A stretch of DNA of 46,815 bases from Verrucomicrobiota bacterium (GTDB lineage Bacteria; Verrucomicrobiota; Verrucomicrobiia; Limisphaerales; UBA9464): contig JAYVTS010000253.1 in the NCBI GenBank assembly GCA_043788645.1, forward strand, positions 1 to 46,815. The letters are read 5' to 3'. The notes beneath the pieces were generated by a model that ran no database searches, was not told the origin of the DNA, and worked only from the letters and a program-made list of their open reading frames with translations. The translations under genes and the position numbers were made by a program. Positions 1-46,815 of this stretch are shown in pieces (positions within the stretch are counted from its first letter, which is position 1; each line of letters opens with the position of its first letter).

Positions 1-1641
1 GCCTTATTAGGGGTTGTCGGGGCTTTTGGTGGTCGATTGATCTGGCGGAAGTTAAGAGTTCAGCGTGCGCAACACCAGGCGGCGATTGCTGAACAGTGCA
101 TCAAAGAACATCGGTTTGCGGACGCTCAGCGGGCGATTCGGACCGCGATTCAAATGGGGCCAAATGATCCCCAAGTTCTTCGGACCACCGCGCGTTGGTG
201 TACGCTCGCGGGTCGGCCCGAGGGGCTTAGTTATTGGGAACATTTATTCGTCGTCTCACCTCCCTCGCTCTCGGAACGTTTGGAGCAATTGGATTTTGCG
301 CTGGCGCTCAATCGTCTCGATGTCAGCAAGAATCTTCTGAAGTCCCTATTGAAAATTGAGCCGAAGAATCGTGAGGTCACACTGCGAGTGCTGCGACATA
401 ATACCCTGAGTGCCGAGCCCGGCTCAGCGATTGCGGCGGCGCGAACGGCCGTGGCCCTGTTTCCCTTGGATGAACAATTCCAGCTCAGTTTGGGCAGCCA
501 ACTGCTGAAACAAACGAACCAGGGGTTCCGCGCCGAAGGGCGCCGCTTGCTTTGGAACGTCGGGTTGGGGTCTAGCCTCTGGCGCGATGCGGCCGTGGAC
601 GCTTTGGTGGATACTAAGGCCTTGGACCGCGGAGATCGTGAGTTGCTGATCCATACCCTTGAAAAACGTGAACCCAGCGGACTCCATAATCATCTCAAGG
701 CCTGTGAACTGCGCCTCAGTCTGGTTTCGGGCCAGCCGGAACGGGAACGACTGTGGGAACAGGCGGAGCAATTGGTCGATCAGTTTTCCGGTGTAACGAA
801 TCAGCTGATTTTGGCTCGGTGGCTGGTCGTGAACGGCGAAACCAATCGAGCCCTCCATCTGCTTCCTCGCCAGTCGATCGGGACCAATGAGGCGGTCGCG
901 TTTTCTACGCTCGAAATTTTGCTGCGATGGGGCACCGTCGACGAGACTCGTGCGCTGCTGGCCCAAAAACCACAGGCTCTGCCGTCTGCCGTCCAAGAAG
1001 CCGTCGAAGGAATTCTTGCAGGTCGTCAGGGCAAATCATCCGAGGTCGCCGGACATTTTGTCAATGCTCTTCAACAGGCAGGGCGACAACCAGGATTGCT
1101 CTTCCAGGTCGCGGCGCTGGCTGAACTCGGGGGTCAACCGTTGCCCGCCGTGGACGCGCTCACTCGCCTCGCCGAAATCAATCCATCGCTCACCGTGCAA
1201 TGCTGTCGGCGTTCCCTCGCTCTCGTTCGCACCCTGGACGACCTCACCACGGCACGCCGCACCGTGGATCGGCTGGCGGACTTCTTGCCGGGTGAAGATT
1301 CGGTGAACTTAGAACGAGCGTGGTTAGACCTCTTATTTAATGACCGAATCGAAGCCTCGGTGAAAGTATTAGAGCGGCTGTCAGAACCGGGTCCCTGGGC
1401 GGAGCAGGCGCGTTTTGGGCTGGCTTTGGCTGAACTCCGCCAGGGAAAGGCGGCTAGTGCCTTGAGTCGGATTGAAACCTCAGCCGTGGAATCTGACCAT
1501 TTATCGCCCCGACTGCAGGCCGTGTATGCCGCGGTTTTGTTGGCCAATGACCAGCGCGAACCCGCTCGTCGAGTCGCCCAACAGATCCCGATTCGTTCCT
1601 TGCGCAGTCAAGAACGAGACCTGATCGCTCGCCTTCTTTAA
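1..1641 (+). CDS. Membrane-anchored tetratricopeptide-repeat (TPR) protein, 5' end probably outside window
   Basis: Frame is open from base 1 (ALLGVVGAFGGRLIWRK, tail of a TM helix); Ala/Leu-rich helical repeats with TPR-like spacing. Confidence 0.7.
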   Translation, partial: ALLGVVGAFGGRLIWRKLRVQRAQHQAAIAEQCIKEHRFADAQRAIRTAIQMGPNDPQVLRTTARWCTLAGRPEGLSYWEHLFVVSPPSLSERLEQLDFALALNRLDVSKNLLKSLLKIEPKNREVTLRVLRHNTLSAEPGSAIAAARTAVALFPLDEQFQLSLGSQLLKQTNQGFRAEGRRLLWNVGLGSSLWRDAAVDALVDTKALDRGDRELLIHTLEKREPSGLHNHLKACELRLSLVSGQPERERLWEQAEQLVDQFSGVTNQLILARWLVVNGETNRALHLLPRQSIGTNEAVAFSTLEILLRWGTVDETRALLAQKPQALPSAVQEAVEGILAGRQGKSSEVAGHFVNALQQAGRQPGLLFQVAALAELGGQPLPAVDALTRLAEINPSLTVQCCRRSLALVRTLDDLTTARRTVDRLADFLPGEDSVNLERAWLDLLFNDRIEASVKVLERLSEPGPWAEQARFGLALAELRQGKAASALSRIETSAVESDHLSPRLQAVYAAVLLANDQREPARRVAQQIPIRSLRSQERDLIARLL

Positions 1642-1668
1642 GGGGGGGGCCAGCTCAGAATTCCCCCC

Positions 1669-4191
1669 ATGCGCCGCCCGCTTTTGCTGCCCACCTTGCT
1701 AGGGGTGGGTGGGATTATCCTGGCGGAACAATCCGCAATCCCTTGGAAATATTGGTTGTGGGCATCGGTGATCCTGTTGTTGGTCGGCTGGGGTCCGACT
1801 CGGTGGCGGGCAGTTTGGCTGAGCACCGCGTGCCTCACGCTCGGCGGATTGGCCCATCAACTTGATCAAACCAGTTTTTCACTCGCGGACTTGCGGGAGC
1901 TCACCGCTCGGACGGCCCGCCTTGGGACGATTCGTGGCCGGATCGCCGAAACTCCCGCGCTGCGCCTGACCGAACGTCGCGGTGAATTGGCGGCTCATTC
2001 CTCCGTACTGGTGGACGTTTCGGCTTGGCAGCCGCAACGAGGGCTCTGGGTTCCAGCGACCGGTTCAATTCTTTTGACGCTCCGGGCGCCTCTACCCCTG
2101 ACGGCTTTCCGTGGGCGGGAACTCGAAGCGTTCGGAACGTTCAAGGCGCCCGCGGGTCCCGAGGCACCGGGTCTCTTTGACTACGCGACCTTTCTCCGTC
2201 GGCAAAACGTCCACCGTCTGGTGCTCGTTGAAAAAACCAACGAGATTCAGCTCTTGCCCACCTCATCCAGGCCGCCCTGGAGCGAGCGATTCCTGCCCTG
2301 GGCTCACACCGTCCTGGCCCGGGGTGTTCCCGATGATGAGTCGGCGCGATTGCTCCGAGCGATGACGCTTGGGTGGAAAACTCCGCTTACGGGTGAGGTG
2401 GATGATGTTTTCATGCGGGCGGGCACGATGCATGTCTTTGCGATCAGCGGCCTCCATATTGCGCTCCTCACTGGGATGTTGGTGCAATTGTTTCGGGCCG
2501 GGCGACTGGATCGTCGCTGGGCCGGCGTGATCGCCGTGCCGCTGACCTGGGCGTATGTCGCGGCCACCGGATGGCAACCCTCCGCCGTTCGTTCCGCGGT
2601 CATGGCGAGTGTCGTGGTGGGGGGCTGGATGCTACGGCGCCCTGGCGATTTGCTCAATTCATTGGCGGGCGCTGCGGCGCTCTTGTTGATCTTAGAACCT
2701 GGACAATTATTTCAGAGTGGATTCCAACTTTCGTTTGGAGCAGTTGGAGGTCTCGCCCTTCTCGTGCCGCCGCTCGAAAATCGCCTACTTGGGTGGTGCG
2801 AAATGGATCCGTTAATGCCCGCCGAACTCCGCCCCCCATGGCAACAACGCGTCGGGAGCGTATTGCGTTTCTTCGCACTCGATTTTTCTGTGGGGCTTGC
2901 GGCGCTCTTGGTATCTCTGCCAATGACTGTCCATCATTTTAATTTGGTGAGCCCCGTCAGTCTCTTGGCGAATCTAATTGCGGTTCCCCTCAGTAGCCTC
3001 GCACTGGCCGCCACGGTTACGTCGCTGGCGATCGCGCCGTTTTCGTCGGGACTTTCGGAGCTGTTCAATGCGAGTGGTTGGCTCTGGATGTCGTGGATGA
3101 CGGCTCTCAGTCGTTGGTTCGCTGCGTGGCCAGGGGGATGGTGGTCCGTGGCCGCCCCGGGCTGGTATTGGTGGTGCGGTTGGTATGCCGGCCTCGCCTG
3201 GTGGGTCCGTTGGGAAAGTAGACATCGAACCTTGCCAGGCTCGGTCTTTGCTTCGAGGTGGCTCAATCGGGGGTTGGGTGGAGCCGTTACGCTCTGGGCC
3301 GTAGCCGCGGGAATCTGTTGGGGGACTTACCGGCGGACCCCTCGTCTCTTTATCTTCCGAAGCGAGCCGGGCCTGGTGCTTGAAATGGTCGATGCCACAA
3401 CCTTGATCGACGGTGGGCGCATGGGTACTGGACGACGAATCGTCGGTCCGTTCCTTCGTGCCCAGGGGCATAACCAGCTCGATCACCACTGGGTTACCCA
3501 AGGGGTGCAGCGATTCTGCGGGCTCGGTTCTGAACTGTTGCTGGACCTCCCGCCGCATGAAGTCTTTGTGCCAGCATCGGCTCATTCGCGTCAGCCGCTC
3601 TTACGTCGCTATTTGAGTGCCTTGGAGAATTCTCACATCGCCGTACGTTCCTTGGCGGCGGGCCAACAGATAGGGCATTGGACTGTTTTATCTCCTGACT
3701 CCGAGAATGGATTGGCGAAAGCCGTGAAGGCAGCGGATCAAGCCATGGTGTTACGGGGCGACGTTTCGGGAGTCAAGGTCCTCTGGCTCGGCGGTGCTAG
3801 TCCCGCGGTATTGCGCACGCTCCTGCGTGCGCCGGAACGTCTCCGAGCGGATCTTGTGGTCGCAGCAGCGGTGTCGGGGATCGAACCGTTGCCTGAAGAG
3901 ATATTGAAGGCAATCGGTCCGAAGCTGGCCGTGGTGATGACTGCGCCGTTTCCGGCCGCGGCCCAACTTTCGTCCGCTGCTCGCGAGCGACTTCATCATT
4001 CCGAGTATCGGGTTTTGTTGACGGATGAATCCGGGGGCGTAGCGGTTGAGTTTAATGTCGGCGAAATGCGCTGGAAAACTTACGGCGCAGAGGGTCCATT
4101 AAACCCCAAACCCGCGCCCAACTCCGAAGGGCACGATTTGGATCCGGACGGGGTTTTCAATATTGAAACCGACCCTGGAGATAGGCGTTAG
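1669..4191 (+). CDS. comEC: ComEC/Rec2 competence DNA-uptake membrane protein
   Basis: GTMHVFAISGLHI, PSAVRSAVM and GFQLSF Competence-domain motifs; N-terminal OB-like region; degenerate C-terminal metallo-beta-lactamase-like region. Confidence 0.92.
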   Translation: MRRPLLLPTLLGVGGIILAEQSAIPWKYWLWASVILLLVGWGPTRWRAVWLSTACLTLGGLAHQLDQTSFSLADLRELTARTARLGTIRGRIAETPALRLTERRGELAAHSSVLVDVSAWQPQRGLWVPATGSILLTLRAPLPLTAFRGRELEAFGTFKAPAGPEAPGLFDYATFLRRQNVHRLVLVEKTNEIQLLPTSSRPPWSERFLPWAHTVLARGVPDDESARLLRAMTLGWKTPLTGEVDDVFMRAGTMHVFAISGLHIALLTGMLVQLFRAGRLDRRWAGVIAVPLTWAYVAATGWQPSAVRSAVMASVVVGGWMLRRPGDLLNSLAGAAALLLILEPGQLFQSGFQLSFGAVGGLALLVPPLENRLLGWCEMDPLMPAELRPPWQQRVGSVLRFFALDFSVGLAALLVSLPMTVHHFNLVSPVSLLANLIAVPLSSLALAATVTSLAIAPFSSGLSELFNASGWLWMSWMTALSRWFAAWPGGWWSVAAPGWYWWCGWYAGLAWWVRWESRHRTLPGSVFASRWLNRGLGGAVTLWAVAAGICWGTYRRTPRLFIFRSEPGLVLEMVDATTLIDGGRMGTGRRIVGPFLRAQGHNQLDHHWVTQGVQRFCGLGSELLLDLPPHEVFVPASAHSRQPLLRRYLSALENSHIAVRSLAAGQQIGHWTVLSPDSENGLAKAVKAADQAMVLRGDVSGVKVLWLGGASPAVLRTLLRAPERLRADLVVAAAVSGIEPLPEEILKAIGPKLAVVMTAPFPAAAQLSSAARERLHHSEYRVLLTDESGGVAVEFNVGEMRWKTYGAEGPLNPKPAPNSEGHDLDPDGVFNIETDPGDRR

Positions 4192-4339
4192 AGTGCGGAG
4201 TCGGCTGGTTTTTCACTTCCGCCAATTCCAACACAGACCGAACTTTCACAGACTCTCGATCCACCCCGGCCCACTTGAGTGGGCTTGGCGGAGCGAGACT
4301 CCCGGCTCATCCTTACCCACAAATAGTGGGATCTTACAT

Positions 4340-6559
4340 CTATTCGTTTAGTTGTTGTAACGCTTCCACCACTCGCTCAGCCTCCAAGCCCGGCGGCGAT
4401 TGGGCTAAGATCCATTCGAAATCCTCGCGGGTACCCGCCACGTCCCCAGTGCGCAAACGGGCTTCGGCTCGCTCCCAACGTTGTTTTGCTTCAGCGCGCA
4501 CGTCGCCCGCTACCGCTACTAACAAATCAAGGTAGGGGAGGGTCGCGGCCCGACTGCCCGCACGTTCGGCGTAGGTGGCCAAATTACCGAGCATCCGCAC
4601 GATAATCGCGCGTTTTGAAGCCGGTTCGATCAACTCGCTGCGCACCGGCATTCCCAACGCCTGACTTCCCAAGACGTCGGCTTCGTCGTGAGTCAGGGTC
4701 CGCCCACCCTCAAAAATGTCTAACAGCACCTCGCTGCCATCCGTCGGCCGATATTTCACTAAGAAATGCCCCGGTAACGGCACCCCGCGGACCGATTCCA
4801 AACCAATTCGGGCGGCCAATTCCAAGAACACAATGCTGAGCGTGATCGGTAAGCCCTCGCGATCGTCGAGGACGTCGTTCAAATAAGAATTCGCAGGATT
4901 TTCAAAGTCATGCCGACTGCCATGAAACCCATTTTCCGCAAAAAGAAATTCCCGAAGCATCCGCAATCGTTCCTCCGGTCCGGCCGTCGCCGGTAACCGC
5001 CCCCGCAATTCCTGCGCTAAGCCCTCAAATAGAGTTCGGTAAGCGTCCACATCGAGTTCCGGTTGATCATGTCGCGCCAGCAGGAGGGCACAGTAAACCA
5101 AATCCACCGCCTGATCCGGGCGCTGGAGGGCCGCGACCAGCTCGTCTCGCACCTGCTCCCGATGAGCGCGCACCCCCAGTGCGCGCAACCGACCCGCCTC
5201 AAGCTCCAATTCGCGAGCTCGGCGAGCCAGTTCCGTCCGAGCCGGAATTAAATTGGTTTTGATGGCCGGCAATAAATCCGCCTCCGTCCACCGCACCGGC
5301 CGCGCGTCGCCCAAAGCGACCACCACATCGATCGGCAACCCCGCCGTGTTGCTCCCATTAGTCCGCACCGCGAAATCTCTAAATTGGGCGGAAGTATCCC
5401 GAAATTTTACCAAACCCAGTCGCGGTCCATAACCATTCTTCAAATCCATATCGTAAACGACGACCTCGTTGACCGCACACTCCACCCGTCCGGCAGCCAC
5501 TCGAACCCGGAGCCAATTCCAATCACCGGGCCGATATCCGGTCACCGGTTTGGTCCCCACAATTCGCCAGGAAAACACGTCCGATCCGGCAAATTCCGTC
5601 AGCCGCAACTGCCCGCCCGTCGGATAGAAACCGTATTGTCGATCTCCTCCGTCTCCCGCAAAAATTAAACCGGCGGCGCCCGACTCATCCGCGAGCCGCA
5701 CTCGTACGCTGACTTCATAAGTCGAGCCCGAGGCGGGCTCAGTCCGATATAATAGAGCGCGTCCGCCGAACCCGGTCCCAATCCCTTCCACTAATATCCG
5801 TCCTCCCTTCTGCCGCCATTGTCCGCCCAGCCACGGTTCCCAGATGCCGACGGGTACCTCCCCCAATTGTAGCCACCGCGCAAAGGCCATCGGGTTGGGC
5901 CGGGCCAATAGCGGTTTCAGCCGCGAAACCGGCGTGGCGAAACCGAGATTTCGTGTCAAGGCCGACTTGGCGTTCACTAATCCCACGACCTGTCCTTCCC
6001 GGTCTAGCACCGGACCGCCCGAGTTGCCGGGTTCGATCGGAATCGCCAGCTGCAAGACCTCCACGCCCTCGATTTCCCGCCGCGCCGACAAAACTCCTTC
6101 CACCACACTCCGTTCGAAGCCGAGCGGATTTCCCATCGCCACCACCCCGGTGCCTTGAACCAACTTCGTGTCATCGCCCAAGACCAGCGGCACCATCGTG
6201 CTCGCGGCCACTCGCAAGACTGCCAAGTCGGTGAAGCGATCCCAAGCTTCCACCGCCAGGACCTCGGTCGTCGTCGAATTCGCTAATTTTACCGTCACCG
6301 CCCGGCCTTCGCCGATCACGTGCAGGCTTGTTGCGATCAGGTTTGAGCTAATCGCAAATCCGGTGCCCAATCCGCCATCCGCCCGCCCAGACCGCGCCGC
6401 GGTGCTCAAAGAAACCAATGAATGCTGCGCCATCGCCGCCAGCTCTTCGGTCGATTTGGCCGAGACCGAAACGGCCAGGAGGCCGAACCAAAGGCGCCAT
6501 CTAGCTTTCACGAATACGGATACGGCCTCCTGGCCCAGTCCATAAACCTCGCGCCTCAC
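4340..6559 (-). CDS. Trypsin-like serine protease fused to DUF1080-like beta-sandwich, SirB1/transglutaminase-like domain and TPR
   Basis: Triad motifs TSLHVI / TDLAVL / PGNSGGP; SirB1-type NSYLNDVLDDREGLPITL...LPGHFLV; hydrophobic signal-like N-terminus. Confidence 0.85.
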   Translation of the reverse strand: MRREVYGLGQEAVSVFVKARWRLWFGLLAVSVSAKSTEELAAMAQHSLVSLSTAARSGRADGGLGTGFAISSNLIATSLHVIGEGRAVTVKLANSTTTEVLAVEAWDRFTDLAVLRVAASTMVPLVLGDDTKLVQGTGVVAMGNPLGFERSVVEGVLSARREIEGVEVLQLAIPIEPGNSGGPVLDREGQVVGLVNAKSALTRNLGFATPVSRLKPLLARPNPMAFARWLQLGEVPVGIWEPWLGGQWRQKGGRILVEGIGTGFGGRALLYRTEPASGSTYEVSVRVRLADESGAAGLIFAGDGGDRQYGFYPTGGQLRLTEFAGSDVFSWRIVGTKPVTGYRPGDWNWLRVRVAAGRVECAVNEVVVYDMDLKNGYGPRLGLVKFRDTSAQFRDFAVRTNGSNTAGLPIDVVVALGDARPVRWTEADLLPAIKTNLIPARTELARRARELELEAGRLRALGVRAHREQVRDELVAALQRPDQAVDLVYCALLLARHDQPELDVDAYRTLFEGLAQELRGRLPATAGPEERLRMLREFLFAENGFHGSRHDFENPANSYLNDVLDDREGLPITLSIVFLELAARIGLESVRGVPLPGHFLVKYRPTDGSEVLLDIFEGGRTLTHDEADVLGSQALGMPVRSELIEPASKRAIIVRMLGNLATYAERAGSRAATLPYLDLLVAVAGDVRAEAKQRWERAEARLRTGDVAGTREDFEWILAQSPPGLEAERVVEALQQLNE

Positions 6560-6996
6560 GGAGCGACGTTGATCGAATTTCCTCGGATCAAATTGGTCCC
6601 GGTCTGGGGAGCGAGGGCGGTGACCGCCTTGGTCGGCCGCGCGACGGAAACGATTGGCCGAGAGAACGGCACCGCGAACGGGCGTCTGGGCACGGGCTGG
6701 ACGGCGATTGGTTGGGCCATGGGCGCCGCCCCCGCATTGCCGACGCTGGGCGCTGGCCCGCCTGCCGCCAACGGCGTCTGACCGGGCAACAGCATTGCGG
6801 CGGCCGCCGAAGGCTGCGGACTGAACACCGTCGCGCCGTTGTTGCCCGCTACGGTCGGCGCGGCCGCGGTACCGGGAACTCCTCCCATCACGGTACGCCG
6901 GGTCACCGCGGTCATTCCGATCGCGCTGGCTCCGTCCGCCAGGCCTAGCAATAGCCCGGCGACGCCCACGAGTAACCAGCGAGGTTGAGAATTCAT
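6556..6996 (-). CDS. Small secreted Ala/Pro-rich hypothetical protein
   Basis: Signal peptide MNSQPRWLLVGVAGLLLGLADGASA; stop overlaps downstream GTG (GTGA). Confidence 0.55.
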   Translation of the reverse strand: MNSQPRWLLVGVAGLLLGLADGASAIGMTAVTRRTVMGGVPGTAAAPTVAGNNGATVFSPQPSAAAAMLLPGQTPLAAGGPAPSVGNAGAAPMAQPIAVQPVPRRPFAVPFSRPIVSVARPTKAVTALAPQTGTNLIRGNSINVAP

Positions 6997-7292
6997 TCCT
7001 TTGTAGTGCCCGGAAACGCGAGCCAAAGCAAGCCCGTTTCTTTCCAGCGCCTTCTTGACTGCGCCGTGCTAAACGGGTCGCTGGCCGCCTTGGAAAGTTG
7101 AGGCCTACGCTACTACCGGTTTGATCGGATCGTCATCCATCTCGTCAATTTGTAAATCTGGCCGCAATGCTCTTGCAAACAGTTTTCGATCAGGGTCGAT
7201 CATTGAAGCAGTATCTGGCATATTAGGCCGCAAGCTTTCAGGTAAAATAATGGCTCGGCTTGGCATTCCCCACCGCCAACCGGCCTTATGTT

Positions 7293-8255
7293 CTAGAGTG
7301 TACGACCGAGGATTAAACGGGCTAGTTCCACCATTGCACTAATGGTGCCGAGCGCGTTTCCTTCCAGTCGATTATTGACGTAGATAAAGGTTTTCCGGCG
7401 GGGTTCAGACCGCTGGCCCTCCACCAATAACTCTGCCCCGGCCTTCCGGGCGTCGTCGCTAATCTCACGGAGCAATTGGTAGGGTTGAAAGGTCTTCACT
7501 GCGTCCTCGTATTTCCGCCCTGGCTGAAGCAAGAACCGCGCGGCCACCAATTCGGGATTCGTCCGACTAGCCGGCAGCGCCATTTGGTCTGTCACCGAAG
7601 GCATCGCTTCCCACGAATTAAACACATGGGCGACCTGGTGACGGCGCAAGCACTCAAAGTATTCCGCGGTCAACCAGCCCCGATTCCGAAACTCAATCGC
7701 GTAGGGCCAACCCGCCGGCAACTGGCCCAAGAACCGGTCGAGGTCGGCCACAAAATCCCGTCCCTGGGCGTAGTCAGAGGGATAGAACCTCGAGAATTCA
7801 AACAGCACGACTCCGACAAAGCTGCGAATGGTGGCGCAGGGACCGAGGAAGGCCCGAGCGAACAAGTCCGCGTTAAGGAAATTTTCATTCACCGCCCCGG
7901 CCCGCGCCCCGAACCGGGCGAGATGAGGAAATTTTTTTACCGTAATTTCGTCCGTCACCTTGAAACCGAAACGAAAATCAGCAGGCACCTGACCGACCAA
8001 GCCGGCTAGGTATTTTTCCGAAGGAAACGTGTAGTACGCCGCGTCAACGCACACCGTTTTGAAGACTTCAGCGTACTCGCTCAAGCAGTTCTTTTCAAAA
8101 CGGGACTCAGCCACCTTCCCCCGCCAAAGATATTTGGATTCATCATAGAGCAAACCGCGCCAACCGGGATACTTCCAGGACGAAGTGCCCACGTAAACGC
8201 CCAGCGCAGCCAATTCCTCAGCCGCCTGCTTCATTTTGAGTCGATCAAACAACAT
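7293..8255 (-). CDS. DUF72 (YecE-like) TIM-barrel protein
   Basis: VGTSSWKYPGW, LSEYAEVFKTVCVDAAYY, YAIEFRN and FIYVNN motifs. Confidence 0.9.
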   Translation of the reverse strand: MLFDRLKMKQAAEELAALGVYVGTSSWKYPGWRGLLYDESKYLWRGKVAESRFEKNCLSEYAEVFKTVCVDAAYYTFPSEKYLAGLVGQVPADFRFGFKVTDEITVKKFPHLARFGARAGAVNENFLNADLFARAFLGPCATIRSFVGVVLFEFSRFYPSDYAQGRDFVADLDRFLGQLPAGWPYAIEFRNRGWLTAEYFECLRRHQVAHVFNSWEAMPSVTDQMALPASRTNPELVAARFLLQPGRKYEDAVKTFQPYQLLREISDDARKAGAELLVEGQRSEPRRKTFIYVNNRLEGNALGTISAMVELARLILGRTL

Positions 8256-8436
8256 AGAACCGGCCGCTTCACGAGACGGGTGAAAGTCACCATCCGGGCT
8301 AGAGATCGTGGTCTTCGCATAACACCCATCAACAATTTGAACTGGGCGCCATTGAAATCACGACCGACCTCGCCGGAAGCAACTCACGGCTCGCGCTTAA
8401 ACCCTATCCCGAAGCGCATGGCGCCGACAATCCTTT

Positions 8437-8461
8437 TCCCATTTCCCATTTCCCATTTCCC
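8437..8461. repeat. Short heptamer tandem repeat (CCATTTC)x3
   Basis: ccccatttcccatttcccatttccc in intergenic region. Confidence 0.6.
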
Positions 8462-8574
8462 ACGGCAGCGGATTTCTCAACGCTTCGAGCCTGCCTCGTT
8501 CGAAGGCCTGAATAGGTTCGCAGCTCAAGCGCTCGGGCTCGACACCTCGCTAAACCCGTGCAACAACTTTGACC

Positions 8575-11061
8575 ATGCTTCGTCGGATCCTTCTTCAATG
8601 CACCCATTTGGGTCTGCTCCTATTGGGCGTTGTTAACGCTGCGGATCGGCTGGTGGAATGGTCGACTGCGACCGCCCGATTTGAATTGGGCGTCGATGGC
8701 GCGTTTCGTTCACTCATCCTGGTTGGCGCCCCTCAAAACTACTTAGCGCCCCAACAACCGTCGCCGTTGCTGAGCGTACGTTTGGCGGGAAAATGGTCTA
8801 CGCCGGATCAAGCCACTTGGGACGCGATGCGACGAGAAATTACTCTCCATTTTCGAACGGCCCACGCGACCGCCTCCCTCCGAGCCATCGCCAAACCCTC
8901 GCACCTTACCTTCGAAGTCGTGGAAATTCAACCAGCGGAATCGGTGGAACTCGTGCTCTGGGGCCCCTACTCGACGACGGTGCGTGGGATCATCGGAGAA
9001 ATTGTCGGCGTGGTCCGCGACGGCGACGTCGCTATTGGAATTCAAGCGCTCAATCCCAAAACGCTCGGCGGCTACCCGGTTAATGAAAATGACATTGATC
9101 ACGAATACGGCGCCGATGATACCGGAATCTACCGTCCGCCGTTCACCGCCGAACTCCAACACGGACAATCCTTCCGCGGCGATACCGCCCAAGGCACAGC
9201 GTTTGGCAGCATCCTACAGGCCTATACACGCAATCGGACTACCGGGCGAGTGCTCCCCAATTGGGGCCATGAAAAATACCGAGTATTGCCCCTGCCAGAC
9301 GGCGGACTCGTGGGTAGTCGCATTGCACTCTTTGCCGTTCCGGAAGCTCAGGCCCTCGCGACGATTGGTTCGATCGAGGTCGCCGAGGGGTTGCCGCATC
9401 CATTGATCGACGGTGTTTGGGCCAAGCAATCACCCGGGGCGACGGCTTCCTATCTCATTGTCGATTTTGGCGAGGCGACCATTGATCGCGCGATTGAGAT
9501 GACGAGGCGCGCAGGCTTGAAGTATCTCTATCATAGTTCGCCGTTTGCTACCTGGGGTCATTTCCAACTCAAAACCAATCTGTTTCCAAATGGTTGGGCT
9601 GGATTCAGACGCTGTGCCGATCAAGCCCGGACCGCTGGCATCCGCTTGGGATTTCATACCCTCTCCAATTTTATCACCCCCAACGATGGCTACGTGACAC
9701 CGCAACCAGATCCGCGCCTGGCGGTTATCGGATCCAGCGAACTCGCCAGCGATGTCGACGCCACGACGACCGAAATTCCGGTGAGCGCATCGGAATATTT
9801 TCAAAAGAAATCCGCGCTGAACACCATCCGACTCCAATCAGAGCTCGTGCGCTTTGAGGGCGTCTCCACTGAAACGCCGTGGCGTCTGTTGCACTGCGAA
9901 CGCGGAGCCTGGGGAACAAAGCCCGCCGATCACCCTCGCGGAACGCCGGTCGACCTACTTTTGGACCACGACTACAAAGTGTTTTTGACCGATGCCAGTC
10001 TTGCTCAAGAGGTCGCCCGCCAAATTGCACGATTCTGCAATGAGACCGGGGCACAACAACTCTCTTTCGATGGCCTGGAAGGCAACTGGTCCACCGGCTA
10101 CGGACAATATGGTCGCACGCTTTTCACGCAGGCGTGGTACCAAACACTGGCACCGGCGCTGCAAGGACAGATCATTAACGACGCGAGCAATCCCGGTCAT
10201 TTCAATTGGCATATTAATACCCGCATGAACTGGGGCGAACCGTGGTATGCCGGATTCCGAGAAAGCCAAACCCTCTACCGCTTCAAAAACCAGGTCCTCT
10301 TTGAACGTAACTTGATGCCGCATATGCTCGGCTGGTTTGCGCTGCGACCGGATACCTGCCTGGAAGATGCCGAATGGCTACTCGCCCGCGCGGCCGGATT
10401 CGACGCCGGTTTCACCCTGGCCACGAGTTTGGCCAGTACGGCTCAGCTGGCTGCCGACCCGGCCTCGGCGGATACCGCGCGCAAATTCGGCGCCACGGCC
10501 GCGATTCTCTCGACGATTGCAGAGTGGGAAACGGCACGCATGAGCGGCGCATTTCCACCGGAGCTCAAACTGAGACTTCGCGACAATCTGCGGGAGTTTC
10601 ACCTTCAACCCGTCCAAAAACTGGAATGGGATCTCCGCGAAGTCGCGGTGACTCGCCATACGTACCTTGCCGGCGCAGCGGACACCGCTGAAATTCCCCT
10701 CACCAACCACTTCGCCGCCCAGCCGCTGCAACTGATCGTTCGTTCCCAATCAAAAACCCCCATCGGTGAACTCACCGTGGAATTGAACGGAGCCACGGTG
10801 CTCGTCCAACCGGGCGGGTCTCTCCCGGCGACGGGCAGCCTGCGACTAACGGGTGATTCCGACGTGGTCCTGGCCGATAACACCTGGAAAGAGCTGGCTC
10901 GGAGGGAACTTTCGCCCCAACTTACGCGTCTTCCGGTCGGAACGTCGGTCCTTCGGATTCGTTCCGCCTTGCCGGAGGGAGACAAACTGCAACTTGAATT
11001 CCGGGTGATGGCTCCGGCGACGCGCATTCGTAGCCAGCGTCCAATGTCTTCTGCTCCGTAA
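8575..11061 (+). CDS. Secreted multidomain hypothetical protein, probable unclassified glycoside hydrolase (TIM barrel)
   Basis: Signal peptide; GIRLGFHTLSNF and QLSFDGLEG resemble barrel strands with acidic catalytic candidates; beta-rich N- and C-terminal regions. Confidence 0.6.
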   Translation: MLRRILLQCTHLGLLLLGVVNAADRLVEWSTATARFELGVDGAFRSLILVGAPQNYLAPQQPSPLLSVRLAGKWSTPDQATWDAMRREITLHFRTAHATASLRAIAKPSHLTFEVVEIQPAESVELVLWGPYSTTVRGIIGEIVGVVRDGDVAIGIQALNPKTLGGYPVNENDIDHEYGADDTGIYRPPFTAELQHGQSFRGDTAQGTAFGSILQAYTRNRTTGRVLPNWGHEKYRVLPLPDGGLVGSRIALFAVPEAQALATIGSIEVAEGLPHPLIDGVWAKQSPGATASYLIVDFGEATIDRAIEMTRRAGLKYLYHSSPFATWGHFQLKTNLFPNGWAGFRRCADQARTAGIRLGFHTLSNFITPNDGYVTPQPDPRLAVIGSSELASDVDATTTEIPVSASEYFQKKSALNTIRLQSELVRFEGVSTETPWRLLHCERGAWGTKPADHPRGTPVDLLLDHDYKVFLTDASLAQEVARQIARFCNETGAQQLSFDGLEGNWSTGYGQYGRTLFTQAWYQTLAPALQGQIINDASNPGHFNWHINTRMNWGEPWYAGFRESQTLYRFKNQVLFERNLMPHMLGWFALRPDTCLEDAEWLLARAAGFDAGFTLATSLASTAQLAADPASADTARKFGATAAILSTIAEWETARMSGAFPPELKLRLRDNLREFHLQPVQKLEWDLREVAVTRHTYLAGAADTAEIPLTNHFAAQPLQLIVRSQSKTPIGELTVELNGATVLVQPGGSLPATGSLRLTGDSDVVLADNTWKELARRELSPQLTRLPVGTSVLRIRSALPEGDKLQLEFRVMAPATRIRSQRPMSSAP

Positions 11062-11084
11062 CGTAATGATTCGATGAGAGTACG

Positions 11085-11395
11085 GATGGAACTGTCGGGT
11101 CGTAATGAAAAAAAACCTCATCTCATGAGCCTCGAAATGTCTAGAACCGGTAAGCCGAGCCGCTACCGTCAGCGCGGAGGCTGCGACGCAGTGTCATCAA
11201 ATCGTCAACTCGGCGCTGTTGATTCCGGCGGGGTCAGCGAGGACGACACGACAGGACGAACCACCAAGATAAGCTGGGAGAGCTCCCCGCGCGGGACGGC
11301 AGCGTCTCAACTTCCGGTCCAAGGCGGCAACTCCGCCAAGGCCGGAGCGGCGAGGGGAGCAGTCGGAGTCTTCCGTAGTAGCGATGAACCGGCGA
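11085..11395 (+). mobile_element. Degenerate group II intron ribozyme fragment (part of domain I, domain II, start of domain III); no RT/IEP
   Basis: Ordered motifs TGAGCCTCGAAA (11126), GCCGAG..GGAGGC, TCCGGCGGGGTC (11224), CTGGGAGAGC (11274), AGTCGGAG..CGTAGTAGCGATGAA (11361-11388); pairings CTGTCG/CGACAG and GCTCCCC/GGGGAGC. Confidence 0.6.
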
Positions 11396-11588
11396 ATATT
11401 CGGGTGCAAAGCCTAAGATTTTGGGCATAGCGCCGTCGTGTCACCGCGCAGCGCTCTCCGCCTGGCGGAAGCACACGTCCCCGAGTCATGAGGATTTGGT
11501 TCGGGTACACACCGAACACTCGGACCTGTTGCGGCGGTGTTTGATTGAGTCCTTGAGCGGGTCTTGGAACGTCCCACTCCGACGCCAA

Positions 11589-11726
11589 GTGACGGGTATC
11601 GCGACCGATACCTATGCCGAGAAAGTGGTGGTTGGCCGAGCCGATGAATTCAAGAGCTACGCCGAGGTGGAGGCGGAAGCGGACAAACGCATTGCGACGG
11701 CGTTGGCGGCCGACGTCGGGAAATAG
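11589..11726 (+). pseudogene. Possible C-terminal fragment of an unidentified gene
   Basis: VTGIATDTYAEKVVVGRADEFKSYAEVEAEADKRIATALAADVGK* is protein-like with GC3-rich codons, unlike the upstream part of the ORF. Confidence 0.35.
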
Positions 11727-11902
11727 AAATTGCTGATCGAGATGAATTATTTCGTGAGGTTCCGCAGATAAGGAACGCCTCAGAGATCGTGTTGCGCAGA
11801 CTTTCGATGGCTATGCATCGTTGTGGACGGAAATTTTCCCTTCGAGACACTTCTCGCGTAGCTCGGCCTTGATCAAGGGCGCATCGGTTATAGGTTTCTT
11901 CT

Positions 11903-12171
11903 ATGAAATCGATCCCTTGGCCCTCCCAGAAGACCTTCTGGGCGAGGTTCGGGAAACCGCTGCATTGACGGGGCTCTCGATGGCAGCTGCGATGCGCCAA
12001 AGTATGAAACTTGGCTTGCCACAGTTGCGCGAGCAACTGGCGCTCAAGCCAACCCTGAAACCGTTTTCAGCCGCCGAAACAAAGCGGGCCTTCGGTCCGG
12101 ACCCGGAAGGTGACTCCATTGCTTCGCGTTTGGGGCGCCGACGCCAACCTGAACCGGAAGTCGAGCGATGA
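11903..12171 (+). pseudogene. Ribbon-helix-helix-like antitoxin, apparently frameshifted near its start
   Basis: PLALPEDLLGEVRETAALTGLSMAAAMRQSMKLGL fits an RHH pattern; ATG at 11903 is out of frame with the body (in-frame TTG at 11917 is an alternative start); ATGA overlap with next ORF. Confidence 0.55.
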
Positions 12172-12290
12172 AGGCCTGGGAGATCTGGACCTGCCAACCC
12201 GAATTGAAACAACGCCGCGGGATCGTGACTCCGGAACGTCGACGTCAGATCATCGCGACGATTCAGCGCGCTCATGGTTGGGTAGACTAG
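12168..12290 (+). pseudogene. Internally deleted PemK/MazF-like toxin remnant (40 aa)
   Basis: MKAWEIWTCQP|ELKQRRGIVTPERRRQIIATIQRAHGWVD*: resembles MazF N-terminal strand joined directly to the C-terminal helix; coupled to antitoxin. Confidence 0.55.
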
Positions 12291-12336
12291 CCCTGGCCTT
12301 GCCCGATCTGTCACGGGTCATTTTGACTCTCCCGCG

Positions 12337-12427
12337 CTCCGCGAAGACTCGGCAAAGGCGCTGGCCGGTCCGAAATCCCTCGGACCGGGTGCCGCCTCGG
12401 CACCCACGCGCGACGCCGGGAGCGCGT
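12337..12427. repeat. GC-rich palindromic REP-like repeat, family A copy 1
   Basis: Hairpins CCGGTCCGA..TCGGACCGG and GGGTGCCG..CGGCACCC; reverse complement aligns with 28247-28360. Confidence 0.8.
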
Positions 12428-12446
12428 GCGAAATCCAAACCCAGTT

Positions 12447-13697
12447 TCAAGGTTCACCGACCGTGCTCGCCGCTTCGCGCTTCAGGCGCTGCCGTTCCGC
12501 AGCTTTCGCAAATGGAAAATACACGGCCATGGCAATCAAGATGGAGCAGGCACCCCAAACGGCCGCCTTCCAATCGCCTCCCGTGACCAGGTAGTGCCCA
12601 ATGATCGGAGGCGTGGTCCAGGGTATATTGACAAACGGTTTCGGAATAACCTGCCATTGCATCAACAGATAGCTGCCCGTCGTCAGAATCAGCGCATTAA
12701 TAATATATGGCACCATGAAAATCGGGTTTAGGACAATCGGAAACCCGAAAAATATAGGCTCATTAATTTGAAAAATCTGGGTGACTAATGAAAGTCGACT
12801 GACTTTGCGAAACCCAGGCTCACGCGAATTGAGCATGATCAGCGCCAATGCAATGGTAGCACCCGTTCCACCGACATTGACAAAAGTCGTGAAGAAACCC
12901 AGGGCGGTGATATAGGGCAACGGTTGGCCTTGAACCGTCGCCTCTACATTGGCGGCTAGATATTGAAGAAAGATCGGCGCAACGATGGCATCTAAGGTGT
13001 TGTCGCCATTGATTCCGACGGACCAAAGCAACGTCACCAGAAAGGCATAACTCAGAATGCCCGGGAGCGTGTTCAAAGCTGAAACCAGGGGCTGAAAGGC
13101 GACTTGGACCCCGTGATTCAGATCGATTCCCAGCACAAACCGCAGCAGCCAAAACACCACCATCAAAAAACAAAGGGGACTGAGCGAGGCAAACGAATCA
13201 TAGACCACCCGCGGAACGCTTGGAGGAAGTTTGATCACAAAATCGTGATCGGTGAAAAATTTCCGGACCCGAACCGAAATGAGCGAAATGAGGATCGCGA
13301 CGAATAATCCTTGGGAGCCCAGACTCTCCATATTGAAAGTCAGATCTTCCACTTTGAGCGAGATCATCAAAAAAACAGCGGTAGCCATGCCGGCGCTGAC
13401 GCTGGCTTCCTGCTTGAGTTGCCGCCCTAAATCGTAGCTGACCGAGTAGCAGACAAAAACCGCCAGGAGCCCGAAGCTAGCCGCGACTGGAACTTTCAAG
13501 AGTTGCTGGTACGGCGCCACGATTTTGTCCCAACCCGTCACGGGTAAATAGGCTAAAATCATGAAAAGCCCCCCAATGATGGTCAGGGGTACCACTGAAA
13601 CCACCCCTGCGCGAATGGCCGACAAATAGGTATTTTCGCTGAGAACCGTTAGGACCGGCACCAGGCGGCGATTGAGAAATCCAACGGTGGCGCTCAC
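12447..13697 (-). CDS. PTS cellobiose/chitobiose (Lac/Chb family) EIIC permease, orphan
   Basis: AIRAG, IKLPPSVP, GGTGAT, INEPIFFGFPIVLNP and PWTTPPII motifs; many hydrophobic TM segments. Confidence 0.92.
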   Translation of the reverse strand: MSATVGFLNRRLVPVLTVLSENTYLSAIRAGVVSVVPLTIIGGLFMILAYLPVTGWDKIVAPYQQLLKVPVAASFGLLAVFVCYSVSYDLGRQLKQEASVSAGMATAVFLMISLKVEDLTFNMESLGSQGLFVAILISLISVRVRKFFTDHDFVIKLPPSVPRVVYDSFASLSPLCFLMVVFWLLRFVLGIDLNHGVQVAFQPLVSALNTLPGILSYAFLVTLLWSVGINGDNTLDAIVAPIFLQYLAANVEATVQGQPLPYITALGFFTTFVNVGGTGATIALALIMLNSREPGFRKVSRLSLVTQIFQINEPIFFGFPIVLNPIFMVPYIINALILTTGSYLLMQWQVIPKPFVNIPWTTPPIIGHYLVTGGDWKAAVWGACSILIAMAVYFPFAKAAERQRLKREAASTVGEP

Positions 13698-13728
13698 CGG
13701 ACCTCCAGCCTGGATGAGTTAATGGAGT

Positions 13729-14964
13729 TCATACAACGGTGCTCAATGACGCTCGATTCTCGTACACTTTTTCAAACGCATCGGCAATGTCGTCCATATC
13801 AACTTTCTTTCCCAGAAACAGGGAATGTTCGAGCCACAGCCCTTGCGATCGGCATATGAGGTCACTATTGGGCGCCTTTGTGCCCCGGAAATCCAACCGA
13901 GCCGAGGCGTGCGGGAGATAGGGACCGAAGGCCTTGTTTCGGAACAAGGGCTGTTGGCATAGAGAAATCGCGTATCCGCCGGAGCACGGAATCCCTTCGG
14001 CTTGGAGGGCCCGAAGGACTTGATCCCGAGGCGCCCCAAAAATCTCGCTCTCCAGTCGCATCATAAACAGGTGATAACTGTGTCGGGTACAATCGCTCGG
14101 GCGCGCTTGCGGGTGAATTCCGGGCAACTTCCGCAATCGCGTTGCGAGATATTGGCCGTTTCGGTCCCGACGTTTCGTTTGGGTCTCTAGCCGTTCAAGC
14201 TGGCAATTGAGCAGGGCGCCCTGAAATTCTCCCAACCGATTGTTGCCTGAAATCACATGGTGCTCGTACCACACGCCGGTCGGGATTCGGCCGCAGTTAT
14301 GGATGGACCGACAGGATTCTGCCAAGGAATCGTCGTTGGTGATCAAGATCCCACCTTCGCCGCAAGTCAGGTTTTTGCTCGATTGAAAGGAAAAGGAACC
14401 GAGCTGCCCGAGCGAGCCAGCGGGACGATCTTGATACTTGGCCCCGTGCGCATGAGCGGCATCTTCGATAACGGTGAGTTGTTTTTTTTTTGCCAGAACC
14501 AGGAGTTCCTGCATGGCGGCCGGTTGTCCCGCAAAATGAACGGGGATCATCGCTCGCGTTCGAGGAGTGATTGCCGCAGCGACCGCCTTTGGATCTAAGT
14601 TAAAGGTCTGGTGATCGATATCCACGAAGACCGGAATCGCGTTGGCTTCTACGACCGCCGAAGCCGTCGAAAGAAACGTATAAGCAGGGACAATCACCTC
14701 GTCTTCGGACCGGATCCCTGCCGCCAGCAAGGCAATCCGGAGCGAGACGGTTCCGTTGACGATGGCAATTCCGTGCTGGCAGCCGTGTGCCAGGGCGAAG
14801 CGGCGTTCAAATTTTTCGACCTCGGTGCCCTGAAGGCGACCCCATTGGCCACTGTGCAAGGTGCGCAGGAGAGCTTGTTCTTCCGCACGACCAAAAATAG
14901 GCCAAGTGACAAAGGGCCGATTGCGAATCGGTTTTCCTCCGTGAAGCGCGAGCTGAAGTGGCAT
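13729..14964 (-). CDS. DegT/DnrJ/EryC1/StrS PLP aminotransferase (RifK/inosose aminotransferase-like)
   Basis: LALHGGKP..WP N-terminus, IEDAAHAHG, FSFQSSKNLTCGEGG (PLP Lys), GNNRLGEFQ. Confidence 0.92.
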   Translation of the reverse strand: MPLQLALHGGKPIRNRPFVTWPIFGRAEEQALLRTLHSGQWGRLQGTEVEKFERRFALAHGCQHGIAIVNGTVSLRIALLAAGIRSEDEVIVPAYTFLSTASAVVEANAIPVFVDIDHQTFNLDPKAVAAAITPRTRAMIPVHFAGQPAAMQELLVLAKKKQLTVIEDAAHAHGAKYQDRPAGSLGQLGSFSFQSSKNLTCGEGGILITNDDSLAESCRSIHNCGRIPTGVWYEHHVISGNNRLGEFQGALLNCQLERLETQTKRRDRNGQYLATRLRKLPGIHPQARPSDCTRHSYHLFMMRLESEIFGAPRDQVLRALQAEGIPCSGGYAISLCQQPLFRNKAFGPYLPHASARLDFRGTKAPNSDLICRSQGLWLEHSLFLGKKVDMDDIADAFEKVYENRASLSTVV

Positions 14965-15013
14965 GGGTTGAGTGAATGAGTTAACAATCGAATCGTGCTT
15001 CGGAGGTTCGGGA

Positions 15014-15643
15014 CTAAGTCCTCAGATCTTTCCCGAGATAGGTGCATCCGTCGGTAGCGGACCCCACTCGAACCAGTTCGCGAAAGCCCAACCGAAGATA
15101 GAATCCGAGGGCGACAGAATTCTGAGCACTGACGCCCAGGTGCGCTCCGGGCGAGCCTCGTTGGCGAAGTAAAGCCATCACTTGTCCCAAGAGGCGTCGG
15201 CCGAATCCGCGACCTTGCGCTCGATTGAGCAAGTCGATGTGCAGATGCGAGGGAAAGAGGTCGTGTGGTTCCGGTTGATAATAGTCTGGATGATGATACC
15301 CATCGTGTACCTGTTGGACCCGTGTCCATTGCTGGGGATCGCCTTGAGGCGCGGGAAATCGGCGACAGAGATCAGCGCGCCATTCGGTCTCGTAACGGGC
15401 GTAAAAACTCTTAGAATCCAACGCACCCAAGGCATAGCCGCAAATGCCCTGGGGATCTTCCAGGATCAAGCTGAACTCGGGTTCATACGCGAGATAAGGC
15501 CCGACGAAGATTCGACCGAGAGCATCCGGATCTTCCTCATAGAAGGGTTGGCCATCCTGGCCATAGTTCCCGGTTTTAAGGCAGACGTGGTAAGCTCCGG
15601 GTGCATCACCAGGGCGAGCAGGGCGAATGACGCAGTCCTTCAC
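15014..15643 (-). CDS. GNAT N-acetyltransferase resembling the O-GlcNAcase C-terminal acetyltransferase-like domain
   Basis: VCLKTG..G.D, VGPYL, HLHIDLLNRAQGRGFG (AcCoA loop), GVSAQNSVALGFYLRLGF; GTG start overlaps GH84 TGA. Confidence 0.88.
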   Translation of the reverse strand: MKDCVIRPARPGDAPGAYHVCLKTGNYGQDGQPFYEEDPDALGRIFVGPYLAYEPEFSLILEDPQGICGYALGALDSKSFYARYETEWRADLCRRFPAPQGDPQQWTRVQQVHDGYHHPDYYQPEPHDLFPSHLHIDLLNRAQGRGFGRRLLGQVMALLRQRGSPGAHLGVSAQNSVALGFYLRLGFRELVRVGSATDGCTYLGKDLRT

Positions 15644-17073
15644 GAGCAGGGGAGGGTTGAGGAAGTGCGAGTATTGAGTTTGAGGGACGGGGTTGGCGCC
15701 CAACGCAGCGGGATTGGAGGTGCTGGAACAAAGCTTTCATCGCTTTGCGGCAGCAGAAGTTGTTGCAACCTGGCGACGAAACTGCCGCGATAAGTCCCGG
15801 GAAGGTGAAAGTCTGAGCGACCCAGCTTGTCGCGATTGGCTGGATCCGCCACCAGGGTGACGTAGCGAATGAGCAAGTCGAGTTCCTCACGCAGTTCCCA
15901 GAGTCGGCGACTTAATGCGTAAAAGAGTGGGCGCTGACGCAACTCGGAGAGGCGGGCGCAAAAATCCCTCAAGCGGATGGCTAAATGTCGAAATTTTACC
16001 GCGCTCTCACCCCATTCAGAAGGGGGACGGGAGAGCAACTCACGGGCTTGTTTGTAGAGGTCGATGGCTAGCGGACCATCCGTATAGGGAAGGTAGAAAC
16101 AATCCCCCAAAAGAATGAGATCCTCCAGCGCGACGGATTGGGTAGCCGTGGCAAATTCCTGATACCAGTCCTGCATGGCGGTTGCGTAGGCGGCCCGGGC
16201 ATCCCAGGAACCTTGGCATTTGACGAAGTCGCCTAAAGTTCGGATGGGCACGTAGTTCAGGTGAAATTCTGTGTTTGGATTCAGTAGCAGTCCGCTCAGT
16301 TCATGCTTGAGTTCCACGGGACGTCCGGCATAGGGCCCGCAGTAAAAACGACGGCCGTCGTAGTCATTGGCGTGGAGATTATCCCAAAGGAACGGCTTTC
16401 GACGTAGGATTTTTTGCAATCCCTGAATGTGCGCGACGGTAATTTGTTCCGAGATAATTTCCGGCCCCGTCCAGCAGACGTCGATTTCAGGCAGGAGTTC
16501 TCGTCCCAGGGTTTCAAGGTAGTCCGCGCCACCGAGTTGCCGTTCCGCCATGCGACCGCAATAGGGCGTTGGGCAGAAAAAAAATCGAGCGTGGGGTTGC
16601 CGTTCGCGGACCCAGCGAAAGAGGGTATTGGTTACGTAACACTGGGCTGAAGCGAGAGAACCCCACCGTTGACGATCTTCGGGATCCATCCGGTCCGGAA
16701 TATCGTCGAAGAGCAGAAAAAAATGGGGACAACCCAGTTCGAGAAGTTGAGCGAGCCGGTTTTGCAGCTGATCCAAATCCGGCTCGTGGCTGTAGCGGAG
16801 GTCCAGACCTGGGCCTAGGGCGTAGATGAATTCGATGCCTCGGTTATGGCAGGAAGTGATGAGTTTCCGGAGCGACTCGGCCTCTGGGGGTGAGTACCGT
16901 TCACGCCAGAGGGCTCGATGCTTCAGATCATCTTTGGGCGCGTAGCAGTAGGTATTCAATCCCGAACGGACCATCCAATCCAGCAATTCTCGGCGCTCGA
17001 TTTGGCTCCAAGGCGGCCCGTAGAAGCCTTCGATAACCCCGGCAAGAAAACTCGAAACGGTGTGTGATCCCAT
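15640..17073 (-). CDS. GH84 beta-N-acetylglucosaminidase (O-GlcNAcase), cytoplasmic
   Basis: GVIEGFYGPPW, YAPKDDLKHR..WRE.Y, catalytic LLFDDI, CPTPY, WTG, LWDNLHANDYD; no signal peptide. Confidence 0.95.
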   Translation of the reverse strand: MGSHTVSSFLAGVIEGFYGPPWSQIERRELLDWMVRSGLNTYCYAPKDDLKHRALWRERYSPPEAESLRKLITSCHNRGIEFIYALGPGLDLRYSHEPDLDQLQNRLAQLLELGCPHFFLLFDDIPDRMDPEDRQRWGSLASAQCYVTNTLFRWVRERQPHARFFFCPTPYCGRMAERQLGGADYLETLGRELLPEIDVCWTGPEIISEQITVAHIQGLQKILRRKPFLWDNLHANDYDGRRFYCGPYAGRPVELKHELSGLLLNPNTEFHLNYVPIRTLGDFVKCQGSWDARAAYATAMQDWYQEFATATQSVALEDLILLGDCFYLPYTDGPLAIDLYKQARELLSRPPSEWGESAVKFRHLAIRLRDFCARLSELRQRPLFYALSRRLWELREELDLLIRYVTLVADPANRDKLGRSDFHLPGTYRGSFVARLQQLLLPQSDESFVPAPPIPLRWAPTPSLKLNTRTSSTLPCS

Positions 17074-17389
17074 GCGTGCGAGAACTCTCTTCGATCAAGC
17101 GCCGACGTTCGTCAATTCCGGCGCGAAACCCTCAAGCCCATGCCCTGAATCCATGTTTCTCAACCCGCAGGGTTCTATTCGCAGACTCTCCTCGGCTAAA
17201 TGAACCGCATTTTCACAAATCCCACCGATCCGATAATACGGTGTCTCCAAAAATATTTTGACCCTTTCTGATTCCTGTTTTTCTTGAAACGGCTCTGAAC
17301 TGGGCGCTCCGGCGGCCCTTGATTCGGGCGACGTGCCAGCTTCAGAATTTCTGCTGGATTTTCAGCGGAGCACTCGTAACCGTAAGCAA

Positions 17390-18766
17390 ATGGCGCATTC
17401 ATTCACGAGAAGAACCCGCTGGCAGGCTGCGCCTCCGGGCTTCGTTGGGCGCCTCGCCTCTCTGTCGGCGGTCCTCCTCGGAATCGTCTTAAACGCCGCC
17501 GAGCCAGCCGTCATCAATCGGGATAATGGGCTACGGCCAGCGGTCCCGAAAATTGAAGCGGAAACGGCTGCACTCAAGGAAGACGCCGTCGAAACGGCAG
17601 TCCAACTCGCGAAGGCTTATCCCGAAGATGCCCTTGCCTACGCCTTACTCGGAGCCGCGTACTACAACGTTGGCCGATCCGGAGAAGCCACCAAACATCT
17701 GCAAAAATGCCTCGCCCTGAATCCGAACCAGGCCGATGCGTATGAAATCTTGGCGCGCGTTGCCTACGAAAAGGGGAACCTGGAAGAATCCGGACAGCTC
17801 TGTCGCGAGGCCTTGAAGCGAGGCCCGGCTAACCCGGACGTTCTCAACCAACTCGGTCGCGCCTTGATGGATCTTGGCAAAACAGACGAGGCTATTCAGG
17901 GACTGCAGCAAGCCGCGGGAATCCCCAATGCGCCCAGTCAAAGCTTTTACTGGCTAGGCCAAGCCTATCTTCAGGCCGGGAATTTTGCGCAAGGCAAAAT
18001 CAATTTCCAAAAAGCCATTGCGATTCTTCCTGACCACACTCAGGCCTATTTTGCACTTTATCGAGCCTGCCAGGCTTTGGGACAGACTGAAGAAGCTCAA
18101 CGCCATCGTGAACAGTTCGTCCAGCTGGAGGCGATTGATCGAAATTCCCTGACCGAGCAGAGCGCTCAGATGGATACCCTGACCGGGTTGCCGCAAGTTC
18201 AGTCGACCGTCGCGAGGACCTTCTTCGGCGCCGCCCAGGTTTACCGCCTTCACCAACAACCCGCGAAGGCAGCCGAATTGTTTCAAAAAGCCGCAAGCTT
18301 AGACACCGGCAACGGGAGCTATCGAGGGGCGTTGGAATCGCATTATGTTCAAAGCAAAATGTTACCGGAAGGAGTGGCCGCCTTCGAAAAGTTGTCGGCC
18401 GGACAGCCGACCAATCACCTCAACCAGTTTTTCCTCGGGAGATTGCACGCCCGGCTCGACCACCTGGAGGCCGCCGTAAGTGCTTTCCGGAAAGTGCAAG
18501 AACTGGCTCCGAATTGGGCGGAGGGCTACCGTGCGCTGGCCGATCTGGAAGTGCGGAACAACCGAAATCTTTCCGAAGCCCTCACCCTGGCTCGGAAAGC
18601 GGCCGAATTGGAACCGGCAGCGCCCCACTTCTATCTCCTGGCCGTTGCCTGCGTTAAGAACCATGATCATTCCGGTGCCTTGGAAGCAATCAACCGAGCC
18701 TTGGCTCTGGCTCCAGGAGAGAAACGGTATCGAGAAATCCTCGAACAAATCAGCCAGTCTCCTTAA
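17390..18766 (+). CDS. Secreted TPR protein
   Basis: Signal-like N-terminus; many TPR repeats (AYALLGAAYY, ALNPNQADAY, LAPNWAEGY). Confidence 0.88.
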   Translation: MAHSFTRRTRWQAAPPGFVGRLASLSAVLLGIVLNAAEPAVINRDNGLRPAVPKIEAETAALKEDAVETAVQLAKAYPEDALAYALLGAAYYNVGRSGEATKHLQKCLALNPNQADAYEILARVAYEKGNLEESGQLCREALKRGPANPDVLNQLGRALMDLGKTDEAIQGLQQAAGIPNAPSQSFYWLGQAYLQAGNFAQGKINFQKAIAILPDHTQAYFALYRACQALGQTEEAQRHREQFVQLEAIDRNSLTEQSAQMDTLTGLPQVQSTVARTFFGAAQVYRLHQQPAKAAELFQKAASLDTGNGSYRGALESHYVQSKMLPEGVAAFEKLSAGQPTNHLNQFFLGRLHARLDHLEAAVSAFRKVQELAPNWAEGYRALADLEVRNNRNLSEALTLARKAAELEPAAPHFYLLAVACVKNHDHSGALEAINRALALAPGEKRYREILEQISQSP

Positions 18767-18839
18767 ATAGATCTCGCCACCCGGGTTTTGGTGTCTGACT
18801 CTCCACTCAATCCAGTTACCGCTCGCGATTTTTACCGTC

Positions 18840-20582
18840 ATGGCCAACAGAAACACCTCGCACTCCCTACGAACGATCCGTGGTGTTTTTTTTTCAATTC
18901 TACCTTGTTTTAGGCTCGTCCTCGCGCTGTGCCTCGCTGTCAATCGTACGACGGCTGCTGATTCAAAAGGCACCATTCAACTCCGTGATGTGACTCGATC
19001 TTCGGGTATCACCTTCGTCCACACCGACGGAAGTTCTGGGCGTCATTACATCGTCGAGACCGTCGCCAGCGGGCTGGCGCTCTTCGACTACAATGGAGAC
19101 GGACTGATTGATATTTATTTTCTGAATGGTCGTCCGCTCGCAGATACAAATGCTCCGGCCACCCGTAATGCGCTTTACCGAAATGATGGGAACTGGCATT
19201 TTACAGACGTCACCGAACAGGCCGGAGTCGAAGGCACCGGCTATGGTTTGGGGGTTTGCGTAGGTGACTATAATAATGATGGTCACCCAGACCTGTACGT
19301 CAACAATTTTGGACGGAATGTCCTTTATCGGAACAACGGGAACGGCACCTTTACTGACGTGACCCGGCAAGTCGGCCTGGAACTCGACCATCATGTGGGT
19401 GGCGGAGCCGCTTTCTTGGATATCGATGGTGATGGAAAACTGGACTTGTTCGTAGCGAACTACGTGGACTTCAATTTCGAGAACCACCGGGTTTCCTACA
19501 TGAATGGCCTACCGGCCTACGTTGGCCCGCTGCACTATCCGGCCACGGCGGGCGTTTTGTATCACAACAATGGCGATGGCACCTTTACTGACGTCAGTGT
19601 TGCGTCGGGCATTGCGGCACACCTGGGAGCAGGAATGGGGGTGATTTGTGCCGACTATGACCATGACGGGGATACCGACATCATCGTGGGTAACGATATG
19701 CGCCCAAATTTCGTTTTTCAGAACGACGGCAAAGGGCACTTCAAGGAAGTCGGCGGGCTTTTGGGATTGGCGTACGCCGCACTCGGCCACGTCCACGGCA
19801 CGATGGGAGTGGAGTGCGCTGATTGGAACAACGACGGCTGGTTGGATTTTTATATGACCGCCTATCAGCGGCAACTTTCGACCCTTTATCAAAGCAAGGG
19901 TGGTGCCTATTTTGACGACGTTACCCGCCAAACCGGCGCGGGTACGGGAACCTATCCCAACGTCACCTGGGGCACCGGCATGGTCGACTTTGATAACGAC
20001 GGATACCGCGACATTTTTATCGCCTGCGGACACCTCATCGACAACGTCGAAAAGTTCGACGACACCACTGGCTATGCCGAGCGGAACATTCTTCTGCGGA
20101 ACAATACTCAAGGCAAGTTCGTCGACGTTTCAGATCAGGCGGGCGACGGATTATTGCCCAAGCTGAGCAGTCGGGGAGCCGCTTTTGATGATTTGGACAA
20201 TGATGGACGCGTCGACGTCGTCGTCCTCAATTCGAGGCGGGAACCCACCCTATTACGAAACGTTTCCAGCGCGACGAATCATTGGCTCCAAGTCCAGCTG
20301 CGGGGAACCAAATCAAACCGGGACGGCATCGGTGCGCAGGTCCGGGTTCGGGCGGGTGACTTCACTTCAATGGACGAAGTTCATAGCGGCCGTAGTTATC
20401 AGAGTGACTTCGGAAAACGGCTCCACTTTGGCCTCGGCCAGCGCAGCAAAATCGATGAAATCCAGGTGAATTGGATCGGCGGCGGAGTCGATATCATTCG
20501 CAATGTGAGCGTTGATCGGCGGGTGTTGATCGTAGAAGGCAGCGGCGTTGTGACGGGGACCGAAGGGACCCCACCACGATGA
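18840..20582 (+). CDS. CRTAC1/ASPIC-UnbV FG-GAP repeat protein (paralog 1)
   Basis: Repeated DYNxDGxxD motifs; NRDGIGAQV..SGRSYQS..LHFGLG ASPIC/UnbV C-terminus. Confidence 0.92.
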   Translation: MANRNTSHSLRTIRGVFFSILPCFRLVLALCLAVNRTTAADSKGTIQLRDVTRSSGITFVHTDGSSGRHYIVETVASGLALFDYNGDGLIDIYFLNGRPLADTNAPATRNALYRNDGNWHFTDVTEQAGVEGTGYGLGVCVGDYNNDGHPDLYVNNFGRNVLYRNNGNGTFTDVTRQVGLELDHHVGGGAAFLDIDGDGKLDLFVANYVDFNFENHRVSYMNGLPAYVGPLHYPATAGVLYHNNGDGTFTDVSVASGIAAHLGAGMGVICADYDHDGDTDIIVGNDMRPNFVFQNDGKGHFKEVGGLLGLAYAALGHVHGTMGVECADWNNDGWLDFYMTAYQRQLSTLYQSKGGAYFDDVTRQTGAGTGTYPNVTWGTGMVDFDNDGYRDIFIACGHLIDNVEKFDDTTGYAERNILLRNNTQGKFVDVSDQAGDGLLPKLSSRGAAFDDLDNDGRVDVVVLNSRREPTLLRNVSSATNHWLQVQLRGTKSNRDGIGAQVRVRAGDFTSMDEVHSGRSYQSDFGKRLHFGLGQRSKIDEIQVNWIGGGVDIIRNVSVDRRVLIVEGSGVVTGTEGTPPR

Positions 20583-22300
20583 ACTCGGGATTACGTCGCG
20601 GCCCCGGTGGGCGAACCATCAGGAGCCCTCTAAAGGGTCCGCTCGCGTGGCTTGGGGTTTGGTTTTCGTTCATCGGTACTCCGCTGCTTCTGAGGGCTGA
20701 GCTGGTCTCCCCGATTCTCCTTCGTGACGCCACGGCTCAAACAGGAATCCATTTTGTCCACACTGACGGCGGTTCCGGTCGGCGCTATATCGTCGAAAGC
20801 GTGGCCAGCGGTTTGGCCCTCTTCGACTATAACGGCGACGGCCTGATCGATATCTATTTCCTGAACGGAACGGCCCTTCCCGGTTCTCCGGCCGGACCGC
20901 GCCCTCGGAGTGCCCTCTATCGGAATGAGGGTCACATGAAGTTCACCGACGTGACGGCGCCAGCGGGCGTCGGCGGAACGGGCTTTGCGCTGGGGGTCTG
21001 TATCGGCGACTACAACAACGACGGCAACCCGGATATCTACGTCAACAATTTCGGCCCCAATGTCCTGTATCGAAATAATGGAGATGGCACATTTACCGAT
21101 GTCACTCAGGCAGCCGGAGTTGCCAATGGAAGCAAGTTAGGTGCGGGGGCGAGTTTTCTCGATATCGATGGCGATGGCTACCTGGATCTATTTGTGGCCG
21201 ATTACTGTGATTTCACGTTCGCTAAGCATCAGAATCGTTTTATCAACGGCCATCAAGCCTATAGCGGTCCGGCGATTTACGGTCCCGTGTCGGCCACGCT
21301 TTTCCATAATAACCGCGACGGTACCTTTACGGATATCAGTCGGGAATCAGGGATTGCCGCCCATGCCGGCACCGGGATGGGCGTGGTCTGTGCCGATATC
21401 GACAATGACGGGGACACCGACATCATTGTCGGCAACGATGGCATGGCCAATTTTGTCTGGCGGAATGACGGCCAGGGACATTTCGAGGAGATCGGACTTT
21501 TCTCCGGACTGGCCTACGACCGAAACGGCGTCGGGTTAGGAACTATGGGAGTGGAATGCGGTGACTACGATAACGATGGTCGCCTGGATTTCTATATGAC
21601 CCATTATCAAAAGCAGTGGGGAATTCTATACCGTAACTTGGGGAAAAATCTGTTCGAGGATGTGACTCATCTGACGGGTGCTGGCGCCGGAACGTACAAT
21701 CAGGTGACTTGGGGGGTCGGTCTGGTCGATTTTGATAACAACGGTGATCGCGACCTCTTCATCGCCTGCGGACACATCCAAGACAATGTTGGACTCTGGG
21801 ATGACACGACCAGCTACGAGGCCCGCAACCTATTGCTAGAGAATAGGGGACACGGAAAGTTTCAGGATGTTTCCGCGCGCTCTGGTGATGGAATGGCGTT
21901 GAAACGCAGTGGTCGAGGCGTTGCTTTCGACGATCTGGATAACGACGGACGGATCGATGTGGTCGTCCTGAACTCCCGCCGGGAACCCACCATTCTCCAT
22001 AATGAAAGCCCGGGGCAGAATCATTGGCTGGGCGTGAAATTGAAGGGAACTAGCACCAACCGGGACGGAATCGGCGCGCGCATCAAGGTCGTCTCCGATG
22101 ACTTGACGCAGATTGACGAGGTTCACAGTGGCCGGAGCTATCAAAGCAGTTACGGGATGTATCCGCATTTTGGTCTAGGGAAACGCAAGCACATCGAAAG
22201 GATTGAAGTTCGCTGGGTTGGGGGAGGGACCAATCTGGTAGAGAATATCGATGCGGACCGAGTCGTCACGATTACCGAAAGCAAGCCCAATCCGAAATGA
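20579..22300 (+). CDS. CRTAC1/ASPIC-UnbV FG-GAP repeat protein (paralog 2)
   Basis: Same architecture, colinear with upstream paralog; ATGA overlap. Confidence 0.92.
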   Translation: MNSGLRRGPGGRTIRSPLKGPLAWLGVWFSFIGTPLLLRAELVSPILLRDATAQTGIHFVHTDGGSGRRYIVESVASGLALFDYNGDGLIDIYFLNGTALPGSPAGPRPRSALYRNEGHMKFTDVTAPAGVGGTGFALGVCIGDYNNDGNPDIYVNNFGPNVLYRNNGDGTFTDVTQAAGVANGSKLGAGASFLDIDGDGYLDLFVADYCDFTFAKHQNRFINGHQAYSGPAIYGPVSATLFHNNRDGTFTDISRESGIAAHAGTGMGVVCADIDNDGDTDIIVGNDGMANFVWRNDGQGHFEEIGLFSGLAYDRNGVGLGTMGVECGDYDNDGRLDFYMTHYQKQWGILYRNLGKNLFEDVTHLTGAGAGTYNQVTWGVGLVDFDNNGDRDLFIACGHIQDNVGLWDDTTSYEARNLLLENRGHGKFQDVSARSGDGMALKRSGRGVAFDDLDNDGRIDVVVLNSRREPTILHNESPGQNHWLGVKLKGTSTNRDGIGARIKVVSDDLTQIDEVHSGRSYQSSYGMYPHFGLGKRKHIERIEVRWVGGGTNLVENIDADRVVTITESKPNPK

Positions 22301-22383
22301 CGGCGGGGTTGCGTCGGGAAAGGGCGAGAGAGTTTGTCTCACCGGAAAAACGAACTAGGATTTCTGATCAGTCAGCTCCTTTT

Positions 22384-22755
22384 TTGAAACTGTTATTTGT
22401 CTGTTCTCGAAATCAAAAACGCAGTCTCACGGCGGAACAGTGTTTCCGGGGTGATCAGAGATTTGTCGTGCGTAGTGCCGGTACCGAACCCAGCGCCCGA
22501 CGGCGGGTGACTCCCGGTGATCTAGGGTGGGCCGATGCCGTTTTGGTGATGGAGAAGAAACACGCCGCTTATCTCCGTGAACGTTTCCCGGAGGAAATGG
22601 GGGGCAAGCACGTCGTCATTATGGCCATTCCAGACGAATACGACTGCGGTGATCCCGACCTCATCACGATGTTGAAAAGCCGTGTGGAAGAGGAATTCGG
22701 GGCGACGACTGAATCCACCGTCGGCGAAAATCAAGACGGGTCACCCGACGTTTAG
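22384..22755 (+). CDS. Low-molecular-weight protein tyrosine phosphatase-like protein
   Basis: LLFVCSRNQKRSLTAE (CX5R), VRSAGT, WADAVLVME, IPDEY; start uncertain (22297 or TTG 22384). Confidence 0.85.
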   Translation: MKLLFVCSRNQKRSLTAEQCFRGDQRFVVRSAGTEPSARRRVTPGDLGWADAVLVMEKKHAAYLRERFPEEMGGKHVVIMAIPDEYDCGDPDLITMLKSRVEEEFGATTESTVGENQDGSPDV

Positions 22756-24246
22756 TTCTTGTTTGATACCAAATTTTTCGACCCGCTTGCGCAAGGTTGC
22801 CCGGGTAATACCCAGTAGCTTAGCCGCCTGAACCTGGTTGCCGCGGGTTTCCTTCAGTGCTTCGATCACGAGTTCTCGTTCGACCGTGGGCAATACTTTC
22901 AGCTTGGGATCGATGCGTGCGTATCGAAACAGAGTTTGTGCCAACTCGGATACTGTTAGTTGGGCCGACCTCGCCGATACCGGGCCTGAAATGAGGGGGG
23001 CCGAGGTAGCCGCGGCCGCCGCGGGCGATGCACCCACGGTTCCATTGGGGGTCGGGATCGCGGGTGTTGAGGCGGGGATGACATGAGCAATCTCGTTCGG
23101 AAGATCGGCGAGCAGGATGGCCGACCCTTTGGCCACCACCGTGGCGCGGCGTACGATGTTTTCGAGTTCACGCACGTTGCCCGGCCAATGATAGGATTCC
23201 AGTGCCGCCAAGGCAGACGCTGCCAAATTACGCGGTTTACTTCCTGGCTGGGTTAGTTTTCGTAGGAAATAATCCACCAACAATCGGATGTCTTCGCGCC
23301 GTTCCCGCAAGGGAGGTAACGGAATGCGGACCACGTTTAAGCGATAGAACAAATCTTCGCGGAAAAGCTTTTGTTCGACGGCTTGTTCCAAAGGTTTGTT
23401 GGTAGCCGCGATGATGCGAACGTCGGCCTTAACGGTTTGATTTCCGCCAACTCGCTCGAAGGTACCGTTTTGCAAGACCCGCAAGATCTTGGTTTGCGTG
23501 GCCAAAGGCATGTCCCCGATTTCATCGAGGAAGAGGGTGCCGCCATTTCCTTGCTCGAATTTACCAATGCGCTGCGCTGACGCTCCGGTAAAAGCACCTT
23601 TCTCGTGCCCAAAGAGTTCGGATTCGAGCAGGTTTTCTGGGATCGCCGCGCAGTTCAGGGCGATGAACGGTTGTTGAGCGCGCCGACTGTTTTGATAGAT
23701 CGCTCGGGCCACTAATTCTTTGCCGGTGCCGCTTTCGCCGGTCACCAAAACTGTCGCATCGGACCCCGATACTTGCCCGATCAACTTAAAAACCTGGTGC
23801 ATGGACTCGCTGCGGCCCACGACTCCCAGGTCGTAATCGGGCTGCTCCAGGAGGGGTTGGAGGACGACGGTTTGCTTCATCTCCCGGGCCGTTCGCAAGG
23901 CACTTTCAACCAGCTGCTTGAGCTTCGGGACGTCGAATGGTTTTAAGACATAATCGAACGCCCCGAGCTTCATGGCTTCGATCGCCATTTGGGTCGTGCC
24001 GTACGCGGTCATTAGGATGACGGGCAAACGGGCGTCCGTCTGGCGGATGCGCCGCAAGGTTTCGAGGCCGGTCAGACCCGCCATGCGAATGTCGGAAATG
24101 ACCAAGTCCGGTTTGACCTGAGCGAGGAGCTTGAGCCCTTCATCTCCGCTGGAGGCGGTGTGCAGTTCGAGGTTAGGGGATTCAAAAATCCGACGAAAAC
24201 TGTACTGCACATCTACCTCGTCATCGATCAGCAGAAGTTTTTCCAT
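22741..24246 (-). CDS. Sigma54-dependent response regulator (NtrC/AtoC family)
   Basis: Receiver IDDE/SDIRM, GESGTGKE, GAFTGA, LFLDEIG, WPGNVREL, Fis HTH GNQVQAAKLLGI. Confidence 0.95.
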   Translation of the reverse strand: MEKLLLIDDEVDVQYSFRRIFESPNLELHTASSGDEGLKLLAQVKPDLVISDIRMAGLTGLETLRRIRQTDARLPVILMTAYGTTQMAIEAMKLGAFDYVLKPFDVPKLKQLVESALRTAREMKQTVVLQPLLEQPDYDLGVVGRSESMHQVFKLIGQVSGSDATVLVTGESGTGKELVARAIYQNSRRAQQPFIALNCAAIPENLLESELFGHEKGAFTGASAQRIGKFEQGNGGTLFLDEIGDMPLATQTKILRVLQNGTFERVGGNQTVKADVRIIAATNKPLEQAVEQKLFREDLFYRLNVVRIPLPPLRERREDIRLLVDYFLRKLTQPGSKPRNLAASALAALESYHWPGNVRELENIVRRATVVAKGSAILLADLPNEIAHVIPASTPAIPTPNGTVGASPAAAAATSAPLISGPVSARSAQLTVSELAQTLFRYARIDPKLKVLPTVERELVIEALKETRGNQVQAAKLLGITRATLRKRVEKFGIKQELNVG

Positions 24247-24539
24247 CGAGCCAATAGTCTAGCGGTGAGCCAGAAAAGGCCAAATCGAACCGGGACGAAT
24301 TATCAGGGATCCAACGACGACCCAAAGCGCTCGGGTACAGCGTTCAAACCGAAGGATTCCACACGGCGGCATCGTGGGTCAAAAGGCTCAGTCCGGAAGA
24401 AAATAGAAAGGTTTTGGTCCAGAATGCGGGGTATTCGCAGGAAGCGCGCAAACATCGGGAAGCCAAAGGTCTGAGTTATTTCGGCGAGGATGGATTGCCT
24501 TTTTGGTTCAGTTCATTGGCAGAAGAAAACGATTTCATG

Positions 24540-25571
24540 TCATTTTGTGACCGGATTGACCAAGGCAACGGTCCCATCTTGACCACCCACTATGAGGGTT
24601 CTGTCGTTTCGGGACCACAGGACGGCGGTGAGGGGCGCCGCGAACTGGCTTTCCCCCAGGGGCGCCGGATACTTAGCGTTCCACCAGAGCAATCGTCCAT
24701 CCTGGCCACCGCTAGCCAGTAAGTGTCCCTCGGATTGATAGGCCAGAGCGGCAATTCGAGCGGTGTGCCCCACCAGAATTTGCGGGGTTGTCCCCGAGGG
24801 GCCTTCTCCGCTGAAATCCCACACTAGGATCTGCTGGTCGCCACCGGTCGCCAAATATTTTCCGGAATAGTGCCACGCCAGCTCTCGCACTTTGAACGGG
24901 TAACCACTCATCGCTAACTCATCGCCCTCATGAAATGGCAGGGGCCAAATCTGCACGCTCTTGTCTTGAGTTCCGGCCACGACCCACCGTTGGTCCGGCG
25001 ACCATCCTAACGAAACCAAACTTGTTTTCCAGGGGAGCAATTGCGTCGGTTGGCCCGTTGTGGTTTCATACAATTGCACCCCGCCGTAGCAAGCGATTCC
25101 CAAGACTTGGCCATCCGTTCGCCAACGGAGTCCGGTCACGGTACTCGCGTGGTTTTTAAACGTGTTTTTCCCGTCGAAGTCGGGGGTGAATAGGGTGACG
25201 ATTCGACCTGCGGCAACGGCGAGCCAAGCACCGGTGGGCGACCATTCGAGTTGTTCCACCCAGACGGTTCCGAGGGAAATTTGGCGCAATAATTTGCCGG
25301 TCGCGGGGTCCCAGAATTTCACCTGGCCGTCCGCGCCGCTACTTGCAATCAGGTTTTTTTTTGGATGCCACGCCACGCGAAATCCGCCGCTCGGGTGGGC
25401 GGCTAGCTCCTGGGATATCCGGCCGGTGGCAGCCTCGACGATCACCAGTTTTCCCTCCGTGGTGAGCGCGGCAATTTGCGCAGAATCCGGAGATCCGGTC
25501 AGGGCCATGATCGGTTCACCGAGGTGAAGGAACCATTCGGCGGGACGAGCGGGTTCAGAGGAAACAAGCAT
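24540..25571 (-). CDS. WD40-repeat beta-propeller protein
   Basis: Repeated H..LASGG.DG...W motifs; 10 bp downstream of COG0523 gene. Confidence 0.9.
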   Translation of the reverse strand: MLVSSEPARPAEWFLHLGEPIMALTGSPDSAQIAALTTEGKLVIVEAATGRISQELAAHPSGGFRVAWHPKKNLIASSGADGQVKFWDPATGKLLRQISLGTVWVEQLEWSPTGAWLAVAAGRIVTLFTPDFDGKNTFKNHASTVTGLRWRTDGQVLGIACYGGVQLYETTTGQPTQLLPWKTSLVSLGWSPDQRWVVAGTQDKSVQIWPLPFHEGDELAMSGYPFKVRELAWHYSGKYLATGGDQQILVWDFSGEGPSGTTPQILVGHTARIAALAYQSEGHLLASGGQDGRLLWWNAKYPAPLGESQFAAPLTAVLWSRNDRTLIVGGQDGTVALVNPVTK

Positions 25572-25581
25572 GACCTGGAGT

Positions 25582-27126
25582 CTACGCCAAACACCGGCGG
25601 AACCCTGCGTTCAATGCTTCCCGGTCAAGGTTGCGTCCAATGAACACGAGTTGATTTTTACGTTCGTCGGGGGATTTCCAGGCTCGATCCGGCTTGCCCT
25701 CGAAAAGCATGTGAACGCCTTGGAAAACAAACCGGTTTTCTTGCCCTTTGATATTGAGGATGCCCTTCATGCGGAAGATGTCTTGGCCCTTTGTCTGGAG
25801 GAGTTCACTCAGCCAAGAATTAAGTTTCTTCGCGTCCAACGGGCGAAGTTCTTCGATCCCAACACTCCCCACGGTTTCGTCGTGTTGATGATCATGGACG
25901 TGGCCGCCGTGATCGTGGGTGTGATTCGGAGTGATCTCTTGGCCGTCTTTCACCAATTTTCCAGAGAATTCCGCCAGCCCGTGTTGGGTAAATAGAGCGT
26001 AATTTCCATGAGCTGGAATCGTGACATTGAAACGGGTGATATCTTCGCTCAGCATGAGTTTGTACAGCTTTTTCCCCGGTTTGAGTTCACCGCCCTGGCG
26101 TACTGCGGTCGCGGGATAGCTGAATAATGCGGTCGCTTCATCCTCCGCATGATGAAGTGCGTCATGCAATCCACCGTGACATTCCTCACCGTGCGCAGCC
26201 TCGTGCCCCGGTTCGTGTTCGTGCGTATGGTCATGCCCGCATTCATGATCTGCTTCGTTTCCAGCGTGGTCCTGATCGTGATGATCACAACCGTGGTTTG
26301 AGTCTTGGTGCTCTCCTGCCTTCCCCTGGGCTGGTGGGTGAGCATGGGTTCCGAGCGAAAGTAAAACGACGCCCATGAAAGGATCCGGCCCCGGTTCCAG
26401 CACGAGCGAGTAGGGGCCATCGTCTAAGTGATAGGCTCCACTCCATTCAAAGGGTAAGTCCTTCTCGAGAAAATCGCCGTCGAGTGTCAGCTTATGATCC
26501 AAATCGAACGCGTGCAGGTTGATCACCTGATCGACGGAAAGGTTGGACTGAAACGTTCGATGGATCTTCGCGACGGGGTTGAGACCACGAATTCGTTTTT
26601 CGAGCGCGTTGAGTTCATCGCCGGTGACTAAGTCCGTCTTATTGAGAAGGATGCGATCAGCAAAAGCCACCTGTTCCTTGGCTTCGGGCGCGTCGTCGAT
26701 GTGCAAGACGATGTGTTTTGAGTCGACCAGAGTGACGATTCCATCAAGGCGAAACGCTTCCTTCAATTCTGGGTCACTGAAGAACGTTTGCGCTACGGGG
26801 CCTGGATCAGCCAAGCCGGTGGTTTCGATGAGGATATAGTCAAAGCGATCTTTGCGTTTGAGGAGTTGACCCAGAATTCGAATGAGATCGCCTCGTACGG
26901 TGCAGCACAGGCAACCGTTATTCATTTCGAAAATTTCTTCATCAGCCTTGATCACGAGTTCGTTGTCGATCCCGATTTCGCCGAATTCATTTTCGATGAC
27001 GGCGATCCGTTTGCCGTGATGGGCGGTGAGAATGTGGTTGAGCAACGTGGTTTTGCCGGCACCCAAAAAACCAGTGAGCACGGTCACTGGAATGCGACGG
27101 TCTGGAGCAGGAACGGAAGCAGCCAT
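25582..27126 (-). CDS. COG0523/CobW G3E GTPase metallochaperone with His-rich insert
   Basis: [32 protein letters not shown], CobW_C (RMKG..QGVH..LVFIGR); long His-rich tracts. Confidence 0.95.
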
Positions 27127-27148
27127 ATCAAATCAAGGGGTAGTGGAA

Positions 27149-27165
27149 CTGCGAAGCGTTTGCAA
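27149..27165. promoter_or_regulatory. Candidate Zur/Fur-family operator
   Basis: Imperfect 7-1-7 palindrome TGCGAAG-C-GTTTGCA about 23 bp upstream of the COG0523 start. Confidence 0.45.
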
Positions 27166-27596
27166 ATTCACCTGGTCTTGGGAGCGCGTCCAGTCCTCTC
27201 TCATCCTTCACCACAAATAGTGGTGTCTCCTAACCGCTCGTTTTGGCTGGCAGCCCCGGTTTTCGAGCCCAGCGTCCTGGGCGGGCGAGGTCTGGACTGA
27301 GCAAGTTCGCAAATTTTGCGATCAGGAACAATCGACGCGAGCCGCACCAGACTGCATCGCCTAAGATACCGGAGGGCTATGGAGGGTCATCGCCAGGGCG
27401 CCCCACCCATGCCGCTTAACTTTGCTACCAATCAATTCGCTTGAATCAAGCTCATTGGAGCCGCCGAACTCTCGATCGGCTCGTTTTCTAACGATGAATG
27501 GATTCCGGGGTTGGCGACGCCAAGTCGTCCCGGAGCACTGGTTGCGAGCATCCAATGCCCCAGCGCAACGAATACCAGGTCATCCTACGCCGCGTC

Positions 27597-28020
27597 ATTT
27601 TTTTATATATCAATCCTGTTAAAATGTATGAAAATTAAAATCATAGCGCCAGACAGCATTGATACATGTTATGTTAACTTGACTAAACATATTGTCAATA
27701 TAAATATCCAAGCATCATGTTAAAAATGTTTTTGAATTTGTGGTAATAATGATCATGGAACACAATCATTAAATATTGTCAATATAACAATATTGTTTTA
27801 ATATTTGTTTATTAGAATTCATTGGCAGATAGAATGTAAAATTAAAAATACTGACATAATATTTTAAGCCCAGAACCAAGAAATAATTAGCATGTAAATA
27901 TAAATTGACACTCATAATGCGCAATAATATAAACTGCCATGTTTTAAATTTGACTTTATCGTGTCGTGTCAATACAATAATCAAGTCATTATGAATGAGC
28001 ATGTGAGTGCCAATTAAATC
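27597..28020. other. AT-rich non-coding island with direct repeats
   Basis: About 20-30% GC by hand count of sample lines; ATATTGTCAATATAA at 27689 and 27773; multiple TTGAC/GTCAA. Confidence 0.85.
27905..27933 (+). promoter_or_regulatory. Near-consensus sigma70 promoter
   Basis: TTGACA-N17-TATAAA (chance matches are likelier in AT-rich DNA). Confidence 0.45.
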
Positions 28021-28240
28021 GCCTGGCGATTATGCGATTACGCTAAGAGGTCGCCCGGCAAAACTAGTTAACTACCGTCCGGCGTAGCGGCGGCGTTTGG
28101 GCGGCGCGAAGACTCACCCGTGCCAACACTTTTTTGGTCACCCACCGTTCAGCGATTCGTAGTGCATTCAGCATGACCAGAAGTCTTCATCATCAAAAGC
28201 CGATTGTTACGAAACCATTTTTACGGGTAAGGATGAGGTC

Positions 28241-28470
28241 GCAGAGACGCACTCCCGACGCCGCGCGTGAGTGCCGGGGCAGGCACTTGCCCCGGGGAAT
28301 TTCGGACCGGCCGACGCCTTCGCTGGCCGCCCGGCGCGAAGGCGCCGGGTCTTCGTGGAGGGGTTGGAGATGTGTGTGGGTGGATTCCGATGCGGTCAAT
28401 GCATCGGCGCAGAGACCCTCTCTCTGCGTCGCGCATGGGTGCCGGGGCGGCACCCGCTCCGGGAAATATC
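28241..28470. repeat. REP-like repeat family A copies 2 (28241-28360) and 3 (partial, 28409-28470)
   Basis: GCAGAGAC...GCGC(G/A)TG(A/G)GTGCCGGGGC..GGCAC occurs twice and aligns with the reverse complement of 12337-12427. Confidence 0.8.
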
Positions 28471-28798
28471 ACCGGAACACTCCGTCGCTCCGCACTCCAA
28501 TGCTTTGATTCCTGTAGTCTATCCCAGGTCCGATCCTTAAAGTCAGTTTCTGGGTGATTCGCGGAAAACTCATCGGTTGACTACGCTTATTAATCAGGTA
28601 ACTTGTTAAATTGTGACGGCGGCTCGGACGACTGTTTCTTTTGTGGAAGAATGCGCAATTTCCCGGCATTCAGCAGTCGTATGTGCCTTCGCTGAGGCCA
28701 CCGAAGGTGCCCTGATTCGCAAGGCGCTCTGGCCAGTTGCCAACGAGTATCCAGGTAGGCAGCAGTAGCGTAGATCATCTAAAATGTTTGATTCTTCG

Positions 28799-28828
28799 CC
28801 CTGCTGCCGAAAGGCAGCGGGGTTTTTT
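28799..28828 (+). terminator. Intrinsic terminator within the fsr leader (attenuator)
   Basis: CCCTGCTGCC-GAAA-GGCAGCGGGG-TTTTTT ending 17 nt before the fsr ATG. Confidence 0.8.
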
Positions 28829-28845
28829 ATTAACCCACGACCCTC

Positions 28846-30075
28846 ATGAGTGTCCTCACCCTCGCCGTCCGATCCCAGGCCCGGCCAGTCGCGCCGATTT
28901 TCGCTTCCGGCATTCTATGGGCTCTCGCGGCATCACACTTGCTCAATGACATCCTCCAGGCCCTCATCCCCGCGCTCTATCCGTTGTTCAAACAATCTTT
29001 TGAACTCACTTTTGCGCAGATCGGAATGATCACCTTTACGTTCCAGATCGTCGGCGCCGTTCTTCAGCCGCTGGTTGGCCTCTATACGGACCGGCATCCT
29101 CGGCCCTATGCGCTCGCTGTGGGCATGGCGATCAGCCTGTGCGGATTGGTGTTTCTCGCTTTGGCCACGGGATATGCAGTCGTCCTCTTAGCGGCCGGGA
29201 TGATTGGTTTAGGTTCGGCGATCTTCCACCCGGAAGCATCCCGGATGGCCAGGGCGGCCTCCGGCGGGCGCCATGGATTTGCGCAATCCTTGTTTCAAGT
29301 CGGCGGTAATGCGGGCACTTCCCTGGGGCCTCTATTGGCCGCTTGGATTATCGTGCCGCACGGACAAGTCCACGTCCTTTGGTTCACGATTCTCGCCTTG
29401 GGAGGAATCCTCATTCTTACCCGGACGGGCGCTTGGTATGCGAGCACGCTCGTTGCGTCGCGAGCGAATCGAACGGATGAGGTTCTCGGATCATCCGGCA
29501 ATATCTCCGGGCGCGTATTCCTCGCGTTATTCGTCTTGCTGATGTTGATGTTTTCAAAGTTCGTCTATTTGGCGTCGATGAGCAGCTATTATACGTTCTA
29601 TCTCATTCATCAATTCGGAGTCTCCATCCAAGAATCTCAACACTACCTCTTTCTGTTTCTCATCGCGGGCACCGTGGGTATCTTTTTAGGCGGAGTGCTG
29701 GGGGATCGGGTGGGAAGAAAAGCGGTCCTGTGGTTTTCGATTTTAGGCGTGGCGCCCTTCGCTTTGGTTCTCCCTTATGCCAACCTTTTTTGGACGGCAG
29801 GTCTCTCGGCCGTCATCGGACTGATCATGGCATCGGCCTTTCCGGCGATTCTGGTCTACGCCACCGAATTGTTGCCGAACCGCGTCGGGCTGATTGCCGG
29901 GCTCTGTTTTGGGTTGGCCTTCGGTATTGCCGGTATCGGATCTGCTGTGCTCGGGAGGGTAGCCGATGCCACCAGCATTGGTTTCGTGATGAAACTCTGT
30001 TCGCTACTGCCCCTCATCGGGTTGCTGACCGCGCTGCTTCCGAATACCAATCGCCCGGTCGGAAAGCCGGGGTAG
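28846..30075 (+). CDS. fsr: MFS transporter, fosmidomycin-resistance (Fsr) family
   Basis: SHLLND..Q..IPALYP, LQPLVG.YTD, FHPEASR.AR.ASGGRHG.AQSLFQVGGN. Confidence 0.92.
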   Translation: MSVLTLAVRSQARPVAPIFASGILWALAASHLLNDILQALIPALYPLFKQSFELTFAQIGMITFTFQIVGAVLQPLVGLYTDRHPRPYALAVGMAISLCGLVFLALATGYAVVLLAAGMIGLGSAIFHPEASRMARAASGGRHGFAQSLFQVGGNAGTSLGPLLAAWIIVPHGQVHVLWFTILALGGILILTRTGAWYASTLVASRANRTDEVLGSSGNISGRVFLALFVLLMLMFSKFVYLASMSSYYTFYLIHQFGVSIQESQHYLFLFLIAGTVGIFLGGVLGDRVGRKAVLWFSILGVAPFALVLPYANLFWTAGLSAVIGLIMASAFPAILVYATELLPNRVGLIAGLCFGLAFGIAGIGSAVLGRVADATSIGFVMKLCSLLPLIGLLTALLPNTNRPVGKPG

Positions 30076-30531
30076 AAGTGAACGGCGTGAAGGGGAACAC
30101 GGCTTTGAAGGGGGCCGAGTCGTTTGAAGTAACCGGGGATTTCAAGGACAGCCACATACAGCAGCGATGGAAAACCCGTTTTTACGGGCAGGAATATTGT
30201 CTTCACCCTAAAAACGGAAAATTCCAACTTTGCCATCGTCGATACGGCTCCCGCTACGGTCGGGACTCCTTACACATTTAAGACTTTTGAAAAGATTATT
30301 ATCGATCATTTCCATTTCCCACTTACCTGGGCTCGGTAAAGCTCTGGCGATTTGTTGAAACCGACAGGATTAAACGTTCAGACCGGGGCTGGCGGTCACC
30401 ACTCGGCGGAATCGTAAATTTCTATTGGAGAACGAGGCAAGGGCAGGGCTAGGTCACCCTAACCCACGCCCTATCACCTTAAATTTTGCACCCCGCGATG
30501 CCTCCCAACTCCGGCGTCGAGGCTCATCGCC

Positions 30532-33162
30532 TTAATGCCGACGCAGTTTGAGTCGGTGATCAATCCGCTTGGTTTGAAAATGTTCGAGCGGCGGTAGTAC
30601 CGTTACTGTGGGCGATTCCGATAGCTGCAAGGTCGCTTTCGCGACCCGTTGAAACTCGGACCAACGCGACCAGTCCAACCGGGGCGAATTCGCCACGGAT
30701 CGAAGGGAGCTGCGCCATTCGATGACAATTCGATCAATATCACCCGCGCCGAGTAAATCCGTAACAAATCGGTGTTTCGCAAACGGATCCTTTTGGAGGG
30801 TGCGCACGACGAGATTTGCGCCATCCCCATATTTCGGTGGCAATCCGTTCTCCAAATAGCCGCTGACCGAGAGCAACGCGTATTTTTGGTGACACGCCTC
30901 CGCCAAGCGCCCGCCCCAACGATTGTCATCCCCGCAAAACCGAAAACCCGCATCGAGATTGGCTAGGTCGTAGACGAGTTCGTCCACCGGATAGGCCGGA
31001 TCTTCCAGAGCCGCCGCGACCGCCAGACCATCGCCGCCCGAGAAAAAACTTACCACTCGACCGCGCCGAGTGGGCACGCCTTTGGGATCAACCAAATCCA
31101 GGCGCCTCCAGAGCAGTGCTGTGCCGGTCGTGGTGGGCAGTTCTTTGCAAGTTTCAACCAATGAACACGTCGCACAATCGGCCGGAAAGACTTCCCGTTC
31201 GATCGGCTTCCATAACGGTACGCCAAAGGTATCGACGGGGACTTTGACGACCTGTTCCGCCAAACTCACCAGGGCGATAATCTTGGTCGGGTGCCGTTCG
31301 AAGCGGAGGAGTGGGGTGCGTTGAAGGTTGAATTTTTCGGCAATAATCGGCGCGATGGATTCATCAAATGCAGCCAGCGAGGCATCGCGTCCGACCCAGC
31401 CAATGAGACGACGGATGGGTTTGGCGAGGATCACGCGATCCTCCCCCAACCGTTCGGCAATGCTCATGGAACGACCCCAAAGTCGGCCGTGAACGGACTC
31501 CCCGACAATGGCCAATCCGCCGACGCCCACCTTCTCCAAGGCACCCGGTTCGGTGAGCACGGGTCGCAGCGTGTCGTTGGGCGGCTCGGAAACGAGCATC
31601 GTCTGGGTCCCGAGTGGCGTGGTGACATGGGGCGGACTCACCACGGCGGCTTCACCCCGAATCCGCGCCGATTCGAGTGGAACCGCAGGAAAACTCGCGG
31701 GCCGAACGGGCGCAAAAACCTCCCCTAACCGGCGGTCTTGCCAAAAAGGATAGGCTTCCCAAGCACCGCGAGAATTCTGAAGTTCGCGAACCCGTTTCCG
31801 CACATGGCGGGCTCGCTCGCTATCGGTGCGGAGGCCGCACGGAGTCTCGGGGTGTTTGAGCGAGGTTTCGACGCCCAGAAAAATCGGTTTGGTCGTGAAA
31901 AGGCGCTCTTGAACCCGCACCGCCTCGGTGTACGGATCTCGTCCCGCAGTGGCCGCGGCGTGCATGAGAGACAAGAGGGCGCTCCAATCCACCATCCCGC
32001 TTCGGCTGAGTTGGACGGGATGCCCATCGCGAATTCGAAGTTCGTTGGCCGTGACCAAGACATGGCCCGTATCGTCGAGTCCACGCCTCCCAGCGCGGCC
32101 GAACATTTGATGAATTTCGTCAGCCTTCAGCGGCACCACTAACCCATCACGCTTATAGTCGGCGGCAGTGATCGCCACGGAGCGAAGACTAAAGTTAATA
32201 CCCGCCGCTAGGCCCATGGTCGCCACCACCGCCCGGAGTTGGCCGGCTTTAGAGAGCGGCTCAATCACCCCGGCCCGGATCGCATAACTTAAACCACTAT
32301 GATGATAGGCTACCCGCGCCTTCAGGAGTTTGGCGAGGTGTTCGCCCACGAGTTTCTTTTGTGCCTCCGAGAGTTGTAAGGGGTTCGGATTGGGCAATTG
32401 ACGAGCGAGTTCAGCCGCTAATTCCTCGGCATGGGCTCGGCGGGGCGCAAAAAAAAGAACCGGCCCCAGTCCGTCCGCCAGGGCTTTCGCAGTCACGCGC
32501 GGCCAATACCCCCGAATCTCCGTGGGCAAATGATAGCTCAATTGGCTCACCATGACTTCATCCAACGGCACCGGCCGAACATCATACTTGACCAACGAGG
32601 CCTTCCGTCCAAGCCGGGTCAACCATTGCACGAGGTGATGTGGATTCGCGACCGAGCCGGATAATAGAAGCAATTGGGTGCCGGCGGGTGCGAGGGCCAT
32701 GGCCAGCTCGTAATTCAAGCCGCGATCTGGGTCGGCTAACATCTGATATTCATCCACCACCAGCAAGGTCGGGCCATCGCCTTCGATCAGGCGTTGCTTC
32801 TGTGTTTCGAGCGTGGCGACCAAAACCGGGGCCTTCAGATTTTCAGCAAGGTCGCCGGTGGCAATGCCTACATTCCAACCGCGGGCTCGCCATTCGGCCA
32901 GCTTATCATTGGCCAATGCTCGAGTGGGAACGGTGTAGATGGCCTGCCCCCGATTTCGACCCTGGTTGGACCAGAGTTCGAAAATAAGCGTTTTGCCCGC
33001 TCCCGTGGGCGCGCTGACGACGACATCCCGCCCCGCCCGCAAATGGGTGACGGCCTGTTGTTGCCACAAATCGGGAATGGCGACAGGTTGCAGCCCCACC
33101 GGGTCATCCGGGACCCTCCGATGAGCTGTAGTCGCTTCCAGTTTTTCTCCAATCCGTTGCAT
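30532..33162 (-). CDS. Ski2-like DEAD/DEAH-box helicase
   Basis: APTGAGKT, PTRALAN, VDEYQ, LSGS, HHSGL, QMFGRAGRRG; start moved to 33162 to avoid overlap with the upstream gene. Confidence 0.9.
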   Translation of the reverse strand: MQRIGEKLEATTAHRRVPDDPVGLQPVAIPDLWQQQAVTHLRAGRDVVVSAPTGAGKTLIFELWSNQGRNRGQAIYTVPTRALANDKLAEWRARGWNVGIATGDLAENLKAPVLVATLETQKQRLIEGDGPTLLVVDEYQMLADPDRGLNYELAMALAPAGTQLLLLSGSVANPHHLVQWLTRLGRKASLVKYDVRPVPLDEVMVSQLSYHLPTEIRGYWPRVTAKALADGLGPVLFFAPRRAHAEELAAELARQLPNPNPLQLSEAQKKLVGEHLAKLLKARVAYHHSGLSYAIRAGVIEPLSKAGQLRAVVATMGLAAGINFSLRSVAITAADYKRDGLVVPLKADEIHQMFGRAGRRGLDDTGHVLVTANELRIRDGHPVQLSRSGMVDWSALLSLMHAAATAGRDPYTEAVRVQERLFTTKPIFLGVETSLKHPETPCGLRTDSERARHVRKRVRELQNSRGAWEAYPFWQDRRLGEVFAPVRPASFPAVPLESARIRGEAAVVSPPHVTTPLGTQTMLVSEPPNDTLRPVLTEPGALEKVGVGGLAIVGESVHGRLWGRSMSIAERLGEDRVILAKPIRRLIGWVGRDASLAAFDESIAPIIAEKFNLQRTPLLRFERHPTKIIALVSLAEQVVKVPVDTFGVPLWKPIEREVFPADCATCSLVETCKELPTTTGTALLWRRLDLVDPKGVPTRRGRVVSFFSGGDGLAVAAALEDPAYPVDELVYDLANLDAGFRFCGDDNRWGGRLAEACHQKYALLSVSGYLENGLPPKYGDGANLVVRTLQKDPFAKHRFVTDLLGAGDIDRIVIEWRSSLRSVANSPRLDWSRWSEFQRVAKATLQLSESPTVTVLPPLEHFQTKRIDHRLKLRRH

Positions 33163-33172
33163 GGCCAGAAGT

Positions 33173-34480
33173 CTAGCGCGGCGCCTTAGGACGGTGGCGA
33201 TAGCGCTCGTAGAGCTGGGTGTGGCGGCTTTCGAGGGAGGTTTCCTCACCGCGAATCCACATCCGGGTGACGTGACTCCGAATATCCAACAGATCGCCAT
33301 CGACGACGATCATACTGGCCTCCTTGCCCACCTCGATGGTTCCCAAACGATCCGCTAGACCCAGCATCTTGGCGGGATGCATCGTCAGCCCTCGAATGGC
33401 CTCCTCGTGCGCGAGTCCGAACGCCGCCGCCTGCGCCGCACAGTAGGGAATATTGCGAATTCCTGAGGCCCCAAACGGGTCCGTCCCTTCGGTAAACGCC
33501 ACCGGAACACCCGCCTTGGCTAAGGCCGCCGGAGCCGCAAACTGGACGTCATACGGATCGGTGTCGCGCGGGGGTTGAGTGAAAACGTGTTCATAAGCCA
33601 CCGCGACATGATTTGAAGCAAGCAAATCGGCACAGCGCCACGCGTCACGACCGCCCGCCAGAACGACGGAGTATTTCCTTCGGCCGCTCCATTCGATGGC
33701 GGATCGAATTTGACGGTATTCACTAGCGTGCAACCAAAGAGGCAATTCTTTGCGAACGATCGGAAGCATCGCTTCCCAGGCTGGGACGGGCTTAAAGTCA
33801 GGGCTTTTCGGGGAGGCCTCCTTTGCGTGTGAATACGCCTCCGCTTCGGTAAAAAAAGCCTCCAACTCACGGATTTTCCGATCACGATCACGGATTTGAT
33901 CTTCCAGGGATTTCCATTTTTCTTTATTGGCAGATAGATGCTTGGGGGTTGTATCCAGGTCGAAGGTCGGCCAAAACACATGCAAAGCCGCCGCCCGTCG
34001 GATCGTCAGGTCTTCCGTGGTCCAGCCGCGCAATTGAATCACACCACTTACACCACTCACCGTGCCGCCCAAAGGAATCACTTGGGCGTGAGTATAACCG
34101 TTGGCGCGGGCAACGGGGATCAGTTCAGAATCTGGATTCACCGCGACCCACGCCGCGACGTCGGGCGTAAACTCGCCAACCTCCGTCGTATCTCGCGTCG
34201 CCCGAACACCCTCAATTTCGAGCAGACCCAGTACCGTCGTCGGAGCAATCAATCCGGGATACAAATGTTGCCCCTGCAAATCCAAAGTTTTATCAGCGTC
34301 CGCCTCCGCAGCGGTTCCCAGTGCGATGATTCGCCCATCGCGGATCAATACGGCCGCGTTGGTCAGGGTGGGACCGGCGACCGTGTGAACAATACCCCCC
34401 GTCAGCCGAAGCGAAGCGGCCCAGCCCGATGATACCAGACCCACCCAAAGCAAACCGCAAAATAAGAAACGATGCTTCAT
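33173..34480 (-). CDS. Secreted amidohydrolase-fold protein
   Basis: Signal peptide; DLQGQHLYPGLI and LTMHPAKMLGLADRLGTIEVGKEA..DGDLLD amidohydrolase termini. Confidence 0.88.
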   Translation of the reverse strand: MKHRFLFCGLLWVGLVSSGWAASLRLTGGIVHTVAGPTLTNAAVLIRDGRIIALGTAAEADADKTLDLQGQHLYPGLIAPTTVLGLLEIEGVRATRDTTEVGEFTPDVAAWVAVNPDSELIPVARANGYTHAQVIPLGGTVSGVSGVIQLRGWTTEDLTIRRAAALHVFWPTFDLDTTPKHLSANKEKWKSLEDQIRDRDRKIRELEAFFTEAEAYSHAKEASPKSPDFKPVPAWEAMLPIVRKELPLWLHASEYRQIRSAIEWSGRRKYSVVLAGGRDAWRCADLLASNHVAVAYEHVFTQPPRDTDPYDVQFAAPAALAKAGVPVAFTEGTDPFGASGIRNIPYCAAQAAAFGLAHEEAIRGLTMHPAKMLGLADRLGTIEVGKEASMIVVDGDLLDIRSHVTRMWIRGEETSLESRHTQLYERYRHRPKAPR

Positions 34481-34509
34481 GCACGACTCAACTTTAGACC
34501 GAAGGCCGA

Positions 34510-35025
34510 CTAGGCCGATCGTTTGGCAGGCGGTTTGACGGGCGGTTGGGAGGCCCGCTTCGGCGATGGTTTTGGATCGGGAACGACCCCAATGGCCTTC
34601 CAAGTCACCGGTGTCGCCGGTGTCGCCGTGCCTTTGGACGCGGCTATCGTCGGCGCCGAAGTAGAAACCGGGACCGCGGGTGAACGGACCGAATCATTGA
34701 CGTCCGTTGCGGATTTCTGGCGATATAAGACAATGACATGTCCGATCACCCAAATGAGGTGACTCCGGGTTCTTGCCGCCACCTGCTCAGCGAGTTCAAA
34801 CCGTTGTTCTTTGAGTTCGGTGAGTTTGATTTTAATCAATTCATGCTGAGCCAACTCGTGTTCCACGCCCGAAATGAATTCCGCGCTCAGTCCCGATTTT
34901 CCGAGTTTGGTGACGGCATGAAGGCGTTGTGAACGGCTTTTAAGTTCGCGGACCTCACGATTGGAGAGTGGTGCGAGCGCGGAAACGGGTGGAATTGAAG
35001 GGAGAGGAATGGCCGATTGACTCAT
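34510..35025 (-). CDS. yhbY: YhbY/CRS1 (CRM domain) RNA-binding protein with Ala/Pro/Lys tail
   Basis: LKSRSQRL...LGKSGLS...HELIKIK...IGHVIVLYR. Confidence 0.85.
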   Translation of the reverse strand: MSQSAIPLPSIPPVSALAPLSNREVRELKSRSQRLHAVTKLGKSGLSAEFISGVEHELAQHELIKIKLTELKEQRFELAEQVAARTRSHLIWVIGHVIVLYRQKSATDVNDSVRSPAVPVSTSAPTIAASKGTATPATPVTWKAIGVVPDPKPSPKRASQPPVKPPAKRSA

Positions 35026-35507
35026 AGTTTTTGAATTTTGGAAAGGAGCTTGGATGTGGAACGACCGGGTAGGAAGGGAAGGAAAACAATTAGACCGCCT
35101 ACCGCCTCAACGGTACCGCGTTCCTCAGGATTCAAGGTGGCGAGCGTATAGTCGCCTCCCTTCACGTACACATCCGGTTCGGCCAGAGCCAGGAAGTGAA
35201 AAGCTCGTACTTCTGGGAAAATGCAAACTGCATCGACGCAGCCGAGCCCGGCCAAGACCACGGCTCGATCCCCCTCAGGGACTACGGGACGGTCGGGACC
35301 CTTCAGTTCGCGAACCGATGCGTCGCCGTTCAGACCTACCAACAAGGCGTCGCCTTCGGCCCGGGCGGATTCCAGATAGGAAACATGGCCGGCGTGGAGC
35401 AGGTCAAAGCAACCATTGGTGACCACCAAACGGCGGCCGGCGCGGCGGAGAGCCGCGCGCCACGCAACAAGGGCATCGGCGGTGAGAACTTTGTCCTGGG
35501 CGGACAT
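35022..35507 (-). CDS. rfaE2: RfaE domain II-type heptose-1-phosphate adenylyltransferase / cytidyltransferase family
   Basis: TNGCFDLLHAGH, GLNGDASVRELKG..RP, YVKGGDY, GRSTS. Confidence 0.88.
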   Translation of the reverse strand: MSAQDKVLTADALVAWRAALRRAGRRLVVTNGCFDLLHAGHVSYLESARAEGDALLVGLNGDASVRELKGPDRPVVPEGDRAVVLAGLGCVDAVCIFPEVRAFHFLALAEPDVYVKGGDYTLATLNPEERGTVEAVGGLIVFLPFLPGRSTSKLLSKIQKL

Positions 35508-35702
35508 CCTTCCAACCTGGCAGTCCGTTGCCACCGGGGAAAGCCGACCTGTACCCATTCCAATCGAAAATTCATTCTACGACACCCTTAGTTTCAGCCA
35601 GTGAGAAATTTGGATTGTCAAACCCAAGATTTATGAAATCATGAGCTGGTAGAGCTTTTGCACGCATTAGAGTGCCGAAACAAATTAACGCGTTGATTCT
35701 TT

Positions 35703-36107
35703 TCATGGGAAGGTTGTAAATGCACCTTGACTCAAATTTGTGTAGGAACCGGAACCGGTCGCTTGGAGGGACACCGCTCGTACCATGTAGCGGTTAGTTC
35801 CGCTAAGGGTCGTACTGGTAAAGGTTGTCGCCGAGAGCGGAGAGCCAGTATTTTCAGCAAGGTAGTTCAAACCGGACCCAATTTCGGTGTAATGGTTCGT
35901 AAAAGTTTGGGTGCTTCCAAACTCGTTGGTGGTCTGGGTGAACCACTCGACCACTCGATGGTGTGGACCGCGTTCTACGACCTTCAGTTGGGTCGCGGAC
36001 GGTTCGGGAGCGACGTTTGCGACATTCCATATCCCCGGGCTGCAACGGCTCATCAACGTGCGGCATTCGGAGGGAAACCAGTTTATTAAAAAAGCCCGGT
36101 TATCCAC
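35703..36107 (-). pseudogene. Probable chimeric remnant of large secreted protein(s)
   Basis: VVERGPHHRVVE..TNHYTEIGSGLNY segment abuts a beta-rich C-terminal-like YMVRAVSLQATGSGSYTNLSQGAF segment; no signal peptide or convincing start. Confidence 0.4.
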
Positions 36108-37500
36108 CCGCGGGCGAGGTGTTGCCTCGGCGCGTCGTGGTCATGAGCGGCTCGACGATAACGGGGGTGAAAATGGCTCTTAAGGAGCCCGTTGCCGGAT
36201 CGTATACGCGAACGAGTCCATCGAAACCTCCTATATAGAGTGACGTGCCATCGGGGCTAAAGGCCAACGCATAAATCGCCCCGTCGTGCCCACTGAGCCT
36301 TTGTTTTCGAGAGCCATCGCTGGTTTGATAGATGCGGACTTCGCCTCCAACACCCGCCGCCGCCAGGAGGCTGCCATCTGGGTGCCAAGCGACGGCGTGA
36401 ACCGGACCGGGTTGCCGCTCGAATTCACGAACAAGATTTACATCATTGTTTCCAGCGGTGCGTTCTTGGTTTTCTTTCGCTCGATAGAGCCGCAATCCTC
36501 CCTCGGCTCCTCCGTAGGCTGCCCATTCTTCCTTGGGATGCCGCGCCAAGCTGACAATGGGTTCCAGCAACTTATTGATGTCGTCAATGAATTGACCATT
36601 GCGGACGTCGATCAGTTTTATTGCCCGATCACGACTGCCGCTGAGAAGTCGCTTGCCGTCGTTGACCCAGGCTGTCCGTAGCACCCAATCGCCGTGATTA
36701 TCGAATTTCACCAGCTCGTGGCCCGTGGAGACCTCCAAGATGTGGGTGCTTTTGTCGGCTCCACCAAAGGCGAGTTTGGACGCGTCCGGTGACCAAGAGA
36801 TGCCAAAAGCAGAATCGGTCCCGACTTTCCACGCGACGACCGGTTGCGCGTTCGATTTAACGTCAGAAACCGCCCAGAGCTGCACCTCGCCGAAGCGAGC
36901 GGGCGCACCAGCGCTGACCGCCAATTTCGTGGAATCGGGGGAAAAGGCGAGTGATTCAATGCGCGGGGATTCGCCCAGCCAACGGGCTTTGAGTTCGAGC
37001 GTCGCCGTGTCAAATAGAAATACTTCGTGATATCCAGAAAGTGCCAGCCATTGGCCATCGCCAGATAGCGTCAGGGCGCTAATCACCGGGCGGGCATGGT
37101 AGACGGGCAATTCCTTTAGCTTTGTCGAATAGGCATCTGCCGGGGTGTCATCGACCACGCCTTCCTGAATCCAGCGGGTGAGCAAACTCACCTCCGCTTC
37201 ACTCAGGAGGTCGCCTTCTTTGGGCATCTCCGGTTCTTTGCCCGAAACCTGTGCAAGGAGAAGGGATTCGGCGGGATTGCCGACGACAAAGTTGGGACCA
37301 TGTTTTCCACGTTTCAGCAAGCCGACGTACGTGGAGGTATCGACCTCACCCTTGAGCTTGTTCGGATTATGGCAGCCGTTGCAGGAGCGTTTGAAGATCG
37401 GATGGATCTCGTGATACCACGAAACCGGTGCGGCCGTTATTGGGGTGGCGACCAGAATTGCCATGGCGAGAAACGAGAAAACGAGTGGGTTCATGAGCAT
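36100..37500 (-). CDS. Planctomycete-type cytochrome c domain + WD40 repeats, secreted
   Basis: Signal peptide; IHPIFKRSCNGCH heme motif, MP..G..L..WI.EG; WD40 repeats. Confidence 0.92.
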   Translation of the reverse strand: MLMNPLVFSFLAMAILVATPITAAPVSWYHEIHPIFKRSCNGCHNPNKLKGEVDTSTYVGLLKRGKHGPNFVVGNPAESLLLAQVSGKEPEMPKEGDLLSEAEVSLLTRWIQEGVVDDTPADAYSTKLKELPVYHARPVISALTLSGDGQWLALSGYHEVFLFDTATLELKARWLGESPRIESLAFSPDSTKLAVSAGAPARFGEVQLWAVSDVKSNAQPVVAWKVGTDSAFGISWSPDASKLAFGGADKSTHILEVSTGHELVKFDNHGDWVLRTAWVNDGKRLLSGSRDRAIKLIDVRNGQFIDDINKLLEPIVSLARHPKEEWAAYGGAEGGLRLYRAKENQERTAGNNDVNLVREFERQPGPVHAVAWHPDGSLLAAAGVGGEVRIYQTSDGSRKQRLSGHDGAIYALAFSPDGTSLYIGGFDGLVRVYDPATGSLRAIFTPVIVEPLMTTTRRGNTSPAGG

Positions 37501-39998
37501 TACTTAGAGGTGGGCGATAGAGCTGGGCTTGTGACTGGATTTGTTGGAGTCGCTACCGCTGCCGTTTCTTTTTCGGGTGCCAGGACCGTTAAGATCACCG
37601 GTTGGGTCCGTGGGTGATAGATTCGATCTCTATTCGTGATGCTACCGACGACGATCAACGGGTATTCCTTCCCCTTTTCGGCTTGGTCGCTGACCACTAA
37701 TTTAATGGTAGCTTCATTCGCCGACTCCGGGATCGGCACCACCGTTGCGAGTACCCCGGGAGGCAAATCCTCCAAAATCAGCGGTATCTGATTGGTCAGG
37801 CCTCGGCGATCTGACTTGACGACAAACTCGGTTTGATTGGCTTCAGATTTTGCTCCTGCCGGTAGGGCGACGGCTGAGAGTTTGACGGGGTCGGTCCGGA
37901 AAAAAGAGGAACCGGGAAGCATCGCCGTGAGGAACACCGGGATGCCTTGGGTCGTCAGGGGAATGGGCAGAGCGGCGTAATCCACGATCAAAATCCCATG
38001 ATTGGTTGCTTCGGCCCGGACCATGAGGGGGCGGGTTCCGACCGCCGAGTTATAGGCGGCGTTCAGGACGAGTTTGGCGCGGGCTTGACCGCTCGGAATC
38101 GTCACACTCGGTTGTCCCATTCCAGCGAACTCTTCAGCAATGACCTTGATTTCTCCGGCAAACTCCGTCCGACGCAGGACAGCGACGTCGAGGGATAGAC
38201 TTGCATTTTGCTCCACTTGACCGGCGGAATCCGCGATCAGCAGCCCGAACGGAGCGGCGGGTAATACGGTAAGAAAACCCAATTCAGGGAGGACGACATC
38301 TTGTTTTAGGGTGGCGCCGTTTTGTTCGGCCGACGCGGTCAGATGGAGCGGGAAACTGCCGAGCGGGACGTCGTCATCTGGGCTGAGGACGAGCCAGCCG
38401 AAATTGGCTCCCTTCGGATCTAATACCACTGTATTCGCGCTGATACCGAGGGGCAATCTGTCGGCGCGGACGGTGACAATTCCGTCGAGCCCATTACGAC
38501 GCTCGACCTCGACGCGGACGGGGGTATGGCCACCGGCGTGGAGTCGCAATCGGCCGACACTGGCTTTCACCGTGAAATTCGGCGTCACCGTGGGCGGTTG
38601 AAGGGTGAGACGGTAACCGAAGGATTCTCCGCCGCGATCAGTCAAATCCCGGAGGGTAACGAAGTACTCTTGGCCGACCTTAAACTCCGCCTCGATTCGA
38701 GCATCTGGTCCGCTGGCGCTATCGTCGTTCTGTTGGAGCACGGCTCCTTTCGAGTCGGTGAGGGTGAGTAAGACATCCAGGGGCGATCCGAAACGGCGGG
38801 CGTGTACTTCGATGACTAATTTTTGATCACGTTCCACCTTAAATCGAAAAGTATCCGTATCTTTCGGCGTGCCAATCAGGCCATTGATTGCCATTGGAAT
38901 CACCAGGGCGTTGGCTTGCTCCTGGGTATCATTTGGCTCGGTTTCGTTGGCGTCCGGAAGATCGCTGGCTTCAAACGGGAGGGGGTTAGAGTGTCCAATC
39001 GGCGTTACGGCTCGAAGGTCTTGGCGTCCGAGAGGAGCGTCGGCCGCGAGGTTCAAGGACATTTGATGGACGCCTTCTAGGTTTTTTCCGGTAAACCGAA
39101 CCTCAACGGTGGTCCCTCGACGGCCTCCGAACGGAAACAAAGTTTCTAAATAGGGGAGGACTCCCGCGACGAGTCGATACCGATAGTCCGCGCCTCCTTG
39201 GAAGCGGAGATCGCTGAGCTTTAGGAAATAGTCGGCTTCGAGGATCGGGGTAAATTCGAGGAAGGGATCCAGGCCATGAACATCGTCGCTGCGGGCGAGT
39301 TCTTTTCCCATGGCATCCAATAGGAGCAGCGTGGGATCCAAGGGCGAACCCGTGCGATTGGCTTGCACGTCGAAACTCAGATTTTCTCCGGGGCGCCCGT
39401 GGAATTTGAAATAATCTGCTTCCGTGGCTCGCCCAATGACCCCGCTGATCGCGCAGGGAAGGGCCAAAGTCTGGGCTTTTGCTAACGTGTCGTTGGATTC
39501 TTGTTCGACGACCTCCAGCACGTCGCTGACCTGGATCTTTTGGCCGTTGGAAACCCCATTGGGGCTGACGAGACGGAGTTCTTGGGCACCGAGCGGGGCC
39601 GATGCGGAGACGATCAAACGGGCTTGAGCGGATTGGGTGGAGGGCAGGGCAGGGGCGGCGATCAGTCCACCGCCGGAAGCTTCGAGTGTGATTTGATGGG
39701 TCGCAGGAAGGACGAGCGAACCGGTGATACCCAGGCCGGTCAAATGGAGGGTGGAACCGGCCTGGAAACCCGCTCCGCTCAAGGTGATCTCGTTGGTGGT
39801 TCCGCGCTGAAACCAAGTCAGCGATAGAGAATCGATCTTGGGCGCCGACTGCCCGCGGGCGGTTGGCCAAGGCGAAAGGATCACCAGGCCGAGGCTGAGT
39901 GAGACCACCACGCTGGGGCTGCTTCGAGGAAGCCATTTCGGGAGCACGACGGAGTCTGCCTCAATACAGGGTTCCGATGCAACCCGCTTTGGACGCAT
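37500..39998 (-). CDS. Pre-peptidase C-terminal (PPC) repeat protein, secreted
   Basis: Two E.E.NDT...A + GSPLD..L.L.D..G modules; QRGTT / GGRRGTT; TAATG coupling to cytochrome gene; track start 40100 lies inside a repeat. Confidence 0.85.
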   Translation of the reverse strand: MRPKRVASEPCIEADSVVLPKWLPRSSPSVVVSLSLGLVILSPWPTARGQSAPKIDSLSLTWFQRGTTNEITLSGAGFQAGSTLHLTGLGITGSLVLPATHQITLEASGGGLIAAPALPSTQSAQARLIVSASAPLGAQELRLVSPNGVSNGQKIQVSDVLEVVEQESNDTLAKAQTLALPCAISGVIGRATEADYFKFHGRPGENLSFDVQANRTGSPLDPTLLLLDAMGKELARSDDVHGLDPFLEFTPILEADYFLKLSDLRFQGGADYRYRLVAGVLPYLETLFPFGGRRGTTVEVRFTGKNLEGVHQMSLNLAADAPLGRQDLRAVTPIGHSNPLPFEASDLPDANETEPNDTQEQANALVIPMAINGLIGTPKDTDTFRFKVERDQKLVIEVHARRFGSPLDVLLTLTDSKGAVLQQNDDSASGPDARIEAEFKVGQEYFVTLRDLTDRGGESFGYRLTLQPPTVTPNFTVKASVGRLRLHAGGHTPVRVEVERRNGLDGIVTVRADRLPLGISANTVVLDPKGANFGWLVLSPDDDVPLGSFPLHLTASAEQNGATLKQDVVLPELGFLTVLPAAPFGLLIADSAGQVEQNASLSLDVAVLRRTEFAGEIKVIAEEFAGMGQPSVTIPSGQARAKLVLNAAYNSAVGTRPLMVRAEATNHGILIVDYAALPIPLTTQGIPVFLTAMLPGSSFFRTDPVKLSAVALPAGAKSEANQTEFVVKSDRRGLTNQIPLILEDLPPGVLATVVPIPESANEATIKLVVSDQAEKGKEYPLIVVGSITNRDRIYHPRTQPVILTVLAPEKETAAVATPTNPVTSPALSPTSK

Positions 39999-40006
39999 AC
40001 TGATCT

Positions 40007-40187
40007 TAGCCCGGAAGGTCCTATCCTTTCGGCTGCGACTTGCTACGAGCCCGTCGGGCGGCGTCGGCCTCGCGTTCCGAGCCGGGCAGGATGTTTTCAC
40101 ACAGCCCGGCTCTGAATCGCTTCGGCCGCCTTGCCAGACGGGCTTTCGCTGCGTCTCGCGACGAAAACCGATGAACGATCCGGGCTA
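40007..40187. mobile_element. MITE-like element, family B copy 1 (~180 bp)
   Basis: Terminal inverted repeat TAGCCCGGA/TCCGGGCTA; interior colinear with 44714-44881. Confidence 0.7.
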
Positions 40188-40900
40188 TTCGCGAAAAGTA
40201 AATTCCCCGCGCCAATCAATTCGGTAGGCACGGCCATGGGTGAGGAGCGTGACGTCCAGTTTCAACGCCTCGCCCGCATGAAGTGGACCCCTTCCCAACA
40301 ACTCCGTAGGAATCTCTAAGGCCGCCACGTTGGCGACATGGTTGCCCAATCCGGAGGAATTTTCCACCCGCACGCGGGGCTCGCTGGCCAGTGGCTCCCG
40401 GCCCGCACCGAGGCGGACGGAAGTAATCTCACGGCCATAGAATGCGGAAAACATGGCCGTCAGCTCGGTATAAGGTCGGTCCGAGACATCCACGAGGCCG
40501 AAGTTGTAGTTTTCTCCGTCATCGCGACCGTGGGTGGGTTCATCGCTATATTGAAACCAGTCGGCCCCGACCACAAACGGAAGCCGGGCGAGACCCGAGA
40601 GGGTTCGCTGAGCCGCAGCGGTCCGTTCAACCTGCGTGGTCACGATCGGAAAGCCGGACGATGAATTGAGATTCCCGCTGCGATTCTCTTTCGCTGCGAG
40701 ATAAAATTCACTAACAATGATCGGCCGGTTCGCCAGGGCGTGCAGGGTGGCCAAATAGCTGCGGAGAAAGGTCCCATCGGCGAATTGTGCATTCAGGTTG
40801 CTCGAGGAGACGTCGACGTGCCGCGCCGAGGCTTCGACTACTTCCGGGTAGTAGAAGGATTGATACCGGTCGCCGAGAAACAAAGCCCGGCGATCCTCGA
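40185..40900 (-). pseudogene. 5'-truncated GH-A clan (agarase/GH50-like) glycoside hydrolase remnant
   Basis: RPIIVSEF nucleophile motif, VGADWFQYSDEP..GR.DGENYNFGLVDV.DRPY; N-terminal half of barrel absent. Confidence 0.65.
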
Positions 40901-40971
40901 CCGTTATGTGAGTGGAGAGGGCTCGCACGGACTTGCCGGGGCGGGAGTCAGGCACTACAACCGGCGCGCAC

Positions 40972-42144
40972 ATGTCGGAAAATATCGAACTAACCATTGT
41001 CATGCCTTGCCTGAACGAGGCAGAGACGCTGGCTACCTGCATTCGTAAAGCCCATGCGGGCCTCAAAGCCGCGGGCATTGCCGGGGAGGTATTGATCGCG
41101 GACAACGGCTCCACGGATGGCTCGATTGAGATTGCCGGCCAGGAAGGCGCTCGGGTTGAACATGTGAAAGCCAAAGGCTATGGCAATGCGCTCCGGGGCG
41201 GCATTGACGCAGCCCGCAGCCCGTGGATCATGATGGGAGATTCGGACGATTCTTACGACTTTTCTAACATTACCGGATTTATTCAAAAGCTGCGCGAGGG
41301 GAACGAACTCGTCATGGGTTGTCGGCTGCCCAATGGGGGCGGCACCATCGCTCCCGGGGCTATGCCTTGGAAAAATCGCTGGCTGGGCAACCCCGTGCTG
41401 TCGTTCATCGGCCGACTTTTGTTCAAAACGCCCATTCACGATTTCCATTGTGGAATGCGGGCGTTTTCGGCGGAAGGATACCGGAAAATGGATCTTCAAA
41501 CCACCGGGATGGAATTCGCTTCGGAGATGGTGATGAAATCGCAGCTCAAAGGTCTGCGGATGGCTGAGGTGCCGATCACGTTGCATCCAGATGGCCGATC
41601 ACGTCCCCCTCACCTCAAGCCCTGGCGAGATGGTTGGCGCCATTTGCGGTTCATGCTGATTTATTCGCCTAAGTGGCTCTTTTTTGTGCCCGGCGTGGTA
41701 TTGGGGGCACTGGGATCCCTCACCATGCTGGCGGTTTTGGGCGGTTTCGGCAATCTCGGCGGTGTAACGTTGGATGTGGGGACCCTCGTGATTGCCAGCA
41801 TGGCGATGATTTTGGGTAACCAATTGGTGGCCCAAGCCTTCTACGCGAAGGTTTTTGCCGTGGGCGAAGGGCTGTTGCCCAACGACCCTGCGTTTGCCGG
41901 GTTGTTCAAGAAGTGGAACCTGGAGAAGGGGTGCGTGCTCGGGGCGCTCCTCACCTTGGCGGGACTTGGAATCCTGGCCTGGGCCATTTGGGCTTGGAGA
42001 GACGCGCACTTCGGCCCTTTGGATTATAGCGCCAATTTACGTCGGCTGATCCCTGGGGCCACCATCACCATCCTGGGGTTGCAGACTATTTTTAGTAGCT
42101 TTCACCTCAGCGTTTTGGGCTTGAAAACATTGGGGCGGAAGTAG
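40972..42144 (+). CDS. GT2 polyprenol-phosphate glycosyltransferase (DPM1-like) with C-terminal TM region
   Basis: IVMPCLNEA, ADNGSTDGS, GYGNAL, MGDSDDSYD, DFHCGMR, WRDGWRHL. Confidence 0.92.
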   Translation: MSENIELTIVMPCLNEAETLATCIRKAHAGLKAAGIAGEVLIADNGSTDGSIEIAGQEGARVEHVKAKGYGNALRGGIDAARSPWIMMGDSDDSYDFSNITGFIQKLREGNELVMGCRLPNGGGTIAPGAMPWKNRWLGNPVLSFIGRLLFKTPIHDFHCGMRAFSAEGYRKMDLQTTGMEFASEMVMKSQLKGLRMAEVPITLHPDGRSRPPHLKPWRDGWRHLRFMLIYSPKWLFFVPGVVLGALGSLTMLAVLGGFGNLGGVTLDVGTLVIASMAMILGNQLVAQAFYAKVFAVGEGLLPNDPAFAGLFKKWNLEKGCVLGALLTLAGLGILAWAIWAWRDAHFGPLDYSANLRRLIPGATITILGLQTIFSSFHLSVLGLKTLGRK

Positions 42145-42285
42145 AAACAGCGGAATGAGGCCTGAAAAAATGGGTTCAGACCGTGCCCTCCGCCGCCAAG
42201 GCTAGGTCAGGATAGCCCGAGGATTTCGCCGGGTTTTCTCTCAGCATCTTTGACCTGCGCGTGCGCCCCCCTACGGTAGCCGCCC

Positions 42286-43335
42286 ATGGCGGTTTCCGCC
42301 CTTACCCCTCCACCGGTTCCGCTGCTGTCCACTCTGGACGCCGTCGCGGCCGTAACTGCTTGGGAAGATATCGTTGGCCCGGTCCGTGGATTCTTAGGGC
42401 GGGTGAACGAACAATTGGCGGCGCAGGTCGCCGCGTTTGAACCGGAACTGGCCGAATATGCCCGGTACGCTCTGGACAATCAGGGCAAACAAATCCGCCC
42501 AGTCTTGGTCGCGCTCGCCGGGGGTTGCACTGGACCTCAGAACGACGAATTAATCACGATCGCCGTCATTATCGAAATGGTCCATTTGGCCACGCTCGTT
42601 CATGATGACATTATGGACGGGGCCTCGATTCGCCGAGGACGTGCGACCTTGGCCGCCAAGTGGGGGAACGAAGTATCGGTGCTGCTGGGGGACTGTCTTT
42701 TTGCCCAAGCCTTGAGCCTAGCCTGTGGGTTTAAAGATGCGTCCGTACCGCGAGCGGTGGCCAAAGCCACGCAGATCGTCTGTACCGGCGAGATATTGCA
42801 GACACAACGTCGGCGGAAATGGCAACTGCCCCGCACCGAGTACTTTCGGCTGTTGGAGATGAAAACGGCCGAACTGTTTGCGCTGGCCTGTGAGCAAGGC
42901 TCGCGCCTGACCGGTGGCCACCCGGCCCAGGCGGCCGCTTTGCGCCGGTATGGGCTGGCGTTGGGAACGGCCTACCAGGTTTACGATGATGTCCTCGATC
43001 TTTACGGAGCAGAGACCAAAGCCGGGAAATCTCTCGGAACGGACTTGGCGAAGGGGAAGCCGACGTTGCCGGTGTTGCATGTCCTGGAGACCGCGCCGGG
43101 ACCGGATCGGGCACTTCTCTTGGGCTGGCTAACGGATTGGCACCCAGGGCATGTAAGTGAAGTTCGACTCCTCTTGGAAGCGCACGGAGCTTTACGCGAG
43201 TGTCGCCGGGTGATTGATGGGTTGCTTCAGGACGCCCGCAAGGCTCTAGACGATCTCCCCCCAACCCCTGAACGGCGAGCTCTGGATCGTTTTACCGCAT
43301 TTTTATCTCAACAAACCGCGACGTTGGTTGTCTGA
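42286..43335 (+). CDS. Long-chain polyprenyl diphosphate synthase (IspB/HepT family)
   Basis: GKQIRP, LVHDDIMD...RRG, GDCL, KTAELF, QVYDDVLD, DLAKGKPTLP. Confidence 0.92.
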   Translation: MAVSALTPPPVPLLSTLDAVAAVTAWEDIVGPVRGFLGRVNEQLAAQVAAFEPELAEYARYALDNQGKQIRPVLVALAGGCTGPQNDELITIAVIIEMVHLATLVHDDIMDGASIRRGRATLAAKWGNEVSVLLGDCLFAQALSLACGFKDASVPRAVAKATQIVCTGEILQTQRRRKWQLPRTEYFRLLEMKTAELFALACEQGSRLTGGHPAQAAALRRYGLALGTAYQVYDDVLDLYGAETKAGKSLGTDLAKGKPTLPVLHVLETAPGPDRALLLGWLTDWHPGHVSEVRLLLEAHGALRECRRVIDGLLQDARKALDDLPPTPERRALDRFTAFLSQQTATLVV

Positions 43336-44052
43336 ATGGTCATGGCAGCTGTTGCATTGGGTGGATTCATGTCATTCCCGCTCGATACCGCCGAACCTCG
43401 GGTTTCCACACCGCGAGATTCAGCGAGCGCGACCCTGGGCGGGCAAGGGGCTCGTGGGTCAGCTGAAGACATCGCGGAACGAGAATTAGTCAGGGCCTTG
43501 GTTCAGCGCGCTCAGCGGGGTGATTTGGCGGCTTATGACGACCTGATTCGCAAGTATCAAGAGCGGATCTACGGGTTGGCCTACCATTTGACCTCCAACC
43601 ACGAAGAAGCCAACGATATTGCGCAAGAGACCTTTATTAAGGCTTGGAAGGCGTTGCGTGGCTTCAAGGGCGACGCGAGTTTTTACACTTGGTTATATCG
43701 GATTGCTTACAACCACACGCTGAATTATCTCAAGTCGCGACGGGTACGGACACCGCATCTTTCACTGAATGATTTGGATGTCAACACCGAGAACGATCCT
43801 GATTTGGTGGCCTTGGCATCGGACCGCACCCCTCTGCGGGAGGCTAATTTGGGTGAACTTTCGGAGCGACTGAACGTTGCCCTGCAAAAGTTGTCTGAAG
43901 AACATCGCACGGTCGTGACGCTCCACGATATTGAGGGGATGCCCCATGAAGAAATTGCGCGGATTGTGGGTGTGAACTCCGGAACGGTTCGCTCACGTTT
44001 GCACTATGCCCGCCAGCAATTACAGGGCTGGTTGTCGGACCTTTGGAAATAA
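43336..44052 (+). CDS. ECF sigma-70 factor (RpoE/SigW-like); start may be 43369
   Basis: AQRGDLAAYDDL, DIAQETFIKAW, FYTWLYRIA.N, EEIA....GTVRSRLHYAR. Confidence 0.93.
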   Translation: MVMAAVALGGFMSFPLDTAEPRVSTPRDSASATLGGQGARGSAEDIAERELVRALVQRAQRGDLAAYDDLIRKYQERIYGLAYHLTSNHEEANDIAQETFIKAWKALRGFKGDASFYTWLYRIAYNHTLNYLKSRRVRTPHLSLNDLDVNTENDPDLVALASDRTPLREANLGELSERLNVALQKLSEEHRTVVTLHDIEGMPHEEIARIVGVNSGTVRSRLHYARQQLQGWLSDLWK

Positions 44053-44131
44053 ATTTTGCATCAAATTTTTTCGCCGACGGCAATGCGGGTGCAATGCCGT
44101 CCGCCGATCAAAATGGTCAAGTAAGTAAAAT

Positions 44132-44710
44132 ATGGGATCCACTGAAGAGGAATTCGCTGAAGTCCGTCGGCTCTTAGTTCTGAAGCGCCGCGAACAACCG
44201 CCGCCGGGCTATTTTAGTACTTTTGCGGGGAAGGTGGTCGCCCGGATCGAGGCCGAAGGACTTGCCCAGCGTCGTCCGTGGTGGGTTCGATTTTTTTCAC
44301 CTGCCGAATGGGTGCCTGCGGGGGCGGGGGCCAATACCGCAGTGTTTGCGGGATTAGCCGTCTTGGGTGGCACGACTTTGTTTTTCAAGAATCGTTTCGA
44401 GCGCAGAAGTCCGATGCTTTCGCCAAATCTATCTGCTCAACCGGGGCGGGGTTCTGCGCTCGTTGGTAGTTCCTCCCTCCTCATTTCCCCCAATGCGACG
44501 GTGAATTCCGGAGATTTCCTCGGCTCGGCTTTTGGAGGGTTGGTGCGGATTCACCCGGAATCACAATTCCGCCTCCGCCGTCCATCGGTGCAGGAACGGG
44601 TTGAGCGGCTGAACGACGATCAAGTCCCCGCTAGCCTTTTTGAACCTTGGAATGACCCCTCGGTTTCGTTCCCGACGAGTATCGTCCACTTTGTCGAAAG
44701 CCCGCGTTAA
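44132..44710 (+). CDS. Putative single-pass anti-sigma factor
   Basis: Directly after ECF sigma; LKRREQPPPGYF N-terminal motif followed by one hydrophobic segment. Confidence 0.55.
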   Translation: MGSTEEEFAEVRRLLVLKRREQPPPGYFSTFAGKVVARIEAEGLAQRRPWWVRFFSPAEWVPAGAGANTAVFAGLAVLGGTTLFFKNRFERRSPMLSPNLSAQPGRGSALVGSSSLLISPNATVNSGDFLGSAFGGLVRIHPESQFRLRRPSVQERVERLNDDQVPASLFEPWNDPSVSFPTSIVHFVESPR

Positions 44711-44713
44711 TCC

Positions 44714-44881
44714 CGGCCGAATATTTCATTCTCTTTCTGCGAGCCCGGCTGGCGGCGTTGGCTTCGCGTTCCGATTTGGCAAGTATGGATTCATTTAGCC
44801 TGGCTCGGAATTGTTGCGAGCGCCTGGCCAGACGAGCTCTCGCTGCATCGCGCGACCAAAGAGCATGAAATATCCGGGCCG
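44714..44881. mobile_element. MITE-like element, family B copy 2
   Basis: Imperfect TIR CGGCCGAATATTTCAT / ATGAAATATCCGGGCCG; shares CGAGCCCG..GGCGGCGT.GGC.TCGCGTTCCGA and GCCAGACG.GCT.TCGCTGC.TC.CGCGAC with 40007-40187. Confidence 0.7.
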
Positions 44882-45015
44882 TGTTAGCTAGCGGTCCGCC
44901 ATGAAACTGGCGGGAAAAACCGCGGAACCTTGCTGATTCCGCCGTCACCCGCAGGCGAGCTCAAGATCGCCAAAACTCTGAGTTTCCCCTGCCCGGCTTT
45001 CAACTGCGATCCGGG

Positions 45016-45171
45016 CTAGGCCCTCCTGCCGAATCCGCCCATCATAAAAACGACCAGGCAGATAACCAGAATGACGCCAAGGCCGCCGCCGCCAATCATG
45101 GGACCACCAAGGTAAAAACCGCCGCCACCGAACAAGAGAAGCAAAATAAGAATTAGTAGTATCGGATTCAC
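45016..45171 (-). CDS. Small Gly-rich membrane protein (DUF3309-like), 51 aa, absent from ORF track
   Basis: GTG..TAG: MNPILLILILLLLFGGGGFYLGGPMIGGGGLGVILVICLVVFMMGGFGRRA. Confidence 0.75.
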   Translation of the reverse strand: MNPILLILILLLLFGGGGFYLGGPMIGGGGLGVILVICLVVFMMGGFGRRA

Positions 45172-45284
45172 CCCGTTTGGTTAACGCACCATCACAATCG
45201 CCACCATGGGGTGTTCACCCCATCCTCTCATTCCGTAGGTACCCACCCACGCCCATTCACCATTCACTAGACAGCTCGGGTTAC

Positions 45285-45428
45285 ACCCCATTCTACGCCG
45301 CAGAAGAATATCATCAGGATTACTACAAAAAGAATCCCGTGCGCTATAAATTCTACCGCTCACGCTGCCATCGTGACCAACGGCTGGAGAAGCTGTGGGG
45401 CAAGCCCGCCGCCAAGGCGAAACCGTGA
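45285..45428 (+). pseudogene. msrA: C-terminal remnant of methionine sulfoxide reductase A
   Basis: FYAAEEYHQDYYKKNPVRYKFYR..C.RDQRL..LWG; GCFW active-site half missing. Confidence 0.8.
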
Positions 45429-45535
45429 ACAGCAAGACTGGATTTTTATTTCGCTTGGTTCGGACTTCTGTGTGGGCCGGGACTAAGCGTCCCAGCCCAC
45501 ACTACTTGCGAAGTTACTCACTGGCTATCGTTCGC

Positions 45536-46042
45536 CTAATGGCCCTTATGAGTTCTCTCCAACCGTTGCCAAGCGTCGCGGGTGGCGTTCTTAGCCTTTT
45601 CCCAGGCTACGCTGGAACTTCCTTTGGATTTTTCGTAATCCCGCTGCAAGTCCACTTCTGCTTGCTCAAATTTCCGATCAGGATAGCGGGTGAATCCCTC
45701 GTAACCAGTCCGGTAGGCGGGCCGGTATTGGTCATAGGTAACGTTTTTCTCCGCGTAAGGACGCTTCGGGTAATTGTCCTTCCAGTATCCATCTTCCATC
45801 GTCGGATCGATTTTCTCCGCGACGCCTTTGCCCGCCAAACAGCCAACGACCGCGCCCGCTACCAATCCGACCGCTGCGCCAATGGGACCGGCCATCGCGC
45901 CGACGGCCGCACCTGCTGCCCCGCCGCTCGCCGCGCCCACGCCGGTCCCCACGGGATGCGCCCCCGGCGCTCCTGTAATCGGATCGCGATGAGCGTCCGT
46001 CTCTTTCTCACTGATTTTTCGATTCGTATTTTCAGTTCTCAT
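45536..46042 (-). CDS. Glycine-zipper hypothetical protein, probably stress-related
   Basis: DPITGAPGAHPVGTGVGA, GxxxG zipper, EDGYW..NY..RPY, WEKAK.ATRDAW. Confidence 0.85.
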   Translation of the reverse strand: MRTENTNRKISEKETDAHRDPITGAPGAHPVGTGVGAASGGAAGAAVGAMAGPIGAAVGLVAGAVVGCLAGKGVAEKIDPTMEDGYWKDNYPKRPYAEKNVTYDQYRPAYRTGYEGFTRYPDRKFEQAEVDLQRDYEKSKGSSSVAWEKAKNATRDAWQRLERTHKGH

Positions 46043-46151
46043 ACGGTTTGCTTTTTTTGCCCATCTTGCGTTGTGCCGCTTAACGGGCGCTTTGGATTTG
46101 TTTTACTGCCAAATTGCTCTTTCACCTCGACAATGCATGGTTTCCCTGATT

Positions 46152-46757
46152 TTAAACATTCCGTGCTCTTGGGGAAGATTTCCCGCCTGAGCGCGAATTC
46201 GGGGCTGTTTTCATACCTTTGCCCGACCCAACTGGCTCGCCATCGAGGGCTTCTTCATTGTTCCCGTTGCGAGCCACTTCCGTGAGCGTCTCGTTCGCGG
46301 CCCTTTCCTCCGCCAAAATCTCCTGGAGAAGAGCGGCTGCCTCGTCGTGACCGAGCAGGCCGACCCATTCGTGGAGACACCCATAAGAAGCAATCTCGTA
46401 ATGCTCCACTTTCTGACCGGCGGAAATGAGAGCAGCGTTAATGGCAGGCGAGCCTTTGAAGTCCGCGGCGATTTCGTCGGCCTCCTTCAGCAATCCGACG
46501 GTGGCTTCACACTTCTTCCCCGTGGCGTTTTCGCCAATGGATACGAAGACCTTTTCCAGTTTTTCAATCTGCCCCTGCGTTTCCTTGAGATGCTTTTCGA
46601 GGGCCGCTTGCAGATCAGAGCAGGTGGCCGCTTTAATCAACTTCGGCAGGGCACGCACGATCCGGTGTTCGGCGTCATACATGTCGTTCAGTGCGGGGGG
46701 CGGAATGAAAACCCTACAAAACCGGCGGTTTGAAAAGCGGTTATTTTCTTCCTGCAT
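46152..46757 (-). CDS. yciF: YciE/YciF (DUF892) ferritin-like protein; N-terminus atypical, possibly truncated
   Basis: DMYDAE...ALPKL, H..ET..Q, KKCEA..GL..EA, QKVEHYEIASYG, IL.EE. Confidence 0.85.
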   Translation of the reverse strand: MQEENNRFSNRRFCRVFIPPPALNDMYDAEHRIVRALPKLIKAATCSDLQAALEKHLKETQGQIEKLEKVFVSIGENATGKKCEATVGLLKEADEIAADFKGSPAINAALISAGQKVEHYEIASYGCLHEWVGLLGHDEAAALLQEILAEERAANETLTEVARNGNNEEALDGEPVGSGKGMKTAPNSRSGGKSSPRARNV

Positions 46758-46815
46758 TTTCTTCCAAAGCTTCAGCTAAATCTCTTCTTCCTTCTTCCTC
46801 CGTTTTCTTCGGCGA
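46741..46815 (-). CDS. Possible 3' end of a gene entering from outside the window
   Basis: Open frame SPKKTEEEGRRDLAEALEENAGRK* from the window edge. Confidence 0.35.
   Translation of the reverse strand, partial: SPKKTEEEGRRDLAEALEENAGRK

Follow-up and report, generated by a model that had tools for sequence, protein, structure and literature searches.

A conserved core of three genes, encoding an O-GlcNAcase of the GH84 family, an OgpAT-type GNAT acetyltransferase and an orphan EIIC of the lactose/cellobiose/chitobiose family, recurs in Verrucomicrobiota and Planctomycetota, and a DegT-type PLP aminotransferase belongs to the cluster as an accessory member. The first two genes are already known as the OgOGA-OgpAT pair; what is new is that an orphan EIIC and, at part of the loci, DegT accompany the pair. 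The co-location of O-GlcNAcase, acetyltransferase, aminotransferase and lone EIIC suggests that bacterial relatives of the human signalling enzyme OGA work on imported amino-sugars. We tentatively read the cluster as a module that takes up a beta-linked amino-sugar glycoside and processes it in the cytoplasm, a reading that we would put slightly below an even chance, and the most likely substrate would be a chitosan-, chitin- or cell-wall-derived disaccharide with a free glucosamine amine.

Papers of 2013 and 2025 describe both the acceptor of OgpAT-type enzymes and the reason for the evolutionary link between GH84 and GNAT as open, and passages of the 2013 paper say the same of the function of OgpAT-type enzymes. 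The conserved transporter, the accessory aminotransferase and the fusion partners drawn from sugar enzymes narrow the acceptor question to a few amino-sugar glycoside assays. The cluster also offers a natural and abundant example of an EIIC apparently outside the phosphotransferase system (PTS), with a diagnostic His-to-Asn change. A full-text search of the main texts of papers returned no paper tying GH84 to EIIC or describing the cluster. The original prediction knew of no pathway on record that unites the four genes, and it missed the published OgOGA/OgpAT operon, in which GH84 and GNAT already stand together.

Gene organization

The window, that is, the whole 46,815-nt stretch of DNA that was analyzed, comes from a genome that is 90% complete. 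Host of the four-gene cluster is a soil or sediment bacterium. The ORF map confirmed four co-oriented genes with gaps of -4, 49 and 31 bp (Table 1), and the family originally assigned to each of the four proteins held in a Pfam profile search.

Table 1. Features of the cluster and its upstream flank (window coordinates)
Feature	Position	Strand	Remarks
GH84 beta-N-acetylglucosaminidase, eukaryote/OgOGA type	15640..17073	-	477 aa; ORF map, PF07555, PDB matches
OgpAT-type GNAT acetyltransferase	15014..15643	-	GTG start, 209 aa; 4-bp overlap with GH84 stop
DegT/DnrJ/EryC1/StrS PLP aminotransferase	13729..14964	-	411 aa; gap to GNAT 49 bp
Orphan lactose/cellobiose/chitobiose-family EIIC	12447..13697	-	416 aa; gap to DegT 31 bp
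Intergenic region, presumed operon promoter region	17074..17332	.	259 bp, common to operon and divergent TPR gene
TPR gene, divergent from operon	17333-18766	+	ORF map

Gene spacing and synteny suggest that the four genes form an operon, whose promoter would lie within 17074..17332. A consensus scan for promoters and terminators gave no more hits than shuffled sequence and no promoter site on the minus strand, so the operon call is based on spacing and synteny. No Rfam family was matched in the window, and no 6-phospho-glycosidase or sugar kinase was present among the window ORFs scanned.

The O-GlcNAcase and its partner acetyltransferase

The GH84 protein matches PF07555 at 1.1e-78 (265 bits, against a gathering cut-off of 25) and is about 50% identical to the catalytic domain of human OGA. 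Its PDB matches include human OGA constructs at 8e-100 to 3e-94 and OgOGA (2xsa) at 3.4e-84, with residues 10-439 aligned, and the OGA stalk chains 5uhk_B and 11lj_C cover residues 311-440; the predicted architecture is a catalytic TIM barrel plus a helical stalk. When aligned to 5m7r, the protein keeps equivalents of human G67, Y69, K98, D174, D175, C215, Y219, W278, N280, D285 and N313, of which we take D174 and D175 to be the catalytic Asp-Asp pair and K98, Y219, N280, D285 and N313 to bind GlcNAc. Its residue 8 aligns with residue 59 of human OGA, where the alignment starts, and there is therefore no space for a signal peptide; the enzyme is, as originally described, one with an intact DD motif and no signal peptide. 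With the NCBIfam equivalog NF041654 (GlcNAcase), a model that describes a larger enzyme type, it scores 160 bits and misses the cut-off of 1000. The enzymes to which it is closest are known for removing O-GlcNAc from proteins, an observation that stands as a counterpoint to the module reading. The C-terminal acetyltransferase-like domain is not fused to the window GH84 and is instead encoded by the separate, overlapping gene.

That gene product matches Pfam GNAT families at about 1e-6 to 1e-7, and its PDB matches are OgpAT (3zj0) at 4.5e-42 over residues 3-193 and 4bmh at 8.6e-34; it also aligns with human OGA residues 715-914 at 4e-20. Similarity to OgpAT is full length and covers the family-specific insertions. 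The Q-G-R-G-x-G loop is intact, in line with the AcCoA loop reported for it at the outset, and the sites examined (H135, G144, G146, G148, N175 and Y182 in OgpAT numbering) are all invariant in 12 orthologues. Roles for H135, the P-loop glycines and N175 in OgpAT are given by Rao et al. (2013, PMC3814719), and AcCoA binding has been demonstrated for that homologue only. Judged by these alignments, the window GNAT is homologous to the pseudo-HAT domain at the C-terminus of OGA, with a predicted intact AcCoA site, and the GH84-GNAT pair is the split bacterial form of the eukaryotic O-GlcNAcase.

GNAT homologues in cultured bacteria lie in amino-sugar loci. In Falsirhodobacter the locus holds a BadF-type kinase, ROK, DMT, GNAT, nagB and an amidohydrolase; in Duffyella and R. 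tropici a sugar ABC transporter and ROK lie alongside; and Agrobacterium and Microvirga share the arrangement ROK, Gfo/Idh/MocA, GNAT. Four of the nine plasmid contexts inspected were uninformative.

The orphan EIIC

The EIIC matches PF02378 at 1.2e-44 and passes the lactose/cellobiose subfamily model TIGR00410 (295.2 bits against a cut-off of 236), but it falls below every cut-off of the cellobiose, lactose and chitobiose equivalog models. Alignment with B. cereus ChbC (3qnq; 1e-60) places N230 at the position of H250 and E313 at that of E334. At the His position of G-[ILV]-H-G the window protein has Asn, as do 60 of the 62 distinct cluster EIICs, and the Glu of N-I-N-E is kept in all 65 cluster sequences (62 distinct). 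Because the homologue search returned only close orthologues (more than 3000 relatives at E <= 1e-10, the 120 listed sharing 75-100% identity), plasmid EIICs were taken as PTS-coupled comparators; all five carry the G-I-H-G His, and IIA and/or IIB are annotated beside four of them. We take this His to be a defining, conserved residue of PTS-coupled EIICs.

The cluster EIIC is a true orphan, without IIA or IIB. Neither partner occurs among the window ORFs scanned, PF02302 and PF02255 are unmatched in the 90% complete window genome, where the cluster EIIC is the sole EIIC, and the same two profiles (IIB and IIA, respectively) match 0/41 related genomes, 32 of them at least 90% complete. As controls, the IIA/IIB profiles do match in E. 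coli, B. subtilis and L. lactis. The original description of a Chb-family EIIC with no IIA/IIB, 6-phospho-glycosidase or kinase nearby was thus accurate for the window ORFs scanned. From its motif and its missing partners, the protein appears no longer to belong to the phosphotransferase system. EI and HPr were found in the genome search, so an unrecognised phosphoryl donor is possible.

The accessory aminotransferase

The aminotransferase matches PF01041 at 5.9e-100 (335 bits) and reaches no NCBIfam equivalog cut-off. Its best solved relative is AHBA synthase 1b9h (3.7e-73), followed by 8gyh and 5w70, 2-deoxy-scyllo-inosose aminotransferases being among these relatives. The PLP lysine, K197, aligns with K188 of 1b9h, and the PLP aspartate aligns as well. 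DegT is an accessory member of the cluster and, on this evidence, probably belongs to the AHBA-synthase/inosose-aminotransferase branch; the RifK/inosose-aminotransferase type first proposed for it agrees with its best PDB matches. That said, genes for AHBA, rifamycin or aminocyclitol synthesis are neither present in the window nor conserved near related loci, and the analysis of conserved neighbours found no oxidoreductase in the cluster able to make a keto substrate for DegT. A hypothetical gene that follows a Chloroflexota DegT was considered as a candidate GNAT and rejected.

Two proteins in which GNAT is fused to DegT suggest that these enzymes handle the same amine. The original prediction that the aminotransferase acts on the other moiety of the glycoside is unsupported, since the two fusions point the other way. 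The catalytic residues of GH84, GNAT and DegT appear intact by alignment, in keeping with the module reading.

Conservation of the cluster

Across Verrucomicrobiota and Planctomycetota, where gene orders vary, the cluster shows strong synteny, and its recurrence in many genomes places the arrangement far beyond chance. Among 80 GNAT-bearing loci, GH84 adjoins in 66, EIIC in 55 and DegT (beside GH84 or GNAT) in 34. The full four-gene order is found in 21 of the 80, so the genes do keep together in other genomes, the point on which the original prediction had staked itself. Another 25 loci have GH84-GNAT-EIIC without DegT, and DegT is therefore accessory. The four-gene unit as first proposed was right as to synteny; the conserved core, which that proposal did not single out, is GH84-GNAT-EIIC.

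Linkage is also evident at the level of genomes. In a set of 41 relatives, every EIIC-bearing genome (20/20) also holds GNAT and GH84 and has a single EIIC gene (split over two contigs in G015); this gene is adjacent to GNAT/GH84 in 17 of the 20, and where it is unlinked (G027, G028 and G029) its neighbours are uninformative. Stop-free GH84-GNAT fusion frames occur in 4 of the 80 loci (L112, L113, L117 and L121), two of them confirmed by Pfam. Longer GNAT homologues (n=60) carry GH84 in 52 cases, DegT in 2, GKRP/MurQ-like SIS domains in 2 and an MR_MLE domain in 1. A 688-aa open frame in G018 (L018, the same as record L074) was rejected as a further GH84-GNAT fusion, its matches lying in different frames, and an apparent fifth conserved family, found in 47 loci by neighbour clustering, turned out to consist of shadow ORFs lying antisense to real genes. 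GNAT loci without an upstream GH84 have no consistent substitute, the genes seen there being apiosidase-like, NusB, DUF1501, SASA esterase and epimerase.

NagA is found above cut-off in 4 of the 41 relatives, and within the window's own family a full-length NagA-like match occurs in one genome only. This scarcity weakens a simple catabolic reading and leaves the fate of released GlcNAc in doubt.

A model for the pathway and its alternatives

The steps of the proposed module can be set out as follows. The orphan EIIC, with no IIA/IIB and with Asn for the conserved His, would import the glycoside without phosphorylation. The sugar amine would then be N-acetylated by the OgpAT-type GNAT, a step for which AcCoA binding is demonstrated in the homologue OgpAT only. 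GH84, whose family activity is established, would hydrolyse the resulting beta-N-acetylglucosaminide, presumably its substrate here. Substrate-assisted catalysis in GH84 requires a 2-acetamido group. Least certain is the last step, in which DegT, where present, would exchange keto and amino groups on that same sugar and so supply or remove its amine. The original idea that N-acetylation creates the acetamido group needed by GH84, with hydrolysis to follow, finds direct precedent in GH3 systems (PMC4680927), and the acetylate-then-hydrolyse order fits the gene neighbourhoods in which the GNAT homologues of cultured bacteria occur; the substrate itself is still a matter of inference.

The same genes could act in another order, with EIIC importing fully acetylated chitobiose or another beta-GlcNAc glycoside, GH84 cleaving it directly, and GNAT with DegT acting on the released monosaccharides (for example GlcN to GlcNAc, to be salvaged into cell-wall precursors). 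The nearest solved EIIC is indeed the chitobiose transporter ChbC, the Falsirhodobacter GNAT has a monosaccharide-type kinase, nagB and an amidohydrolase for neighbours, and RmNag is reported to acetylate free GlcN best (PMC4680927). Yet this order would leave the frequent fusion or translational coupling of GH84 and GNAT unexplained, free GlcN is normally phosphorylated directly, and most of the window's family yielded no NagA; we regard this order as unlikely. Recycling of peptidoglycan fragments, in which EIIC would import GlcNAc- or GlcN-(anhydro)MurNAc, GNAT would re-acetylate de-N-acetylated GlcN and GH84 would act as a NagZ, is brought to mind by the two GNAT homologues fused to GKRP/MurQ-like SIS domains and by GlmA, which is cited as doing the same upstream of a beta-N-acetylglucosaminidase (PMC4680927). 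It is very unlikely, however, given that the analysis of conserved neighbours found no amidase, MurQ or anhMurNAc kinase conserved beside the cluster and that DegT would have no obvious role.

Two further readings take the pair out of sugar uptake. In a bacterial protein O-GlcNAc system, GH84 would de-O-GlcNAcylate cytoplasmic proteins, GNAT would acetylate proteins, and EIIC and DegT would be mere metabolic neighbours. Its likeness to the catalytic domain of human OGA (about 50% identity) and the stalk of GH84 favor such a role, as do a published account of a conserved peptide-binding groove common to OgOGA and human OGA and a reported bacterial O-GlcNAc system in Thermobaculum. Against it, GT41 OGT (PF13844) was absent from the search of the window genome, matched in 1 of the 41 relatives and is missing from 22 of the 23 genomes that hold both GH84 and GNAT; moreover, EIIC is genomically locked to the pair, and the fusion partners and neighbours of GNAT are sugar enzymes. 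We consider a protein O-GlcNAc role improbable to about the same degree as peptidoglycan recycling. Still less probable is a biosynthetic route in which DegT and GNAT would together make an N-acetylated amino-sugar or aminocyclitol, with GH84 trimming a glycosylated intermediate and EIIC carrying product or precursor through the membrane. Aminotransferase and N-acetyltransferase are a classical acetamido-sugar pair, the nearest solved DegT relatives are secondary-metabolite enzymes, and GNAT-DegT fusions exist, but DegT is missing from many loci with the core, EIICs are known as importers, and the conserved neighbours include no glycosyltransferase, dehydrogenase, nucleotidyltransferase or other gene of biosynthesis. 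Haloarchaeal DegT homologues (38-40% identity) likewise lie in catabolic-looking loci with ABC transporters, PIG-L deacetylase and glycosidases. The alternative voiced in the original prediction, that the cluster makes and exports a metabolite, has little in its favor.

The uptake-and-processing module permits a broader conjecture, one that is more doubtful than the module itself. The GH84-stalk-GNAT arrangement that later became the eukaryotic O-GlcNAcase may have begun as a two-enzyme device for N-acetylating imported glucosaminides for hydrolysis, fed by a stand-alone, non-PTS EIIC carrier; the inert pseudo-HAT of human OGA would then be the fossil of a sugar N-acetyltransferase and not of a histone acetyltransferase.

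Comparison with known systems

RifK AHBA synthase and the 2-deoxy-scyllo-inosose aminotransferases are the best solved relatives of DegT and align at the PLP lysine and aspartate, but identity is modest and the AHBA, rifamycin and aminocyclitol genes are not near the window DegT. The ChbBCA chitobiose PTS (B. cereus ChbC 3qnq, Borreliella celB, Rahnella ChbC) has an EIIC of the same family, a fold-level match at 1e-60 with the N-I-N-E Glu kept. It differs from the cluster, which lacks IIA/IIB (41 genomes), has Asn for the G-I-H-G His, and has the non-phospho glycosidase GH84 in place of the PTS 6-phospho-beta-glucosidase.

Closer in proposed logic are two systems described in PMC4680927, in which a glucosaminide is N-acetylated and then cleaved by an acetamido-requiring enzyme: acetyl transfer by RmNag of Rhizomucor miehei, a GH3-GNAT fusion, is required for cleaving (GlcN)2, and GlmA of Clostridium acetobutylicum acts before a beta-N-acetylglucosaminidase. 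Their glycosidase is GH3 whereas that of the window is GH84, so the likeness is one of working only, and RmNag (4ZM6) is absent from the PDB matches of the window GNAT at E <= 0.01, so the acetyltransferases are not close. Unlike the window cluster, neither is described there with a dedicated transporter or aminotransferase.

Human and Trichoplax OGA share with the window pair the domain order GH84, stalk, acetyltransferase-like domain, and the catalytic and sugar-binding residues are identical. The eukaryotic enzyme is one protein and the window has two genes, though 4 of 80 related loci are fused. Eukaryotic pHAT domains are without the AcCoA site that the window GNAT keeps, and the GT41 OGT partner was not found by profile search in the window genome. 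The nearest counterpart is the OgOGA-OgpAT operon of Oceanicola granulosus (Rao et al. 2013, PMC3814719; 2xsa, 3zj0), where a stalk-bearing GH84 likewise stands directly ahead of a GNAT belonging to the subfamily of the window protein. The window proteins match both structures full length (3.4e-84 and 4.5e-42), with H135, the P-loop and N175 kept. Passages of that report name only two genes, whereas the pair analyzed here goes with an orphan EIIC and, at part of the related loci, with DegT as well.

The gene cluster and its surroundings

The window comes from contig C253 of a 5.48 Mb assembly that is 90% complete; its close relatives carry Verrucomicrobiota labels (Pedosphaera/Limisphaerales type), and the DNA runs containing the stretch are sediment metagenomes. 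An ORF map returned, at exactly the expected positions, the four co-oriented genes of the original prediction, and Pfam and NCBIfam agreed with all four family assignments. The predicted lack of IIA, IIB, 6-phospho-glycosidase and sugar kinase genes nearby likewise held among the window ORFs scanned. For the GNAT a longer TTG frame is present, but the GTG start is where orthologues begin to align. Upstream of the cluster lie a 259-bp intergenic region and then a divergent TPR gene, and promoter and terminator scans gave no informative signal for the cluster. The TPR and FG-GAP/ASPIC genes, all divergent from the predicted operon, are not kept beside it in other genomes.

Features of the cluster and its surroundings in the window
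Feature	Position	Strand	Description
GH84	15640-17073	-	ORF, 477 aa
GNAT	15014-15643	-	ORF, 209 aa; GTG start; 4-bp overlap with GH84 stop
DegT	13729-14964	-	ORF, 411 aa; 49-bp gap before
EIIC	12447-13697	-	ORF, 416 aa; 31-bp gap before
TPR and FG-GAP/ASPIC genes	17333-22300	+	TPR protein, then two tandem FG-GAP/ASPIC (UnbV) paralogues, 580 and 573 aa, 4-bp overlap
Large ORF	8569-11061	+	830 aa; no Pfam or NCBIfam match
Stretch between large ORF and EIIC gene end	11062-12446		1.4 kb; short ORFs only (118, 101, 116 aa); no Pfam family or Rfam match
G+C dip	27001-28000		G+C 0.44 vs about 0.56 elsewhere; between CobW-family and MFS transporter genes

GH84 and GNAT correspond to a published pair

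The window GH84 is of the O-GlcNAcase (OGA) type rather than a generic hexosaminidase. Among solved structures it matches human OGA constructs best (8e-100 to 3e-94), followed by OgOGA of Oceanicola granulosus (3.4e-84, spanning residues 10-439), and residues 311-440 match the OGA stalk. Bit scores were higher for human OGA (320-338) than for the bacterial OgOGA (286). Aligned with full-length human OGA, the protein retains equivalents of G67, Y69, K98, D174, D175, C215, Y219, W278, N280, D285 and N313.

The best structure match of the GNAT is OgpAT (PDB 3zj0, 4.5e-42), the partner of OgOGA; others are the S. sviceus homologue 4bmh, Trichoplax pHAT and human OGA residues 715-914. His135, Gly144, Asn175 and Tyr182 are invariant across an alignment of 12 orthologues. 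Rao et al. (2013, PMC3814719) placed OgpAT directly downstream of OgOGA, mirroring the human domain order, demonstrated AcCoA binding, proposed His135 as the base, described a narrow tunnel as the likely determinant of acceptor specificity, and declared the acceptor and biological function unknown; a 2025 paper still terms the GH84-pHAT link an open question. This arrangement is exactly that of the first two genes in the window, so half of the cluster originally regarded as undescribed is a known gene pair, albeit one of unknown function according to Rao et al.

An EIIC with Asn in place of a conserved His

The EIIC passed the lactose/cellobiose subfamily model, failed all substrate-specific equivalogs, and matched the B. 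cereus chitobiose EIIC, ChbC, at 1e-60. ChbC His250, in the G-I-H-G motif at the phosphorylation site, lies opposite Asn230 of the window protein, and Glu334 (N-I-N-E) is retained. All five plasmid-borne EIICs used as comparators (from Priestia, Borreliella celB, Klebsiella, Lactococcus LacE and Rahnella ChbC) have the His, with IIA and/or IIB annotated alongside in four. Among 62 distinct cluster EIICs, the residue is Asn in 60 and His in 2, and the Glu is kept in all. The two with His, at loci L091 and L099, come from two Acidobacteria-labelled bins of a single study; L091 shows all four genes in order, and L099 begins at the GNAT, at a contig end (GNAT>DegT>EIIC).

Neither PTS IIB (PF02302) nor IIA (PF02255) was found in any of 41 related genomes (32 with a completeness of 90% or more), in searches that detected the positive controls. 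Because of this, the simplest reading is that the EIIC would be a carrier no longer phosphorylating its sugar, and a non-phospho glycosidase adjoining it fits such a carrier. The window's genome contains EI and HPr. The EIIC occurs in 20 of the 41 relatives as one gene each (spread over two contigs in genome G015); all 20 also have GNAT and GH84, and in 17 the EIIC is adjacent. GNAT (E < 1e-50) is present in 25 of the 41 and GH84 in 24, 23 of which also have GNAT. The EIIC clade is abundant, with 3046 proteins at E <= 1e-10, the best 120 being 75-100% identical.

Conservation of the cluster

The synteny survey used the GNAT as marker and covered one genome for each species. At least 593 loci carry GNAT relatives, and the best 80 were classified by tblastn with the four window proteins (E <= 1e-15). 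Within these 80, GNAT is accompanied by GH84 in 66, EIIC in 55 and DegT in 34; these are minimum counts, since contig ends cut some loci.

Gene orders among the best 80 of at least 593 GNAT loci
Order	Loci	Cut by contig end
GH84>GNAT>EIIC	25	
GH84>GNAT>DegT>EIIC	21	
GH84>GNAT	10	5
GNAT>EIIC	5	
GH84>GNAT>DegT	5	3
GNAT alone	5	
DegT>GH84>GNAT	4	
GNAT>DegT>EIIC	2	
GNAT>DegT	1	
EIIC(-)>DegT>GNAT	1	
EIIC(-)>GH84>GNAT	1	

A second sample, 24 loci from 24 of 40 related genomes, agreed with this: 13 have GH84>GNAT>EIIC and 2 have all four genes. Three of its loci also belong to the 80. Clustering of all neighbouring ORFs yielded no fifth conserved family. These results together identify GH84-GNAT-EIIC as the conserved core and DegT as a recurrent accessory. 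Since gene orders vary between lineages, the linkage argues for selection, not shared ancestry alone.

An apparent fifth family proved to be antisense shadow ORFs and was rejected. Locus L021 also holds a truncated GH84 (4683-4850, equivalent to G008:C225:5891-6076). This short N-terminal piece, interrupted by a TAA stop, sits some 1.7 kb upstream of the intact gene and looks like a duplication remnant.

Gene fusions and the accessory DegT

Four loci of Planctomycetota type (L112, L113, L117 and L121) encode GH84 and GNAT in single stop-free frames of 675-819 aa, each followed by EIIC; Pfam recognised both domains in the two scanned. Among 60 GNAT homologues longer than 366 aa, 52 carry PF07555 and two (P0129, P0174) carry DegT, the GNAT being at the N-terminus, which matches the gene order in the window. 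GKRP/MurQ-like SIS domains were found in two, enolase-superfamily MR_MLE, DUF188 and DHHA1 in one each, and nothing was recognised in one. A lone fusion seen on a metagenome contig may be an artefact; this does not account for the many GH84 fusions, but the two DegT fusions carry less weight. P0140, P0176 and P0131 are the proteins in which this GNAT subfamily is joined to a GKRP/MurQ-like double-SIS or MR_MLE domain, and an MR_MLE gene is also found near the GNAT in Microvirga.

The DegT scores below every equivalog cut-off, its PLP lysine K197 aligns with K188 of AHBA synthase, and solved members of its branch act on free keto-cyclitols or keto-sugars. Two types occur. Genes for the first, 65-75% identical to the window protein, are found between GNAT and EIIC; genes for the second, 36-48% identical, precede GH84 in loci labelled Planctomycetota and in one labelled Verrucomicrobiota. 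To judge from the GNAT-DegT fusions, DegT and GNAT may act on the same amine. The cluster has no conserved dehydrogenase that would supply a keto substrate; Gfo/Idh/MocA enzymes sit with the GNAT in Proteobacteria, and haloarchaeal DegT homologues occupy loci of catabolic appearance.

The acceptor and the proposed pathway

GNAT homologues with 28-37% identity along their whole length occur on 31 plasmids, and none of the plasmid loci has a GH84. Nine contexts were inspected, a Nonomuraea locus being outside the nine, and five are sugar or amino-sugar loci: Falsirhodobacter (ABC ATPase, BadF-type kinase, ROK, DMT transporter, GNAT, nagB, amidohydrolase), Duffyella (sugar ABC transporter, GNAT, ROK, BadF-type kinase, Gfo/Idh/MocA), R. 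tropici (sugar-binding protein and two permeases divergent from GNAT, with ROK as well), and Agrobacterium and Microvirga (each ROK, Gfo/Idh/MocA, GNAT). The other four (two Streptomyces, Mesorhizobium, Deinococcus) are uninformative. These contexts and the fusion partners point to a probable small-molecule amino-sugar acceptor rather than a protein.

On sequence similarity, the natural reading is a role for the cluster GH84 on protein O-GlcNAc. Searches for a GT41 OGT, however, gave a match in just one of the 41 relatives and none in the window's genome, and this role leaves the transporter linkage without explanation. Simple catabolism is a further reading, against which the scarcity of NagA (GlcNAc-6-phosphate deacetylase, TIGR00221) counts: only 4 of the 41 genomes score above cut-off, and within the window's own family a full-length NagA-like match occurs in G008 only. 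Beside this tally, ROK kinases were found along with a NagB/Pgl-family protein, and released GlcNAc may be salvaged or handled by an unrecognised enzyme. NagA is rare although most of these genomes encode a cytoplasmic beta-N-acetylglucosaminidase.

GH84 enzymes use the substrate's own 2-acetamido group as nucleophile, so that a free-amine glucosaminide is no substrate until acetylated. This need and a documented GH3 precedent favour an order in which the EIIC would import the substrate without phosphorylation, the GNAT would N-acetylate the imported glucosaminide, and GH84 would hydrolyse the acetylated product.

Comparison with known systems

The full-text literature searched did not describe the pair together with an orphan His-to-Asn EIIC, an accessory DegT beside GH84-GNAT, or the metabolic reading of bacterial OGA relatives that results. 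Already known are the GH84-GNAT pair itself and acetylation before hydrolysis for GH3. According to one paper (PMC4680927), the fused GNAT of RmNag, a Rhizomucor miehei GH3-GNAT fusion, acetylates GlcN and chitosan oligomers and is needed for (GlcN)2 cleavage, and in C. acetobutylicum the glucosaminidase acts on cell-wall fragments whose GlcN ends GlmA has first acetylated; the same paper remarks upon the architectural parallel with OGA and draws no functional conclusion. RmNag and GlmA thus follow the acetylate-then-hydrolyse logic proposed here, but with a glycosidase of family GH3 rather than GH84.

Follow-up and report, generated by a model that had tools for sequence, protein, structure and literature searches.

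Why should an OGA-like hexosaminidase be accompanied by an acetyltransferase? Ever since OGA was cloned, the role of its acetyltransferase-like half has been obscure: in animals this domain is catalytically dead, and the bacterial proteins that have served as models for it, OgpAT and SsAT, are without a known substrate. The same question is raised by a contig of a Verrucomicrobiota bacterium (JAYVTS010000253.1, positions 1 to 46,815; "the window" refers to this whole stretch of 46,815 nucleotides), in which a GH84 hydrolase gene and an OGA-type GNAT gene lie side by side. A similar pair in Oceanicola granulosus, mentioned in an earlier note on this DNA, is indeed published (Rao et al. 2013, PMC3814719), with its function given as unknown, and the window holds a further member of this known kind.

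The GH84 and GNAT genes

Four genes run in the same direction on the minus strand. GH84 (15640..17073) encodes 477 residues from an ATG start (PF07555, E 1.1e-78, residues 12-311). It is followed by the OGA-type GNAT (15014..15643; 209 residues from a GTG start; PF00583, E 4e-07), by a DegT/DnrJ/EryC1 PLP aminotransferase (13729..14964; PF01041, E 5.9e-100), and by a PTS EIIC of the Lac/Cel/chitobiose family (12447..13697; PF02378, E 1.2e-44; TIGR00410, the lacE subfamily, 295 bits against a cut-off of 236). The gaps between GNAT and DegT and between DegT and EIIC are 49 bp and 31 bp, respectively. Upstream of GH84, the ORF map leaves an intergenic region (17074..17332) before a divergent TPR gene on the plus strand (17333-18766), and this region is presumed to hold the operon's promoter. 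A scan of 12000-17500 for promoter and terminator consensus sequences gave counts equal to shuffle expectation, with none above it, and so does not bear on where the operon begins or ends.

The earlier note described the hydrolase and acetyltransferase genes as adjacent, arranged in the domain order of animal OGA and overlapping at GTGA, and all of this is borne out. In the junction, read on the minus strand as ...ctcGTGAagg..., the TGA of GH84 (15642-15640) shares 4 nt with the GTG start of GNAT, at 15640..15643. The longest reading of the GNAT frame begins with a TTG at 15703, but the N-termini of the homologues (M-x-D-x-x-IRPARPGD) fit the GTG whose first base is 15643 and not the TTG, and thus the GTG is taken as the start. 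The overlap suggests that the two genes are translationally coupled. In 24 of the 59 related loci with an upstream GH84, the genes share the same 4-nt overlap, and synteny is kept across phyla, so the arrangement is not chance.

The GH84 protein consists of a catalytic TIM barrel and a C-terminal helical stalk. Against solved structures, it matches human OGA constructs with E values from 8e-100 (9ba8) to 3e-94 and OgOGA (2xsa) with E 3.4e-84 over residues 10-439, whereas the secreted-type enzymes BT_4395 and NagJ match far more weakly (E ~1e-36). Identity to animal OGAs is about 45-50% across the barrel, and a second aligned stretch (residues 311-454, E ~6e-07) falls on the stalk of human OGA (hOGA). 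In the HMMER alignment, FDDIP lies on hOGA FDDID, which contains the catalytic Asp-Asp pair, and KDD, WDN, and NDYD likewise have matching hOGA motifs; by this alignment the active site is complete, with all catalytic residues kept. Because the Pfam domain begins at residue 12, there is, as judged by eye, no space for a signal peptide, and the protein, which also has no carbohydrate-binding modules, is of the cytoplasmic OGA-like type. In a quick 37-row tree whose root was set on four GH84s of the secreted type from the window's order, the window GH84 shares one clade (SH-aLRT 100) with every bacterial form linked to GNAT and with the OGAs of eukaryotes. Thus, the enzyme does not group with the secreted hyaluronidase-type GH84s, an outcome that would have counted against the earlier note. 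It is the one GH84 found in its own genome (90% complete).

The GNAT is likewise a member of the OGA group rather than of an unrelated GNAT family. Among solved structures it is closest to OgpAT (3zj0, E 4.5e-42) and SsAT (4bmh, E 8.6e-34); further matches are 6r45, a 211-residue "O-GlcNAcase" chain (E 4.6e-26), and residues 715-914 of human OGA (E 4e-20), and the next GNAT outside this group reaches only E 1.8e-3. The translation contains NRAQGRGFGRRL, the QGRGFG acetyl-CoA loop (residues 143-148), which fits the P-loop pattern Q/R-x-x-G-x-G/A of the bacterial members. This loop, said in the earlier note to be kept here and lost in animals, is present in 64/64 non-metazoan rows (63 bacterial or metagenomic rows and the protist Thecamonas) and is missing from the vertebrate OGA rows. 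All bacterial rows contain the motifs PSHLHIDLLxRAQGxGxGR and N..A..FY, with PSHLHIDL invariant, and across 35 sequences the invariant residues are H133, H135, I136, D137, G146, G148, N175, and Y182. H135 and D137 align with His187 and Asp189 of SsAT, which are reported to touch an unexplained ligand density, and Y182 aligns with Tyr234, which is reported to form a hydrogen bond with the sulfur of AcCoA (PMC3919268). OgpAT has been described as an AcCoA binder (PMC3814719; PMC12494797); in this subfamily, AcCoA binding and acetyl transfer are reported for OgpAT and SsAT only (PMC3814719; PMC3919268). With every acetyl-CoA and candidate catalytic residue kept, the window GNAT appears to be active. 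By identity it is also the most conserved member of the operon, at 71-81% in the other 119 of its best 120 matches, the first of which is the window's own. Prediction of a GH84-GNAT complex from two alignments scored 0.00 ("no answer"), which speaks neither for nor against such a complex.

Partner genes, fusions, and distribution

The nearest solved relatives of the DegT protein (1b9h, E 3.7e-73; 8gyh, E 1.3e-63; 5w70, E 2.3e-61) are AHBA synthase and the 2-deoxy-scyllo-inosose and scyllo-inositol aminotransferases, and the substrates of these solved relatives are keto-cyclitols or UDP-3-keto-glucose. Its translation contains SFQSSK, which we take to be the PLP-lysine motif. None of the NCBIfam equivalog cut-offs (ArnB, PseC, LegC, WecE, and others) was reached, the best score being 224 bits versus 631.

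The only solved relative of the EIIC is the cellobiose-specific, ChbC-type IIC 3qnq, which aligns over the full length (E 1e-60). HPr and EI are both detected in the window's own genome (90% complete), where neither a cognate EIIB (PF02302) nor an EIIA (PF02255) finds a match; in the window's order, EIIB was detected in only 5 of 121 genomes, including 2 of the 41 that are GNAT-positive. The EIIC is therefore an orphan, without cognate EIIA or EIIB found, and for this reason probably acts as a facilitator. The chb PTS of E. coli and Bacillus (ChbC, 3qnq) has an EIIC of the same family, linked, as here, to a cytoplasmic enzyme that cleaves hexosaminides. It differs in that no EIIB or EIIA of the ChbB/ChbA type was found for the window and in that the hydrolase is GH84 instead of ChbF. 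ChbF is a GH4 phospho-glycosidase, and with GH84 in its place a phosphorylated substrate is not expected.

Eighty related loci, from at least two phyla (Verrucomicrobiota and Planctomycetota), were collected with a 12-row GNAT alignment, and neighboring GH84, DegT, and EIIC genes were counted by tblastn. In 57 of the 72 loci with enough upstream DNA, the gene directly upstream of GNAT, on the same strand, is GH84. Downstream of GNAT, an EIIC on the same strand is found in 39/61 loci and a DegT orthologue (>60% identity) in 22/61. In the 55 loci with both flanks, the partners are GH84, DegT, and EIIC in 15, GH84 and EIIC in 15, GH84 only in 11, EIIC only in 4, DegT and EIIC in 2, GH84 and DegT in 2, and none in 6. 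Other neighbors of GNAT include a stand-alone SIS_2 gene, a BadF/BcrAD-type kinase-like gene, Fe-ADH_2 with an MFS gene, and GFO/IDH/MocA. ORF clusters 4, 5, and 7 near the related loci are antisense artefacts of greedy ORF calling and were ignored.

The earlier note called the pair a split counterpart of OGA. Two genes are indeed present here, but bacteria show two states, of which the split form is just one; fused GH84-GNAT proteins are common, with PF07555 found on 52 of 60 long GNAT matches. Among 30 long representatives that were scanned, 10 carry GH84. P0164, one of these 10, comes from the protist Thecamonas trahens, so the fused forms are not all bacterial. The metagenomic rows P0221, P0322, and P0156, which lie near P0164, may also be eukaryotic. 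The same 30 representatives carry GKRP/MurQ-like double SIS domains (4), ROK (3, plus 1 more), Fe-ADH_2 (2), SIS_2 (1), and an LD-carboxypeptidase domain (1). GNAT is also fused to DegT (P0279 and P0321) and to enolase-superfamily domains. By their domain assignments, the fusion partners are sugar or sugar-phosphate enzymes.

In the window's order, GNAT and GH84 are each present in 41 of the 121 genomes, and both in 37 when the two lists are compared by eye; in a phylum-wide sample, GNAT is found in only 3/151 genomes. The module is thus frequent in this order but not across the phylum sample.

Candidate substrates

The reading that we favor, with a probability of roughly 45%, is that GH84, GNAT, DegT, and EIIC make up a cytoplasmic amino-sugar glycoside module and not a protein O-GlcNAc switch. 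A small-molecule substrate had already been preferred in the earlier note, and the EIIC/DegT synteny and the domain fusions strengthen that view. That GNAT acetylates an amino sugar or an amino-sugar glycoside in the same pathway as GH84 is put forward just as tentatively. The ChbC-like EIIC would import a disaccharide-sized beta-glycoside, and the OGA-type GNAT would N-acetylate a free sugar amine, belonging either to a pre-existing glucosamine-type residue or to one installed by DegT. The OGA-like GH84 would then hydrolyse the beta-N-acetylhexosaminide by substrate-assisted catalysis, which needs the 2-acetamido group. This specific order, with acetylation preceding GH84 cleavage, is doubtful. 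The acceptor, the step order, and the transported substrate are what we infer; the four protein identities, the intact motifs, the conserved synteny, the fusions, and the searches in which no OGT or EIIA/EIIB was found are what we observe.

Similar logic has been described elsewhere. In the fungal protein RmNag, a GH3 beta-GlcNAcase is fused to a GlcN N-acetyltransferase that is needed to cleave (GlcN)2, and bacterial GlcN N-acetyltransferases acetylate the terminal GlcN of peptidoglycan fragments before cleavage by beta-N-acetylglucosaminidase (PMC4680927). HGSNAT is reported to serve the same acetylate-then-cleave logic in the lysosomal breakdown of heparan sulfate (PMC11357348). RmNag, GlmA of C. 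acetobutylicum with its beta-N-acetylglucosaminidase (GlmA/NagZ), and HGSNAT-NAGLU pair an acetamido-requiring N-acetylglucosaminidase with an acetyl-CoA-dependent GlcN N-acetyltransferase, as is proposed here, and the RmNag fusion has the two in the N-to-C order of GH84-GNAT (PMC4680927). However, neither part has detectable homology to the window proteins: their hydrolases are GH3 or GH89 rather than GH84, and their transferases are tandem GNATs or a membrane acetyltransferase. NAGLU is the GH89 enzyme, and the original GlmA paper is that of Reith and Mayer (2011). No entry named as a glucosamine N-acetyltransferase or GH3 beta-N-acetylglucosaminidase stands in the list of 39 PDB sequences with E<=1. 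The analogy would therefore be functional only: the window GNAT may work like GlmA or RmNag's C-terminal region, to which it does not appear homologous, and the likeness to these systems concerns the proposed function.

A more far-reaching version, which we regard as rather unlikely, would make GNAT a glucosaminide N-acetyltransferase that readies substrates for GH84 and would make the animal pHAT domain the fossil of an ancient acetylate-then-cleave pair. The orphan EIIC of these bacteria would then have lost PTS phosphorylation, with the imported amino sugar trapped by N-acetylation in its place, a form of group translocation by acetylation.

Some observations sit uneasily with the amino-sugar glycoside module. 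DegT fits awkwardly, given its keto-cyclitol and UDP-3-keto-glucose relatives and its presence downstream in only 22/61 loci, and in 11/55 loci GH84 and GNAT have neither EIIC nor DegT nearby. Neither NagA (E<=1e-30) nor GH18 was found in the own genome, and GT41, though rare, is enriched among GNAT-positive genomes, as detailed below. In addition, OgOGA was crystallised for a peptide-binding groove that resembles that of human OGA (PMC3814719).

This shared groove and the closeness of GH84 to animal OGAs over barrel and stalk would fit an enzyme that strips beta-GlcNAc from proteins or glycopeptides, with GNAT acetylating a protein or peptide or regulating the hydrolase. An active OGA together with an OGT has been reported in Thermobaculum terrenum (PMC4683255). 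We consider this improbable here. The search for a GT41 OGT, proposed in the earlier note, gave no match to PF13844 in the own genome (90% complete; the controls gave matches in 2 of 14 genomes). Across the order, GT41 is present in 7/121 genomes, 6 of the 41 GNAT-positive and 1 of the 80 GNAT-negative, a comparison in which related genomes are not independent. This distribution rather favors a tie to O-GlcNAc-type glycosylation, but in 35 of the 41 GNAT-positive genomes no GT41 was found, and where GT41 is present it is never on the contig carrying the GH84-GNAT pair. A sugar transporter and a sugar aminotransferase are the partners conserved alongside the pair, and the fusion partners are sugar-phosphate enzymes. 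The SsAT paper, moreover, favors a small polar acceptor, and peptide substrates clash with the acceptor site in modelling (PMC3919268).

It is similarly improbable that EIIC and the apparently intact GH84 simply take up and hydrolyse chitobiose or another GlcNAc-glycoside, as the ChbC-type relative of the EIIC might suggest, with GNAT acetylating non-metabolisable analogues for detoxification or export. LacA of the lac operon is the textbook precedent for such an acetyltransferase of unclear role. However, GNAT is the most conserved protein of the operon and is coupled or fused to GH84; it also occurs with EIIC alone (4/55 loci) and fused to kinases and SIS domains. Together, this exceeds what would be expected of a dispensable side activity. 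The own genome shows no evident GlcNAc catabolism downstream: neither a NagA match at E<=1e-30 nor a GH18 chitinase was found. In the order, NagA, taken as a marker of GlcNAc catabolism, gives no support for it either: it exceeds the curated cut-off in 14/121 genomes, 13 of them GNAT-negative and 1 GNAT-positive (G204), and a weaker NagA-like paralogue is present in 34/41 GNAT-positive and 48/80 GNAT-negative genomes.

The relatives of DegT, the GNAT-DegT fusions, and the Fe-ADH_2 fusions and neighbors would suit an aminoglycoside- or aminocyclitol-like molecule, on which DegT makes the amine at a keto-cyclitol or keto-sugar, an AAC-type GNAT acetylates it, and GH84 trims GlcNAc, in modification, biosynthesis, or resistance. 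Aminoglycoside acetyltransferases are themselves GNATs. We think this decidedly unlikely: no cyclase, glycosyltransferase, or other further biosynthetic gene recurs across the 80 loci, DegT is absent downstream in 39/61, and an importer-type EIIC speaks for uptake. Highly improbable, finally, is a GlcNAc-sensing regulatory acetyltransferase like fungal Ngs1 (PMC5063960), in which a glycosidase-like part senses GlcNAc and GNAT acetylates proteins, since, despite the parallel architecture (one part hexosaminidase-like, the other a GNAT), the GH84 catalytic residues are kept, no DNA-binding or regulatory partner is conserved in the related loci, and the context is metabolic.

Relation to known OGA-type pairs and significance

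In O. granulosus, as here, a GH84 gene (OgOGA; 2xsa/2xsb) is immediately followed by that of an OGA-type GNAT (OgpAT; 3zj0) whose acetyl-CoA-binding residues are reported to be kept (PMC3814719). The window's relatives belong to another phylum, Verrucomicrobiota. The GTGA overlap, the downstream DegT, and the orphan Lac/Cel EIIC are documented for the window pair. Metazoan OGA/MGEA5 (human 5m7r, Trichoplax 9qep) is homologous in both halves and in the same order (barrel and stalk, E ~1e-94; pHAT, 4e-20). It is, however, a single polypeptide with a long disordered insert and a pHAT domain described as lacking acetyl-CoA binding (PMC3814719; PMC12494797), whereas the window has two genes and an intact motif. 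Animal OGA also works with an OGT writer, and none was found in the window's genome. SsAT of Streptomyces sviceus (4bmh; He et al. 2014, PMC3919268) is a GNAT of the same subfamily, with H-x-H-I-D and the tyrosine conserved, and a small-molecule acceptor pocket was proposed for it; unlike the window GNAT, it has an N-terminal extension of about 55 residues.

What is new here is that the pair is a widespread and strongly conserved module, found in 41 of the 121 sampled genomes of the order and in Planctomycetota, with a chitobiose-type permease and a sugar aminotransferase as partners and with recurrent GNAT fusions to sugar-phosphate enzymes. The conserved partners and the fusions narrow the acceptor to amino sugars. 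If true, an acetylate-then-cleave pathway would account for the joint occurrence of a hexosaminidase and an acetyltransferase in organisms from bacteria to animals, and it would be a fourth independent case of such logic. If the enzymes act on glycoproteins instead, the abundant soil and freshwater bacteria that carry them would be candidates for bacterial O-GlcNAc-type signalling.

Layout of the operon

On the minus strand of the window, the ORF map places four closely spaced genes in one direction: GH84 (15640-17073, 477 aa), the OGA-type acetyltransferase GNAT (15014-15643, 209 aa counted from a GTG start), a DegT-family aminotransferase (13729-14964, 411 aa), and a PTS EIIC (12447-13697, 416 aa). 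Because the first junction reads ctcGTGAagg, the GH84 stop and the GNAT start overlap by four bases; GNAT and DegT are separated by 49 bp, and DegT and EIIC by 31 bp. The GTG start is backed by homologues beginning M-x-D-x-x-IRPARPGD, and the GNAT translation contains NRAQGRGFGRRL. The GH84-GNAT adjacency, the GTGA overlap, the acetyl-CoA loop, and the aminotransferase and EIIC neighbours, all claimed in an earlier note, are indeed found at these positions.

The nearest solved relative of DegT is AHBA synthase (3.7e-73), and other close relatives are 2-deoxy-scyllo-inosose and scyllo-inositol aminotransferases; no NCBIfam equivalog matches DegT at cut-off. EIIC scores above the lacE-subfamily cut-off; among solved structures, only the cellobiose/chitobiose-type IIC 3qnq (1e-60) is related to it. 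The window is an entire contig of a 5.48 Mb assembly (523 contigs, 90% complete), in which one GH84, HPr, and enzyme I were found. Searches of this 90%-complete genome found no Lac-type EIIB or EIIA, no NagA at E<=1e-30, and no GH18 chitinase, negatives that fall short of proof in an assembly with gaps.

Divergent from the operon lie a TPR gene (17333-18766, +) and two tandem FG-GAP/ASPIC-UnbV paralogues (18840-22300, +; 580 and 573 aa), which are not kept beside the operon in related loci, and then a small LMW-phosphatase-like ORF (22297-22755, +). Downstream, on the opposite strand, an 830-aa ORF (8569-11061, +) and three small ORFs (11074-12171, +) gave no match at E<=1e-4 in a Pfam scan. 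Elsewhere, a WD40 beta-propeller gene and an adjoining long CobW/CobW_C GTPase of 514 aa together occupy 24540-27126 (-), and the GC content of 26001-28000 falls to 0.484, compared with about 0.56-0.59 in the rest of the window.

Relationship to OGA

GH84 matches PF07555 (Pfam, E 1.1e-78). Its best matches among solved structures are human OGA constructs (8e-100 to 3e-94), followed by OgOGA, the GH84 of the Oceanicola granulosus pair (3.4e-84, across residues 10-439); matches to the Thermobaculum-type 5diy (1e-54) and the secreted BT_4395 and NagJ (about 1e-36) are much weaker. A second stretch, residues 311-454, aligns with the OGA stalk, and the catalytic Asp-Asp pair and remaining sugar-binding motifs align with those of human OGA. 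The domain begins at residue 12, which, judged by eye, leaves no space for a signal peptide. In a quick tree of 37 rows, rooted on four secreted-type GH84s from the same order, eukaryotes and all GNAT-linked bacterial forms make up one clade (support 100), within which the metazoans (support 100) adjoin three unassigned fused forms (support 94, unstarred). By both search and tree, GH84 groups with OGA and not with the secreted hyaluronidase-type enzymes.

The solved relatives of GNAT are OgpAT, the O. granulosus acetyltransferase (3zj0, 4.5e-42), the Streptomyces sviceus SsAT (4bmh, 8.6e-34), a 211-aa "O-GlcNAcase" chain (6r45, 4.6e-26), and human OGA residues 715-914 (4e-20). The next GNAT in the list stands at 1.8e-3, so that the protein falls with the OGA-type group and not with unrelated GNAT families. 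In a quick tree of 72 rows, eight metazoan pseudo-acetyltransferase domains form a single clade (SH-aLRT 98), and split and fused bacterial forms are interleaved, with 9 changes of the GH84-fusion label. Both quick trees carry compositional warnings, and thus no direction was inferred from either.

As the earlier note held, the acetyl-CoA loop is kept in GNAT; its loss is seen in vertebrate OGAs. The motifs P-[SA]-H-x-H-I-D-L...R-A-Q-G-x-G-x-G-R and N..A..FY are kept, with small variations, in all 64 non-metazoan rows (63 bacterial or metagenomic, plus one from Thecamonas); vertebrate OGAs have lost both, and cnidarian OGAs lie in between. The Thecamonas row (P0164), listed among the "fused" GH84-GNAT proteins, is a 688-aa OGA homologue from the protist Thecamonas trahens in which both motifs remain in bacterial form (PSHLHIDI...GQSQGQG and N..A..FY), while the OGA of the coral Montipora has them in part (PRAQDLGLGKR). 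Judged from these sequences, acetyl-CoA binding may have been lost within the animal lineage.

Conserved neighbours and fusion partners

GNAT has 2576 matches in a 90%-clustered collection; a search of 50%-representatives gave 2280, and 143 of those reach E<=1e-30. Apart from the window's own protein, the best 120 of the 2576 are 119 proteins with 71-81% identity to it; where a name is attached, it is chiefly Verrucomicrobia or Pedosphaera, besides one Tepidisphaeraceae and one Paceibacterota label. Within the order (121 genomes), 41 genomes carry GNAT, 41 carry GH84, and 37 carry the two together (lists matched by eye); in a phylum-wide sample of 151 genomes, only 3 carry GNAT.

When one genome per species was scanned for the pattern, 594 loci were confirmed, and synteny was scored by tblastn in 80 of these. 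Most of the 80 belong to Verrucomicrobiota or Planctomycetota; a few bear an Acidobacteriota label, and four a Deinococcota label. Among loci with sufficient flanking DNA, GH84 lies immediately upstream of GNAT on the same strand in 57 of 72 (3 more elsewhere in the locus), EIIC downstream on the same strand in 39 of 61 (3 more elsewhere), and a DegT orthologue (>60% identity) downstream in 22 of 61. The 4-nt overlap of GH84 and GNAT recurs in 24 of 59 related loci. Where both flanks are present (55 loci), the combinations are GH84+DegT+EIIC (15), GH84+EIIC (15), GH84 alone (11), GH84+DegT (2), EIIC alone (4), DegT+EIIC (2), and none of the three (6). In four planctomycete loci (L059, L061, L065, L077), DegT is more distant (41-48% identity) and lies upstream of GH84, and EIIC is divergent. 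In four others (L007, L011, L024, L027), EIIC follows GNAT with GH84 absent from the locus, and thus GNAT-EIIC can form a two-gene unit; nusB lies upstream in L011. Among the rarer neighbours, seen in one or a few loci, are SIS_2, a BadF/BcrAD-type kinase-like gene, Fe-ADH_2 with MFS, type I phosphodiesterase, GFO/IDH/MocA, and ThuA. A PF01663 type I phosphodiesterase/nucleotide pyrophosphatase sits between GNAT and DegT in two loci (L025:10597-12234 and L018:5219-6763), an insertion possibly pointing to an intermediate of the nucleotide-sugar or phospho-sugar type. Verrucomicrobia-type loci (about 70-75% identity) also occur in MAGs labelled Akkermansia muciniphila, Bifidobacteriaceae, or Acidobacteriota (L009, L014, L018, L031, L032, L063), labels that look unreliable.

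Fusions were surveyed twice. In a Pfam scan of 30 long GNAT representatives, the partner was GH84 in 10, a GKRP/MurQ-like double SIS in 4, ROK in 3 (plus one also with GKRP), Fe-ADH_2 in 2, and SIS_2, LD-carboxypeptidase, or DHHA1 in 1 each; 6 had no partner domain and 2 no Pfam match. Among 60 long matches from a word-indexed search, 52 carry PF07555, 2 are GNAT-DegT fusions (in P0279, GNAT is N-terminal, matching the gene order), 2 carry a GKRP-like domain, and 1 an enolase-superfamily domain. Two clusters of fused GH84-GNAT hold 171 and 105 members, the named ones being Luteitalea and Verrucomicrobiae.

A possible amino-sugar pathway

The window pair, a GH84 with an OGA-type GNAT, is of the same kind as the OgOGA-OgpAT operon, whose function its authors gave as unknown (PMC3814719). 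Linkage and fusions point to sugar chemistry, the partners being a chitobiose/cellobiose-family permease, an aminotransferase for sugars or cyclitols, and kinases and SIS domains. These partners support the earlier suggestion of a small-molecule context rather than protein O-GlcNAc.

In GH84 enzymes, the nucleophile is the 2-acetamido group of the substrate itself. An acetyltransferase able to convert a free amine into this group is thus a natural partner, and GNAT would acetylate a free sugar amine to supply the 2-acetamido group for GH84 catalysis. Published work offers precedents for acetylation before cleavage: the acetyltransferase region of fungal RmNag is required for (GlcN)2 cleavage, bacterial GlcN N-acetyltransferases act ahead of beta-N-acetylglucosaminidase (PMC4680927), and lysosomal HGSNAT follows a similar logic (PMC11357348). 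No earlier proposal of this kind for GH84-GNAT pairs was found in the open-access literature searched.

Several observations count against an amino-sugar pathway. GNAT shows no homology to the known GlcN acetyltransferases, none of which is among the solved-structure matches listed for it, DegT is hard to place in such a pathway, and only 1 of the order's 14 genomes with NagA above the curated cut-off is GNAT-positive. In addition, GT41 (OGT-like) matches are over-represented in the order's GNAT-positive genomes, in raw counts with kin included: 6 of 41 (G151, G214, G227, G231, G237, G239) versus 1 of 80 GNAT-negative genomes (G242). Given this counter-evidence, the reading that GNAT and GH84 act in one amino-sugar pathway, on a putative acceptor, is held at a probability of about 0.45. 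Protein or peptide deglycosylation by the pair is unlikely: the GT41-containing genomes are a minority of the GNAT-positive ones, GT41 never shares a contig with the pair, and the search for a GT41 OGT called for earlier found none in the window's own 90%-complete genome, which accords with a small-molecule substrate.

Together, the observation on the window is confirmed and its first interpretation supported, for a kind of pair already published. What is new is the set of conserved partners and a concrete, testable hypothesis of what the acetyltransferase half of OGA, long without an explanation, may do.
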